Positions 1-64,000 of a stretch of DNA of 64,000 nt are shown here, piece by piece. Every line of letters starts with the position of its first letter. Positions within the stretch are counted from its first letter, which is position 1. Source of the DNA: Clostridiales bacterium (GTDB lineage: Bacteria; Bacillota; Clostridia; Christensenellales; UBA1242); assembly GCA_015055815.1 (NCBI GenBank), contig SVHM01000001.1:169774-233773 (forward strand), read 5' to 3'. The position numbers were made by a program, and so were the translations under genes. The notes under the pieces are model-generated. The model was not told the origin of the DNA. It was given only the letters and a program-made list of their open reading frames with translations, and searched no databases.

Positions 1-306
1 CTTTGCGATATTCACTATTTCATTTACTAAAGCAAAATGCGGAATACTACTAAGTGCCTTCGAAACATACGCAACAATTTTAAGAAGTATAAGTATTTCT
101 TTCTTAGGTAGTTTAGATGTGTATTTCGAAATGAAATACTCAAGAGATATATCTTTTTCGAGTACTCCATATACAATCTTTGTAACAGTTGGCACACTAA
201 TATCACTTGTTGTCTGAATATATTTATTAAGTTCAATACTTACAAAACTTTTTTCTAAGTAGATTTTTTTCAAAATCTCAAAAGAAACTTTTAATTCTTT
301 ATTCAC
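1..306 (-). CDS. rsmB: 16S rRNA m5C967 methyltransferase RsmB/Sun, N-terminal NusB-like domain only (CDS runs off the left edge)
   Basis: My own translation from GTG 306..304 stays open to position 1: VNKELKVSFEILKKIYLEKSFVSIELNKYIQTTSDISVPTVTKIVYGVLEKDISLEYFISKYTSKLPKKEILILLKIVAYVSKALSSIPHFALVNEIVNIAK. The VYGxL ... IPxxAxVNExVxxAK pattern is typical of the RsmB N-domain. GTGA start/stop overlap with fmt. fmt-rsmB synteny is standard. Track ORF 27..236 is a different frame. Confidence 0.7.
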   Translation of the reverse strand, partial: MNKELKVSFEILKKIYLEKSFVSIELNKYIQTTSDISVPTVTKIVYGVLEKDISLEYFISKYTSKLPKKEILILLKIVAYVSKALSSIPHFALVNEIVNIAK

Positions 307-1241
307 TCTGCAATACTTCCAATATTTATTTGTTTACCATTTAAATAACTTTTTGCCGACATTTTCTTTGAATTTATAGGCAATAACTCTGTAATTTCAA
401 CAAAGCCATCACTACATTTCAAAACTAAACCTTGCTTGTTGCTAGCAACAACAACTTCACCGTTTTTAAAGTCGTCTACTTTTAAATTGCATGTATATTC
501 TCTTGCATTGTACAATTTAAAATAAACACCATCAATTGTGATATGGGCATTTGGCCACATAGCAAGACCTTTGATTTTACCGATAATTTCATTCTTGGTA
601 GTAGAAAAGTCCAAATCTCCCATTTCAGCCTTTAACATTTTACAATGAGTTGCATCATTATGATTTTGTTCGATATACTCTGCCTTGCCACTTTCAATCA
701 AATCAAGTGTAGGCACTATTACTTTAGCACTTAAATTTGACAACTTTTCAAATAATGTAATGGCATTATCATCTTCACATATTTCAATCTCTTCTTTGTA
801 AATTACAGGACCATCATCCATTCCAACACCACTTTTAAGTACTGTGACACCGGTAACTTTATCGTTATTAAGAAGTGCGAACTGAACGGGACTTGCCCCC
901 CTATACTTAGGAAGCAAACTTCCATGTAAATTAATAACACCATATTTTTTTGCAAATAATACATTCTCACCAAGAATTTGTCCATATGAACAAGTAACAT
1001 AAATATCTGCATCAATATTAAGAAGTTCCGAAATATCATCCTTTCTAATTTTTTCATATTGAAAAACTTGTATATTATTATCTATTGCTAATTTTTTAAC
1101 AGCTGTTGGAACAATTTTATTACTTCTACCAATTGCCTTGTCTGGTTGAGAAACAACAGCCACCACTTCGTGTCTACTACTTAAAATTGCTTGTAATGGT
1201 TTTACTGCATATTCACCTGTACCAAAATACACTACTTTCAT
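303..1241 (-). CDS. fmt: methionyl-tRNA formyltransferase
   Basis: 312 aa. Formyltransferase core INLHGSLLPKYRGASPVQ. Immediately downstream of def. Confidence 0.95.
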   Translation of the reverse strand: MKVVYFGTGEYAVKPLQAILSSRHEVVAVVSQPDKAIGRSNKIVPTAVKKLAIDNNIQVFQYEKIRKDDISELLNIDADIYVTCSYGQILGENVLFAKKYGVINLHGSLLPKYRGASPVQFALLNNDKVTGVTVLKSGVGMDDGPVIYKEEIEICEDDNAITLFEKLSNLSAKVIVPTLDLIESGKAEYIEQNHNDATHCKMLKAEMGDLDFSTTKNEIIGKIKGLAMWPNAHITIDGVYFKLYNAREYTCNLKVDDFKNGEVVVASNKQGLVLKCSDGFVEITELLPINSKKMSAKSYLNGKQINIGSIAE

Positions 1242-1244
1242 TGT

Positions 1245-1697
1245 CTATTTCCTTTTTACCTTTTCCATCTTATCAATAAATAAAACACCTTCCAAATGGT
1301 CAATTTCATGACAGAACGCCTTTGCAAGAAGATTTTCGCCAGTAATTACAAATTCATTTCCATATCTATCAAAAGCTTTTACTGTTACTTCTTGCGGTCT
1401 TTTTACATAACCTATTTGACCTTTACAAGATAGACATCCTTCTTTCTCACAAAGTTCACCAGAAGAACTAATAATAATAGGATTGATAAGTTCTATGTAC
1501 ATATGATTAACATCAATAACTATTGCTCTTTTAAGTATACCGACTTGAACAGCAGCAAGTCCGCATCCATCATTTTTTATCATTGTTTCTTTCATATCAT
1601 CAAGAAGTATCCAAAGTTTCTCATCAAATTCTTTTACTTCTTTACTCTTTTTTCTTAATATTTCATCTCCAACTTGAACAACATTTCTAATTGCCAT
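1245..1697 (-). CDS. def: peptide deformylase (canonical copy)
   Basis: All three PDF motifs are present: GCGLAAVQVG, EGCLSC, HEIDHLEG. def-fmt pairing. Confidence 0.95.
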   Translation of the reverse strand: MAIRNVVQVGDEILRKKSKEVKEFDEKLWILLDDMKETMIKNDGCGLAAVQVGILKRAIVIDVNHMYIELINPIIISSSGELCEKEGCLSCKGQIGYVKRPQEVTVKAFDRYGNEFVITGENLLAKAFCHEIDHLEGVLFIDKMEKVKRK

Positions 1698-1706
1698 AAT
1701 AATCTC

Positions 1707-3908
1707 CTAACTTAGCGATTGTGGGTTGTTTTCAACAAACACACTCAATTTGCTATTTCTAATTTCATCTAATAATTTGTATATTTTATCAAGCACTTCT
1801 GTTGCAATATTATTTGCAAATCGAAGTACAACTTGATATCTATGTTTATTTTTAATTTTGTTTACAGGCGACTTCATCGCTTCTAAAAAATAAAAATCTT
1901 TCCCGTAATCAACTCTAAATTCTTTCAGTTTCATAATAAGTTTATGTGTAGCATCTTTTACAAGATTATCGTCAATTGAAGTAAGTAAAATTCTAATAAG
2001 TCTTGCAAAAGGCGGAAACTTAGTTACTTCCCTTAAATTTATTTCTTTCTCATAAAACTTATAATAATCGTAATTAGCACAAGTAAGATAAACCTGATTG
2101 CTTGGTACAAATGTTTGAAGTACAACACTTCCACTATCTTCGCTTCTACCCGCTCTGCCCGAAACCTGCGTCATAAGTTGAAAAGTTGTTTCACTTGCCT
2201 TATAACTATAATTAAATAGCGATATATCAGCATCAACAATCCCAACAAATGTAACCGCTGGAAAATCGTGACCCTTAGTTACCATTTGTGTTCCAACGAG
2301 TATTGACGACTTAGTTCTTCCAAACTCACCCAAAATTCTACTATATGCATCTTTTGATGTAACACTGTCATTATCTAACCTAAATATATTTGCACTTGGG
2401 AAATGCTCATGTAAAAGTTCAACTATTTGTTGTGTTCCTGTTGCACCCAACTTAATGCTTCCACTTCCACATTCTGGACATTTCGTCAAAGCCTTGAACT
2501 TTTTACCACAATAATGGCATTTCAAAACACCATCATTTTTGTGATAAACAAGACTAGCATCACACTCTGTACACTTAGGAATATATGAGCATTCTCTACA
2601 CATAAGATACGAACTAAAACCACGCCTATTTATAAAGAGTATCGCTTGCTTACCACTTTTTATTACATCATCTAACTTTTCAAGCATTATTGATGATAGT
2701 GGTGTTGTATTACCAAGTTTAAACTCGTTACACATATTAACAATTTCTATAGGCGGTAATGGTCTCTTATTTACTCTTATTGGCATTTCAACAAGATTAT
2801 AATCACCAGTTTTTGCTTTATAAAAGGTCTCAATTGATGGTGTAGCACTACCCAAAACTAATGGACAGTTATTAAATCCACCTCTAAACAAAGCAATATC
2901 ATGAGTTTGATACCTAGGGCTATTATCACTAAGATATGACCCATCATGCTCTTCATCTATAATAATAATACCAATATTATCAAGTGGCGCAAATATAGCC
3001 GATCTAGCACCAACTACAATTTTAGCATCACCATTGTAAATTCTAAACCACTCATCTCTTTTCTCACCCATACTAAGAGCACTATGAAGTACTGCAACAT
3101 TTTCACCAAATCTACCAGTAAATACCTTTACCATTTGCGGTGTTAATGATATTTCTGGCACGAGCATAAGCGCAGTTTTGCCGTCTCCTATAATTTTATC
3201 AATAACATTCATATAAACTTCAGTTTTACCACTACCAGTAACGCCAAATAGTACAGTTGGCTTATCTTTACAATTTAAAATATTTTCAACTGCCTTTTGT
3301 TGTAAATCGGTAAGTTTGACAACCTTATTATTTCCCTTTACCAGTTCAAGTCTATTAACTTTTTTTGCTTCTTCTAGCAATACTTTACATTCTAGCATTT
3401 TGTTAATAGTTGCATTTGTAAATTTTTTTGACAAAGTTGTGTAGTTTTCTTTACCTTTAGTATTTAGGTACTCAATTACAAGAGGAGCATTTTTTTGCCT
3501 TTTATTTAAAGACGCAATAAAATCATTTACTTTTTCTTCATTTAAATAAATAACTCTTTCAACCTTATCACCAACTCCACCCCTAACTTGAGATGGAACT
3601 GCAAGTCTTATACCATCTAGAAGTCTAAGGTAAAGTTTTTCTTTCATATAGAACATAAGGTTTATTAGTTCTTTCTTAATAAGCGGAAAGTCATCACATA
3701 AAGAAATGATACTTTTTAGTTTATTAGGTGGACAATTAGTACTTTCCTTGATATTTACAACATACCCTTCAATTTTCCTATTACCAAAAGGAACAAGTAC
3801 CCTAAAGCCTACTGTTATGTTTGAAAAAGAAGAAGGTATATTATAATCAAATACCTTATCAACTTCACTTGATAATACATCTACAATAACTTCAGCTATC
3901 AAAAGCAT
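1707..3908 (-). CDS. priA: primosomal replication restart helicase PriA
   Basis: Walker A GVTGSGKTEVY, DEEH box IIIDEEHD, Cys-rich zinc region CRECSYIPKCTECDASLVYH...CHYCG...CPECGS. The track ORF begins at TTG 3938. ATG 3908 (MLLIAEVIVDV) or TTG 3902 follows an AGGGGG Shine-Dalgarno, so the exact start is ambiguous. Confidence 0.92.
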   Translation of the reverse strand: MLLIAEVIVDVLSSEVDKVFDYNIPSSFSNITVGFRVLVPFGNRKIEGYVVNIKESTNCPPNKLKSIISLCDDFPLIKKELINLMFYMKEKLYLRLLDGIRLAVPSQVRGGVGDKVERVIYLNEEKVNDFIASLNKRQKNAPLVIEYLNTKGKENYTTLSKKFTNATINKMLECKVLLEEAKKVNRLELVKGNNKVVKLTDLQQKAVENILNCKDKPTVLFGVTGSGKTEVYMNVIDKIIGDGKTALMLVPEISLTPQMVKVFTGRFGENVAVLHSALSMGEKRDEWFRIYNGDAKIVVGARSAIFAPLDNIGIIIIDEEHDGSYLSDNSPRYQTHDIALFRGGFNNCPLVLGSATPSIETFYKAKTGDYNLVEMPIRVNKRPLPPIEIVNMCNEFKLGNTTPLSSIMLEKLDDVIKSGKQAILFINRRGFSSYLMCRECSYIPKCTECDASLVYHKNDGVLKCHYCGKKFKALTKCPECGSGSIKLGATGTQQIVELLHEHFPSANIFRLDNDSVTSKDAYSRILGEFGRTKSSILVGTQMVTKGHDFPAVTFVGIVDADISLFNYSYKASETTFQLMTQVSGRAGRSEDSGSVVLQTFVPSNQVYLTCANYDYYKFYEKEINLREVTKFPPFARLIRILLTSIDDNLVKDATHKLIMKLKEFRVDYGKDFYFLEAMKSPVNKIKNKHRYQVVLRFANNIATEVLDKIYKLLDEIRNSKLSVFVENNPQSLS

Positions 3909-3979
3909 CCCCCTAATTTTAAAAAAGTCCCATTGCAAAAAAATTAAGCAATAGAACTTGGTTAGTATTTATCTGATAA

Positions 3980-4171
3980 TTACTTTTCGTCAATTACAAT
4001 GTGACCTTCGTGAACTTCAGATACAGCACGTGTTACTTCTGGAATTGCTTCCTTTTCTTCTTCGCTTAATTCTTCACTCAAGTCTTTGGCTCTTTTACCT
4101 ACTATTACAGCAAGTTTAAAAGGATTACCCACTTTCTCTACAAGTTCATCAATAGGTGGCTCTAATAACAT
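3980..4171 (-). CDS. rpoZ: DNA-directed RNA polymerase subunit omega
   Basis: 63 aa. LLEPPIDELVEKVGNPFKLAVIVGKRAKDL is the typical RpoZ N-terminus. Position upstream of priA. Confidence 0.85.
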   Translation of the reverse strand: MLLEPPIDELVEKVGNPFKLAVIVGKRAKDLSEELSEEEKEAIPEVTRAVSEVHEGHIVIDEK

Positions 4172-4261
4172 AAATTCACTCCTATATATTTAATTACATT
4201 ATATATTTTAATATATAATTATTTTTTTTTCAACCCTTTTTTATAATTTATTTGATATTAT

Positions 4262-8531
<4,270 letters not shown>

Positions 8532-8591
8532 TCTTCTCCATTATATGTCATTATAGAAATATTTTAACATACAAAAGACTTTTATCAAAGC

Positions 8592-8621
8592 AAAAAAAAG
8601 ATAAGTTATTAAAACTTATCT
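8592..8621 (-). terminator. rho-independent terminator after the 120-aa ORF
   Basis: Minus strand reads AGATAAGTT-ttaat-AACTTATCT followed by TTTTTTTT. The stem overlaps the stop codon. Confidence 0.7.
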
Positions 8622-8983
8622 TATCCACATAAAAGTTCATTTTTAACTTTATTATATTTTTCACTTAAATTGAGAATATAAAATTCTTTTTCAAACTCAT
8701 TTAAAGTACTAAAGTAACTATTATCACAAAGAACACCTAAAGGATTATAACAATCAGTATCCAATAGTTCCCTTACCCTACTTACAAATTCTTCATCTTC
8801 TTTATTTTGAATAGTTACATAATTGGTTTCCGCTTTAAGTCTTTTAAGAGCTTTCGCATTCTGGATAAAGTAACTACTAGCAGTGTTTTTCTTAATGCTT
8901 TTTTCTTGTTCATAATTTTTATTTATAAGCCTTTGCTTTGCAAGATTTGCCAAAAATTTAAGTTCATTTTTCTTCATTTCCAT
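8621..8983 (-). CDS. hypothetical protein (120 aa, charged/helical)
   Basis: Intact ORF between rpsU and pcrA, with its own terminator. No motif recognised. Confidence 0.5.
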   Translation of the reverse strand: MEMKKNELKFLANLAKQRLINKNYEQEKSIKKNTASSYFIQNAKALKRLKAETNYVTIQNKEDEEFVSRVRELLDTDCYNPLGVLCDNSYFSTLNEFEKEFYILNLSEKYNKVKNELLCG

Positions 8984-9093
8984 TTTTCCTTTTTATTTTT
9001 GATAATTAAATTATATCAATTAATTCAATTCTTGCATATCAAATGAACTTTCTAATTTTAGGGCTATTTGTCGAATAAAATAACAAATTAATA

Positions 9094-9120
9094 CAAAAAA
9101 AGAGTATCATTTAGATACCC
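9094..9120 (-). terminator. rho-independent terminator after rpsU
   Basis: Minus strand reads GGGTATC-taaat-GATACTC followed by TTTTTTT. Confidence 0.65.
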
Positions 9121-9126
9121 TTATAA

Positions 9127-9318
9127 TTATGCTCTTTTCTTATTTCTTTTAATAGCAGCCTTTTGTTTCTTTTTCTTCTTTACGCTAGGCTTTTCATATT
9201 GTTCATGTTTTCTAAGGTCGCCAATAATGCCGTCTTTTTGGCATTTTCTTTTAAATCTTTTGATAGCGCTTTCAACATTTTCAGTTTCGCCAACTCTAAC
9301 TGTAGACAATTTTTTCAC
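9127..9318 (-). CDS. rpsU: 30S ribosomal protein S21
   Basis: 63 aa. VRVGETENVESAIKRFKRKCQKDGIIGDLRKHEQYEKPS plus a basic tail is the S21 signature. Confidence 0.93.
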   Translation of the reverse strand: MKKLSTVRVGETENVESAIKRFKRKCQKDGIIGDLRKHEQYEKPSVKKKKKQKAAIKRNKKRA

Positions 9319-9405
9319 CCACTTTTGTTTTTATTTCAATATTATTATATTTAAAAAAGACCTTTTGTCAAGTATTTTTCTAATTATTTTTATATTATAC
9401 TAATT

Positions 9406-9807
9406 CTATTTTGTCAATTTTAATTTTTCACATACTTTTTCAAAGTCATATGGTGTTTCTTCAAGTTGTGGCCACCAATCCATACCATCATCTTCTTTTC
9501 TAGGAATTATATGATAATGCAAATGATATACCGATTGTCCCGCTGACACGCCACTAGCATTCAAAATATTAACTCCAGTATATCCACAATTATCCACATA
9601 ATGATTAGCTACTTTTTTAACTGTCGACATAACTTTCATAAATGTTTCGTTATCTATATCAAGAGTACTTTCAAAATGTTTCTTAGGTATAACCAATGTA
9701 TGACCAACAGCATCTTTGGCAATTGATAAAAATACATAAGTATCTTCATCTTCATAAATTTTATAACTAGGACATTTACCCTCAACTATATCACAAAAAA
9801 TACACAT
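9406..9807 (-). CDS. HIT (histidine triad) family nucleotide hydrolase
   Basis: 133 aa. Histidine triad HLHYHIIPR. N-terminal CIFC zinc-type motif. Confidence 0.88.
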   Translation of the reverse strand: MCIFCDIVEGKCPSYKIYEDEDTYVFLSIAKDAVGHTLVIPKKHFESTLDIDNETFMKVMSTVKKVANHYVDNCGYTGVNILNASGVSAGQSVYHLHYHIIPRKEDDGMDWWPQLEETPYDFEKVCEKLKLTK

Positions 9808-9818
9808 AAATTTTCTCC

Positions 9819-11063
9819 TTAAATAATTTCTACAATCATTCCGTCTTTATATATTTCTTTAAACTTTATATTATATATTTTACCACACTCAACATTATTT
9901 TCCAAATAACATCTAATATATTCAGGTGAAAAACCTTCAAATAATTCTTTCTTTTCTTCAACCAACATAGTAGAAGTTTTTCCAATAAATTTAGAAAGAT
10001 AATTATTATGTAGTTTATTTACAACATTTTCTAATATATCTACTCTTTCTTTTTTAACACTCATAGGTAAATCGGGAAGTTTAAAAGCATTAGTACCTTC
10101 CCTTTTTGAGTATGGGAATATATGAACAAAAGAAAATTCAACCTTTTTGATAAATTCCTTTGTATTTTCAAATTGCTCATTACTTTCCATAGCAAACCCA
10201 ACTATCACATCAGTTGTAATATTTGCATCTGGAAAATACTTTCTAATAAGACAAACCTTATCATAATACTCTTGTGACGTATAATGCCTATTCATTTTCT
10301 TTAAAATCTCATCATCACCACTCTGAAGTGACAAATGAAAATGTGGAGCAAAATTAGGCATTTTCTTAAGCACTTCCATAAGTTTTTGAGTAACAACCCC
10401 AACTTCCAAAGAGCCAAGCCTAATAAGAGCTGGAATATGAGATAATCTCTCCATCAGCACGTCAAGTGACCTAACACCATCTATTTCATAACTACTAATA
10501 TCAATGCCAGTTAAAACAATTTCATGCGACCTATTGGCAATTATTTCGCATTCAGAAATAATCTCATCAATATTTCTACTTCTTGACCTGCCCCTTAAAT
10601 ATGGTATAAGACAATAATTACAGAAATTATTACAACCATCTTGAATTTTTACATATTCCCTAGTAGTCGTCTTTTTAGGACACTTAACACTATTATACAC
10701 TTTTGGGATTTCAATTTTCCCTTTTACACAGTTATTTATGTACTCTAAAATATTTTCTTTATTCTCAGTTCCAAAAATAGAATAAACATTCTTTTTGTCA
10801 ACAAATTGATTTATATTATTTTCACTAGCACAACCACAAATAATTATCTTGCAGTTTTCGTTTAGTTTATTAAATTTAGCAATATATTGCCTACTTTTTT
10901 TCTCTGCTTCAGACGTCACCGCACAAGTATTTAGAATATAAATATCTGCCACTCCTAATTCTTCAGACACAGTATAACCATTTTCTTCTAAAACCCTTGC
11001 CATACAATCACTTTCGTATTTATTTTGTTTACAACCAAGAGTAATAATTACCACTTTATTCAT
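9819..11063 (-). CDS. mtaB: tRNA t6A37 methylthiotransferase MtaB (YqeV-type radical SAM MTTase)
   Basis: N-terminal MTTase domain TLGCKQNKYES, radical SAM CNNFCNYCLIP, C-terminal TRAM-like region. Sits after rsmE as in the Bacillus yqeU-yqeV pair. Start moved to ATG 11063 (GGGAGAGTGG Shine-Dalgarno), an 8-nt overlap with rsmE. Confidence 0.85.
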   Translation of the reverse strand: MNKVVIITLGCKQNKYESDCMARVLEENGYTVSEELGVADIYILNTCAVTSEAEKKSRQYIAKFNKLNENCKIIICGCASENNINQFVDKKNVYSIFGTENKENILEYINNCVKGKIEIPKVYNSVKCPKKTTTREYVKIQDGCNNFCNYCLIPYLRGRSRSRNIDEIISECEIIANRSHEIVLTGIDISSYEIDGVRSLDVLMERLSHIPALIRLGSLEVGVVTQKLMEVLKKMPNFAPHFHLSLQSGDDEILKKMNRHYTSQEYYDKVCLIRKYFPDANITTDVIVGFAMESNEQFENTKEFIKKVEFSFVHIFPYSKREGTNAFKLPDLPMSVKKERVDILENVVNKLHNNYLSKFIGKTSTMLVEEKKELFEGFSPEYIRCYLENNVECGKIYNIKFKEIYKDGMIVEII

Positions 11064-11787
11064 AATTCCACTCTCCCATTGTAAACATAACAACTGAAGT
11101 AAGTGCTATAGTCGCCGTTTCTGCACGTAAAATTCTTTTACCTAAAGTTACCGATTTAGCACCAATACCCTTCAAAGATGAAATTTCACTTTCACTAAAT
11201 CCACCTTCACTACCAACAACAATAGCAACTTTTTTATCTTTTAAAAAACTGTTAGACAATTCAAGTCTTTCTTTTTTCTCGCATTCATTTGCAAAAATTA
11301 TAATGTCATATTCAGTGAGTTTATTTAGCATTTCTTTAAAAGATAGTGTACTATGAACATCCATTGGTATACTTCTTTTGCATTGTTTGATAGATTGATT
11401 AGAAACTTCTTGCATTTTATCAGTTTTGCCAAATTTATTTTTGCTTGTAATAAACTCACTTTCAAATGGATAAAAATCTTTAACCCCTAGTTCTGTCAGT
11501 TTCTGAATAATCAAATTCATATTGTCTGATTTAACAAGTGCTTGAAATACAGCCACATTTGAAGTCGCATTATAAATATTTTCTTGCTTTTCTGTAATCT
11601 TAACGGTTGTATCACCCTTTGACATATTTTCAATCACGGCAAAATAATCATACTTATCACCATTCACAAGTATGATTTCATCACCAATATTAAGTCTCAT
11701 TACATTCTTAATATGATTATGCTCAATGCCATCAATTTTGAATGCAACTCCAACATCTAAATTACCTTTAACAAAAAATCTTTTCAT
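11056..11787 (-). CDS. rsmE: 16S rRNA m3U1498 methyltransferase RsmE
   Basis: 243 aa. MKRFFV... N-terminus, PUA-like domain, C-terminal SPOUT motif VGSEGGFSESE...LGKRILRAETA. Confidence 0.88.
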   Translation of the reverse strand: MKRFFVKGNLDVGVAFKIDGIEHNHIKNVMRLNIGDEIILVNGDKYDYFAVIENMSKGDTTVKITEKQENIYNATSNVAVFQALVKSDNMNLIIQKLTELGVKDFYPFESEFITSKNKFGKTDKMQEVSNQSIKQCKRSIPMDVHSTLSFKEMLNKLTEYDIIIFANECEKKERLELSNSFLKDKKVAIVVGSEGGFSESEISSLKGIGAKSVTLGKRILRAETATIALTSVVMFTMGEWNYE

Positions 11788-11920
11788 AATTTAATGATAG
11801 CATAAGTAATTAAAAATTTCAATTATAAAATAACCAATTGCTATAATTCACAATAAAAAAATCAAAACTATAAATTTTATAATTATTTATATATTAGTAT
11901 ATTTAAACTTTATTTTAATA

Positions 11921-11950
11921 AAAAAATACCCATTTGAAATATATCAAATG
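11921..11950 (-). terminator. weak AT-rich terminator after dnaJ
   Basis: Minus strand reads CATTTGA-tatatt-TCAAATG then GGTATTTTTT. The stem is only 7 bp and AT-rich. Confidence 0.35.
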
Positions 11951-11963
11951 AATATTTATAAAT

Positions 11964-13118
11964 TTATAAATTATTAATATTTTTCTGATAATCTTTAAAC
12001 CTTGTAAAGTTATCAGGTTTAATTGATTTTTTAAGTTCTTCCAATGTTTTCTTATCAGTTTTAGATAAAGTCTTTGGAGTTTCAGCAATAACAGTTACGA
12101 TTAAGTTTCCATATGCTTCTTTATTAAGATTTTTAATACCCTTGCCTTTTAGTTTAAATATTGTATTAGATTGAGTAAGTTCTGGAATGGTTAAAGTGGT
12201 CGTTCCCTTTGGAAGTGGAATTTCAACTTCACCACCAAGAAGAAGAGTATAGAATGGTACATATAATTTTAAAGTCAAATCAAAGCCTTCTCTTACAAGT
12301 ATCTTATGTTCTTTGACTTTAACAATGATATGTAGGTCACCATCTTCACCACCACGTTTTCCACAATTACCTTTGCCACGCATAGTAATTACTTGACCGT
12401 CGTCAATACCGGCTGGAATATTAACTGTAATAGTTGAATTAACTTTCTTATAACCATTACCATTACATTCAGAACATTTTTCTTTAATTTCTTTACCAGT
12501 ACCGTTACAATTTTTACAAATACCTTCTCTAATAACTCTGCCAAACAAAGAGTTTTCGGTATATCTTACTCTACCACTGCCATGACATTCACTACATGTT
12601 GTGTATTCAGTGCCATTTCTAGCACCAGTTCCATGACAATGAGAACAACTTTCAACTCTACTTAGTGTTATATCTTTCTTAACACCAAAAACCGCTTCTT
12701 CAAAAGAAAGAGTAATTTGCACTTGCAAATCTTCTCCCCTAGCACCCGTACTAGCTCTTGCGTTTCTTCCACCGCCAAAGCCACCGAATATATTACCAAA
12801 AATATCTCCTAAATCATCAAAACCACCAAAACCTTCGAAACCACCAAAACCTTCGAAACCACCAAAACCGCCATTTCCAAATCCACCAAAGCCTTGTGGA
12901 CCAGAAGCCGAGCCGAATTGGTCGTAGTTTGATTTCTTTGTTGGGTCTGATAAACATTCATACGCTTCATTTACTTCTTTGAATTTTTCATCAGCACCAG
13001 GCTCTTTGTTGACATCTGGGTGATATTTTTTGGCTAGTTTTCTATATGCCGATTTAATTTCATCAGGGCTGGCATCTTTGCCAACCCCTAGAATATCGTA
13101 ATAATTTTTATCTGCCAT
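11964..13118 (-). CDS. dnaJ: molecular chaperone DnaJ
   Basis: J domain with HPD ([10 protein letters not shown]), G/F region, four CxxCxGxG zinc motifs ([32 protein letters not shown]). Confidence 0.97.
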
Positions 13119-13132
13119 TTTATAGCCCTTTA

Positions 13133-14962
<1,830 letters not shown>

Positions 14963-14982
14963 TTATCTCCTTCAAATTTTAA

Positions 14983-15456
14983 TTATTTATCTAATTTATT
15001 AATTTTTACAACACTATGTCTTATTACCCTATTTTCTTTTAAGATGAAACCTTCTTGGTATTCTTCCAAAATAACTCCATCTTCTTTATCTTCTTCTGTA
15101 CCTGTAAGCACTGCATTATGAAAGTTAGGGTCAAACATTTCATTTTCTGCTTTTATCTTCGTAACACCAAGTTCACTGAAAGCATTAAGTATTTGATTAA
15201 GCACCAAATCAAGACCTTTTAGTATGCTTTCGTCTGTTATACTTGATTTTGCTTGTTTAAAACTATCTATTGCTGGAAGCAATCTTGATACCGTTTGGCA
15301 AACACCATTGTCATAACTTTGAGATATTACATCAGCATTTCTTTTTTTATAGTTTTCAAATTCTGCTTTAATTCTTTGAGCAAGTTCTAAATACTCAAGT
15401 TCTTTACTCTCGTGTTCAACTTCACAAACTTCTTCATCCAATTCTTCAGTTGTCAT
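14983..15456 (-). CDS. grpE: nucleotide exchange factor GrpE
   Basis: 157 aa. Coiled-coil N-terminus, then FDPNFHNAV...GFILKENRVIRHSVVKI C-domain. Position hrcA-grpE-dnaK. Confidence 0.92.
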   Translation of the reverse strand: MTTEELDEEVCEVEHESKELEYLELAQRIKAEFENYKKRNADVISQSYDNGVCQTVSRLLPAIDSFKQAKSSITDESILKGLDLVLNQILNAFSELGVTKIKAENEMFDPNFHNAVLTGTEEDKEDGVILEEYQEGFILKENRVIRHSVVKINKLDK

Positions 15457-16513
15457 CCATATCTCCCTTACTTAATTTATTTTCGATTTCATTAATTTCA
15501 TCTGTTATATACTTAAGTGCCGATGCAATTCTACAATAATCAAGTCTTTGTGGACCAACAACACCAACAGATGCAATTACACCATTTTTTAAGCTATAAT
15601 TGGCTTTAATAATACTATAATCGGAATATTCATCACTATTATCTTCGCCAATACTATAAACTATATCATTGTTGCTAGTATTATCTATATCTTTAATTAG
15701 TTTAGTGATTTTTTCTTCATTTTCAACAAGTGACAAGAATTTCTTTGCTGAACCAATATCTTTGTATTCAGGATTATCAAGCAAATCTGACACATTTGAA
15801 TGAGTTTTAAATGAATTTTTACTCGAATAAGATTTCAATGTATCGGTAATAAATACGAAAAACTCTTGAAAATATTTAATTTGATTTTTGAATAAGTTAT
15901 TATAATAATCAAAGTTATTTATAATATCGCTAAACTTTTTATTATAAAGATTAGTAGTCAAAAACTTACTAGCATCTTTACAATTTTCTTCTGTGATATT
16001 AGAAGACAAATTAATTGTATTATTCATTATACCCGCATCACTTTGTAGAAGTACAAGTGCTTGACCGGTAATAAGCGGAATAATATTAATACCCTTAATG
16101 GTTAGGTTTTCCCAATTTTGCATTTCAATAAATGTAGGAAGTTTCAAAATATCACTTACATTTTTAGCAAGACCATCAACAACATCTAGAATAAAATCGC
16201 TTCGTTTGACAAATTTATTTTTTATTGCTTCAACAATATTGCTATCAAACTTTCTTGCAGTTAGTAAACTATCTACATAAAACCTATAACCTTTACTAGT
16301 CGGAACTCTTCCACCCGATGTGTGAAGTTGTTTCAAATACCCCATCTCTTCAAGTCCATTTAACTCATTCCTAAGAGTTGCCGAACTAAGAGTTGTAAAT
16401 GCAGTATTCTGAACATTACTACTAGTAATTGGTAAAGCATTATCTATATAATTACTCACAGCATTAAGAAGAATTTCTTTCTTTCTATCGCTTAGTTTAA
16501 AATTATCAGACAC
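15446..16513 (-). CDS. hrcA: heat-inducible transcription repressor HrcA
   Basis: 355 aa. N-terminal winged helix (SSATLRNELNGLEEMGYLKQLHTSGGRVPTSKGYRFYVD). GTG start 5 nt after AAGGAGG. CIRCE lies upstream. 11-nt overlap with grpE. Confidence 0.93.
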   Translation of the reverse strand: MSDNFKLSDRKKEILLNAVSNYIDNALPITSSNVQNTAFTTLSSATLRNELNGLEEMGYLKQLHTSGGRVPTSKGYRFYVDSLLTARKFDSNIVEAIKNKFVKRSDFILDVVDGLAKNVSDILKLPTFIEMQNWENLTIKGINIIPLITGQALVLLQSDAGIMNNTINLSSNITEENCKDASKFLTTNLYNKKFSDIINNFDYYNNLFKNQIKYFQEFFVFITDTLKSYSSKNSFKTHSNVSDLLDNPEYKDIGSAKKFLSLVENEEKITKLIKDIDNTSNNDIVYSIGEDNSDEYSDYSIIKANYSLKNGVIASVGVVGPQRLDYCRIASALKYITDEINEIENKLSKGDMDDN

Positions 16514-16549
16514 ATATACCTCCTTGTTAGCAGTATAATTTTTTAATTG

Positions 16550-16576
16550 TTAGCACTCTTGCTTGGAGATTGCTAA
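16550..16576. promoter_or_regulatory. CIRCE operator (HrcA binding site)
   Basis: TTAGCACTC-N9-GATTGCTAA versus consensus TTAGCACTC-N9-GAGTGCTAA (one mismatch). Sits between the promoter and the hrcA Shine-Dalgarno. Confidence 0.9.
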
Positions 16577-16580
16577 TTAC

Positions 16581-16609
16581 ATTCTAATACAATTATATGC
16601 CAATGTCAA
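16581..16609 (-). promoter_or_regulatory. sigmaA-type promoter of the hrcA-grpE-dnaK-dnaJ operon
   Basis: Minus strand reads TTGACA (16609..16604), 17-nt spacer, TAGAAT (16586..16581), directly followed by CIRCE. Confidence 0.75.
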
Positions 16610-16730
16610 CAGTTTTATGTCATAATTTTAAAAAAATATTTAAAAATTTTTTATTTTTAATTTTATATGTTATCTATTAATATAACTTTATAATATTAAA
16701 AAAGAGAAGCCTTTTAAACTTCCCTTTACA

Positions 16731-17597
16731 CTATATATATTTTAATACAGTTGCCATGTCTTTTGTAACTGTTATTTTTTTATCAATACACATATCGCCA
16801 ATTTTTACAGTTTTATTTTTTCCATGATAATCACTACCTGCCGATACAAACAAATTATATTTTTTAGCAATACTGAGTAGTTTCTCAATTTCTTCACTTG
16901 TATACATATTGTAGTAACATTCAAGCCCCTTTAGCCCAAGTGGAATAAGTAAATTAATAATCTCTTCAACTTTTTCAAATGAAATTCTTTCTTCGCCAAT
17001 ACCACCTAGCGGATGAGCCCAAACACATACTCCTTTTGCCGATACAATGGCAGGAACAACAACGTTTGCATCCACCCTTGTTTCAATTCTTTCTAACTTT
17101 AACTTGTTAAGATATAGTTTAAAACAGTCTTCTAAATTATCACAAATACCATCTTTTAACATATATCTTGCCATAATTGGTTTACCGATATAATCCAATT
17201 TTTCTTTCATTTCATTAAGGGAGTTTTCACTAAACTCAATTCCAAACTGTTCTTTCAAAGCGTCAATTCTTCTAAGGAATTTATTGTATCTTAAGTTTCT
17301 CCCCATCTCCACGGCACTTAAAAATTGACTATTTTGAATATCACATTTATACCCAAGTAAATGTATTAAGTTTTCTCCAACAAACGAACTAAACTCAATG
17401 CCTTGTATAAAATTTATATGGTTATCTTTAAGTTTGTTTTGTAGTTCATTGTGTGCAAACAAATAACTTACACCATCAATAGTATCATGGTCGGTAATTG
17501 ACACATAAGTTAATTTATTATCTATCCATTTATCTATAATTTCTTCAATCGTATCAGTGCCATCCGAAAACTTTGTATGCATATGCAAATCTACCAT
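16731..17597 (-). CDS. PHP-domain phosphoesterase (TrpH/YciV-like)
   Basis: 288 aa. N-terminal DLHMHTKFSDGT and ITDHDT PHP metal-binding motifs. C-terminal GSDYHG. Confidence 0.85.
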   Translation of the reverse strand: MVDLHMHTKFSDGTDTIEEIIDKWIDNKLTYVSITDHDTIDGVSYLFAHNELQNKLKDNHINFIQGIEFSSFVGENLIHLLGYKCDIQNSQFLSAVEMGRNLRYNKFLRRIDALKEQFGIEFSENSLNEMKEKLDYIGKPIMARYMLKDGICDNLEDCFKLYLNKLKLERIETRVDANVVVPAIVSAKGVCVWAHPLGGIGEERISFEKVEEIINLLIPLGLKGLECYYNMYTSEEIEKLLSIAKKYNLFVSAGSDYHGKNKTVKIGDMCIDKKITVTKDMATVLKYI

Positions 17598-17614
17598 AAA
17601 TCACTCCAATAATA

Positions 17615-18355
17615 TTAGTCGCCGTAAACTCCGCCATTAATCTTAATAATTTGATTATTTATAAAATCAGATTTTTCACCAGCTAAAAATAAAGCCAAAT
17701 TTGAAACATCTTCTTCTTTACCTAGTCTTCTTAAAAATATTTTTTCTGCTTCACTTTTCAGAAACTCTTCATCAAAATCTTTAATTTCACTTTCTGTTGC
17801 AATAAATCCCGGAGCTATACCATTAACATGAACATACGGAGCAAACTGCATAGCAAGATTATGAGTAAGTGAATTAATACCAGCTTTAGAAGCATCATAT
17901 TCAACACACATTGGAAAGTAGGTATTCATTCCATTAGTTGATGAAATATTTATGATTTTTCCGCCTTTATTCTTGTACATTATATCACCCACAAGTTTAG
18001 ATATAACAAAAGTTCCGACTAAATTTGCTCTAAGCACTTTATCAAAAGTTGAACTATCTTTATCTTGAAAAAGGCTATCATTTGTTATAGCAGCGTTATT
18101 TATAAGTACATCAATAGTACCGAATTCAGAAATTGTATAGTCTACAATTTTCTTTATATCATCATCATTTGCAATATCGACTTTTCTATATCTAACATCA
18201 TATCCTTCTAATTTTAGGTCATTTTGAAGTCTTTCAGCACATTCTTTATTAGTGCAATAACTAAAAACAACATTGTATCCATTTCTAGCAAAGTCTTCAA
18301 CCATTCTTTTGCCTATACCCCTACTGCCACCAGTAATTAAAACTACCTTATTCAT
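17615..18355 (-). CDS. short-chain dehydrogenase/reductase (FabG-like)
   Basis: 246 aa. Cofactor motif ITGGSRGIGK, NNAA, catalytic YDASKAG. Confidence 0.85.
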   Translation of the reverse strand: MNKVVLITGGSRGIGKRMVEDFARNGYNVVFSYCTNKECAERLQNDLKLEGYDVRYRKVDIANDDDIKKIVDYTISEFGTIDVLINNAAITNDSLFQDKDSSTFDKVLRANLVGTFVISKLVGDIMYKNKGGKIINISSTNGMNTYFPMCVEYDASKAGINSLTHNLAMQFAPYVHVNGIAPGFIATESEIKDFDEEFLKSEAEKIFLRRLGKEEDVSNLALFLAGEKSDFINNQIIKINGGVYGD

Positions 18356-18388
18356 TCAAATACTCCTAATTTAAAAAAGGGCTTTTAA

Positions 18389-18946
18389 TTAAGCCCTTGA
18401 ATAATATTTACCATCTTCTGTTGTAACAATAATAGATTCCCCTTCTTCAATAAACAAAGGAACTCTAACCATAAGCCCAGTTTCAATAATAGCTTCTTTT
18501 GTTGTGTTATTTGTAGTATTTCCTTTAACTGCTGGCTCTGTTCTTGTAATAACATATTCAACTTTTTCAGGTAATTGAATACCTAGAAGTTCGTTACCAT
18601 ATTTAGTAATTTCAACTTCCATATTTTCTTTAAGGAAGTTCTTTGTATTGCCAATTTGTTCACTACTTAATTCAAATTGATCAAATGTCACATTATCCAT
18701 AAAGTTATATGTTCCATTATCTTCATATAAATATGAAACTTTAATTCTATCTATTCTTGCTTCTTCAAATTTAACGTTTGTATTGAAAGTTCTTTCAATA
18801 GTAGAATTAGTTCTCATATTCAACATTTTAGTTTTCATAAATGCAGAACCCTTACCAGGTTTAACGTGCAAAAAACTAACTATTTGATAAATATTTCCTT
18901 CAATTAATAATGTCATTCCATTTTTTATATCATTTACATCAACCAT
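18389..18946 (-). CDS. efp: translation elongation factor P
   Basis: MVDVNDIKNGMTLLIEGNIYQIVSFLHVKPGKGSAFMKTKM is the EF-P N-terminus including the KPGKG loop. Start moved to ATG 18946, which has a GAGG Shine-Dalgarno. Confidence 0.93.
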   Translation of the reverse strand: MVDVNDIKNGMTLLIEGNIYQIVSFLHVKPGKGSAFMKTKMLNMRTNSTIERTFNTNVKFEEARIDRIKVSYLYEDNGTYNFMDNVTFDQFELSSEQIGNTKNFLKENMEVEITKYGNELLGIQLPEKVEYVITRTEPAVKGNTTNNTTKEAIIETGLMVRVPLFIEEGESIIVTTEDGKYYSRA

Positions 18947-19101
18947 ATTTTTCTCGCCTCTCATTTTATTCTCTTGTAATTTTACTTGATTTTGTGCATT
19001 CTTGTCAATATCTTTGAAGCAAGTTTATCAATTTAAATGAAATATATTTACAAAAGTTAATCTTTTTAGTAAAATATTATAGAATTTTACGGAGATAAAA
19101 T

Positions 19102-20361
19102 ATGTATTACGGTTACGATATAGATGAGAATTTAATAAAACTCGCAGATAAAGTTGAAGAAAAAATAAATAAACAACTAGTTCATGCAGACAAAATCTGC
19201 ATGCTTAATAGTGCAAAAGTTCTTAATGCTTTTCAAAAAAACAAAGTATCTACAAACGACTTCCAAGAAATCACAGGATATGGATTTACTGATGACGGAA
19301 GAGAGAAACTAGAAAAAATATATGCTGAAATTTTTAAAGGTGAAGACGCCCTAGTCAGAGCACAAATAATGTCTGGCACACATGCGCTATCACTTACATT
19401 CTTTGGACTTTTAAAACATGGCGATACTATGATTTCAATAAGTGGAGACCCATATGATAGTTTAAAAAGTGTAATCGGTTTGGAAGGCGACAGTAATAAT
19501 TCCCTTATCAAACATGGCGTTAAATATGAACAAATTGAACTTGTAGACAACGACTTTGATATACCAACAATTGTCGAAAGACTAAAAGAAAATGACGTAC
19601 GACTTGTTGAAATTCAAAGAAGTCGTGGCTACTCACAAAGAAAAAGCCTAAGCATAGAAAAAATAGAAAGAGTGTGTTCAGCAATAAGAGAAGTTAACAA
19701 ATCTGTCATTATTATGATAGACAATTGCTATGGAGATTTTGTAGAAGAAAAAGAACCATTAGAAGTAGGCGCAGATATACTTGTTGGTTCACTTATGAAA
19801 AACTTAGGTGGCGGACTTGCAAAAACGGGTGGATATATCGTCGGTAAAAAAGACTTAATTACTGACATAGCAGATATATTCTCAGCCCCCTGCTTAGGCA
19901 AAAATATCGGTGCAAATCTAAATCAAAATCTAAATTTCTACAAAGGTTTATACTTAGCACCCAATGCCGTAAAAAACAGCATAAAAACAATGATATTTGC
20001 TAGCGCACTTCTTGAAGAGTTAGGTTATAATGTAGACCCAGCATTTGATGAACATAGAACGGATATTATTCAAACCATTACACTAAATAGTGAAGAAAAT
20101 TTGGTTAATTTCTGTGGCGGTATTCAATTCGGTAGCCCTATCGATAGTTTTGTAACTCCAATACCTGCCCCAATGGACGGATATCCGCATGAAGAAGTTA
20201 TGGCTGGCGGAAGTTTCATATCAGGCTCAACAATTGAGCTTAGTTGCGACGGTCCTGTTATTCCACCTTTCACAGGTTACATGCAAGGCGGACTTACTTA
20301 CGAATACGGCAAATTAGGAATACTTATTGCAATGAATAGAATTATAAATAACCAAAAATAA
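19102..20361 (+). CDS. ynbB: YnbB-family PLP-dependent Cys/Met-metabolism enzyme (aluminium resistance protein family)
   Basis: 419 aa. Colinear with B. subtilis YnbB as I recall it: VLNAFQKNKVS..TGYGFTDDGREKLEKIYAEIF, SGTHAL, IQRSRGY, DNCYGDFVE, SLMKNLGGGLAKTGGY. Confidence 0.8.
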   Translation: MYYGYDIDENLIKLADKVEEKINKQLVHADKICMLNSAKVLNAFQKNKVSTNDFQEITGYGFTDDGREKLEKIYAEIFKGEDALVRAQIMSGTHALSLTFFGLLKHGDTMISISGDPYDSLKSVIGLEGDSNNSLIKHGVKYEQIELVDNDFDIPTIVERLKENDVRLVEIQRSRGYSQRKSLSIEKIERVCSAIREVNKSVIIMIDNCYGDFVEEKEPLEVGADILVGSLMKNLGGGLAKTGGYIVGKKDLITDIADIFSAPCLGKNIGANLNQNLNFYKGLYLAPNAVKNSIKTMIFASALLEELGYNVDPAFDEHRTDIIQTITLNSEENLVNFCGGIQFGSPIDSFVTPIPAPMDGYPHEEVMAGGSFISGSTIELSCDGPVIPPFTGYMQGGLTYEYGKLGILIAMNRIINNQK

Positions 20362-20420
20362 AAAAAGTCATCACATAAATTTGTGAACAGCACCCATTAA
20401 ATGACAAACTATAAAAAGAC

Positions 20421-20452
20421 AAAAAGAAGAGCAGAATTTTGCTCTTCTTTTT
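20421..20452. terminator. bidirectional terminator between convergent ynbB and def2
   Basis: AGAAGAGCA-gaattt-TGCTCTTCT, a 9-bp stem flanked by an A-run and a T-run. Confidence 0.75.
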
Positions 20453-21035
20453 ATAAAATTTTTTCATCAATTGGGGAATAACTAAATTCACAATCCTTAG
20501 AAATTACTTTATAAGGGTGCGATTTTCTAAATTCAACCCTTTCTGTAGCTGGCATTTGTAATAGTTTTTTAGCCCTATCCATATGGAAAATACCATCTAA
20601 ATGGTCTAATTCGTGAGATATAACTGTTGATGAAAATCCTTCAAATTTTTCTATTTGATAATCTCCATTTTCGTTTTGATACTTAACAACAATTTCATAA
20701 GGTCTTTCTACAAGTCCAAAGTTTTCAAGTCCACTAACACACGCTTCCCAAAATTCAGTTCTACCTTTCTTTGATATAATCTCTGGGTTAATCATTAGAA
20801 TTTGGTCGCTCTCTGCATTGGCAGTTGTATCATTTGGTTTGGTTGATTTAATATAAACTATTCTTTTGGGTATTCCCAATTGAATACAAGCCATAGCATA
20901 TAAACCACTATTAAAAGTACAATATTCTCGTATGTCTTGTAGGTTTTGATGTAATTCTTTATCATTAAAATCCACAATACTAGAAACTTGCCTTAAAAAT
21001 TTTTCATCATCTTTTATTGTTATTGCTTTTAACAT
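20451..21035 (-). CDS. peptide deformylase paralogue (divergent motifs 1 and 2)
   Basis: 194 aa from ATG 21035 (AAGGAG Shine-Dalgarno). Motif 3 is intact (HELDHLDG). Motif 1 reads GLYAMACIQLG and motif 2 reads EACVS. Confidence 0.8.
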   Translation of the reverse strand: MLKAITIKDDEKFLRQVSSIVDFNDKELHQNLQDIREYCTFNSGLYAMACIQLGIPKRIVYIKSTKPNDTTANAESDQILMINPEIISKKGRTEFWEACVSGLENFGLVERPYEIVVKYQNENGDYQIEKFEGFSSTVISHELDHLDGIFHMDRAKKLLQMPATERVEFRKSHPYKVISKDCEFSYSPIDEKIL

Positions 21036-21307
21036 AATAACTCCTTTCCATATAAATAGTATATCACATAAAATTTGATTTTGTATCACATTTAGCAAAT
21101 ATTTTCATTTATATTATGTTCTCATTCACTTAAACTAATTCTTTCAATCTTATAAAACCAAATGTAGTCAAAATACTGTTTGCAATTTTATCTCATTGTT
21201 GGACACAAAAAAAGAAAGAAATAGTGGTTAAACTATCTCTTTATAACCCCATACTTTTTTCTCATGTCAGTTTTGGGTTGCACTGCAAAATTTATGATGA
21301 CTTTTTA

Positions 21308-22435
21308 TTAAATCAAATCAATTATAATTTTATTAAGAACTGTAAAGCCCAAATCGGTAGCAATTATATGTTCATTCTCTATTTTTATAAGATTATTTTT
21401 TAGAAGATTATTTATCACTTCACTTTTATCTTTTAATAAATCTTTTTTATAAGTATTTTTTATTTCTTTTAAATCAAGACCATACTTTGTTCTAAGTCCC
21501 AACATAATAGTTTCTTCATAAATTTCTTCTTTAGAAATTTTTTCTTTTACTTCAATAGGAGATTTCCCCTTACCTATGCAATCTATATAATCTTCAATTG
21601 ATGTTACATTTGAATATCTAACACCATCTATATACCCATGGGCTCCAGCCCCAACACCAATATACTCATGCATTTGCCATGTATGCATATTATGTTGACA
21701 CTCAAAGCCTTCTTTAGCAAAATTACTAACTTCATAACGACAATACCCTTTATTTTTTAGGTATTCATAAGCAAAGTTATACATATTAAGAACTTTTTCT
21801 TCTTTAGGAAGTTTCACATCTCCCCTTTTTACCATCTTGTATAACGGAGTATCTTCTTCCAAAATAAGTGAATAAACACTAACATGAGTGCATTCAAGTT
21901 TGTTTACTAAATTTAACATATGTTTAACATTTGAAAGTTTTTGTCGTGGAATTCCAATTAAACAATCGGTATTAATATTTGATATTCCAACAGATTTTAG
22001 TATATCTATCGCTTCAACATAATCATTTCTTGTATGAGCCCTACCAATAATTCTAAGACTACTAGAATTGGTCGTTTGAAGTCCAACACTTACCCTATTT
22101 ACACCACTTTCTTTCCATTCCCTTGCTTTTGACAAAGTTACCGAATTGGGATTGGCTTCTATTGTTATTTCAGCATTATCAAGTACATTAAATGACTTTT
22201 TTATTTCGCTAAGTAATGTAGATATTGCACCATCAAACATAAGACTAGGCGTACCACCACCGATAAATATCGTATCTATACAAATATCTTTTAGCAAATA
22301 TCCATTTAGTTCTTTCAATAATGCCCTAAAGTAATCTAGTTGTAAATGATTTTTGTCTTGGTACGAATTAAAATTACAATATTTACATTTACTCACACAA
22401 AAAGGAAAATGAACGTAAATTCCAACATTTTTCAT
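21308..22435 (-). CDS. hemW: radical SAM heme chaperone HemW (HemN-like)
   Basis: IYVHFPFCVSKCKYCNF radical SAM cluster motif. lepA-hemW synteny. Start set to ATG 22435, 1 nt after the lepA stop. Confidence 0.88.
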   Translation of the reverse strand: MKNVGIYVHFPFCVSKCKYCNFNSYQDKNHLQLDYFRALLKELNGYLLKDICIDTIFIGGGTPSLMFDGAISTLLSEIKKSFNVLDNAEITIEANPNSVTLSKAREWKESGVNRVSVGLQTTNSSSLRIIGRAHTRNDYVEAIDILKSVGISNINTDCLIGIPRQKLSNVKHMLNLVNKLECTHVSVYSLILEEDTPLYKMVKRGDVKLPKEEKVLNMYNFAYEYLKNKGYCRYEVSNFAKEGFECQHNMHTWQMHEYIGVGAGAHGYIDGVRYSNVTSIEDYIDCIGKGKSPIEVKEKISKEEIYEETIMLGLRTKYGLDLKEIKNTYKKDLLKDKSEVINNLLKNNLIKIENEHIIATDLGFTVLNKIIIDLI

Positions 22436-22436
22436 A

Positions 22437-24233
22437 TTAATCAATTTTAAGAATTGAGATAAATGCTTCACTAGGAATGTCTACAGAGCCAACTTTTCTC
22501 ATTCTCTTTTTACCTTTCTTTTGTTTTTCAAGTAGCTTTCTTTTTCTAGTAATATCCCCGCCATAACACTTGGCAAGAACATCTTTTCTAAGGGCTTTTA
22601 TAGTCTCTCTTGCAATTACTTTGTTACCAATTGTTGCTTGAATTGGAATTTCAAAAAGTTGTCTAGGTATAACATCTTTTAATTTTTCAGCAATTGCTCT
22701 ACCCCTAGAATATGCTTTATCTTTGTGAACAATAAGACTAAGAGCATCACAAACTTCACCATTTAAAAGGATATCTAATTTAACAAGACTACTTTCTTCA
22801 TAACCAATAAGTTCATAATCAAGACTTGCGTATCCCCTTGACCTAGATTTTAATTGGTCAAAGAAATCAAAAACAATTTCATTAAGTGGCATTGTATAAC
22901 TAAGTTGACATCTACTAGCATCAAGATATTTTAAATCATTATTATAACCACGTTTTTCTTGGCAAAGTTGAATAAGTTCCCCAACATAATCGGGCGGAGT
23001 GAACATACTCACTCTAACCATCGGCTCTTCCATTTTTGCTATACTCTGAGTTTCTGGCATTTCAGCAGGATTACTTATTTCAATAACTTCTCCATTAGTT
23101 TTTGTTATTCTATAATTAACACTTGGTGCAGTTGTAATTAAATCAAGGTCAAACTCCCTTTCTAGTCTTTCTTGAATTATCTCCATGTGAAGCAGTCCTA
23201 AAAAACCACATCTAAAGCCAAAGCCCAGCGCTTGCGAAACTTCTGGAACATATTCAAGTGACGCATCATTTAATTTTAATTTCTCAAGGGCATCTTTTAA
23301 ATCGTTATACTTATCACCTTCCACACAGAAAATTCCACTAAATACAACTGGTTTAACATCTTTATAACCAGGTAATGGACTTTCACAACAATTATCTTTA
23401 TGAGTAATTGTATCACCCACCCTTGTTTCACTTACATTTTTAATACTAGCACAAATATACCCAACATCACCAGCAAGAAGAATATCTTTTTCGGTAGTCT
23501 TTGGTGTAAAAATACCAACTTCTGTGACTTCATAGTCTTTACCTGTAGTAAAAAATTTAATTCTATCACCCTTTTTAACAGACCCATCTACAATCCTAAC
23601 TAAACACACTGCACCTTTAAAGTTATCATAATAACTATCAAATATAAGTGCCCTTAGCGGTTTACTTTCATCACCCTTTGGAGACGGAAAGAAATCGACT
23701 ACTTGCTCAAGTACATCTCTAATATTAGTTCCCATCTTAGCACTAACGCAAGGAACATTATCACAAGGAATACCAATTACATCTTCTATTTCTTTTTTGG
23801 TCTTCTCAATATCGGCACTAGGCAAATCAATTTTATTTATAACAGGAAGTATTTCCAAATCATTTTCAATTGCAAGATAAACATTTGCAAGAGTTTGGGC
23901 TTCAACACCTTGTGTTGCATCAACAATTAAAATTGCACCTTCACAAGCAGCCAAAGACCTAGATACTTCATAAGTAAAATCGACATGTCCGGGAGTATCT
24001 ATAAGATTATAAGTATATTCATCATTGTTGTGTTTATATTTCATGGTTGTTGGGGTAAGTTTAATTGTAATTCCCCTTTCTCTCTCAATATCCATGCTAT
24101 CAAGCAGTTGCTCTTGTAAATCTCTTTTTGCAACCGTTCCCGTCTCTTCCATAAGCCTATCAGCAAGAGTGCTTTTACCATGGTCAATATGAGCCACTAT
24201 GCAAAAATTTCTAATTTTATCCTGTCTAGCCAT
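22437..24233 (-). CDS. lepA: translation elongation factor 4 (LepA)
   Basis: 598 aa. [33 protein letters not shown]. LepA-specific C-terminal domain. Confidence 0.98.
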
Positions 24234-24454
24234 AATTCTCCTAAGTTAAAATATAAATATAAAATATTATATATAAAAAACATAAAATAATCAATAAAAT
24301 AATCAAAATTTAGAATTTATAACAAAAAAATAATAAAATCTCTAAAATTACCTTTGAAAAAAATAATAACTTTGCTAAAATATATAAAATTATAGTCATA
24401 ACTAGAGAAAATTATTTATAGAATAATTGAAAATAAAAGTTTAAAGGTTAAAAA

Positions 24455-25321
24455 ATGAAAAAATTAATTGAAAACACACCAAATCCTTGGTGCCAAGAAG
24501 AATATAAAAAAATAATTGATGAGTTAATTTTAAATAAAGATATACAAAAATTAAAACTACAAGAAAACTATTTTGATATTTGTAATAACTATTGGATTAT
24601 AGATAGATATATTGCTAGAAGTGGTCAAATTTCTCAAGATAGCACGCCAAACACACTATCTGCATACGAACAATGTATAAAGAATAAATACACTATACTT
24701 CTTCCAATTCAAATACTTGATGATGATACACTTATTTGTTTTTCACATAAAAACATTTCAAAAGTAATTTCTAGTGCTAGCGGTTATGTAAATAATATGT
24801 CATTAGAACAAATTAAAGACATAAATCTAAATGATAAAAAAGAAAAAATACTAACACTTGACGAAGCATTAGACTTTATTAATAATAAAACATCTATTAT
24901 TATTGAAATCAATAATGATGGTATGATTGGTAAACTTGAAGATAAAGTTTTACAATCACTTCAAAAATACATAGCAAAACACAAAGCTGTAAATAATATT
25001 GCTATAATGGGTATCAATCCATACACCCTTCAATATTTCTTTGAACAATGCCCATATATTACAAGAATATTAAAAAGTGGTGGATTTTCTGAAAAAATGT
25101 ATGGTTCAATCCCTACAAAGAAACTAAGAAACTTGTCTTACTACAAAATTACTAATGCCGACTTTATTGCATACTCTCTTGAACTACTACCTTGCATTAA
25201 AGTTGAAAATAAAAAACCAGTTGGAGTTTTGGCATATACAGTAACAAACCAATCTCAATATATTCAAATCGCACCACACTGCGACAACATAATATTTAGT
25301 TACTTTAAACCTACAATATAA
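24455..25321 (+). CDS. GDPD-fold (glycerophosphodiester phosphodiesterase-like) protein, catalytic residues apparently substituted
   Basis: 288 aa. By-eye alignment to the GDPD N-terminus gives IARSG (for IAHRG), NTLSAYEQ, LLPIQ (for ELDV), LICFSHKN (for VVIHDET), TLDEAL, IIIEIN. Confidence 0.4.
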   Translation: MKKLIENTPNPWCQEEYKKIIDELILNKDIQKLKLQENYFDICNNYWIIDRYIARSGQISQDSTPNTLSAYEQCIKNKYTILLPIQILDDDTLICFSHKNISKVISSASGYVNNMSLEQIKDINLNDKKEKILTLDEALDFINNKTSIIIEINNDGMIGKLEDKVLQSLQKYIAKHKAVNNIAIMGINPYTLQYFFEQCPYITRILKSGGFSEKMYGSIPTKKLRNLSYYKITNADFIAYSLELLPCIKVENKKPVGVLAYTVTNQSQYIQIAPHCDNIIFSYFKPTI

Positions 25322-25335
25322 AAAATGGAGAAAAG

Positions 25336-25902
25336 ATGAAAAAATTAATCGTAATTATCGAAGGCCCTAGCGGAGTTGGAAAAGACACAATTATAAACGA
25401 ATTAATAGCAAGACACCCAAATAAATTTGGTAGACCAATAAACGCAACAACTAGGCAAATGCGAGAAAACGAAAGTCAAGGCAACCCCTACCTATTTATA
25501 TCTGAAGACGAATTTTTCAGACTTAGAAGGTCGGGAGAAATATTTGAACAAACAATTAGACACGGCTCATATCGTGGTATGAGAAGAAGTAGCTTTGATG
25601 AAATACTAAATTCAGGTAGAATTGCTCTTAGAGACGTAGATAGATTTGGACTAGAAGCTGTTAGAAAAGAATATGGAAAAGATACGGTTATGAGTATTTT
25701 TCTAACAGCACCTAAAGAAGAGATTGAAAAAAGAATGATTGAAAGAAATGAACCAATTGAAAGTATGACAAAAAGACTTAAAGATTACGACACATTTATC
25801 AATGATGCAATCTACTTCGATTATACAATTGATAATATCGATAAAGATAAAACGGTAGATGAAATCTTGCAACTAATAGACAAAAAATTAAATGCAAATT
25901 AA
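25336..25902 (+). CDS. gmk: guanylate kinase
   Basis: 188 aa. P-loop GPSGVGKDT, TTRQMRENESQGNPYLFISEDEF. Not in the usual gmk-rpoZ position. Confidence 0.7.
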   Translation: MKKLIVIIEGPSGVGKDTIINELIARHPNKFGRPINATTRQMRENESQGNPYLFISEDEFFRLRRSGEIFEQTIRHGSYRGMRRSSFDEILNSGRIALRDVDRFGLEAVRKEYGKDTVMSIFLTAPKEEIEKRMIERNEPIESMTKRLKDYDTFINDAIYFDYTIDNIDKDKTVDEILQLIDKKLNAN

Positions 25903-25943
25903 TTAAATAACTATTGAATATAATTTTAAATAAATAATTGAAC

Positions 25944-25985
25944 AAAAAAATCTATGAAAATCACAAAAAGTCTCATAGATTTTTT
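25944..25985. terminator. bidirectional terminator between gmk and the MazG-like gene
   Basis: AATCTATGA-15 nt loop-TCATAGATT flanked by an A-run and a T-run. Confidence 0.6.
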
Positions 25986-26022
25986 CTTATTCTAATAAAT
26001 TATAAAAACATATTATAAAGCA

Positions 26023-26313
26023 CTAATCAAACTTGTATTTATCAAAAAAACGTTTAAATTTAGCCTTCCTTACTTCTTCAACCTTGTCTTCACCATAAAT
26101 ATACACAAGCTGTTCAACGCAATTTAAAACATCAGCAAGTTCTTCAATTATATTATCACAAACTTCATTTTCCTTATCAGTTCCAGCATATCTACTACGT
26201 TTACAAAGTTCTTTAGTAAGTTCACTCATTTCTTCAATACACATTCTTTCTTGACTTTCCCTACCAAGATTTTTAAATATAACCTTGTAATAATCAACAT
26301 ATTTTCTATCCAT
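26023..26313 (-). CDS. small MazG-like nucleotide pyrophosphohydrolase
   Basis: 96 aa. EEMSELTKEL ... EELADVLNCVEQL paired EExxE/EExxD helices typical of the MazG fold. Confidence 0.65.
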   Translation of the reverse strand: MDRKYVDYYKVIFKNLGRESQERMCIEEMSELTKELCKRSRYAGTDKENEVCDNIIEELADVLNCVEQLVYIYGEDKVEEVRKAKFKRFFDKYKFD

Positions 26314-26334
26314 AATATTATTTTTGTCCTTATA

Positions 26335-27615
26335 TTATATTTTGTCCTTTTTCCTAATCATTCCTTTTTCTTTTCCATTATTTTTAGGCGTATAATACCT
26401 TTTATACTTCAATTCATCAGGAAGATATTGTTGTTTAACATAACCACCATAAGTATGTGGATATTTATACGTACCATGCCCATCATCATAACCAGTTGGA
26501 TGATTTTTCAAATGGTTAGGAACTCGTGCATTTTTATACATTTCAGCATCTTGCATAGCCATACTCATTGCTTCATAAACAGCATTACTTTTTTCGGCTT
26601 CACAAATGTATATAATTGCATGACAAAGCGTCAAATTGCATTCAGGCATCCCCAACTTTTCACAAGAATTTAAAGCACAATTAGCAAGTAGTAGTGCATT
26701 ACTATCCGCCATTCCTATATCTTCACTAGCATGAGCTATCATTCTTCTCGCCAAAATTCTAGGGTCATAACCACTAAGAAGAAGTTTTTGAGCATAGAAA
26801 AGTGCAGCGTCAGTATCACTACCCCTTAAACTTTTACAAAATGCACTAAGCATATCAAAAGATGTATTTTCATCAAGAGCAATATTACCCTTTTGTAAAC
26901 AATTAGATATCATGTCATTTGTGATAACAATCTCACCATCACTATTTGGCTCAGTACAAGACACAGCAAACTCAAGTGCATTATAACAAGACCTTAAGTC
27001 ACCACAAGAATTATATGCAAGAAATTTTTTAGTATCTTCCGACATAATAATATTATGATTACCAAGCCCAACCGTTCTGGAAGTTAACGCCCTATTTATA
27101 GCAACAATAATATCATCAACTGTTAGTGGTTTAAATTCAAAAACTTTACACCTACTAACAATAGCCCTAGTCATACTAATATACGGATTTTCAGTTGTAG
27201 AGCCTATAAAAATAATATAACCTTTCTCAATCGCTTCCAAAACACAATCACTTTGAGCTTTTGACCACCTATGACATTCATCAAGCAAAAGATAAGTTCT
27301 TGTACCGTACAATTCAAGAGAAGTTTTTGCTTCAGCAATAATTTCCTTAGCATCACCAACACCAGAACTAACAGCATTCAACTTCTTAAAATTTCCATTA
27401 GCAGTATTAGATATTATTGTAGCAATAGTAGTTTTACCACATCCAGGTGGACCATAAAAAATACAAGACCCAAGATTTCCACCTTTAATAGCATTAACCA
27501 AAAAACTACTACTAGAAATAATATGACTTTGACCTATAAAATCTTCTATAAATTTAGGTCTCATTCTATCTGCTAACGGGCTAAATTTATTTAAATCATT
27601 TTCAAACATATCCAT
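26335..27615 (-). CDS. rarA: replication-associated recombination protein A (RarA/MgsA AAA+ ATPase)
   Basis: 426 aa. FYGPPGCGKTT, LLLDECHRWSKAQQ-type box (LLLDECHRWSKAQSD), C-terminal MgsA domain (HLKNHPTGY...YKYPH). Confidence 0.93.
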   Translation of the reverse strand: MDMFENDLNKFSPLADRMRPKFIEDFIGQSHIISSSSFLVNAIKGGNLGSCIFYGPPGCGKTTIATIISNTANGNFKKLNAVSSGVGDAKEIIAEAKTSLELYGTRTYLLLDECHRWSKAQSDCVLEAIEKGYIIFIGSTTENPYISMTRAIVSRCKVFEFKPLTVDDIIVAINRALTSRTVGLGNHNIIMSEDTKKFLAYNSCGDLRSCYNALEFAVSCTEPNSDGEIVITNDMISNCLQKGNIALDENTSFDMLSAFCKSLRGSDTDAALFYAQKLLLSGYDPRILARRMIAHASEDIGMADSNALLLANCALNSCEKLGMPECNLTLCHAIIYICEAEKSNAVYEAMSMAMQDAEMYKNARVPNHLKNHPTGYDDGHGTYKYPHTYGGYVKQQYLPDELKYKRYYTPKNNGKEKGMIRKKDKI

Positions 27616-27862
27616 AAAAAATCACCCTTTAAATTACATAAATATTATACCATATGAAAGGGATAATAATCAACAAAAATTTTTAAAATTTTTAGTATAA
27701 AAAATACAGACAATTTTACTTTGATTGTTCAAAATTTTCAAAATATCTCTTACACAATAACAAAACATAAAACCATAGTTTTTATATAAAAAATTAAGTA
27801 AAATTAACAACATTAAGCTATGTTACTGTCAGTAACCACCAATCATAAGACAATAACACAAC

Positions 27863-27895
27863 AAAAAAAGACTTTTAACCACAAAGTCAAAAGTC
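27863..27895 (-). terminator. terminator after rnpB
   Basis: Minus strand reads GACTTTT-gactttgtggtt-AAAAGTC followed by TTTTTTT. Confidence 0.6.
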
Positions 27896-27897
27896 AA

Positions 27898-28228
27898 TTA
27901 GCCAGACTACAAATAAGCCGAGTTCTGTATTATGATGGTTATCTATCTAGAATTATAATCACTTATAATTTCAAGCGGTGTAACGAAAGGCTAGCGACCA
28001 ACTAATAGCACCTTTCAACCTTGCATCAGATGGGGTTTACACAATCATATAGTTACCTATACAATTAGTAGGTCTTAATCTACTATTCCACCTATCGCAC
28101 TTTCATGCTGTTTCTTTTCTGTTGCACTTTCCTTAGGGTTACCCCCAGCAGTCGTTAACTGCCATCCTGGTCTATGATGCTCGGACTTTCCTCAAGAATA
28201 ATCTTGCAACCATCTCTGTATCTGACAC
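27898..28228 (-). ncRNA. rnpB: RNase P RNA, bacterial class A
   Basis: - Minus strand contains GAGGAAAGTCCGAGC (28197..28183), AAGTGCAACAGAAA, GTAAACCCCATCTGATGCAAGG, CTTGA...CTAGATAGATAACC, and ACAGAACTCGGCTTAT (27927..27912).
- P4 pairs AAGTCCGAG with CTCGGCTT.
- P2 pairs GATGGTT with AACCATC.
- P1 pairs GTCAGATACAGA with TTTGTAGTCTGGC, which puts the ends near 28226 and 27901. Confidence 0.9.
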
Positions 28229-28281
28229 ATACATTATATCACATATTAAAAAAATAATCAATATTTATAATCAACAACAAT

Positions 28282-28977
28282 TTAATAATCTTTTCTATTA
28301 AGTTTTAACCTTAAAGTCTCAAGTGATTTTTTTTCAAGTCTAGATATATAACTTCTGCTAATATTAAGCTTATCAGCAACTTCTTGTTGAGTATATACAA
28401 CACCACCATTAAGTCCATACCTTAAACACATTATCTCATATTCACGCTTATTTAAATATTTCATTAATACATTATTAAGTTTTGATGACATGAATTTATT
28501 CTCAACAATTAGTTCAATATTTTCATTATTATCATAATTCAAATCGCCAATTGTTATTTCATTATCTTCATCGTCAGCACCCAAAACATCTTCTATACTA
28601 ACATTATTTTTATGTTTTTTATTAGCTCTTATCAACATAAGTATTTCATTTTCAATACACCTAGCAGCATATGTACTAAATTGCGTTCCATGTCCCAATT
28701 TATATGTGTTTATAGCTTTTATAAGACCTAACGATCCAACAGAAATTAAGTCATCCGCTTCTTCCGATTGACTATACTTTTTAACAATATGAGCAACAAG
28801 CCTTAGATTTCTATGTATAAGTATCTCCTTTGCTTTTTCATCACCATTTTCTACCTTAATTAGCATCTCCTCTTCTTCCTTGGGTGTTAATGGTTTTGGA
28901 AATGAAGAATTATTATTTATGTAAGACGAAAACAACATAATCTTTTGCATAAACATCATAAAAGTTTCAACTATCAT
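28282..28977 (-). CDS. sigK: sporulation sigma factor, pro-sigmaK type (uninterrupted)
   Basis: 231 aa. SYINNNSSFPKPLT after a hydrophobic pro-sequence, LRLVAHIVKKY, STYAARCIENEILM, ISRSYISRLEKK. These match my recollection of B. subtilis SigK better than SigE (LVVYIARKF, ATYASRC). Confidence 0.75.
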   Translation of the reverse strand: MIVETFMMFMQKIMLFSSYINNNSSFPKPLTPKEEEEMLIKVENGDEKAKEILIHRNLRLVAHIVKKYSQSEEADDLISVGSLGLIKAINTYKLGHGTQFSTYAARCIENEILMLIRANKKHKNNVSIEDVLGADDEDNEITIGDLNYDNNENIELIVENKFMSSKLNNVLMKYLNKREYEIMCLRYGLNGGVVYTQQEVADKLNISRSYISRLEKKSLETLRLKLNRKDY

Positions 28978-29349
28978 ATACCACCCCTACATGTAATATA
29001 TGTTGAAATTTGTCGTTTTTTGCCTGTCCACACAAAATATTTGTATGTATATTTATTATATTTTGATTATATATATGCAACAATCAGCATTCCAAAACCA
29101 CATTTGCAATTTATATTTATTAATAATTATGTATATTATTACATTATTTTCTTAGATTTGTCATTTAAATTATTTTATTATTATACACATTAATGTATAT
29201 TTATAATCACATTTCAGCACCTATTAATATTATTAACAATAACTTATATCTGCATATTTATTTATTATTATGTATATTTATAATTTACTACCACCAAAAA
29301 AAGAAGCAAAATCGCTTCTTGTTTTTCATTTTCCAAATTTAATTTTATA

Positions 29350-30546
29350 TTATCTTCTCAAAATATCACCTTTTTTAAGATTTAAATCAGTTTTAATATA
29401 TAAAAGTTGCTGAACAAGGCTTGCATCAAGAACTTCATCACCCTTTTCGTCTTTCATACAATCAATCTTAATTTTTTTATTAAACGTTTCATCTGGAGAA
29501 AGAACTTCCAGCTCATCACCCACTTTAAATCTATTTCTTTGCTCCACACACACAAAACCATCACAAGTATCTTCTTTAACAATTGCCATAAATTCAGAAG
29601 TTTGAATTGGCATACTACTTTCCAAATATTCTTTATCTTTAGCACCAAAGAAAAATCCTGTGGTATAACGTCTATGACTAACTTTTTCAAGTTCTTCTAG
29701 ATACAAATTATTAAACGGCCTTTCGTTAACAATATCATCAACAGCCCTTCTATATGAATTTACCACCGTTGCTACATAGAAAGGACTTTTCATTCTTCCT
29801 TCAATTTTAAACGAATTGACACCAACATCAATTAATTCCTTTAAGTGTTCAATCATACACAAATCTTTACTATTTAGTATGTACGTACCCCTTTCATCTT
29901 CTTCAATACCATAATGTTCGCCATCACGTGACTTTTCACAAATTGAATACTCAAACCTACACGCTTGAATACAAGCACCCCTATTACTATCTCTTCCAGA
30001 TAAATAATTTGATAGCAAACATCTTCCAGAGTACGAAATACACATTGCACCATGAACAAACACTTCTAATTCAACATCACTTGGAATAAAATCTCTAATT
30101 TCTTTAATTTCCTGTAATGACAATTCCCTTGCAAGAACAAGTCTTTTTGCACCCATATCACAATAAAATTTTGCTATATATTTATTAGTTATATTTGCTT
30201 GGGTTGACATATGCAACTCAAGGTCTTTTGCTACATTTTTTGCAATATTCATAATGCCAATATCGCTAACAATTATTCCATCAACACCTATTTCATTTAG
30301 ATATTTTAAATAATCTTCCAAACCATCAAAATCACTATTGTGAGCCACAATATTAATAGTTACAAACACTCTTTTATTTATACCATGAGCAAATTCAACC
30401 GCTTCTTTTAATTCTTCCAACGTAAAATTATCAGAAAAAGCCCTAAGTCCAAATTTTTTGCCAGCCAAATAACAAGCATCTGCACCAAATTTAAAAGCTG
30501 TCTTCATTTTCTCCATATTACCAGCAGGAGCTAATATCTCAACCAT
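29350..30546 (-). CDS. yrrO: U32-family protein, YrrO/TrhP-like (tRNA U34 hydroxylation pathway)
   Basis: 398 aa. Colinear with B. subtilis YrrO as recalled: ILAPAGNMEKMK, FGLRAFSDNFTLEELKEAVEFAH, HGAMCISYSGRCLLSNYLSGRDSNRGACIQACR. Adjacent to a trmR-like gene. Confidence 0.8.
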   Translation of the reverse strand: MVEILAPAGNMEKMKTAFKFGADACYLAGKKFGLRAFSDNFTLEELKEAVEFAHGINKRVFVTINIVAHNSDFDGLEDYLKYLNEIGVDGIIVSDIGIMNIAKNVAKDLELHMSTQANITNKYIAKFYCDMGAKRLVLARELSLQEIKEIRDFIPSDVELEVFVHGAMCISYSGRCLLSNYLSGRDSNRGACIQACRFEYSICEKSRDGEHYGIEEDERGTYILNSKDLCMIEHLKELIDVGVNSFKIEGRMKSPFYVATVVNSYRRAVDDIVNERPFNNLYLEELEKVSHRRYTTGFFFGAKDKEYLESSMPIQTSEFMAIVKEDTCDGFVCVEQRNRFKVGDELEVLSPDETFNKKIKIDCMKDEKGDEVLDASLVQQLLYIKTDLNLKKGDILRR

Positions 30547-30550
30547 AAAT

Positions 30551-31156
30551 CTACCCCTTTAGCCTTGTTATTGCCAAACCATCTTCTAAATGAAGCAATT
30601 CTGTTTCATAAGGATGTTTTGAAACAACTTCAAGGTATTTTCTCAAATTAACAACCATAGTTCTTTTTCTATGCGGAATTTTTTCTGTACTTTCAACCAT
30701 TCCTTGCAAAAGCACATTATCCGCAAGAATTACCCCACCAGCATTTAATAAACTTGTCAAAACTGGCAAATAATTTATATACTGACCTTTAGCACCATCT
30801 AAAAAGATCATGTCAAATTTTTCACCGTCTTGACTTAAACTTTCTATAAGATTTTTTGCATCATTGCAATAAACCCTAACCCTTTCGGAATACCCCAATT
30901 CAGAAAAAACATTATTGGCATAGTCAATAAGTTTTTCATTTTTATCAACAGTAGTCAACTTTGAATTGCAAGCAGAAAGCATTATACTTCCCGAATATCC
31001 AATCGCCGTACCAATTTCTAAGATATTTTTAAAGTTATTTTTTTCAACAAAATCATACAAAAATTTCGCCGACTTGTCTCTAATAATTGGCACAAAATTT
31101 TCTTCAGCAAAAATCTTGGCATCCGATAATTTTTCCATTAGTTTTTCAAACGTCAT
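30551..31156 (-). CDS. trmR: SAM-dependent O-methyltransferase, TrmR/YrrM-like
   Basis: 201 aa. ILEIGTAIGYSG SAM motif, FLDGAKGQY, LADNVLLQG, EDGLAIT. yrrM-yrrO-type adjacency. Confidence 0.7.
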   Translation of the reverse strand: MTFEKLMEKLSDAKIFAEENFVPIIRDKSAKFLYDFVEKNNFKNILEIGTAIGYSGSIMLSACNSKLTTVDKNEKLIDYANNVFSELGYSERVRVYCNDAKNLIESLSQDGEKFDMIFLDGAKGQYINYLPVLTSLLNAGGVILADNVLLQGMVESTEKIPHRKRTMVVNLRKYLEVVSKHPYETELLHLEDGLAITRLKG

Positions 31157-31167
31157 CTTTAACCACC

Positions 31168-32838
31168 TTATTTTGTTTCAATAATTACTGGTAAAATTAG
31201 CGGTTTTCTCTTAACTTTCTTTAAGAAGAATGTTTGAAGAATTTTTCTTATGTTGTTTTTAATAGCAGTCCAATCTTGAGTTTTAAAGTTAGTCGCAATT
31301 ATACTTTCAAGCACCAAATCTTTTGCTTCTTCCAAAATTTCTTCATTACCTTTTAGCAGTAGAAATCCCCTTGTAATAATATCAGGCTTTGAAGTAAGCG
31401 ATAAAAATTTAGATGAAATTGTAATTGTGACAACACAAAAACCTTCACTTGCAAGTTGCATTCTATCTCTTTGAATAATACCACCAGCATCAGAAATATC
31501 ATAACCATCTACAAGCTTTATACCACTATGAACGGTACCTATTTTCTTAATTGCGTTTTTATTAATTTGAATTGTATCACCCATTTCAGGAATTAACATA
31601 TTTCTGTCATTCATTCCCAAATCTCTAGCAATATTACAATGAGCCCTTAAATGTCTATATTCACCATGAACAGGAATAAAGAACTTTGGTTTTAAAATTG
31701 TATGAAGTGTTTTTAATTCTTCTTGGTAAGCATGACCACTTACATGAACTTCTGCAAGTGATTCATAAATAATATTTGCACCCTTAGAATATAAAAGATT
31801 AATAACATTATTAATTTCTTTCTCGTTACCAGGAATAGCAGAAGATGAAAAAATTACATAGTCATTTGTTCCAATTTCTATTCTATTAAATTCACCATTT
31901 GCCATTCTAGCAAGCGCACTATTTTCTTCACCTTGACTACCCGTACACAAAATACATAATTGCTCATCAGTATATTTATCTATATTATTTACATCAACTA
32001 CTATATCTTTGTTAAATCTAAGTTCACCAATCTTAGCAGCAGTTTCACAAATATTAAGCATACTCCTACCAGTGAAAATTATTTTTCTATTATACTTTTC
32101 ACAGATATTTAAAATTTGCTGTATTCTATGAACATTACTAGCAAATGTAGCTATAATTATTCTTCTTTTTTGGTTTTGTATAAATAGATTATCAAGCGTT
32201 GCACCAACCTTTCTTTCACTCATACTAAATCCAGGTCTTTCCGCATTTGTACTATCAGCAGTTAAAAGAAGAACTCCCTTTCTGCTAATTTCTGCAAGTC
32301 TAACAAGATCCATAGCATCGCCATCAATCGGTGTATAATCAAGTTTAAAGTCGCCAGTATGAACATAAGTTCCAACTGGAGTGGTAATAGCAAGCGCCAT
32401 AGCACCACTTATACTATGAGTAACTTTCAAAAACTCAATTTGAAAAGAACCAAGCTTAATAATTTGTTTTGGTTTTACTGCAATAGGCTTACATTTAACT
32501 TTCCTATGCTCTTTTAGTTTATTTTCAATAAGTGCAACACTCAATTTACTTGCAAAAACAGGAACTCCTGGTAAGTCTTGCAAAACATATGGTAACGCAC
32601 CGATATGGTCTTCATGACCATGAGTAATCAAAATACCCTTTATTTTTTGTCTATTATTTATTAAATAAGTTATATCTGGAATTACGATGTCCACACCCGG
32701 CATGTCATCACTAGGAAAAGCAAGACCACTATCTATAATAATTATTTCATTATTATATTCAAGTGCCATGATGTTTTTACCAACTTCTCCAACACCACCC
32801 AAAAAAGACAACTTCATTCCTAATTGTTGTTTATTCAT
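31168..32838 (-). CDS. rnj: ribonuclease J
   Basis: 556 aa. Metallo-beta-lactamase/beta-CASP: ITHGHEDHIG, HTGDFK, ATFASNVHRIQQ, CTGSQGE, HVSGH, PVHGEYRH. Confidence 0.95.
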   Translation of the reverse strand: MNKQQLGMKLSFLGGVGEVGKNIMALEYNNEIIIIDSGLAFPSDDMPGVDIVIPDITYLINNRQKIKGILITHGHEDHIGALPYVLQDLPGVPVFASKLSVALIENKLKEHRKVKCKPIAVKPKQIIKLGSFQIEFLKVTHSISGAMALAITTPVGTYVHTGDFKLDYTPIDGDAMDLVRLAEISRKGVLLLTADSTNAERPGFSMSERKVGATLDNLFIQNQKRRIIIATFASNVHRIQQILNICEKYNRKIIFTGRSMLNICETAAKIGELRFNKDIVVDVNNIDKYTDEQLCILCTGSQGEENSALARMANGEFNRIEIGTNDYVIFSSSAIPGNEKEINNVINLLYSKGANIIYESLAEVHVSGHAYQEELKTLHTILKPKFFIPVHGEYRHLRAHCNIARDLGMNDRNMLIPEMGDTIQINKNAIKKIGTVHSGIKLVDGYDISDAGGIIQRDRMQLASEGFCVVTITISSKFLSLTSKPDIITRGFLLLKGNEEILEEAKDLVLESIIATNFKTQDWTAIKNNIRKILQTFFLKKVKRKPLILPVIIETK

Positions 32839-33093
32839 ATATATCTCCTAAAAAATTATTAATAAAATTAAAAATACAAATATGCACACTTATCCCGTTA
32901 TAACAAACACGAAAAAAAGAGGCAAGTGTTCCACATATTTTATAAAAATCAATATATCAAAAATATCCACATTATTTTTGAATATAAAAATATTAAACTA
33001 ACTTTATTAAATATAATATACTATATCTAATCTAAAAAATCAATAATTTAAAAATAAATTTAATATTTTTTTAAATTTTTAATACATAAACCA

Positions 33094-33118
33094 ACAAAAA
33101 AAACACCCTAAGGGTGTT
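33094..33118 (-). terminator. terminator after the polytopic membrane protein gene
   Basis: Minus strand reads ACACCC-tta-GGGTGT followed by TTTTTTTT. Confidence 0.65.
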
Positions 33119-34068
33119 TATACTATATATTTCATATCATTAAGTTTATCTGAAATTTCTTTTTTCTTTGGGGTTATTACGTTATAAATATCAACATAAT
33201 ATCTCATACCTTGACCTTCATATGCGCATATCATACCATAAACATTATAAAGAAGATATGAAATCGGAATAGATATCAAAAGTCCCATAAACAATGTAAA
33301 TACACCAAGTATGAAGTTTAGTAAAAATACTGTTATAATTACCCCTACCATACCTGAGAAAACTCTTCCAAATCTTTTACCTAGCATCTTCACACTATAC
33401 TTTAAAGATTTAAAAACACCATAATTCATAATAACATAAGTTGGTACCCACATTACAAATACCGACTGAATTAATGAAATTAACAAAATAAATGCAATCA
33501 GCAAAACTATAATAGCAACAACAGATACAACCCAAGAAATACTAAACAACTTAAAGCTTAGTAAAAATAAATAACAAATAGCAAATTTAAACGGCAATGT
33601 TACAATATAATAACATAGTTGAATTTTTACGTTTTTACCAAAAGTATCACTAAAACTAGCGTAAAATCCCCTTTTATTCATACTTCCCATATAGAAATTA
33701 AGAGAATTACAAAGTGGCATTGTAACTAGATTTCTAGAAAATATTTCAAAGAAAGCAAATACAAGAGCAATTCCCAAAAAACTAAACCAAATAGTAGACA
33801 TATGACTAGTAATTGTTGCAAATACATTATTTACCATATCTCCAAGCGAAGTCATAAGTTCAGTTAAATTCAAAGTAGTCAAAAAGTCGGTATATACCTG
33901 CACCATATTAGAAAATACACCCGAATTAACAAGCATTACATAAATAGGATTAATAGCCAAATACAAAAAGAAAATAGAAATAGCAGACACAATCAAAAAA
34001 TAAAGCATCATTTTCCACACATGCTCAAAATTCGAAAATAAAATTTTTACTGAATTTCTATAGTTCAT
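33118..34068 (-). CDS. polytopic integral membrane protein, function unknown
   Basis: About 316 aa from ATG 34068 (AGGAGTGG Shine-Dalgarno). At least 6 long hydrophobic segments. Own terminator and separate transcription unit from the phage-like module. Confidence 0.6.
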   Translation of the reverse strand: MNYRNSVKILFSNFEHVWKMMLYFLIVSAISIFFLYLAINPIYVMLVNSGVFSNMVQVYTDFLTTLNLTELMTSLGDMVNNVFATITSHMSTIWFSFLGIALVFAFFEIFSRNLVTMPLCNSLNFYMGSMNKRGFYASFSDTFGKNVKIQLCYYIVTLPFKFAICYLFLLSFKLFSISWVVSVVAIIVLLIAFILLISLIQSVFVMWVPTYVIMNYGVFKSLKYSVKMLGKRFGRVFSGMVGVIITVFLLNFILGVFTLFMGLLISIPISYLLYNVYGMICAYEGQGMRYYVDIYNVITPKKKEISDKLNDMKYIV

Positions 34069-34151
34069 AACCACTCCTATCACAAATAGAATAACACAAT
34101 TTAAATAATTAATCAATAAGATTATTATCTTAAATAACAAATTATTTCATT

Positions 34152-34177
34152 AAAAAAAGGTGGCATAACACCACCTT
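34152..34177 (-). terminator. terminator closing the phage-derived late operon
   Basis: Minus strand reads AAGGTGG-tgttatg-CCACCTT followed by TTTTTTT. The stem overlaps the holin stop codon. Confidence 0.7.
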
Positions 34178-34418
34178 ATTTATTATCTTTTTTAATATCA
34201 TCCAACAATTCTTCAGTTGAACTATTTTGACTATCCGAAACTTTCTTTTTACTAACAAAACCAAATGAAATTAAAATAGCGCAAATTGCAAGTACCAAAT
34301 CTTGAATACCATCAGAATAAATTTTAATATCCAAAATTCCCGAAATGGCATTTACAATTAGCCCAATAATACCACTCAGTTCTAACCAAAATGATGTAGT
34401 TTTTAATTTATCCTTCAT
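34176..34418 (-). CDS. holin-like protein (2 TM, charged C-terminus)
   Basis: 80 aa. TM1 FWLELSGIIGLIVNAISGIL, TM2 LVLAICAILISFGFV, then a KKK/acidic tail. Last gene of the phage-like operon. Confidence 0.55.
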   Translation of the reverse strand: MKDKLKTTSFWLELSGIIGLIVNAISGILDIKIYSDGIQDLVLAICAILISFGFVSKKKVSDSQNSSTEELLDDIKKDNK

Positions 34419-34445
34419 TTTTTTCCACCTTTTTACTTCTTAATA

Positions 34446-34664
34446 CTACTTTTTTACTGTCAAGTTTTCTTTAATTTCTTGAACATCTTCCTTAACAGAC
34501 TTTACAATCTCCAAAGCATTACCCAATTGAGCAATAGTATCTTGATACCTATTCTCCCTTGTTTTACTATCCCTTAATTGATAAATAAGCAAACCTAAAA
34601 AAAGTACAGCAAATAAGCCATTACTTATAGCTAAATTAACTATTTGTTCCCACATAATCATCAA
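34446..34664 (-). CDS. BhlA/UviB-family holin-like peptide
   Basis: 72 aa. A single TM (GLFAVLFLGLLIYQL), then RDSKTRENRYQDTI and a coiled-coil tail. Resembles BhlA (GPFAVLFCWLLFYVMKTSKERE...) as I recall it. Confidence 0.65.
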   Translation of the reverse strand: MMIMWEQIVNLAISNGLFAVLFLGLLIYQLRDSKTRENRYQDTIAQLGNALEIVKSVKEDVQEIKENLTVKK

Positions 34665-35331
34665 TTCTACATTTTATAATGGGATATTTAATCATTAATT
34701 TTTTAAGTTCATCATTACTTATCAACTTATTAATATTACATTTATTTAAAAGATTATCTAAGACAGTACCAATAAGCCCCATGCGATAATTATTTATAAA
34801 TTTCTCACCAAACATCACAATAAGTTTCTTTTCATCAACGCAATCATCATTTTTCATATCTTTTAAAATATTTGAAAAATTAGTCATTTTTTCAGCATAT
34901 GCCTTTTCTTTAGAATTTATCTCATTATTAATTCCCCTAATAGAACTTTTCTCAAAATCAAGTTTATTGAGTACATCATCTAAAGATTTTTTAATTTTAA
35001 TAGTCATAGGCAAATCAAATTTTTCACGTGCATATTTTTGTTGAGTTAAATATGCAGTAACAATAAAATTTAATTCTTTTAATTTATTCTTAAAGTTAAT
35101 TGATAGATTATTAAACTCTTCAATTTCACCTTTCTCAAAAGCACTCATATTGTTTATAACAATTTCGTCATCTTTAATGTCTCCAACAAAATCTGAAACT
35201 TCTATAGAAAAACAAAAATTATCAATAGACTTGATTTCATTTAACAACTTATCTTCAACACTTTGTAATCCATAATCTAAATCACTTTTTAATTTTTCAA
35301 TTATTTTTTCTTTAAATCGATTTTTTTGCAT
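34636..35331 (-). CDS. phage-module protein, helical/coiled-coil rich (candidate tail plug/needle; speculative)
   Basis: 231 aa. K/E/L/N-rich, no TM, no lysin motif. GAGGAAAG Shine-Dalgarno. 29-nt overlap with the bhlA-like ORF. Confidence 0.45.
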   Translation of the reverse strand: MQKNRFKEKIIEKLKSDLDYGLQSVEDKLLNEIKSIDNFCFSIEVSDFVGDIKDDEIVINNMSAFEKGEIEEFNNLSINFKNKLKELNFIVTAYLTQQKYAREKFDLPMTIKIKKSLDDVLNKLDFEKSSIRGINNEINSKEKAYAEKMTNFSNILKDMKNDDCVDEKKLIVMFGEKFINNYRMGLIGTVLDNLLNKCNINKLISNDELKKLMIKYPIIKCRIDDYVGTNS

Positions 35332-35444
35332 AAACTTTCCTCGATTAATTTGTTTTTTAATTTAATTTTAAAATTCATCTTCTTAATTTCATAGTAATTA
35401 ATATTCATACTTTTATTTTTATATTTATACATTAATATTTATAA

Positions 35445-36944
35445 TCATTCAACCATACCAACACTAAATGTCGGACCAACGATTTTAACTCCACTATCAA
35501 CACTTTCAATAGCCACAGAAATCTTTTTACATTTTAAATAAAGTGGTATTTTTTGATATCTATTACTACCCTTAAGCGAAATCACCTTATTTTTACCATC
35601 ATATTCAATAATTAATTTACAATCAGAAGCAGTCATAATAGTCAAATCTTTAATTATTTTATAATTATTTGAACCAAAATCAAAATTAGGAGACTTCCAT
35701 ATTTTATTTGTTGCATTTCCATTTAACATACCAGACATATCCACATTCCCAAACTTTGAAATGTTAGAAGTACTATCCAAATACGTAACAAATATAGTAG
35801 AATCGTAAATATCATGATATTCTGACATACTTTCAACTTGCACACCCCTAAGAATTGAAAACGTATAATCATTTACATCAATTTTCAAAAGTGCATTATT
35901 TTTTGAAATAACTCTATTTTCACTTCCGATTTTCTTATTATCATTAAAGTTCAATTTACAAGCCAAATAATAATAACCATCAGCATAACCACCAAGAGCA
36001 TCGTCATTAGCCATATTTTTAAACATAAAATCAAGACCACTTAGTATCTTCTTACTTTTCGTTCCATCGAACTCATATAGACCATCTAACGTTAGATATA
36101 TAATTTTAGTACCACAAACTGAAATTGTTTTATTATAAATATAACTATTTCCAACAAATATTTGATTTACCTTAAATAACTCTTTTTCATTGTTATACGT
36201 AATTTTAGCTATATTAAAATCTCTAAAAACATAAAGATAACCATTGAATGATAATAATTTTGAAGCCATACCACTTATATCATCAAATTCAATTACACCA
36301 ACACCTTCTGAAGTTGAAGAGAAATCTACAGGACTAACATCACTACTATAAAAAACCTTATCTCTATCATTGAAAGTTGTTATGAATAGCCTATCATATA
36401 TATAACACATACTACTAATTTTTTCAGAGTTATCTATTTTTTGGGCTTCATCATAAACTACGGACCATATATACATACCATCACTTTTAGATACAAACAA
36501 AGCCACATCACGATTATTAATTTTACACTGAGTTACAATCGGCCTTTGTGAAAAATTTATATTTGGAATTAATTTAAAGTTAACATTATCAGCATGCAAA
36601 TACTTGTAGTAGAAATTACCAGATTTCATATAAGCAATAATAAACATATTTGCATGAATAGAAGAGCCATCCCATTCATTGTATAAAAACAAACTATCAA
36701 ACTCTTCATTATCAGGGGGTACAAATAAATATTTGTCTTGAATATTGTCAGGTACAATTCTAAGTGGATTATTATTTATACCCAACCCATCACTCAAAAT
36801 CCCCTTGTCAAAAGAATAATTATATGCACATACTCCATCACTTAATCTTAACAATTCATCAGGTATATTTATATTTAAATTATTACTTAAAGGAAAACAA
36901 CTATATTCTTTGTAACCATACTTATTACTTTTTATTCTTTCCAT
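35445..36944 (-). CDS. phage-module structural protein with beta-propeller-like internal repeats (candidate tail hub/nozzle; speculative)
   Basis: 499 aa. Recurrent beta-strand motifs every 40-50 aa: DGMYIWSVVYD, DRLFITTFNDRDKVFYSS, NGYLYVFRDFNIAKITY, GTKIIYLTLDGLYEFDG, ADGYYYLACKLNF, ALLKIDVNDYTFSIL. Confidence 0.5.
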   Translation of the reverse strand: MERIKSNKYGYKEYSCFPLSNNLNINIPDELLRLSDGVCAYNYSFDKGILSDGLGINNNPLRIVPDNIQDKYLFVPPDNEEFDSLFLYNEWDGSSIHANMFIIAYMKSGNFYYKYLHADNVNFKLIPNINFSQRPIVTQCKINNRDVALFVSKSDGMYIWSVVYDEAQKIDNSEKISSMCYIYDRLFITTFNDRDKVFYSSDVSPVDFSSTSEGVGVIEFDDISGMASKLLSFNGYLYVFRDFNIAKITYNNEKELFKVNQIFVGNSYIYNKTISVCGTKIIYLTLDGLYEFDGTKSKKILSGLDFMFKNMANDDALGGYADGYYYLACKLNFNDNKKIGSENRVISKNNALLKIDVNDYTFSILRGVQVESMSEYHDIYDSTIFVTYLDSTSNISKFGNVDMSGMLNGNATNKIWKSPNFDFGSNNYKIIKDLTIMTASDCKLIIEYDGKNKVISLKGSNRYQKIPLYLKCKKISVAIESVDSGVKIVGPTFSVGMVE

Positions 36945-36950
36945 ACAACA

Positions 36951-37526
36951 TTACAACCACCTTCTTTTAGGCATTGAAACACTTTTCTTATAATTCAAAA
37001 TAGACTTCATTGACACATCAAACTTATCTTTCCATGTTTTACCTTCATCAACAAATCCACTTATAAATAAATATTCCGCTACTACCAGTAGAGCAAAAAT
37101 ATTTTCATCAATTTTATGATAATAATTTATTTCACTTTCTATAGTAATTTCATCAGGAAAAATTGAATACTCAATAGTATATTCACCATTAGTAATTTCA
37201 ATACAATCACTTAAAATTTTATAGCCCGAAATTTTAACACCACTTCTTCTTATACAATCTATTCGCAATATTGAAGAAGTAGTAATTTCATTATAATTAA
37301 TCTTATTATTATAAACATTAATTTTTTTAGATAATTTTATTGGAAAATAATTTGTTGCAATATTACTATTTGCTAGATTACAAGCAACCATAATATTATT
37401 AATTTTTTCCAACGTATCATCATCGCTTTCAGCCTCATTATTTAGGTAATTTATTACATTATTTAAAGACAAAAATTTGCATGCATTTACCACTATGTTT
37501 TCAACCAACATACATACTACCTCCAA
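36951..37526 (-). CDS. phage-module protein (candidate head-tail adaptor)
   Basis: 191 aa. Position after the capsid gene. 10-nt overlap with the upstream ORF. Confidence 0.4.
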   Translation of the reverse strand: MEVVCMLVENIVVNACKFLSLNNVINYLNNEAESDDDTLEKINNIMVACNLANSNIATNYFPIKLSKKINVYNNKINYNEITTSSILRIDCIRRSGVKISGYKILSDCIEITNGEYTIEYSIFPDEITIESEINYYHKIDENIFALLVVAEYLFISGFVDEGKTWKDKFDVSMKSILNYKKSVSMPKRRWL

Positions 37527-37894
37527 TTACTTTTAAAAGCAGTTTTATTACTAAAATTTTTTGAAGAATTACTTGCAAACTTATAAATTTCTTTTAGATG
37601 ATATTTAGCATAATCTTTATACGATTTATTATAGTTACATTCAATATCTACATTGTTATTGTCAATATCATCAATGATTTTGTCAATATTATTAATACTA
37701 CTAAATAATACCAAATCTACAAATCTCACATCAAGATTTTCATAAGGACAAGTTAAACAATAAGTATTTTCTTGATTTTTATAATGCAATTCATACCTTA
37801 ATTTATTTGTATTATATACTACAAAATACCCATCATCTATTTCTTTAATTCTTTTACAAATATCAAATAAATCTTCATCAATTTTTATAAGCAT
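37517..37894 (-). CDS. phage-module small protein (candidate head completion)
   Basis: 125 aa. First ORF after the capsid hairpin. No motif recognised. Confidence 0.4.
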   Translation of the reverse strand: MLIKIDEDLFDICKRIKEIDDGYFVVYNTNKLRYELHYKNQENTYCLTCPYENLDVRFVDLVLFSSINNIDKIIDDIDNNNVDIECNYNKSYKDYAKYHLKEIYKFASNSSKNFSNKTAFKSNWR

Positions 37895-37919
37895 ATATCA
37901 CTCCTACTTTTAAAATAAT

Positions 37920-37951
37920 TATGCTGAGCAAATATAGTATTGCTCAGCATA
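37920..37951. terminator. perfect 12-bp hairpin immediately after the capsid gene (intra-operon attenuator candidate)
   Basis: TATGCTGAGCAA-8 nt loop-TTGCTCAGCATA. Minus-strand downstream context is ATTATTTTA, and the plus-strand context is TTTTT. Confidence 0.55.
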
Positions 37952-37964
37952 TTTTTAATATTTA

Positions 37965-39140
37965 TTAAGCACCAATTATACCAGATAATTTAGCTTGATT
38001 ATTTGGTCTATTACATAGAAGTTCAGCATACTTAACAAGAGTTGCAGTATATACTGGGTAACCTTCTTTTTGTTTAATGATTTTTCCATCATTACCTTCA
38101 AGCCATTGCCAATCACCCAATTGACAAAGTTCAAACTCTTTAGTGTTAAGCATAAACATTTCATCATCTTTTACAAATCTATCTGTAACTACTGGAATAC
38201 CATTATATGAAATAGCCTTAAAGCCACCTTGTAAATTCATAACATCTACATTCTTTCTATAAGCACTAATACTTTCTTGATATGCTCTTCTTACAGGAGC
38301 AGAACACACAATAAAGTCAATCTCACCACCGGCAACTTCTTCTATTTCATCAATAGCTCTCTGCATAACAGTTTCACTTAGTTCACCCACTTCAGTTTTT
38401 ACATATGGATTTAACCATTGATGCATAGTTTTATCAAGTCCATACAAAGTTGAAGAACTATCAAAAATTTTACCAAGACCAGTAATCTCATTGTTCAAAC
38501 CGTTAACAGTTGCTAAATGCATTCCATTGTAGTCGGCGTCAGCAAATCTATCAAATGAAATTTGTTTATTTACTCTATCAATATTTTGAACAGTAATTGG
38601 CTCGTATGAATTTGAATATGCTTTTTTATTGCTATTTACAAATCTACATACAGTATTTTCAATTAAATTTTTAACGTTATCAAGTTTTATAAACTCATCA
38701 GCAATTTCATTTGATGCTGATACAGTTGCAAGAATACCACTTCCATCGCCATATAGCATTCTACCTAGATTAAATGTACTAGATTTAATCAAACTTTCCA
38801 TTTCATCATTAAGAAGATTTACAAACGCACCCGCACTATTTTGAGAACATCTTATAGCCTTGTCTGTAATTTCAATAGTTCCGTATAAATTTTTCAAAGT
38901 CAATACAAATTGTTCATATTTCTTTCCATGACCCTTTGGAAGTTCACCATCTTCACTTCCTGCAGTAACACCACCACTTATTCCGTGTGATGTTGTTTTT
39001 CTAATTTCATTTCCATATACATTGTTTGTTGTTTGTTTAATTTTTGTAAGTAATGGGTTAGCACCAACATTTAATTGGTTGCCAATCACTCCTAAATACA
39101 CTGTTTTTAATGCATTATCTGCTGTTTCTAATGTTATCAT
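37965..39140 (-). CDS. phage major capsid protein (HK97-fold type)
   Basis: 391 aa. Position after the scaffold gene. LNDEMESLIKSSTFNLGRMLYGDGSGILA resembles the conserved capsid-family helix/loop region. Confidence 0.8.
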   Translation of the reverse strand: MITLETADNALKTVYLGVIGNQLNVGANPLLTKIKQTTNNVYGNEIRKTTSHGISGGVTAGSEDGELPKGHGKKYEQFVLTLKNLYGTIEITDKAIRCSQNSAGAFVNLLNDEMESLIKSSTFNLGRMLYGDGSGILATVSASNEIADEFIKLDNVKNLIENTVCRFVNSNKKAYSNSYEPITVQNIDRVNKQISFDRFADADYNGMHLATVNGLNNEITGLGKIFDSSSTLYGLDKTMHQWLNPYVKTEVGELSETVMQRAIDEIEEVAGGEIDFIVCSAPVRRAYQESISAYRKNVDVMNLQGGFKAISYNGIPVVTDRFVKDDEMFMLNTKEFELCQLGDWQWLEGNDGKIIKQKEGYPVYTATLVKYAELLCNRPNNQAKLSGIIGA

Positions 39141-39149
39141 ATTTATCTC

Positions 39150-39803
39150 CTAAAATTTAAACATATTCTCAACAACCCTTTTTGCATCTTCTAAACTACT
39201 AACATTATTACTAGAAGCTACCCCCCTAGTAACACCCGAATTATTAATATTTATCGGACTTTGAAAGAATTGAAGAGAATTGACATATTCTTTAATTATT
39301 TTGTTTTTGATTTTTTCATTTGAGAATATAAACTTCTCTAAAAATTCTTCATCTTCCACAAGTTCTTCTGTTTTTCTATATTTCTTTTCCAAAACCCTAC
39401 TATATGCTTTTTCCAAGCCATCTTCTTGATTTTTCAAATCTTCATCACTAATTATTTCATTGGTTATTTCTTCAACAAAATCACTTGCTTTTTCGTGAGA
39501 TTGCAGAAACTCACTTATTTTTGATTGCCAAGCAAATTCATTTTCTGAAAGTTTCGTTTCTTGTTGTTCGGGCACACATTTCAACTCACTTTCTTGCAAT
39601 TTTTTCTCTACTTCACTCAATTTTTGACACTTGCGAGTAAACTCACCTTGTAACTCGTTATAAGCATCAAGCAAAGTTTCAGCAGACTTAAATTTGCCCA
39701 GTGGAGAGCCTTCAGTACTTGTAATTCCATTTTCCACATCTGTCGCTACAGTTTGAATATCTGTACTTTCTGGTTGTTCTCCAACATTATTTATTTCTTC
39801 CAT
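39150..39803 (-). CDS. phage scaffolding protein
   Basis: 217 aa. Acidic and helical. Located between portal and capsid. No prohead protease gene is present. Confidence 0.65.
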   Translation of the reverse strand: MEEINNVGEQPESTDIQTVATDVENGITSTEGSPLGKFKSAETLLDAYNELQGEFTRKCQKLSEVEKKLQESELKCVPEQQETKLSENEFAWQSKISEFLQSHEKASDFVEEITNEIISDEDLKNQEDGLEKAYSRVLEKKYRKTEELVEDEEFLEKFIFSNEKIKNKIIKEYVNSLQFFQSPININNSGVTRGVASSNNVSSLEDAKRVVENMFKF

Positions 39804-39818
39804 ATTTTATTCTCCATT

Positions 39819-41705
39819 TTATTTTTCATTTTCTACTTTATTTAAATTTTCTAAAAAACTTTTATGTTCTTTCACGTGATTAAGCATACTTTCAAGTAAG
39901 TATGGTTTTTTCTTCATTGCTTTTTCAAGTTCACTTCCAAGCATAAATGCCGTATGTTCGGCAATATGTATATCATGGTCGTCAATATCAAGTGGAGACT
40001 TTATTTCATTATTAATTAGTAAATTCACATTTTCTTTTGTTGCATTATTAGTTTGAAGAGCCTTTATGTCATGACTAGTCTCCCAAATACCAAAACCCAA
40101 CTGCTCAAGAATTTTACTTCTCATACTATTACTCAATTTTCCATCTTCATCATTTAAAAGACCTGCATTTAATATTTCAAAAATCATACTTCTCTTTTGA
40201 GCCAATGTCTCATTCATTTCATTTTCCGTTTCAAATACCACTTCTTCACTATTAATGTCTGAGTTTTTCCAATAAAACAACTCAACAGAGCCATTTTCTC
40301 CAACAATTCTAGTTGTATGTTCTGTCATTGCATACTGTTTATAAAGCCTTAAAATTTGTTTTGCAATTTCTTTTGCACAATATCTAATTTCTTCAGCACT
40401 CGAAACAAGTTTTGCTTCATCTTGCTCAATTAACAATTGCAAAGCCACACCACTAATATTTCCGTGAGAAACAGATGCAGACTTTAATAAATCACTTACA
40501 CCTGAAATTGTTACAAACTCTTCAAGTAACGCTTCTTCTTCAGCCTTAAAATCAATAGGCAAATTGTCTGAAGACAACATTTTAGGAATATTAGCACCCT
40601 GTCTATAAATCAATACTTTACCCGGCGACAAACCTTCTTCTTCCAAATTTTCAATATCCATAGACCCATCTTCAACAGCAAGCACACCCATTGTAAGTCT
40701 ATTTAAATATTCATGTTTTCTATTCTTTACCGCATTAAACGATCTTTGAATAGGTATACACCTTTCAATTACACTATTACCCCAAAAACAATTTGGCATA
40801 GGAATACTTACTTGTTTAATGAACGGAAAACCCCTTTTATTTTCAGCACGATTTATATATGGCAATTCTCCCATGTATATAAGTTTATTTCCAGCAATTA
40901 TAATAAGCCTACCATTTGGATATTCAACAGTTGGCTTTACATATTTTTCAAGAACCAACACTTGATCATTTTTTACTTTTTTAGCCAGAGAACTTGACAT
41001 TGTATTATAGCCAAGACCGCCAGCGCTACCAACACTATCAAGAGTATACACGTCGATAGATTTACCTTCAACTTCAACACCCCAAATATTTTTGACAGCA
41101 TCTTTGTGAAAGCTTCTCGCATAAATGATTGACATACAATCATCAATGCTAGTATAAGTATTACTATCAGGGTAAATTTCAAAAGGACTAACAACACTTA
41201 ATTCAACATCTCCTTCTTTCAATTCTCTACCAATCTCATCTCTTCCAACAATTTTGCCACCATTATTATTCCAATCAATTTTGTAAAAAACAGTTCCGCA
41301 AATTTCACTCCAAAGGGTTCCTTGAGACAAAATTTTACTAATATTTAAATTATGACTTACAGCTTTTAAGATTTTTTTACTAGTTTTAGCACAAGCAATA
41401 TCATTCTCTTCATCTGAAAATGGCACTACTGTAAGAGACGGTCTAACCCTAGCAAGTTTAGCAAGCCTTACTTCAACCAAATTTGCAATATGATTATAAA
41501 CTTCTCGTTCTTGCCAAAAATACTGTTTACCATACTCCATAATTTCACCACTTGGTGAAATGTAGCAATACTGGTTTCCCAAAAAGAAATTAATATTTAG
41601 TTGCCAATTATTTTCGAACGATTTTCTTTCCATTTGCCTATACTTAAAGTCTTCAAGCACTTCATTTACGATTTTTTCTTCAATTTCATCTTTATTAATT
41701 TTCAT
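39819..41705 (-). CDS. phage portal protein
   Basis: 628 aa. Position after terL. N-terminal ERKSFENNWQLNINFFLGNQY motif typical of portal N-termini. Confidence 0.8.
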   Translation of the reverse strand: MKINKDEIEEKIVNEVLEDFKYRQMERKSFENNWQLNINFFLGNQYCYISPSGEIMEYGKQYFWQEREVYNHIANLVEVRLAKLARVRPSLTVVPFSDEENDIACAKTSKKILKAVSHNLNISKILSQGTLWSEICGTVFYKIDWNNNGGKIVGRDEIGRELKEGDVELSVVSPFEIYPDSNTYTSIDDCMSIIYARSFHKDAVKNIWGVEVEGKSIDVYTLDSVGSAGGLGYNTMSSSLAKKVKNDQVLVLEKYVKPTVEYPNGRLIIIAGNKLIYMGELPYINRAENKRGFPFIKQVSIPMPNCFWGNSVIERCIPIQRSFNAVKNRKHEYLNRLTMGVLAVEDGSMDIENLEEEGLSPGKVLIYRQGANIPKMLSSDNLPIDFKAEEEALLEEFVTISGVSDLLKSASVSHGNISGVALQLLIEQDEAKLVSSAEEIRYCAKEIAKQILRLYKQYAMTEHTTRIVGENGSVELFYWKNSDINSEEVVFETENEMNETLAQKRSMIFEILNAGLLNDEDGKLSNSMRSKILEQLGFGIWETSHDIKALQTNNATKENVNLLINNEIKSPLDIDDHDIHIAEHTAFMLGSELEKAMKKKPYLLESMLNHVKEHKSFLENLNKVENEK

Positions 41706-41928
41706 TTTCTTTCACCCTTTTTGACACAATTTTTTTGTTTAACATATTCTCAGGACTTTTAGGCACAATGTTTTTACCAATGGTTTTATAAAGTTCATTC
41801 ATACATGACTTACATAGATACAATCCAATTGATTTTATAAATCCTTCATTTTCAATCTTTACATCTGCAAAATTTTTACAATTTGGCATATCACATTTTA
41901 TCTTTATTTTACAATCAACTAAGTTCAT
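41695..41928 (-). CDS. small Cys-rich (zinc-ribbon-like) protein
   Basis: 77 aa. CKIKCDMPNC ... CKSC. Overlaps both neighbours (translational coupling). Confidence 0.45.
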   Translation of the reverse strand: MNLVDCKIKIKCDMPNCKNFADVKIENEGFIKSIGLYLCKSCMNELYKTIGKNIVPKSPENMLNKKIVSKRVKENEN

Positions 41929-42203
41929 TTTTTCTCCTTTAACTTACTTAATAATTTTTGTTTTTCTTTTTCTAACTCTTCATCTGTCAAGTTATACAGT
42001 TCATTTTCTTCCCCCTTTTCTTCTAATAACATTTGTATAGCAGATAAATCTGGTGGATAAGACTTAGTACTGGTTTTCCTTTTTTGCAAAACAAAGTCGT
42101 CACCCGAGAACCCATACTCTTCTACAACTTCTTGAGTAGTAAAACCAATCGCTTTATCCATCAAAGCTTTTTCAAGTTTTTTCCTTTCATTTTCTTTCTT
42201 CAT
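41925..42203 (-). CDS. small charged protein, possible non-canonical small terminase/DNA-binding component
   Basis: 92 aa. KRKTSTKSYPPDLSAIQMLL resembles the K..PPD..A..FWL motif of some TerS proteins. It lies downstream of terL, not upstream. Confidence 0.3.
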   Translation of the reverse strand: MKKENERKKLEKALMDKAIGFTTQEVVEEYGFSGDDFVLQKRKTSTKSYPPDLSAIQMLLEEKGEENELYNLTDEELEKEKQKLLSKLKEKK

Positions 42204-42246
42204 ACTGCATCCAAAAAGGTAATTGAAAATTTCAATTACCTTACCC

Positions 42247-43686
42247 TTAATACCTTATATTTTTTAACTTGTTTAACTTAATTAATTTTTCTTTGTTTTT
42301 TTGAATAATGTTTTTATCATTTTTTATATTTTTATTTTCTGGTCTATTCATTATGTAATATCGAAGTTCATCCAATGCATGATCATCTCGTTTAACAGGC
42401 AAATCATTATTTCCCCAAAAGTAACCTTTAATTTCCCTTATCAAATTAACACAATTTTTAAATATAAATAATTTCCTTTCTCCAAGTGCGTTTTTAAAAT
42501 AACTTTTTACTTTATTTATTCCGGAAAACATATCTTTATTAACCAATGGGCTAGTAAGTATACCGTTCTCGTAAAAAAGCTCAGTTACAGATTTTTCACT
42601 GGCCAATGTTTTTTGATTTGCCGCACTATCAATAATAGCTTCAATTTTGCCATTTTTAATAGGCCAATTCAAACTTTTTGAAATGTCTTTTATTCTATTT
42701 GAATGATACTCAACAGTTTTTTCTTTTTCATAATGCTCTGCTATTACATAAACATTACCATCATAATCACTTGCATACCAATGACAACTAAGGGGATTAT
42801 GCAAACCTGGATCAATTGATATTTTATCATACCAATCAATCGGTACCATAAAAGGCTCTATAACATTATATCTTTCATCAAACTCATTATATACAAGCCC
42901 CGTTCCACTAGTAAAATTTCCATATTTCCTACTATTTAACTCATCTTCACTAAGACTTTGTGTTAACTTTTTAATTTCATTTTTATTAAGATAGGGATTG
43001 TCCGCCCACTCCATTTGTTCATACCAAACATCTTCATCATTTCCTTCATTTAAATAAATTGTTCTATATACCCACGTCAAACCTTTTAGTGGTGTCATTG
43101 TTCCAAAAATTATCCCACATTTATCCAAAACTCTCATTTTGCATTCGATATAAATATCTTCTGGTGGCTCTTCATCAAACCAAACATAATCAAGAGAAGT
43201 TCCTTGGAATTTTTCTCTTCCTTGATCACAACTTTTGAAGCCTATTTTACTCGTTGTGCCAAATACATTTTTAACATAAATAGTATCAATTACACCACTA
43301 CTTGCACTTCCCTTTCTTCCAGATATCATTACAATGTCTGAAATCCATTCCTTTTTGAGATAACTTAATATTTTACTTTGAGCAACATCTCTTTGAACTT
43401 GTTGACTAAGCGATACTACCCAACCTTCTGTTGGTTTATTTTCTTTGTATGGGTGTATTCCCCTTGCAAGCCATACAGTCTCAACAGCCCCACATTCAGT
43501 TTTACCACTTCTATTTCCACCAAACACCCACCTATTTTTCTTGTCGCAAGTATGAAATTTTAATTGTTTTTCATGTTTTATCTTACCAGAATTATACCCA
43601 TCAATTTTATTGTCCCTTTTTCTTCTCTCTTGTTCAGTTTCTATTTGGCGAATTTTCAAAATTATTTCTTTTTCTGTCACAATCAC
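42247..43686 (-). CDS. terL: phage terminase large subunit
   Basis: 479 aa. Walker A GGNRSGKTECG, Walker B-like LDYVWFDEEP, C-terminal nuclease region with DHALDELRY. GTG start and no ATG in the first 60 codons. Confidence 0.9.
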   Translation of the reverse strand: MIVTEKEIILKIRQIETEQERRKRDNKIDGYNSGKIKHEKQLKFHTCDKKNRWVFGGNRSGKTECGAVETVWLARGIHPYKENKPTEGWVVSLSQQVQRDVAQSKILSYLKKEWISDIVMISGRKGSASSGVIDTIYVKNVFGTTSKIGFKSCDQGREKFQGTSLDYVWFDEEPPEDIYIECKMRVLDKCGIIFGTMTPLKGLTWVYRTIYLNEGNDEDVWYEQMEWADNPYLNKNEIKKLTQSLSEDELNSRKYGNFTSGTGLVYNEFDERYNVIEPFMVPIDWYDKISIDPGLHNPLSCHWYASDYDGNVYVIAEHYEKEKTVEYHSNRIKDISKSLNWPIKNGKIEAIIDSAANQKTLASEKSVTELFYENGILTSPLVNKDMFSGINKVKSYFKNALGERKLFIFKNCVNLIREIKGYFWGNNDLPVKRDDHALDELRYYIMNRPENKNIKNDKNIIQKNKEKLIKLNKLKNIRY

Positions 43687-43754
43687 TCCATTTATTACAA
43701 AAATTTATTTAATGAAAATTTAATGTTTTTGTATTTTTTATATATAATTTAAAT

Positions 43755-44468
43755 ATGTTAAAATTAATCATTTATCTTATTTTGATATGTAATATTTCCA
43801 TGCCAACAATCACTGTTTTTGCAAGTGAAAATTTTGCTCGAGCCGAAACAACTATTTATCTTTATAAAACCAGTACTGATAATGAAAATATCTCAAACAT
43901 CTATTGCATGATTGAGAAAGGATATTTTGTTCAAATACTTAATGAAGAAAATAATTATTACTCAGTTTATTATAATGGCATAAATGGTTTTGTAAAAAAG
44001 AATGATGTAAAGGAAATTATCAACACTCCTAATACACCATATCCGAGTAATATTCAAATAATTATAGGAAGCGATTGTAATTTAAGAAGCTCACCCACAA
44101 CCAATTCAAATACTAATAATATTATTGCTACAATTAAAAAAGATGAAAGCAATATAAACTTTATTGGAAGAATATTTTCGCAAGAAGTAATAGATTTTGG
44201 CGGTACTGTATGGTATTTAATAGAATATGACGGCAAAACCGGATATATTTATAATAAATACGTCAAATCAATAACACCAATATATGAAAATAACGAGAAT
44301 GCAAATTATAAAAACTCAATCAATTCATCAAGCGAAAATCCTTTAACACAAACCCCAAGTCTAATAATTGTATTAATTCTTTTTTTACCAAGTATATTCC
44401 TAATTTTCTTACTATATTTACCAAGAAAATTGAAAAAACCTAGTAAAATTTCTAATGACAAATATTAG
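43755..44468 (+). CDS. surface protein: signal peptide, two SH3b-like domains, C-terminal TM anchor
   Basis: 237 aa. N-terminal hydrophobic leader ending VFASE. GINGFVKKNDV and KTGYIYNKYV SH3b-type strand motifs. C-terminal LIIVLILFLPSIFLIFLLYL plus a basic tail. No Shine-Dalgarno is visible. Confidence 0.6.
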   Translation: MLKLIIYLILICNISMPTITVFASENFARAETTIYLYKTSTDNENISNIYCMIEKGYFVQILNEENNYYSVYYNGINGFVKKNDVKEIINTPNTPYPSNIQIIIGSDCNLRSSPTTNSNTNNIIATIKKDESNINFIGRIFSQEVIDFGGTVWYLIEYDGKTGYIYNKYVKSITPIYENNENANYKNSINSSSENPLTQTPSLIIVLILFLPSIFLIFLLYLPRKLKKPSKISNDKY

Positions 44469-45003
44469 AATTGTCAATCACACATACTTTAGACACTTGA
44501 TTAAACATCCTCCCAACAACTACACGTTTTAAAAAATCATCTGCTATATTTGAAGACACAATTTCGTTGTAAACACCTAAAAACCATGGCTCTGTTTCAT
44601 AATCTTGAAAGAAATTCTCGTCGTATCCAAGTTCAATCATTTTATTGGTAAAACTTTGAAGGGCAGAAACCTTTCTTCTAAAAAACGTTCTAAGACTAAT
44701 ATTCATAAGCTCTGCGACTATAACACTCGTCACACCATCCACAAAAGTAAGGACCAATAACCTCCTATCATTCAATGAAATACCCGTCAAAGCATCTTCC
44801 ACAGCTACTTTAAGATTTATCAATTTCCTTTTTCGCTCTATAAACTCAATCATTTGCCCCGTCTGTAAATATGTAGATTGATATCTTTGCAATCCTTCAC
44901 TATTGCTACTAGTTCCAGTTTTTAAAATTCGTTTATCGACCGTCTCCGCCATAGACTCCAAATATCTATATATAGACAATGCTGACTTACTCCAGTATTT
45001 CAT
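44452..45003 (-). CDS. RinA/ArpU-like phage late-gene activator (sigma-70 region-4-type HTH)
   Basis: 183 aa from ATG 45003 (GGGAGG Shine-Dalgarno). LNDRRLLVLTFVDGVTSVIVAELMNISLRTFFRRKVSAL is a region-4-like HTH. The general layout resembles RinA as recalled. Position is upstream of terL. Confidence 0.5.
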   Translation of the reverse strand: MKYWSKSALSIYRYLESMAETVDKRILKTGTSSNSEGLQRYQSTYLQTGQMIEFIERKRKLINLKVAVEDALTGISLNDRRLLVLTFVDGVTSVIVAELMNISLRTFFRRKVSALQSFTNKMIELGYDENFFQDYETEPWFLGVYNEIVSSNIADDFLKRVVVGRMFNQVSKVCVIDNSNICH

Positions 45004-45017
45004 AAAACCTCCCAACG

Positions 45018-45071
45018 ATTGAAAATTTCAATGTCACCTATAGTATAATGTATAAAATCATCCAAAGTCAA
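45018..45071 (-). promoter_or_regulatory. promoter plus palindromic operator of the activator gene
   Basis: Minus strand reads TTGACT (45071..45066), 18-nt spacer, TATACT (45047..45042). The palindrome ATTGAAA-A-TTTCAAT (45018..45032) then lies between the -10 and the Shine-Dalgarno. Confidence 0.45.
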
Positions 45072-45299
45072 AACATTGTGTCATTTTTTTGTATAAATTT
45101 TTCAATTTTTGTAAAATTTGTAAATTTTTGAAAAATTAATTACTTATAGTAATTATATTTTCAAACTTTTCAAAAAAAATTTTCAAAAAATTTTTAAAAT
45201 CCAATAAAAACAATCACAAAAACATAAAATAAGGTATTAATTTCATTGTCAAATATTCAAAAAATTGCTAAAATTTAAATAGACTGAAAGGAGAGAACA

Positions 45300-47894
45300 A
45301 TGAAAAAAATACTGCTTGCCTTAATAATACTTGCAACAGCTGTTTTTGTTGCTCCTTTTTCATATAAAGTACAAGCAGAAGAAAGTATAAAAATTGAAAC
45401 TTTATATCCATCTTACATAAAAAATGAAAAGATTGAAAAAGTCATAGAATATGCCGACCTTACCGATATTTCACTCATGACAACAGACAATAATTATATT
45501 GCATACGCATCAAATGACAAGTTAAATATATTTGATAATTCGAATAAAACAACTAAAGAAGTTGCCAACATAGAAAAAATTAAAAAGATAAAATTTTTCA
45601 ATTATTCTATTATTTGTGCATCAAATAATACAATTAACTTAATAAATCCACAAAATGCAACCAACACCCTAACTCTTTCTGAAATTTCCTATTCAGATAA
45701 TGCAAAAGTTAATTTTTATTTTGATAGCAACACTCTTTTTATTGGAATAATAGATACACATTTATATATATATAAGATAAATATTACAAATAATGATATA
45801 TCAAATTCGGATATAATAAAGAAATCAGTTGAATTGAATTTATCAGAACATACACCATTTGCACTAACATTAAATCATGATTTTTGTTATATTTTAAGCG
45901 AAAATAATGATAAATCAAACACAGCCGACCCAATTTATTTATGTAAAGTTAATATTTCAACAGGCAATATCGCAAAAGAAGAAGGATTTAAAAAAGACGC
46001 TAAATTAATTGAAGTATTTAATTATAACGGTAACGATTACTTTATTACATTTATTAACGATTTATTTATTCTAGATAGTAATTTGAATGAGATTATAAGA
46101 ATTTCTACTAGTTCAAAAAAATCAAACAATAGCGATATTTTCAATTTCCCACTTGGCACTCAAATTGATAGCAATTTCCCTATTCAATCAATTTCTGATG
46201 TTCAAGTGTTAAATAATAAACTATTTGTTTGCGATAGTGACCACAAAATAATAGGCGAATTTAACTTAAGTCTCGATAAAGATACAAACAAAATCAAATT
46301 AGTATCAAATAAAGTTTTAATTTCTAGTTCAAACTCAGATATAGGTAGATTTGATAATGTAAACAACATTTATCATTATAGTAATAAAATATATATTTCA
46401 GATACCAATAATAATAGAATACAGATTATTGACAATGAAACATCAAATATAGACTGCATTAAAAATACTAATATAAAGCAAGTAGCAGTCGACAAAAACG
46501 GACATATATTTTATATTTCAACAGACAATTCAAACACAGTTAATAAATATATATCTGAAGAAGAAACAACTTCAATAAATAAATATAAATCAAGTTTATT
46601 TGGTGAAATTATACAATTAGAATTAGATAACACAAATAAACTTTATTTACTTGATTATACACACAAAAAAATATATATATTTACAACAGATTTTGAATTT
46701 GAAAAATATATATCACTACCAACCATAACAAACAATGCAAAACTTGAATATGTTAAAGATATTAATAAATTAGTTTTACTAGATAACAATGTATTATATT
46801 TAGTTAACGAAGCCGACTTTAGTAGTAGTACAACTTTCACATTAAATAACTGCACAGATATAACTACAGGACTATCACAAATATTCGCTTTAAATGGAAA
46901 TAAAATTGAGATTATTTCAGCAAAAGATGGCGCATTTACTAAAAAACAAACTATAGAAAATAATCATTTTGATAACTTTAGTACAATTTCTTATGATATT
47001 GCAAACGGAAAACTTTATGGTTTTAACATAAAAAGACAATGCTTAGAATTTATTTCACTAGACACCAATTTACCATTTGACAACTCAAGCATTTCAAATG
47101 AAGTAGCATTAGAAATAAAAAATCAAGCAAAACCACTAACTTCACTAAATACAAGTGCAATTTATCAATATCCTTATAATTTAGGCACATGCTATCATAC
47201 AAATGAAATAGTTGACGTAATTGCAATTGAAGAATTTGATATATATTACAAAGTGTTACTTAATTATAACGACACTGCAACCGTCGGATATGTAGAAAAA
47301 GAAGAAGCAAATGTAATAAAAATTACTAGCGATCCCGTTTCTGTAAGAGTTACCAATCCACAAATACCAGTTTATAAATACCCAACTCTACTTGCATATG
47401 GCAGTTCAGCTATTACAGTTGACACTCTTGATCTAAACACTATTATTACATTGTCAGCTCAATTCCCAGTAAGCATTGACGGAAAAGACTTCTACATATA
47501 TATTTATGGTGATAAATTTGGATATATATTTAGTGCAGACGTAGTATTAAGTACCGGCAATAATCTAACTTATTTCCACAATGAAAACGCAACAATAAAC
47601 TCGTTTAACGAAAGTAGTGTAACTGTTTACAATGAAGATTTAACAACCAAAGTTGACGATATCGCCAACAATAAAAGAATATATGTAGAAAACTTTGATA
47701 AAAAATCAGAGTGGACACAAATCATTTATAAAACTGATAACAATCAAGAAAAAATTGGTTATATAAAGACAGAATATATCAATATGGACGGTCTTGCATC
47801 AAATCAAATAATTCTTATTGTTGTAATGAGCATTTCAATTATATTACTAATATCAATTATAACCGTTTACTTCGTTATAAAAAAGAAAAAATAA
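45300..47894 (+). CDS. large surface protein: signal peptide, NHL/beta-propeller-like repeats, three SH3b-like domains, C-terminal TM anchor
   Basis: 864 aa. Strong Shine-Dalgarno GAAAGGAGAG. Leader ILLALIILATAVFVAPFSYKVQA. NHL-like motifs LFVCDSDHKIIGEF, YISDTNNNRIQIID, LYLLDYTHKKIYIF. SH3b-like VGYVEKEE, FGYIFSADV, IGYIKTEYI. C-terminal IILIVVMSISIILLISIITVYFVIKKKK. Confidence 0.65.
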   Translation: MKKILLALIILATAVFVAPFSYKVQAEESIKIETLYPSYIKNEKIEKVIEYADLTDISLMTTDNNYIAYASNDKLNIFDNSNKTTKEVANIEKIKKIKFFNYSIICASNNTINLINPQNATNTLTLSEISYSDNAKVNFYFDSNTLFIGIIDTHLYIYKINITNNDISNSDIIKKSVELNLSEHTPFALTLNHDFCYILSENNDKSNTADPIYLCKVNISTGNIAKEEGFKKDAKLIEVFNYNGNDYFITFINDLFILDSNLNEIIRISTSSKKSNNSDIFNFPLGTQIDSNFPIQSISDVQVLNNKLFVCDSDHKIIGEFNLSLDKDTNKIKLVSNKVLISSSNSDIGRFDNVNNIYHYSNKIYISDTNNNRIQIIDNETSNIDCIKNTNIKQVAVDKNGHIFYISTDNSNTVNKYISEEETTSINKYKSSLFGEIIQLELDNTNKLYLLDYTHKKIYIFTTDFEFEKYISLPTITNNAKLEYVKDINKLVLLDNNVLYLVNEADFSSSTTFTLNNCTDITTGLSQIFALNGNKIEIISAKDGAFTKKQTIENNHFDNFSTISYDIANGKLYGFNIKRQCLEFISLDTNLPFDNSSISNEVALEIKNQAKPLTSLNTSAIYQYPYNLGTCYHTNEIVDVIAIEEFDIYYKVLLNYNDTATVGYVEKEEANVIKITSDPVSVRVTNPQIPVYKYPTLLAYGSSAITVDTLDLNTIITLSAQFPVSIDGKDFYIYIYGDKFGYIFSADVVLSTGNNLTYFHNENATINSFNESSVTVYNEDLTTKVDDIANNKRIYVENFDKKSEWTQIIYKTDNNQEKIGYIKTEYINMDGLASNQIILIVVMSISIILLISIITVYFVIKKKK

Positions 47895-47909
47895 ACTTGA
47901 AATTCAAGT

Positions 47910-48386
47910 TTATTTTTTTTCGTTATTTTCATCTTTTTTATCAGTTTGCATAGTATCATGCGTTTTTCTAAAAATATAAAAATAAATTATATATACAGAA
48001 GATGATACTAGGACAAAAAGAACAGATATTACAGGCAATAATATTCTAGTATTATCTAACTTATATACAATACCACTTGGGTCATTTTCATCATAAAAAA
48101 CATTTAATTTATCTTCAATATGATTTTTACTCTCATACTCTGTGGTATGCTTATACACAACATCCCTTACAGAATATTGCAAAACATCATATTCAATATT
48201 ATCAACAACAACATGGTCAACAACTTCTGCACGTACTTTTTTGAAATAACCATACTTATTGTTATAATCAATTTCCCAATAAATAGTAAATGCTATAAAT
48301 AACACCGACATCATAGCAAGTATTATCAAAATTAGCTTAAACTGATTTTGTCTTAATTTTTGTGTTTCATCAATAATTTTCTTCAT
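47910..48386 (-). CDS. membrane protein with TM-beta domain-TM topology (DUF3592-like)
   Basis: 158 aa. N-terminal TM LILIILAMMSVLFIAFTIYW, soluble beta-rich core, C-terminal TM LLPVISVLFVLVSSSVYIIYFYIF. Confidence 0.5.
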   Translation of the reverse strand: MKKIIDETQKLRQNQFKLILIILAMMSVLFIAFTIYWEIDYNNKYGYFKKVRAEVVDHVVVDNIEYDVLQYSVRDVVYKHTTEYESKNHIEDKLNVFYDENDPSGIVYKLDNTRILLPVISVLFVLVSSSVYIIYFYIFRKTHDTMQTDKKDENNEKK

Positions 48387-48448
48387 ATTTCACCTATAAA
48401 TAGAATACCACATAAATAACTTTTTATCAATTAAACACAAAATAAAAT

Positions 48449-49126
48449 TTATCTAACATAATAATTTTCTAAAACACCTACAGTAGTTTCCATTGTATCA
48501 ACATCCACTTCTTCTTTAATAAGTTCAATTTTATTTAAACTAACTTCATAAGCAGTTTTTGTTATCAATTCATCATTAACCTTTTTCTGATAATCTCTAC
48601 TTTGAATACGTCCTTGAACTACAACCTTGTCACCTATATTAAAGTTTTTTACAAATCTTGCATTCCTTCCCCAAGCTATACAAGGCAAATAATCACTCTT
48701 ATTATAACATCTATTTACAGCAAGTAACACATCAGATATTTCTCTCTTAAAAGGTGTTGTTCTAAATACTGGCTCTTTACAAACATATCCCACAATCTCT
48801 ATATGATTAGGATTATCATTTTCATTATAAGGCATCAATTCTCTCAAGAAAACAGTTAGCATAAGTTTACTCTTACCATCTACAAGTTTATTATAACTTC
48901 TAAATTGACCACTTCCACTTATCATATCCCCTTTACTAATTGGATATTCCTGCAAAAGCCTTTCACTAATTGTAACAGGGATTATATCATAAGTGTCCGA
49001 TAGTCTTGTTACCTTCAAATCAAACTCATAAAAACCTTCATTACAAATAGAGTGAGTAAACTCCAACTCACTAACAACTTCTCCAGATATATTTACTTTG
49101 TTATTTTTCATTAGGTCGTAATCCAT
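48449..49126 (-). CDS. tandem OB-fold single-stranded DNA-binding protein paralogue
   Basis: 225 aa. The second half, NHIEIVGYVCKEPVFRTTP...LLAVNR...CIAWGRNARFV..GDKVVVQGRIQSRDYQ, follows the canonical SSB pattern. The first half shows the same pattern more weakly (NKVNISGEVV...KGDMISGSGQFRSYN). No acidic DDxPF tip. Confidence 0.6.
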   Translation of the reverse strand: MDYDLMKNNKVNISGEVVSELEFTHSICNEGFYEFDLKVTRLSDTYDIIPVTISERLLQEYPISKGDMISGSGQFRSYNKLVDGKSKLMLTVFLRELMPYNENDNPNHIEIVGYVCKEPVFRTTPFKREISDVLLAVNRCYNKSDYLPCIAWGRNARFVKNFNIGDKVVVQGRIQSRDYQKKVNDELITKTAYEVSLNKIELIKEEVDVDTMETTVGVLENYYVR

Positions 49127-49145
49127 TATTCATCTCCTTAAAAAT

Positions 49146-49910
49146 TTAATTTTTTCTTTGTACCCCTAAATTATCTATATAGTAATTATCTTGATATATA
49201 AGCTCTCCTACAGACACTACTTCATAACCAGCATTAATAAGTCTTTCTAATATTAATGGTAAACCATCAAGGATATTATCTGAATTGTTGTGACAAAGTA
49301 TAATACTTCCGTTTTTTACTTTACTCATTACTCTTTCACACATTTCAACACCACTTAAGCCTTTCCAGTCAAGCGTATCTACATCCCATTGTATTGTCTT
49401 TAACCCCATACTTTCTGTCAAATTAAGCATAGTATTATTATACGAGCCATAAGGTGCCCTAAACAACGTAACATCTTTACCAGTTACATTTTTTATAGTA
49501 TTTATACTAGTTTCCAATTCCAATCTCATCTGTTCTTCTGTAAGTTTAACAAAGTCAGGATGTGTATTGCTATGAGTTCCAATTTCGATATTTTGTTCAT
49601 CTATTAATTTAACCATGTCAGGATAATCTTCCACCCAAAAACCCACTGTAAAAAATGTTGCACCAACATTATACTCTTTTAGCGTTTCTAGAATTTTAAC
49701 TGTCTTATCTGCACCCCACGCAGTATCAAAAGTAATTGCAACACGTTTTTCATCAGTATCAACAGAATAAATAGGAACTAGCCTTGGAGCATTTCCAAAG
49801 AACACACTAGCACTCGCACCACCGCCAATATCTAATGATAATAATATCATACTTACAATAACAACTAGCGATAAAATTAAACCCCTTTTCTTAATTACTA
49901 CAAACTTCAT
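49146..49910 (-). CDS. polysaccharide deacetylase (NodB domain), PdaB-like
   Basis: 254 aa. N-terminal TM, then ITFDTAWG, FFTVGFW, GTHSNTHPDF, LFRAPYGSY NodB motifs. Confidence 0.8.
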   Translation of the reverse strand: MKFVVIKKRGLILSLVVIVSMILLSLDIGGGASASVFFGNAPRLVPIYSVDTDEKRVAITFDTAWGADKTVKILETLKEYNVGATFFTVGFWVEDYPDMVKLIDEQNIEIGTHSNTHPDFVKLTEEQMRLELETSINTIKNVTGKDVTLFRAPYGSYNNTMLNLTESMGLKTIQWDVDTLDWKGLSGVEMCERVMSKVKNGSIILCHNNSDNILDGLPLILERLINAGYEVVSVGELIYQDNYYIDNLGVQRKN

Positions 49911-50104
49911 TTAAGCACTCCTTTATTATATAATTATTTGTTTTTTTAGCCCATTTATTTGCATTTCTAATTTTGTTTGATTTAATCTAATTTTGTCGTA
50001 CAATAAAACACTTAGAAAAATACAATATTTACATATAGTAATTTATTAATAGAAAACAATTTTTAGAACAGAAAACACAATCTAAAAATCAAACCCAAAA
50101 CAAA

Positions 50105-50136
50105 ATAAAAAAAGTTGGAACAACAAAATCCAACTT
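50105..50136 (-). terminator. terminator after the 330-aa ORF
   Basis: Minus strand reads AAGTTGGA-9 nt-TCCAACTT followed by TTTTTTT. Confidence 0.65.
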
Positions 50137-50172
50137 TTATGATTTACCTAAGAATTTTTCAAACCATATTTT

Positions 50173-51165
50173 CTATTCAATAATATCATTTCCCATATCA
50201 TAAATAACTTGACCGCAACTTTCGAAAATTTGCTTTTGTTCAAGAGCATTGTCTTTAACTTCATTGATTAATTTTAAGTAATTTTGCGGAACATTTTTCT
50301 TTCTTTTCTTATAATTTCTTATAACTGCATCTAATACTACATTCATATGTTCATAAAGTGCATCAAATTCTACATCTAAAGGAAAGATCATATTCTCACC
50401 TTTTGAAGAATCTGCCATAATTACATTGTTTCTAAACCAATGTAATTTAAGCATATTTTTAATAATCCAGTCTAATTTTTCATCATTACTACCAGCTTCA
50501 ATATATCCAGTAACATCTCCACAATTATAAATCCCTAATGACGAACCATTAAAATCTCGACCTTTGAAAATCACTTCGCCTTTATTTTGCATTTTTAAAA
50601 ATTCATCTTCTTGCAATTCAGAAGGTATGACAAAAGATTCTACAATAAGAATTTTACCACTTAAAATCAATTCTATAATTTCTTCGTTCGTATAACATCT
50701 ATTCTCGTCTATTTCAAATTTATTTGTTTGTATTAAGTGACACAACTGCATAAAATAATTTTTATTATCGACCAAAGAGTTAATTAAAGAAGAATTATAT
50801 TTTCCTTCAATTAGATTTTCTTGATTAGCATTATTAAAATTATCAATAAATTGAGAAACACTGTCATAGTAATATTCGTTAGTTTTTATAGTAATTAAAT
50901 TGTCTTTATTATATGAAGACAAAACTTCTTCATTAAAATACTTGAACATACGAGCAAAAGCAAAAAAATCCAATCCTTCAACTTTTAAAAACTTTTCCAT
51001 AAACTCATAATCGCTTACTCCATTATCAAATTGATGCTCTTTAAACCAATTAATTTGCTTCATCCCATTAACACAATGTTTCATATAACTTTCAAAACTT
51101 TTGAAATCTTTGATAAAATTATTAGCAAGTATAAGTGGATTCTTTTTCCAAGAAAATGTAGGCAT
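50173..51165 (-). CDS. hypothetical protein (330 aa, soluble)
   Basis: Intact ORF with its own terminator. No motif recognised. Confidence 0.5.
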   Translation of the reverse strand: MPTFSWKKNPLILANNFIKDFKSFESYMKHCVNGMKQINWFKEHQFDNGVSDYEFMEKFLKVEGLDFFAFARMFKYFNEEVLSSYNKDNLITIKTNEYYYDSVSQFIDNFNNANQENLIEGKYNSSLINSLVDNKNYFMQLCHLIQTNKFEIDENRCYTNEEIIELILSGKILIVESFVIPSELQEDEFLKMQNKGEVIFKGRDFNGSSLGIYNCGDVTGYIEAGSNDEKLDWIIKNMLKLHWFRNNVIMADSSKGENMIFPLDVEFDALYEHMNVVLDAVIRNYKKRKKNVPQNYLKLINEVKDNALEQKQIFESCGQVIYDMGNDIIE

Positions 51166-51226
51166 AATTTCTCCTTATTAATTAAAAAGAATTATATCAA
51201 ATGAAATATACTTTGTCAATATCCAC

Positions 51227-51254
51227 AAAAAAACACTCTTCAAATTTGAAGAGT
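51227..51254 (-). terminator. terminator after parC
   Basis: ACTCTTCAA-at-TTGAAGAGT palindrome followed on the minus strand by TTTTTTT. Confidence 0.65.
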
Positions 51255-51284
51255 ATTTTTATAATCATATTCGGTGTAATATTC

Positions 51285-54200
51285 TTATTTACTTTCAACA
51301 AATTGATAAACTTGCTTAATCTTATCCTTAACAACAACCTTACCAGCACCAACCCTTGTATCTAAAGGCATACTATTATTTCTAACAAATACTAATTTAT
51401 CTTTGTTATTAAGTACCGCATAATTTGTTTTTGTAGATAATTTTCCAGCAAACACAATGCTAGTATTTTTAGATTTTGAGTTTATAAAGTTAAGACCCTT
51501 TCTATTTCTAGCCGACTCTTGAATTTCTGATTGTTTAACAATTTTAGCTGAACCATCAGACATAAACAATGTTACAGCATCACTAATAGATGTCTGAATT
51601 GCACCAACAACAAAGTCTCCCTTATCAAGAGCAATTCCCTTAACACCCGCACTAGTTCTACCAGTTACAGACATATCTGACATATCAAGTTTCACAGCAT
51701 TACCTAAACTAGTAAACAATGTCAAAGCTTTATCTTGATTAAACACGTCAACCATAATAAGTTCATCATTTTTAGATAGTTTAATGCCAGCAATAACTGA
51801 TTTTGTAGAATTATACTCACTCATTTTTGAAACTTTAATCATTCCAAGTTTAGTTACGAATATAAGCTCAGCATCTTCCATTGAATTATCAAATTCAAGC
51901 ATACTTACAATATTTTCTTTTGCGTCAATATTTTTAGATAAATTAAATAATGGAGTTCCCTTATCTCTAAATTTACATTCATGTATTGATGTAACAGGTA
52001 TTTTAATACAATTACCAATATTAGTAAATACGTGAACATCTTTATTATTATCAATTTTGAAACTAATTGCAGGAATTTCACTAAGCGTTGGAGCAGAACT
52101 AAGTTCTTTAACAACTAATTTATAACTCTTTAAATTTATCGTCTTTAAAGTATTAGCAGGAGTTGATATTAAGTGGAAAGTTTCAATATCTTCATCTTCT
52201 TCTTCAATTTTTTGAAGAATTGAAGAACTATCAACAAAATGTTCTTCTGCACTTAAAAACTTTGATTTTCTAGGAGAGCCGTAATTCTTTGCAATTTCCA
52301 TAAGTTCAGTTTTTACAACTTTCATTTGAAGTGCTGGACTTTTAATAATAGCAGTATATCTTTTAATCAAATCTCTAAGTCTATTAAGGTCAGTTATAAG
52401 TTTATTTACTTCCAAACTTGTAAGTCTAGCAAGTCTCATGTCTAGAATTGCTTGAGCCTGAATTTCAGAAAGTTCAAATGTTTTTATAAGGGTTATTTTT
52501 GCATCTGTAACATTTTTACTATTTTTAATTATCTTTACAACTTCATCAATATTACGTATTGCTATTAATAAACCTTCTAAAATATGCTCTTTCTTTAACG
52601 CTTGCTCTAAATCATAATTAGTTCTATTATAAATAACTTTTTGTTGATAATTTACATAATATTCAAGAATTTCAATGAGCCCCATTTGCTTAGGTTTTCC
52701 ATCAGCAATTGCAACAATATTAGCATTAAATGTAGTTTGAACGTCGCAATATTTATATAAAAGATTAAGAATTGAGTTAATTTTAGCTTCTCTTTTTAAT
52801 TTAATAACAGCTCTTATACCCGTTTTATCCGACTCATCTACAATCTCTGCAATAGCGCTCATTGGTCCATTTGGATTGGCTTCTTTATACTTTGCAATCT
52901 TTTGAAGCATTGAAGATTTGTTTACTTGATACGGAATTTCAGTAATAACAATATTTTTCTTACCATTATCAGCATTCTCAATATTAATTTTTGATCTAAT
53001 GAAAATTCTACCCTTTCCTGTTGCATATACTTGTTCTAATTCAGAACTATCAAGTATATATGCTCCACTTGGAAAATCTGGAGCTGGCATTATTTTCATT
53101 AAATCTTTTAACTTAATATTTCTATTATCTATATAAGCACAAACCGCACTACACGCTTCCATCAAGTTGTGAGTTGGAATATTAGTAGCAAGACCAACAG
53201 CAATACCCTGACAACCATTAACAAGTAAATTTGGAAATCTTCCAGGTAACATATTAGGCTCTTTCAACCTATCATCAAAGTTTAAACTCCATGTAACCGT
53301 ATCTTTCTCCAAATCACGAAGCAATTCAAGAGCAAGTGGAGTAAGTTTTGATTCTGTATATCTCATTGCAGCAGCAGAGTCACCATCAATAGAGCCAAAG
53401 TTTCCGTTTCCGTCTACAAGTGGCTCACCCATGTTAAATGGTTGTGCCATTCTTACAAGTGTATCATATATACTAGTATCTCCATGCGGGTGATATTTAC
53501 CCATACACTCACCAACTATACTAGCACTTTTCTTATATGGTCTATCTGGAAGTACTCCTACTTCAAGCATACTATATAGAACTCTTCTTTGAACGGGTTT
53601 TAAACCATCTTCAACTCTAGGCAACGCCCTATCCATAATAACAAATTCACTATAAGGTATCATGCTATCATGAATAGTTTGAGATAATGTCTTTGTAACA
53701 TAGTTAGTATTGTAATCTTCTAATGTTATATCTCTTTGCGCTTTCTTTCTTGTCTTTTTCAGAGTAGCGTCATCTTGTTCGTTAGCAATTCTTGAAAGAA
53801 CACTTTTCTTTTCTTTTAATTTTGGAAAATCATCATCAGTAGCATTAACTTTCTCTTTAATTTCTTCTTTAGGTTCTTCAACTTCTTCTAAATTTTCTTC
53901 AACTTTAGGAGTTTCAACTTTTTTCGTTTTTGTAGTTTTTTCTGTTTTTGTAGTTTTCTCAGCCTTTACTGGCTTTTCTTCTTCTATTTTTACTTCAACT
54001 TCTTTTGTTTTTGCAGATGCCTTTTTTGTAGGTTTTGCCTCTTTATCTATAGTTTCTTCAACAACTTCAGTCTTTCTTGAAGTTTTTTGAATGTTTTTAA
54101 TTTTAGAAAGTTGAGATAGTAAATCATCTGCCACACCTTTTGTTTCAGATTTTTCCTTTACTGAAACTTTTTTTTCTACTTTTTCATCAGAAGTAGACTT

Positions 54201-54320
54201 ATCTTTCTTTGCCGAAGACTTTTTAGCATCTTCAGAAAATAAATCTTTCTTTACACTACCTTTCTTTTTAGGAGAAGAAGATTGTACGTATTTATCAAAA
54301 AAATCATCATCTTTACTCAT
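51285..54320 (-). CDS. parC: DNA topoisomerase IV subunit A with a ~195-aa Lys/Glu-rich N-terminal extension
   Basis: 1011 aa. DRALPRVEDGLKPVQRRVLY, catalytic-Tyr motif AAMRYTE. No GyrA box (QRRGGKG) in the C-terminal beta-pinwheel region. TAATG start/stop overlap with parE. Confidence 0.8.
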   Translation of the reverse strand: MSKDDDFFDKYVQSSSPKKKGSVKKDLFSEDAKKSSAKKDKSTSDEKVEKKVSVKEKSETKGVADDLLSQLSKIKNIQKTSRKTEVVEETIDKEAKPTKKASAKTKEVEVKIEEEKPVKAEKTTKTEKTTKTKKVETPKVEENLEEVEEPKEEIKEKVNATDDDFPKLKEKKSVLSRIANEQDDATLKKTRKKAQRDITLEDYNTNYVTKTLSQTIHDSMIPYSEFVIMDRALPRVEDGLKPVQRRVLYSMLEVGVLPDRPYKKSASIVGECMGKYHPHGDTSIYDTLVRMAQPFNMGEPLVDGNGNFGSIDGDSAAAMRYTESKLTPLALELLRDLEKDTVTWSLNFDDRLKEPNMLPGRFPNLLVNGCQGIAVGLATNIPTHNLMEACSAVCAYIDNRNIKLKDLMKIMPAPDFPSGAYILDSSELEQVYATGKGRIFIRSKINIENADNGKKNIVITEIPYQVNKSSMLQKIAKYKEANPNGPMSAIAEIVDESDKTGIRAVIKLKREAKINSILNLLYKYCDVQTTFNANIVAIADGKPKQMGLIEILEYYVNYQQKVIYNRTNYDLEQALKKEHILEGLLIAIRNIDEVVKIIKNSKNVTDAKITLIKTFELSEIQAQAILDMRLARLTSLEVNKLITDLNRLRDLIKRYTAIIKSPALQMKVVKTELMEIAKNYGSPRKSKFLSAEEHFVDSSSILQKIEEEDEDIETFHLISTPANTLKTINLKSYKLVVKELSSAPTLSEIPAISFKIDNNKDVHVFTNIGNCIKIPVTSIHECKFRDKGTPLFNLSKNIDAKENIVSMLEFDNSMEDAELIFVTKLGMIKVSKMSEYNSTKSVIAGIKLSKNDELIMVDVFNQDKALTLFTSLGNAVKLDMSDMSVTGRTSAGVKGIALDKGDFVVGAIQTSISDAVTLFMSDGSAKIVKQSEIQESARNRKGLNFINSKSKNTSIVFAGKLSTKTNYAVLNNKDKLVFVRNNSMPLDTRVGAGKVVVKDKIKQVYQFVESK

Positions 54321-56281
54321 TACTTCTTACTCCTTTCTTCAAATTTATCTACTTTATTAAAGTTGGCATTTGCTGTAATATATTTCTTTCTAGCTTCAAT
54401 ATTATCACCCATAAGAGTTGTAATCATTTCTTCAGCATCAGCAACATCATCAATTGTAACTCTAATTAGCACTCTCTTGCTTGGGTTCATTGTAGTTTCC
54501 CAAAGTTGCATATATGACATTTCACCCAGACCTTTAAATCTTGTAACATTATATCCAGGCCCAGCTTCTTTTACCACATCATCATAATCAGCTTCATCAT
54601 AAACATATTTTTCAAAGCCTTTTTTATAAATCTTATAAAGTGGAGCAATCGCCACATAAACATGTCCAGCATTGATAAGTTCTCTCATGTATCTATAGAA
54701 GAACGTTAATAAAATTGCCCTAATATGCGCACCATCTTGGTCAGCATCCGCCATAATTATTACCTTATTATATTTTAAATGTTCAATATTAAAATCACTA
54801 CCAATACCAGTACCTAATGCAGATATTATAGTTCTAATTTCTTCATTATCAAGCACTTGAGAAAGTCTTTTCTTCTCTACATTTAAAGGTTTTCCCCTAA
54901 GTGGAAGAATTGCTTGGAATGATCTATCTCTTGCTTGTTTTGCACTACCACCCGCACTATCTCCTTCAACTATAAACACTTCATTTAAAAGTGGATTTCT
55001 ACCAGTACAACTAGAAAGCTTTCCAATTAATGAATAACTATCTACACTATTTTTTTGTCTAGTTATCTCTTTAGCCTTTCTTGCAGCATCTCTGACTTTT
55101 GCAGCACCTTTTGCCTTATTTATAATTTCAGTAAGAATTGGCTTACTGCTTGTTTGATTTGCAAAGTTAATAAGTCCATCATAAATAATATTTTCAACTT
55201 CCAATCTTGCTTCTGGGTTTCCAAGTTTAGTTTTAGTCTGACCTTCAAACTGAACATTCTTCATCTTGATTGCAAGAACAACAGTCATTCCTTCTCTATA
55301 GTCTTCGCCAAGCAAGTTTTGGTCTTTCTCTTTTAAAAGCCCCATGTTTCTTGCAATTTCATTAAATGCTTTAGTTATACCACTTTTTAAACCAGTTTCG
55401 TGCATACCACCTTCTGGAGTTGGAATATTATTTACATAACTAAATACATTCTCAGAATACAAATCTACGTGTTGTATCGCACAAGTAAGTTCAATAAGAT
55501 TAGTTTTCGCTTCAATATATATAGGCTCTTTATAAATTACAGTATTTTTCTCATTAATAAATCTGATAAATTCCTTAAGCCCTTCAGTATAATTATACAC
55601 TCTAACCTGATCACCAAGCTCTTCAACTTGATTTTCATCAATTAGTTCAATTACAATTCCCTTATTTAAAAAAGCAAGCTCTCTTACTCTTTTTGCGATA
55701 GTTTCCCTATCAAAAAGACAATCTTTAAATATCCTATCATCAGGTTTAAATGTAACAGTAGTACCAGTTTCAGTAGTTGGACCAAGACATTGAAGCGGCG
55801 TAACTGGCACACCACCAGATATTTTATCTTTAGACTTTTTCACAGCCTTAAACTCCATAAAATATCTTTGACCTTCTCTACAAACTTCTACTTTCAACCA
55901 TTCAGACAAAGCATTTGTAACACTCGCACCAACACCATGCAAGCCACCAGAATAAGAATAGTTCGAATTGTTAAACTTACCACCCGCATGTAATTGTGTA
56001 AAAACGACCTGAACTCCGCTTACTTTTAAAGTTGGATGCTTATCTACAGGGATACCCCTTCCATTGTCCTTAACAGTTACACTATTATCGGTATGAATAG
56101 TAATAGTAATTTTATTTCCATATCCATTCGCAATTTCATCAATAGCATTATCCACTATTTCCCATAGTAAATGATGCATACCTTTAATACCAGTTGTTCC
56201 AATATACATTCCCGGTCTAAGCCTTACAGCATCTAAACCTTGTAAAACAACTATATCCTTACTATTATAATTAGCTGCCAA
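54320..56281 (-). CDS. parE: DNA topoisomerase IV subunit B
   Basis: 653 aa. GHKL ATPase LWEIVDNAIDE, DNGRGIPV, GGLHGVGASV. TOPRIM EVFIVEGDSAGGSAKQARD, PLRGK, IMADADQDGAHI. Partner subunit lacks the GyrA box. Confidence 0.8.
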   Translation of the reverse strand: MAANYNSKDIVVLQGLDAVRLRPGMYIGTTGIKGMHHLLWEIVDNAIDEIANGYGNKITITIHTDNSVTVKDNGRGIPVDKHPTLKVSGVQVVFTQLHAGGKFNNSNYSYSGGLHGVGASVTNALSEWLKVEVCREGQRYFMEFKAVKKSKDKISGGVPVTPLQCLGPTTETGTTVTFKPDDRIFKDCLFDRETIAKRVRELAFLNKGIVIELIDENQVEELGDQVRVYNYTEGLKEFIRFINEKNTVIYKEPIYIEAKTNLIELTCAIQHVDLYSENVFSYVNNIPTPEGGMHETGLKSGITKAFNEIARNMGLLKEKDQNLLGEDYREGMTVVLAIKMKNVQFEGQTKTKLGNPEARLEVENIIYDGLINFANQTSSKPILTEIINKAKGAAKVRDAARKAKEITRQKNSVDSYSLIGKLSSCTGRNPLLNEVFIVEGDSAGGSAKQARDRSFQAILPLRGKPLNVEKKRLSQVLDNEEIRTIISALGTGIGSDFNIEHLKYNKVIIMADADQDGAHIRAILLTFFYRYMRELINAGHVYVAIAPLYKIYKKGFEKYVYDEADYDDVVKEAGPGYNVTRFKGLGEMSYMQLWETTMNPSKRVLIRVTIDDVADAEEMITTLMGDNIEARKKYITANANFNKVDKFEERSKK

Positions 56282-56494
56282 AAGTAAATCTCTCCTTAAT
56301 TTTTTTCCTTACAAAATTGATTATACCACAAAAAAAGCCAAAAAACAATTATTTTGTAAATTTATCACAATATTATTAATTTTATAATTTTATAGATTAT
56401 TTATACGTTTTACATTATATTTATTCACTGTAATAACATGTCATATTTTATAATAATTTGTCATAAAATAATAAAAAAAGAAAAAGGAATATAA

Positions 56495-57544
56495 ATGAAA
56501 AAAATAGTTTTTACTGGTGGTGGAACTGCCGGACACATAATACCAAACCTTGCAATAATTGAAGAACTTAAAGGCTACGACATATATTATTTTGGAAGTT
56601 CTGGCATGGAAAAAGAAATTTTATTAGAGTACCCAAACGTAAAATTTATAGAAATCGAAACAGTGAAATTTATAAGAAGTCTAACTCTAAAAAATCTACT
56701 TATACCATATAAATTATACAAATGCATCAAATCAACAAAAGAAAAATTAAAAGAAATTAACCCCAGTATTATTTTTTCAAAAGGTGGATATGTATCAATT
56801 CCAACCTGTATTGCTGGAAGCCAATTAAAAATACCTATACTTACTCACGAAAGCGATTTAAGTATAGGCCTAGCCAATAAAATTATAGCAAAAAAATCAA
56901 AAGCTTTGCTTTGCACATTTGAAGAAACAGCCAAAAATTACAAGAAAAACGCAATTTATACCGGCTCACCCATTAAACAAAACATCACACAAGGCAAAAA
57001 AGAAATAATTCTAAGTAGACACAAAATAAACAACTCAAAACCAATAGTTTTAATAATCGGTGGAAGCCTTGGCTCAAAACATATTAATAGCATAATTCAA
57101 AATAATTTAAAAGTACTTACAAATAAATATAATATATTACATATCGTAGGTAAGAAAAATTTTAATGAAAATATAAAAGAAAAAGATTATTATCAAATTG
57201 ATTTTGCACACGACATTGAAAATTATTTTTCAGCAAGCGATATTATAATTTCAAGAGCTGGAAGCAACGCAATATTTGAAATAGTCGCAAATCAAAAACC
57301 GAATATTTTAATACCATTACCTAAGAAAAACAGTCGTGGCGACCAAATAGACAATGCCAAAAACTTTCAAAATAAAGGTATTTCTGAAGTTATATTTCAA
57401 GAAGATTTAACATTAGACTTACTATTAACTATAATAGATAAAACACTCCAAAATAAAGAAACTAACATAAACAACATGAAAAAACTAAACATTTCAAAAA
57501 ATAATCAAACATTTATAAACCTAATACATAAATATTCACTTTAA
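56495..57544 (+). CDS. murG: lipid II synthase MurG (UDP-GlcNAc:undecaprenyl-PP-MurNAc-pentapeptide GlcNAc transferase)
   Basis: 349 aa. FTGGGTAGHIIPNLAI, HESDLSIGLANK, IGGSLGS, SRAGSNAIFE. Confidence 0.9.
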   Translation: MKKIVFTGGGTAGHIIPNLAIIEELKGYDIYYFGSSGMEKEILLEYPNVKFIEIETVKFIRSLTLKNLLIPYKLYKCIKSTKEKLKEINPSIIFSKGGYVSIPTCIAGSQLKIPILTHESDLSIGLANKIIAKKSKALLCTFEETAKNYKKNAIYTGSPIKQNITQGKKEIILSRHKINNSKPIVLIIGGSLGSKHINSIIQNNLKVLTNKYNILHIVGKKNFNENIKEKDYYQIDFAHDIENYFSASDIIISRAGSNAIFEIVANQKPNILIPLPKKNSRGDQIDNAKNFQNKGISEVIFQEDLTLDLLLTIIDKTLQNKETNINNMKKLNISKNNQTFINLIHKYSL

Positions 57545-57597
57545 TGTATATTTAACAAATAAAAAAATAACTCAAGGTTACAAACTTTTGAAACTAG

Positions 57598-57632
57598 TAA
57601 AAAAGAAGAATTGTAAAAAATTCTTCTTTTTT
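57598..57632. terminator. bidirectional terminator between murG and the 113-aa gene
   Basis: AAGAAGAATT-gtaaaa-AATTCTTCTT, a 10-bp stem with flanking A- and T-runs. Confidence 0.75.
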
Positions 57633-57640
57633 ATATATTT

Positions 57641-57982
57641 CTAATTAAAAAATTTTTCATCAATTAATGGGACAATATCTATTGCTGGCTCCTCGTAAGG
57701 ATGAACCTCTCTTAATTTAATTATTACTTGTTTGACTTTTTCAACATCACATATAACTTCTAGTTTTTCTTCTTCAACATACTCTAATTTGTTTTTCTCT
57801 CCAATATGTGGATTTGCTTTTTCATTTGGTAAGAATGTTCCAACACCTTTCACTGATGTAGAACAATAAGAATAGTTTCCAATAACACCAGCTCCAGCTT
57901 TGCACATTGCAATCCTAACATCTTCCACATTTTCTAATGGAATAGTTACAAATATTTTTACTTTTTTTACATCTATCTTCAT
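57641..57982 (-). CDS. stand-alone homologue of the Nif3/YqfO PII-like insert domain
   Basis: 113 aa. VKIFVTIP..VEDVRIAMCKAGAGVIGNYSYCSTSVKGVGTFLPNEKANPHIGE...HPYEEPAIDIVPL closely follows the YqfO insert-domain pattern. Confidence 0.6.
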   Translation of the reverse strand: MKIDVKKVKIFVTIPLENVEDVRIAMCKAGAGVIGNYSYCSTSVKGVGTFLPNEKANPHIGEKNKLEYVEEEKLEVICDVEKVKQVIIKLREVHPYEEPAIDIVPLIDEKFFN

Positions 57983-57991
57983 ACTTACTCC

Positions 57992-58444
57992 TTAAAATTT
58001 TGTAAATGTTGAGTTTGCTTCTTCAAAGCCCATTTTTTTATAGAATGATTTTGCACTTTCGTTTTTAAAAGAAGCAGTGACTAAAAAGTGTGTTATACCT
58101 TGTTCTTTAAAATATTTTTCAAACTCTTTATATAAAGCATTTCCTATACCTTGTTTACGATAGTTACTATCAATACACATATTGCAAAGCTCTGCAATTT
58201 TGAAGTCATAATAAGGAATATCACTTACTTCGCCAAGTAAATAGCCAACGACTTTATCATCTATTTCAGCAATAATAACAAAACTATCTTTTATAGCATT
58301 TTCAAAGTATTCTTTGCCTTCTTTTGACAATGGCCAATCTTTGATTAAGTATTTATCAAAGTTTGCAAGTTCCAACTCAAACAACTGATTATTTAGTTCT
58401 TGTATTCTTTGCAAATCTTTTAAAGTTGCTCTTCTAATTAACAT
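57992..58444 (-). CDS. GNAT-family N-acetyltransferase
   Basis: 150 aa. Acetyl-CoA motif YRKQGIGNALYKEF. Confidence 0.85.
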   Translation of the reverse strand: MLIRRATLKDLQRIQELNNQLFELELANFDKYLIKDWPLSKEGKEYFENAIKDSFVIIAEIDDKVVGYLLGEVSDIPYYDFKIAELCNMCIDSNYRKQGIGNALYKEFEKYFKEQGITHFLVTASFKNESAKSFYKKMGFEEANSTFTKF

Positions 58445-58616
58445 AATTAATTACTCCTATAAAATTATTATAACATATATTTTAAAATTTTGTTGAAAAA
58501 ATCAAAGATTTATAAAATAATTTTAAATGGCACTGATACGTATGCTTATCTTGATACAAGTGGTGTCGTTTCACTCCACCAGACAAACACACGCAAACAA
58601 TTAAATAAATGAAGTC

Positions 58617-58659
58617 AAAAAGCGAAAGTGTTGGTAAACGTAACACACTTTCGCTTTTT
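58617..58659. terminator. strong 11-bp hairpin terminator in the ddl-GNAT spacer (bidirectional context)
   Basis: AGCGAAAGTGT-13 nt-ACACTTTCGCT, flanked by AAAA upstream and TTTT downstream. Confidence 0.75.
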
Positions 58660-58799
58660 GTTATTCTTTTTTCTTCTCTTTTCAATTATGGTAAACAAAT
58701 ATTCTTTGTTGCTGTTAAGAGAGAGTAAAAAACAACTTAATCATAGTTGATTAAAGTGTTAATTATTTAGCTAGTTCCAAAAGTGCTAGACTAAGCGAG

Positions 58800-59921
58800 T
58801 TATTTTTTTATTCCTATCAAACCACTACCCAGCACACCACTATCTATAACCTTAACACAACTATCCACGCTTAACTTTATACCATTTCTTACAAGCATAT
58901 CAATAAGTTTTGAATAAGGATACATTTTCTTATCAAACAAATAGTTTGCCATAGAGCCTGGAATGGAATTTACTTCATTTAAATAAACATTATCATCTTT
59001 ATCAATTATAAAATCAAACCTAACAACACCAATCATACCAAGTTTACAATATACAATCCTTGAAATTTCTTTAATTTTATCAAGAGTGAAAGTATCAATT
59101 TCAGCAGGAATTATTCTCTTAATATTTTCAAAATTGCCACCGCTTCTTTTATACTTGTCATCAAAACTAAGAATTTCATCTTTCCCTTTAGGCTCTTCTG
59201 TATTTGAAAAAATCAAATCTCCAAGGTATTCAAACAATGCAATATTTACTTCTTTTTTAATATCAATAAACTTCTCAATTACAACCTTACTATCATATTT
59301 AAAGGAAATTTCGATATTTTTTTGCAGTTCATTCCTATTATGACAAACATATATACCAATACTACTTCCCTGTCTACACGGTTTTATAATAATAGGATAC
59401 CCTAATTTTTCTACCTTCTCAAATACAACTTCACAATCAAGCAAATAATCATAATGATTAATCGAAAGTCCATTAGCAACATTTATATTTAAAGAACTAC
59501 AAACACATTTAAAAATATCCTTATCAATACAAACAGAACTCGCCACAAGTCCAGAAGAAGAACAAGGAATTTTAGACATATTAAGAATAGCAAAAAGCGT
59601 TCCATCTTCTCCCCTAAGACCATGTAAACAAGGAATACAACAATCAACTTTTATGTATTTTTTAAATTTACCACCTTTTTCAATATATAAGTAATCATCA
59701 TTAGGATGTATGGAACATTTTTTTAGTTTAGATAATTTATTGGGGTAATTGTCCAAATCTTTTAAGCTATCACCAGTATACCATACCCCACACTTATCTA
59801 TATACACAGGTATTACATTGTATAAATATTCATTACAATTTGCAATTAACTGAACTCCAGTTATCACCGAAATATCATGTTCACAACTCTCCCCACCAAA
59901 AACAACCATTAAATTTACCAT
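58800..59921 (-). CDS. ddl: D-alanine--D-alanine ligase
   Basis: 373 aa. VVFGGESCEHDISVITG, ATP-grasp core (IIKPCRQGSSIG, EVNSIPGS). Confidence 0.92.
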   Translation of the reverse strand: MVNLMVVFGGESCEHDISVITGVQLIANCNEYLYNVIPVYIDKCGVWYTGDSLKDLDNYPNKLSKLKKCSIHPNDDYLYIEKGGKFKKYIKVDCCIPCLHGLRGEDGTLFAILNMSKIPCSSSGLVASSVCIDKDIFKCVCSSLNINVANGLSINHYDYLLDCEVVFEKVEKLGYPIIIKPCRQGSSIGIYVCHNRNELQKNIEISFKYDSKVVIEKFIDIKKEVNIALFEYLGDLIFSNTEEPKGKDEILSFDDKYKRSGGNFENIKRIIPAEIDTFTLDKIKEISRIVYCKLGMIGVVRFDFIIDKDDNVYLNEVNSIPGSMANYLFDKKMYPYSKLIDMLVRNGIKLSVDSCVKVIDSGVLGSGLIGIKK

Positions 59922-59930
59922 GTCAACCCC

Positions 59931-61583
59931 CTAATCAAAATTATCAGGCAAATCATTTTCAATTAAACAAACATAATTGTCATCAAGCGAATAGATTTTA
60001 TTCTTTATTTCAGAAAATGAACTTGCATAAGAAACATTCTCCATATTAAACTTAGCATCAACCAACCCATCACAAATAGCTTTTTTATTTTTATTCTTAA
60101 CAACCACCACTTCATCTGCATATTTAGCAACCAAAATAGCAAACTTTTTATTATACAGATAATCATTATCAGTTTCAATAAGTCCAGGAGTAACAACAAT
60201 TTTTCGACGTGATTTATATAGAGACAATGTCATTAGTGAAAATTTTGCCGAATCAATATTCGAATTATAACCATTGTTAATCACAATACCACCACTATCA
60301 AGATTATAAATCTCAGTTCTAGCAGCTATCTTATCAATTTTTTTTAGAGACATTCTAATAGTATCAACACTAACGCCAAGTTTAATAGCCATAGCAACGG
60401 CAAGCAAAATATTAATTATATTATGTATACCAATTAATTTACAACTACATTCAAATAAAAATTCATTTCCACAATACACATTAAAACTTGTTCCAGCTGA
60501 ACTTACTTCAATTCTTCTAGCCGAAAAACAATTTGTTCTTGGATAAAAATAAAAAACACCTTTAAGCTTAAGAGACGAATAACACAAAATCCTAGATTTA
60601 ATACAACGAATATGCTTTAAATTACTTTGTAACGATAAATAAACCCCAATCCTTTCGCCCCTAAAATCATTAAACATTTTAGTCACATACTTATCCATTA
60701 GATTAAAGACACAAAAGCCATTTTTAACATAATCAGGTAATTCTTTCTTAGTGTTATACACATTATCTATACTTTTAAAATACTGCATATGTTGTCTTCC
60801 AACAGAAGTAACTATACCACAATTAACATCAATCATTTTACACAGATAATTAATGTCACCAACTTTCTTAGCGCCCATTTCACAGACAAACAATTCATTT
60901 AAATTTGAAAAATTTTCATTGACGGTTTTAGCAACACCAAGTGGAGTATTAAAACTATTTTTAGTATACAAAATATTATATTTCTCTTTAAGAATAGCCA
61001 CAAGAATTTCCTTAACAGAAGTCTTACCAAAACTACCAGTAATACCTATTTTAAACAAATCAGATTTACCTAAATTAAACTTGGCTTTATTAATAAAATA
61101 GTTAGCAATTAATTTCTCTAAAGGCATTAAAATTACCAAAGAAATAATTAATACAAAAGGCAAAGCCAATAACAAAATTAAATATAAAAAATGAATAAAA
61201 TTACTAGAAACAACTAGGCTAAAAATCAATGTAGAAATAACAAAATACAAAATCAAAAAACATGAAAATAGCCTAATCATTCTTTTAGTAAATTTAACTT
61301 TTTTTATAAGCTTAAATTCATTCAAAAACATTAGAGTTAATAGGCATTGAAAAGACGTAAAAACAAGATACAAATTTACTTGAAAAAACAATGCCAAACA
61401 TAAAGACAAAACTGAATAAAACACAAATAAAAAATATAGCATTTTTTGTTTTATAAAACCATACCAAAAACACTTAATAATTGAAAAAATATTATACCCA
61501 GACAATTGCAAATAATACAAGTATTTACAAGCAAACATTCCAAACACAAATAATAAAAGAATACAAATAATTAAAAATTCCAA
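59931..61583 (-). CDS. murF: MurF-type Mur ligase (UDP-MurNAc-tripeptide--D-Ala-D-Ala ligase) with an N-terminal polytopic membrane segment
   Basis: 550 aa. P-loop GITGSFGKTSVKEIL at aa ~180, NSFNTPLGV, CEMGAKKVGDI, TSVGRQHMQYF. ddl adjacency. aa 1-155 form about five hydrophobic helices where the usual N-domain would be. Confidence 0.75.
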   Translation of the reverse strand: MEFLIICILLLFVFGMFACKYLYYLQLSGYNIFSIIKCFWYGFIKQKMLYFLFVFYSVLSLCLALFFQVNLYLVFTSFQCLLTLMFLNEFKLIKKVKFTKRMIRLFSCFLILYFVISTLIFSLVVSSNFIHFLYLILLLALPFVLIISLVILMPLEKLIANYFINKAKFNLGKSDLFKIGITGSFGKTSVKEILVAILKEKYNILYTKNSFNTPLGVAKTVNENFSNLNELFVCEMGAKKVGDINYLCKMIDVNCGIVTSVGRQHMQYFKSIDNVYNTKKELPDYVKNGFCVFNLMDKYVTKMFNDFRGERIGVYLSLQSNLKHIRCIKSRILCYSSLKLKGVFYFYPRTNCFSARRIEVSSAGTSFNVYCGNEFLFECSCKLIGIHNIINILLAVAMAIKLGVSVDTIRMSLKKIDKIAARTEIYNLDSGGIVINNGYNSNIDSAKFSLMTLSLYKSRRKIVVTPGLIETDNDYLYNKKFAILVAKYADEVVVVKNKNKKAICDGLVDAKFNMENVSYASSFSEIKNKIYSLDDNYVCLIENDLPDNFD

Positions 61584-61671
61584 TTTTACTTACACAATCT
61601 CCACAATAAGCATTTTACTATTATTTATGTAATTGTTACTAGAGTTTGTGACATTTATTACACACTAATTG

Positions 61672-62379
61672 TCAATTACTAAGCACTTCAATAGTTTTAT
61701 GCATTTTTTCAAAACAAGCAAAATGACCACAATTTTTATAAATTATTTTTTTTGATTGTTTGACATATCTATTTATTTTATTGCAAATCCATATAGGCGT
61801 ATCTCTATCTTTACCACCCCAAATAAGCAATACATCACACTGAATTTTAGACAATAATTTTTCTAAATTTTGATTAACAATTTTCACAAACGATTGTTTC
61901 ATTTTGGGAGATAATTTTTTATAATCTCTACTTCCAAATTTTGATGCGTTTTTAGAGTTAAAAATTTTAATTTTTTTAATAAATTTATAAGTCTTAATTT
62001 TAATAAATTTTATAATATTAAATCTATACAACCCCGCACTACTTGCAAGTATAATTTTTTTAATATTCAAATCGAAAACTGAACTTAAAATAATAGCAAT
62101 TCTACCACCAAACGAATGACCAAAAATTGTTAAATTTTTTAAATTCAATTTTTTTAAAAGAATAAAAATTTGACAAGCATATTCATATGTATCATATGAA
62201 AATTGCGGTTCAGAAGAACCACTAAAACCAAAAAAATCTAGATACAAAATATTGCATCTATCAGAAAGATTATGTACGATTTTTTCAAAACAATTTTTAC
62301 TCAAACCCCAACCATGCAGTAGCACAATTGTTTCTTCTGAATGATTATCAATATATTTATAATCTAGATTTTCAATCAT
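61672..62379 (-). CDS. alpha/beta-fold hydrolase
   Basis: 235 aa. LLHGWG oxyanion region, nucleophile elbow GHSFGG, C-terminal GHF. Confidence 0.8.
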   Translation of the reverse strand: MIENLDYKYIDNHSEETIVLLHGWGLSKNCFEKIVHNLSDRCNILYLDFFGFSGSSEPQFSYDTYEYACQIFILLKKLNLKNLTIFGHSFGGRIAIILSSVFDLNIKKIILASSAGLYRFNIIKFIKIKTYKFIKKIKIFNSKNASKFGSRDYKKLSPKMKQSFVKIVNQNLEKLLSKIQCDVLLIWGGKDRDTPIWICNKINRYVKQSKKIIYKNCGHFACFEKMHKTIEVLSN

Positions 62380-62807
62380 ATATTACACCAAAATATTTCA
62401 CCATCTATTTCGCCGTAATACCCTTTTCTTGTTTCACCTTTTTCAAATCCATTTTTTATATAAAAAGATTTAGCTATAATATTGTCACTTCTTACTTCTA
62501 AGAATATTTTTTTAACATTCTTATTACGTAAAAATTCTTTAACATAATCAATAAGAAATTTCCCAACACCCTTATTCCTATTATTAGGACTAACAACTAT
62601 TTTCAATAGATTACTCTCATCAAAAATTGTCATTATCATTATATACCCTAGCATTACATCATTTTCAAATGCTACAAATATATCAACATATTGATTATTA
62701 AAAAAATCATAGAATGTATCTTTTGAATACTTCTCATATTCATAAGAATTATCAAGCAAAACTATTTTATCAATAAGACTTATATCTACTTTTTTTATCT
62801 CAATCAT
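62376..62807 (-). CDS. rimI: ribosomal-protein-alanine N-acetyltransferase RimI
   Basis: 143 aa GNAT (NRNKGVGKFLI). Standard tsaE-tsaB-rimI order. Overlapping junctions. Confidence 0.75.
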   Translation of the reverse strand: MIEIKKVDISLIDKIVLLDNSYEYEKYSKDTFYDFFNNQYVDIFVAFENDVMLGYIMIMTIFDESNLLKIVVSPNNRNKGVGKFLIDYVKEFLRNKNVKKIFLEVRSDNIIAKSFYIKNGFEKGETRKGYYGEIDGEIFWCNI

Positions 62808-63423
62808 TTTTTAAATTCCTTTCTGCTTGAGACAATTGCAAATAATAAGGCTCAATAGTGCTAAATTCATCATTGTTGATTTTATCAAATATTACTTCAC
62901 GTAATTTTTCAGTAACAGTATTTACGACTACAATATTATTATATTCCAAACCAATCGTTTCTTGTTCTTCTTCTAGTATCACAACTTGCTTTTTATCAAC
63001 TAGTTCATTAATCTTTGATTTCTCAACTACGCCAGTAGACAATATCTCTCCACCTTTCACTTCAGCATAATAACATGACGACATAGTACTTTCTAGTAGC
63101 ACATACCCATTTTTAATAAACTTACTAAGAACTTCAAAATTTGTAACAGCAATAGTCTTTTTATCACAAACCTTATTAAATGCTTTTATAGTAGCAGCCC
63201 CAATTCTAATACCAGTAAAAGACCCTGGACCAGTTATACAAGCAAACACATCAATATCAGAAAGAGTTAGCTTTGCATCAAATAATATTTTTTCAATATA
63301 TAAAAACAAACCTTCACTATGTTTTAAGTTTTTATCCATTTTAACAATGAAACTATCTTTTTCGCTATCAAATATATAAATCTTAGCTATTTTTCGTGTT
63401 GTGTCAACCGCAAAAACTTTCAT
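62800..63423 (-). CDS. tsaB: tRNA t6A37 biosynthesis protein TsaB (YeaZ)
   Basis: 207 aa. ITGPGSFTGIRIG motif. Follows tsaE. Confidence 0.88.
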   Translation of the reverse strand: MKVFAVDTTRKIAKIYIFDSEKDSFIVKMDKNLKHSEGLFLYIEKILFDAKLTLSDIDVFACITGPGSFTGIRIGAATIKAFNKVCDKKTIAVTNFEVLSKFIKNGYVLLESTMSSCYYAEVKGGEILSTGVVEKSKINELVDKKQVVILEEEQETIGLEYNNIVVVNTVTEKLREVIFDKINNDEFSTIEPYYLQLSQAERNLKND

Positions 63424-63426
63424 AAC

Positions 63427-63852
63427 TCACCTTTTAATTTCAAACAATCTTTTATTTTCATCTATAATTGAAATTTTTATTTCAATACAGTCTGACGGTA
63501 ATATATCTTTAATTTTTTCAGACCACTCAATAAAAATTATTTTATTAACATTTTCATCAAATAAAACTTCATCAAGCCCACACTCATATATCTCATCTGA
63601 ACTTTCCAACCTATACACATCCAAATGATAAATTTCAAATATTTTGCCTTGATATTTTTTCATTATTGTAAAAGTAGGACTTGAAACAACATCTTTAACA
63701 CCTAACGTTTTCAAAACACTTTTTACAAATGTAGTTTTACCAGCACCCAAATCACCATTTAGCAAAATAATTTCTCCACCAGAAAGAAGATTAGCAAATT
63801 TTTTAGCCAATTCTTCGGTCATATTCAGACTTTCGATTTCAATTTTATCCAT
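63427..63852 (-). CDS. tsaE: tRNA t6A37 biosynthesis ATPase TsaE (YjeE)
   Basis: 141 aa. LNGDLGAGKTTFVK P-loop, SPTFTIM, HLDVYRL. Confidence 0.9.
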   Translation of the reverse strand: MDKIEIESLNMTEELAKKFANLLSGGEIILLNGDLGAGKTTFVKSVLKTLGVKDVVSSPTFTIMKKYQGKIFEIYHLDVYRLESSDEIYECGLDEVLFDENVNKIIFIEWSEKIKDILPSDCIEIKISIIDENKRLFEIKR

Positions 63853-64000
63853 AAACTTTCCTTTTCTACAAAATAGTATAATACATTTGTCGAATATTTA
63901 CAAGCAACATTTAAGTATTTGATATTTAAACTAAAATATGGGAATTATTAAACATGATTAAAAAAACTATTTTAAGCAAAATTTCAAACGGCATATTTTT

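Follow-up and report, generated by a model that had tools for sequence, protein, structure and literature searches.

A candidate P22-like gene transfer agent cluster beside rnj in a probable Christensenellales lineage

Described particle systems and the rnj-linked cluster

Very few gene transfer agents (GTAs) are known, and detailed work on them comes almost entirely from Alphaproteobacteria. Gut transductomics shows Clostridia, through GTA-like packaging, to be the source of a large share of the bacterial DNA found in virus-like particles of the gut; among gut Clostridia, a gene cluster has so far been tied to particles only for Faecalibacterium. That system, FpGTA, is a podovirus-like GTA of Faecalibacterium prausnitzii (Borodovich et al., Nat Commun 2026, PMC12946183; preprint 2024). 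The same study reports that 4-7 kb pieces of host DNA are packaged in GTA fashion in Christensenellaceae/Christensenellales MAGs, and it assigns no gene cluster to these events (PMC12946183). Here we describe a phage-derived cluster within a 64-kb stretch of chromosomal DNA (the window), which probably belongs to a Christensenellales host lineage. FpGTA particles and their 8.5-kb DNA content have been shown experimentally (PMC12946183), whereas those of the window cluster are predicted from its genes.

Both FpGTA and the window cluster are compact operons on a gut Clostridia chromosome, with roughly 10 ORFs in roughly 10 kb and with genes for a TerS-like protein lacking a DNA-binding domain, TerL, portal, capsid and short-tailed-phage proteins. 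Neither carries lifestyle genes, and each is near-ubiquitous in its own host clade. Overall gene order is similar (FpGTA operon I holds TerS-like, TerL, portal, Prp-like and MCP genes), although the TerS-like gene of the window comes after terL. Between portal and capsid, FpGTA has a Prp-like protease gene where the window has a scaffold-like gene. The lysis and fibre genes of FpGTA lie in a second locus 125 kb away (operon II: fibre, RBP, holin, endolysin), whereas the window holins and regulator are encoded in-cluster. The FpGTA capsid protein RCH50849.1 is annotated 'N4-gp56 family' (Supplementary Data 2, PMC12946183) and that of the window falls into NF033394 capsid_maj_Podo, a separation made by annotation. 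The host order is also a different one. A first-pass annotation of this DNA had regarded a short-tailed version in a Clostridia-type genome as new, which was overstated given the published Faecalibacterium system (PMC12946183); the kind is already known from FpGTA, and it is the lineage and locus of the window that are not yet described.

More distant systems share parts of this pattern. RcGTA of Alphaproteobacteria is likewise a domesticated head-tail cluster without lifestyle genes, co-diverging with its host under purifying selection, with a TerS devoid of DNA-binding specificity and release by lysis, as would apply to the window particles. It differs in being siphovirus-like, with tail tube, tape measure, HK97-type head genes and prohead protease, in its regulation by host CtrA/GafA and in its unrelated evolutionary origin. 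PBSX-like defective prophages of Bacillus resemble what the window genes would specify: they too sit at a fixed place in a Gram-positive chromosome, derive from a phage, fill their particles with host DNA and depend on lysis for release. PBSX, however, is myovirus-like with a contractile tail, is encoded by a much larger cluster and acts as a killer particle whose DNA is not injected.

The gene order of the window cluster agrees with that of the P22 late operon, running through TerL, portal, scaffold, coat, the hairpin after the coat gene, a small ORF, an adaptor-sized ORF, a gp10-type nozzle and a ~230-aa ORF. Portal, capsid and nozzle share their fold families with P22-like podoviruses (P22, SU10, Pa223, VP1, GP4). 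In contrast to those phages, no full TerS, tailspike, ejection, endolysin, integrase, immunity or replication gene was found in the window cluster, and the element sits at a fixed chromosomal site and is vertically inherited.

Gene content of the conserved unit

The conserved unit spans about 33118-47894 (~14.8 kb), which is larger than the 34152-45071 block first delimited, and takes in two opposite-strand surface-protein genes and one membrane-protein gene. Core genes flank the cluster on both sides: SSB and deacetylase genes on one, rnj-MTase-U32 on the other. All minus-strand ORFs listed in the first-pass annotation are present where it placed them, but the block is not purely minus-strand as had been described, since a 237-aa surface-protein gene (43755..44468, plus strand) sits between the regulator and terL. 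The late operon (~9.5 kb) ends at the clean terminator noted previously (34157..34177, minus strand; a 9-bp stem followed by a T-run). A putative sigma-70-like promoter (TTGACT-18-TATACT, a consensus match only) is found upstream of the regulator gene at 45042..45071 on the minus strand. Imperfect AT-rich repeats occupy 45086-45200, upstream of this promoter. Cluster and flanks were scanned with Pfam, PHROG and NCBIfam, together with Pfam tables for four related loci.

The 183-aa late-gene regulator (44452..45003, minus strand) starts from an ATG at 45003 behind the RBS GGGAGG and matches phrog_36 'transcriptional regulator' (6e-7). Its position upstream of the packaging module, kept in 29 loci, fits the RinA/ArpU/LtrC/DUF1492 superfamily, with matches to Sigma70_r4_2 (0.004) and DUF1492 (0.0075) that both fall under the Pfam cutoffs. 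Quiles-Puchalt et al. (2013) reportedly describe this superfamily as small sigma-region-4-like activators encoded directly upstream of the packaging module. The earlier call is upheld as a regulator with sigma-70 region-4/DUF1492-like features.

TerL (42247..43680, minus strand; 477 aa) was correctly read as having a GTG start, which lies behind GGAG, and matches Terminase_6N (4e-11), Terminase_6C and phrog_2 (5e-29). Across 50 sequences, conservation is 95% or higher at its Walker A motif (GGNRsGKTECGA), its Walker B motif (VWFDEEPP) and the nuclease Asp motifs. Downstream of terL sits a 92-aa ORF (41925..42203, minus strand) that matches positions 196-268 of the 319 in the phrog_309 'terminase small subunit' profile, and only the C-terminal part of the profile is matched in 45 of the 52 members of this TerS-like family. 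Judged by these profile matches, the protein is TerS-derived and is without the usual N-terminal DNA-recognition part. The earlier claim that TerS is absent holds for a full TerS but not for this truncated, retained gene. A conserved 77-aa ORF follows (41695..41928, minus strand; in 41 loci), overlapping its neighbours at both ends and giving no family match.

The head genes are of podovirus type. The 628-aa portal (39819..41705, minus strand) matches P22_portal (5e-13), SU10_portal (1e-7) and phrog_156 (1e-28), in line with its first naming. The 391-aa major capsid protein (MCP; 37965..39140, minus strand), also named at first reading, matches NCBIfam NF033394 capsid_maj_Podo (2e-74; 250 bits against a cutoff of 80) and phrog_14242 (3e-48); NF033394 was its sole NCBIfam match at E <= 0.01, with no N4-family match. 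Between them lies a 217-aa ORF (39150..39803, minus strand; in 82 loci) that gave no family match and that, by analogy of position with gp8 in P22, is probably the scaffolding protein. A hairpin with a 12-bp stem (37920..37951, minus strand) stands directly 3' of the capsid gene, where the P22 coat gene has an annotated stem-loop too. The missing prohead protease had been counted among the losses; P22-type heads normally have none, so its absence is not a sign of loss.

Two small genes separate the head from the tail. A conserved 125-aa ORF (37517..37894, minus strand; in 51 loci), negative in profile searches, may have a head-completion or connector role given its position. Directly upstream of the nozzle gene, a 186-aa ORF (36951..37511, minus strand; in 57 loci) was negative in PDB, PHROG and hhalign searches; its position agrees with that of P22 gp4 and suggests a head-to-tail adaptor role. 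In these searches neither protein had a detectable homologue with known function. The 37517/37526 overlap formerly read as a tight junction stems from the longest-ORF call; the public gene call starts this ORF (p191) at 37511.

The system had been thought possibly tail-less, which the 499-aa ORF (35445..36944, minus strand; in 63 loci) contradicts. Its AlphaFold (AF2) model (pLDDT 85, pTM 0.87) matched the Pa223 tail protein 9nwi_Y in a Foldseek search of the PDB (E 2e-20, TM 0.75), with further matches to VP1, GP4, P22 gp10, T7 gp12 and SU10, and its BFVD matches include proteins named 'P22 Gp10'. As modelled, this protein is a podovirus tail nozzle (hub) of the P22-gp10/T7-gp12 type, and its sequence identity to P22-like podovirus counterparts is very low (9-13%). 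The 231-aa ORF that follows (34636..35331, minus strand) is a short, diverged DUF7934-family member that groups with 24 ORFs of DUF7934 type occupying the equivalent position; the family is also present in a larger cluster in Maliibacterium. Tail-side gene content varies among relatives, many of which carry a hypervariable gene after the nozzle that the window does not have.

Both holin-like peptides proposed at first reading found matches, one as a BhlA-family holin (34446..34664, minus strand; Holin_BhlA 1e-15; in 36 loci) and the other as a second, 80-aa holin-like membrane peptide (34176..34418, minus strand; phrog_297 holin 5e-6, Phage_holin_1 weak). The cluster yielded no recognisable endolysin, tail fibre/receptor-binding protein or ejection protein. 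With no endolysin encoded nearby, this enzyme must come from elsewhere.

A domesticated particle with some other host role, such as a PBSX-like killer, programmed lysis that releases DNA or other contents, or a phage decoy, would make packaged DNA a by-product. Such a role would fit a particle for which no receptor-binding or ejection proteins are recognised and from which the hypervariable post-nozzle gene has been lost; PHROGs also files BhlA-family proteins under bacteriocin production or immunity, and the FpGTA paper leaves the same option open for FpGTA (PMC12946183). We consider this reading unlikely for the window cluster. Strong conservation of the TerL ATPase/nuclease motifs and of the TerS remnant argues that selection acts on DNA packaging as such. 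In addition, we know of no killing activity of a podovirus nozzle comparable to that of a contractile tailocin.

Three further genes belong to the unit. The 237-aa protein introduced above has a signal peptide, SH3_3 domains (9e-11) and a C-terminal TM anchor, and its position and orientation are kept in 32 loci. The gene for an 864-aa surface protein (45300..47894, plus strand) is transcribed divergently from the regulator gene; the protein has a signal peptide and is anchored by a TM segment at its C-terminus, and one region of it is an NHL-type beta-propeller (match to the PknD sensor propeller, E 0.0015). Positional orthologues of 841-867 aa occur, minus-oriented, in four loci (L001, L003, L040, L086), and identity to relatives is 25-32%; the protein is a candidate accessory or receptor-side component. 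The third gene (33118..34068, minus strand), which has a separate terminator (33101-33119), encodes a polytopic membrane protein of 316 aa by the public gene call, with no Pfam, PHROG or PDB match. It travels with the module in 26 module loci, some of them not beside rnj.

Inheritance and selection at the rnj locus

The module keeps its place and the same flanks beside rnj even where the RNase J of a species shares only 46-55% identity with that of the window. In pairwise comparisons, portal and TerL diverge in step with rnj (Mantel r = 0.85, p 0.0005), and the average conservation of both TerL and MCP is higher than that of rnj. Thirty rnj-MTase-U32 loci with rnj about 50% identical lack the module, which therefore looks like a clade-specific insert; the 864-aa surface-protein gene and the 316-aa membrane-protein gene are absent from the same 30 loci. 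Some module-bearing loci are not adjacent to rnj, and in Maliibacterium, a cultured relative, the cluster is larger and possibly prophage-like, so the history is not purely vertical.

At least 587 genomes at species level carry a related MCP gene, most of them MAGs of Christensenellales and other Clostridia. The exact 499-aa protein occurs in 37 blocks of the public collection, with identical context in all 23 contigs read. Virus-prediction tools call the cluster a phage, and many short fragments of it are found in IMG/VR.

Selection was estimated as dN/dS against the closest relative, with dS near saturation, making the ratios rough. Head and packaging genes gave values of about 0.08-0.10 (MCP 0.082, TerL 0.083, portal 0.089, the 92-aa TerS-like gene 0.10), as compared to 0.037 for rnj and 0.14 for the methyltransferase; the BhlA holin gave 0.065, the 77-aa ORF 0.10 and the 237-aa surface-protein gene 0.12. 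Tail-side genes evolve fast (0.30-0.51), with the 231-aa DUF7934 gene at 0.51.

These data bear on whether the cluster is a defective prophage remnant, intact by chance, functionless and conserved only incidentally. The missing lifestyle genes and the fast-evolving, variable tail side would suit a remnant. Against it stand the same occupied locus across species with about 50% rnj divergence, strong purifying selection on head and packaging genes, the conservation of TerL and MCP beyond that of rnj, and core ORFs that are each open in dozens of species; a remnant is highly improbable. The first-pass judgement that the block is neither decaying nor an autonomous prophage is borne out by synteny beside rnj among relatives that diverged deeply, by co-divergence with rnj and by these dN/dS values, and the same tests, which it had suggested, favour the domesticated, GTA-like element it had proposed.

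Its other proposal, a satellite-like system, fares worse. A capsid-forming satellite (cf-PICI-like) would make heads itself but rely on a helper phage for tails and for the signals that induce it. Like capsid-forming PICIs, the cluster is small and itself encodes capsid, portal and terminase; it has no long tail genes, and a murine-gut preprint says that such clusters can be mistaken for GTAs. PICIs, however, have integrase, regulator and replication genes, att sites and helper-phage tails and are mobile and sporadic, features not seen in the window cluster. As first reported, no integrase, repressor or replication domain was found in the window flanks, nor in the Pfam tables of four related loci; no AlpA or primase gene, att-like direct repeat or tRNA was found either. 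The chromosomal site is fixed, inheritance looks vertical and the module co-diverges with rnj. An encoded podovirus nozzle removes the need for a borrowed tail, and the TerS remnant is without the specificity-conferring part. We therefore give a satellite very little credence.

Alternatively, the cluster could be a single locus belonging to a phage that is still autonomous, or to an element with other modules elsewhere in the genome. The window covers 64 kb of that genome, FpGTA and RcGTA are multi-locus, and the Maliibacterium version is bigger. To our knowledge, however, split genomes do not occur among temperate tailed phages, the evidence for vertical inheritance and synteny counts against this option, and extra fibre or endolysin loci would fit a GTA. 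It too seems very unlikely.

A proposed particle cycle and its meaning

We favour, with moderate confidence and from sequence data, the reading that the cluster is an anciently domesticated, vertically inherited P22-like element of GTA type, a host-owned maker of DNA-carrying particles. In line with this, it is a chromosomal structural and packaging cluster without replication, integration or lysogeny-control genes, inherited vertically under purifying selection, with the caveats of a nearly saturated dS and of some loci that lie away from rnj.

In the proposed scheme, the element would derive from a P22-like short-tailed phage whose lysogeny, replication and integration functions are all gone. 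The sigma-like regulator at the cluster head would switch on one long late operon, and scaffold, capsid protein and portal, whose families are recognised, would assemble into a procapsid. TerL, with its invariant ATPase/nuclease motifs, may then act with the TerS remnant that lacks an N-terminal part, filling the head by a headful mechanism with available DNA, mainly host chromosome, by analogy with the TerS proteins of RcGTA and FpGTA. Indirect signs of such packaging, in pieces of host DNA too short to hold the full cluster, would be the truncated TerS and the published Christensenellaceae fragments of 4-7 kb, compared with ~9.5 kb for the late operon and ~14.8 kb for the conserved unit. The modelled nozzle, together with the 125-aa and 186-aa proteins placed by position, would close the portal and make a stubby tail. 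Lysis of a subpopulation of cells by the two holins would set the particles free, and by analogy with GTAs these would carry host DNA to related cells.

More tentatively, and at somewhat less than even odds, the cluster may represent a separate ancient domestication of a P22-like podovirus and a new GTA (viriform) family that lies beside rnj, is vertically inherited across much of Christensenellales and is the cluster behind the 4-7 kb packaging by Christensenellaceae in the human gut. We infer this link to the published Christensenellaceae packaging events. If the new-family reading is true, the two fast-evolving surface-anchored proteins and the membrane protein, whose genes are interleaved with the particle genes throughout the clade, would belong to the system and could act, for instance, on its recipient, receptor or immunity side.

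The candidate is a single-locus, podovirus-type cluster with order-wide conservation and a defined chromosomal position, and as such a target for the re-annotation of hundreds of genomes. From its phage-like relatives to its minimal versions, it would offer a natural series for the reduction of a phage to a host organelle.

Operon content, packaging genes and regulatory signals

Every ORF reported in the first-pass annotation is present in the window sequence (G+C ~29%), and the main protein identities are backed by family searches of Pfam, PHROG, and NCBIfam. On the minus strand, the regulator (44452-45003) matches phrog_36 (6e-7), with sigma-70 region-4 and DUF1492 matches that fall under the Pfam cutoffs. 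TerL (42247-43680, minus) matches Terminase_6N (4e-11), Terminase_6C (4e-5), and phrog_2 (5e-29), and 50 sequences share its Walker A, Walker B, and nuclease aspartate motifs. The portal (39819-41705, minus) matches P22_portal (5e-13) and SU10_portal (1e-7), and the major capsid protein (MCP; 37965-39140, minus) is assigned by NCBIfam NF033394 ‘capsid_maj_Podo’ (250 bits; cutoff 80) and phrog_14242 (3e-48). A BhlA holin (34446-34664, minus; Holin_BhlA 1e-15) and a second holin-like peptide (34176-34418, minus; phrog_297 5e-6) complete the operon, whose end is marked by a predicted terminator at 34157-34177.

The terL start codon is GTG, six bases 3′ of GGAG. A candidate sigma-70-like promoter lies at 45042-45071; no clear conserved promoter motif was found upstream of terL among the upstream regions of relatives. 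AT-rich imperfect direct repeats of the TTTTTGAAAA and AAATTTGTAAA types occur at 45086-45200, in the spacer that separates the divergently oriented genes for the regulator and for an 864-aa surface protein, and are candidate operator sites. Integrase, repressor, and replication domains are absent from the window, as originally observed, and also from the Pfam tables of four related loci. A search for an endolysin gave none, and neither an att-like repeat nor a tRNA was found.

Two further absences read differently on closer comparison. The operon had been described as lacking a canonical TerS. The 92-aa ORF directly downstream of terL (p92) matches the TerS family phrog_309, and 45 of 52 p92 orthologs give the same partial match. 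DNA recognition in known TerS proteins lies in the N-terminal part. Since p92 covers only positions 196-268 of the 319-position profile, it is best described as a TerS remnant without that part; the gene has not simply been lost, and by its profile match the element keeps what appears to be a crippled TerS. A prohead protease had likewise been listed as missing. None is encoded, but this is normal for P22-type heads, which are scaffold-built without a protease.

A predicted tail nozzle and its variable neighbors

The first-pass annotation allowed for a short-tailed or tail-less particle, and the fold of the 499-aa ORF contradicts the latter. The AlphaFold model of this protein (pLDDT 85, pTM 0.87; 23-sequence alignment) matches podovirus tail nozzles in the PDB, led by the Pseudomonas phage Pa223 tail (E 2e-20, TM 0.75) and followed by Vibrio phage VP1, Ralstonia phage GP4, P22 gp10, T7 gp12, and SU10. 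Predicted viral structures that bear the name ‘P22 Gp10’ match it too. When the PDB was searched by sequence and by profile with the 125-aa, 191-aa, 499-aa, 340-aa, and DUF7934 proteins, nothing significant came up; the sole lead was a marginal match of the 51-sequence 499-aa profile to the SU10 tail protein (E 0.038), with which the fold search later agreed. On the strength of the predicted structure, the element is short-tailed rather than tail-less.

The cluster follows the gene order of the P22 late operon, running in the window through TerL, portal, scaffold-sized ORF, capsid, a hairpin at 37920-37951, small ORF, adaptor-sized ORF, nozzle, and ~230-aa ORF. The hairpin also has a P22 counterpart, an annotated stem-loop after the coat gene. 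For the 191-aa ORF (p191), 51 relatives gave a single weak ‘head-tail adaptor’ match in PHROG (0.006), the hhalign comparison of its profile with P22 gp4 was negative, a word-indexed homolog search found one protein, and an AF2 model using 2 sequences reached a pLDDT of 34.

Depending on the genome, zero, one, or two genes separate the nozzle from the holin. The first is hypervariable, 327-474 aa long and mostly composed of singletons in all-against-all BLAST. It directly follows the nozzle at 13684-14778 of related locus L001, with equivalents in loci L003, L006-L008, L010, L014, L016, L018, L022-L024, and L071, a pattern as would be expected of a receptor-binding protein. The second belongs to the DUF7934 family and is found in 25 of 37 entries (the window plus 36 related loci). 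Neither the variable post-nozzle genes nor the DUF7934 members match PHROG. In the window the hypervariable gene is absent, and DUF7934 is represented only by the short, diverged 231-aa ORF (p231).

Conserved unit, genomic setting and selection

The conserved unit is larger than the minus-strand block first proposed, and includes genes on the opposite strand. A 237-aa SH3-type surface protein (43755-44468, plus) is encoded between the regulator and terL, and an 864-aa NHL-propeller surface protein (45300-47894, plus) beyond the regulator; both have a signal peptide and, at the C terminus, a membrane anchor, and their interleaving with the regulator and terL on the opposite strand is kept clade-wide. 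The 864-aa protein is fast-evolving (47% identity in a comparison that puts MCP at 88%), and a partial Mantel test gave no sign that it co-evolves with the nozzle (partial r -0.27, p 0.9). After the holins, a polytopic membrane protein that matches no known family (33118-34068, minus) has its own terminator. This gene accompanies the module, also at loci away from rnj, and is missing from module-free rnj loci.

Core genes flank the unit, with rnj, O-methyltransferase, U32 peptidase, sigma factor, and MgsA on one side, and an SSB-like gene, polysaccharide deacetylase, and parC/parE on the other. In the 225-aa SSB-like protein (48449-49126, minus), the SSB domain is confined to residues 107-202, following an N-terminal extension of ~100 aa; the protein matches phrog_26861 (9e-32). 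Relatives also encode it immediately upstream of the module (51-87% identity), and it could be a second, specialized SSB. The 1011-aa parC-like ORF (51285-54320, minus), whose start abuts the parE stop, has a DNA_topoisoIV domain that begins only at residue 231; either it bears an unusual ~200-aa N-terminal extension or the ORF has been called too long.

Relatives of the MCP are numerous, with ~6,000 at E <= 1e-5 in a 90%-clustered collection (many on contigs of 100-440 kb), 252 matching clusters of a 50%-identity library at E <= 1e-30, and at least 587 genomes when one genome is taken per GTDB species. The best 80 of these at least 587 matches are Clostridia MAGs of animal and human gut origin, and many of them bear the label Christensenellales, Christensenellaceae, Candidatus Borkfalkia, or Candidatus Fimimonas. 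The window's 499-aa protein, listed in NCBI as hypothetical and assigned to a ‘Clostridiales bacterium’ MAG, occurs in 37 blocks of a public collection, with the same neighborhood in all 23 contigs read. By tblastn with the window proteins, the core module (TerL, p92, the 77-aa ORF p77, portal, scaffold, MCP, the 125-aa ORF p125, p191, and nozzle) is present in most of 84 loci. Many of these loci share the flanks, with SSB and deacetylase on the upstream side and rnj-MTase-U32 on the downstream side, and they include loci whose RNase J has no more than 46-55% identity to the window's copy.

An RNase J scan of metagenome contigs yielded only ~50%-identical rnj loci, which serve as an outgroup control and not as a test of occupancy in close relatives. 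All 30 keep the rnj-MTase-U32 arrangement, and upstream none carries the module, the surface proteins, or the membrane protein, so the whole set looks like a clade-specific insert. The module is not always beside rnj: one locus adjoins BipA and another a T4SS coupling-protein gene, with no integrases nearby. The latter gene, of TraG/VirD4 type, replaces rnj as the neighbor in one MAG (L009, 2290-4293), where an integrative conjugative element may lie next to the module.

Across pairs of loci, distances for portal and TerL follow the distances for the neighboring rnj (Mantel r 0.85, p 0.0005), and distances for MCP do so at r 0.45; mean divergence is 0.35 for TerL and 0.39 for MCP, against 0.45 for RNase J. 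Relative to L086, the closest relative found (MCP 88%, RNase J 94% identical), dN/dS is 0.083 for TerL, 0.089 for portal, 0.082 for MCP, 0.10 each for p92 and p77, and 0.065 for BhlA, compared with 0.037 for rnj and 0.14 for the methyltransferase; the ratios are approximate because dS, at 1-2, is near saturation. In the same comparison, divergence is much faster on the tail side than among the head genes (identity 57% for p125, 41% for p191, 48% for the nozzle, and 38% for p231; dN/dS 0.30-0.51). The readings of the cluster as a satellite and as a decaying prophage were both rejected. Against a satellite stand the shared rnj locus, co-divergence with rnj, a nozzle of the cluster's own, and the finding of no att-like repeat in the window and no integrase or replication domain there or in the Pfam tables of four related loci. 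Synteny, co-divergence, and selection favor domestication over decay, and the cluster is well supported as a domesticated particle; the original observation was largely right.

Phage relatives and gene transfer agents

The block DNA matches none of 50,697 phage records, and a phage-database protein search returned only distant capsid relatives from Actinobacteria phages (24-27% identical). Close relatives in IMG/VR (45-73% identical) are mostly short pieces of the module itself, and many ‘viral’ contigs of 4-16 kb (L087-L150) are fragments of the chromosomal module; virus-prediction tools evidently label the cluster viral. Capsids on contigs of 30-60 kb are 27-41% identical. One contig of this size, L136, encodes a larger TerL and portal with tail and internal-virion proteins, and so looks like a real phage. 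A bigger relative of the cluster occurs in cultured, Christensenellales-related Maliibacterium massiliense (L167; LR026983.1, 2215459-2236634), with ORFs of 493 (TerL), 172, 254, 680 (portal), 405, 391 (MCP), 136, 189, 477, 807, 301 (DUF7934), 704, and 546+ aa. Its extra ORFs are those of 807 and 704 aa, and it may represent a state that is less reduced or still resembles a phage. Both L136 and the Maliibacterium cluster are consistent with a podovirus ancestor that was later reduced.

The closest described system is the Faecalibacterium gene transfer agent, FpGTA, a 10.5-kb operon of ten ORFs (Borodovich et al., Nat Commun 2026, PMC12946183; preprint November 2024). Its products are TerL, portal, capsid, proteins of short-tailed phages, and a TerS-like protein that has no DNA-binding domain; fiber and lysis genes lie at a second locus, and its ~40 nm capsids each hold ~8.5 kb of host DNA (PMC12946183). 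The FpGTA capsid is annotated ‘N4-gp56 family’, and a Prp-like protease gene lies between portal and capsid (PMC12946183), whereas the window MCP matches only NF033394 and a scaffold-like gene replaces the Prp-like position. These features suggest systems of the same kind but, going by their annotations, apparently different lineages. None of ten GC-rich capsid representatives looked up was from Faecalibacterium, and one was from Maliibacterium. GTA-type packaging was reported in Christensenellaceae/Christensenellales MAGs, with peaks of 4.1 and 7.1 kb in HGM11616 sp900761075 and of 6.3 kb in QANA01 sp019420265, and the study ties no gene cluster to this packaging (PMC12946183). A 2026 murine-gut preprint proposes additional candidate GTAs from other families of Clostridia and cautions that satellites can be confused with them. 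Our full-text literature search found no description of the Christensenellales cluster.

The first-pass annotation anticipated a new kind of element, but a podovirus-type GTA in gut Clostridia had already been published (PMC12946183). By analogy, and in view of the published community-level data, the element may package and transfer host DNA. Viral databases appear to hold this domesticated cluster mislabeled as uncultivated viruses, and Maliibacterium massiliense could serve as an experimental entry point.
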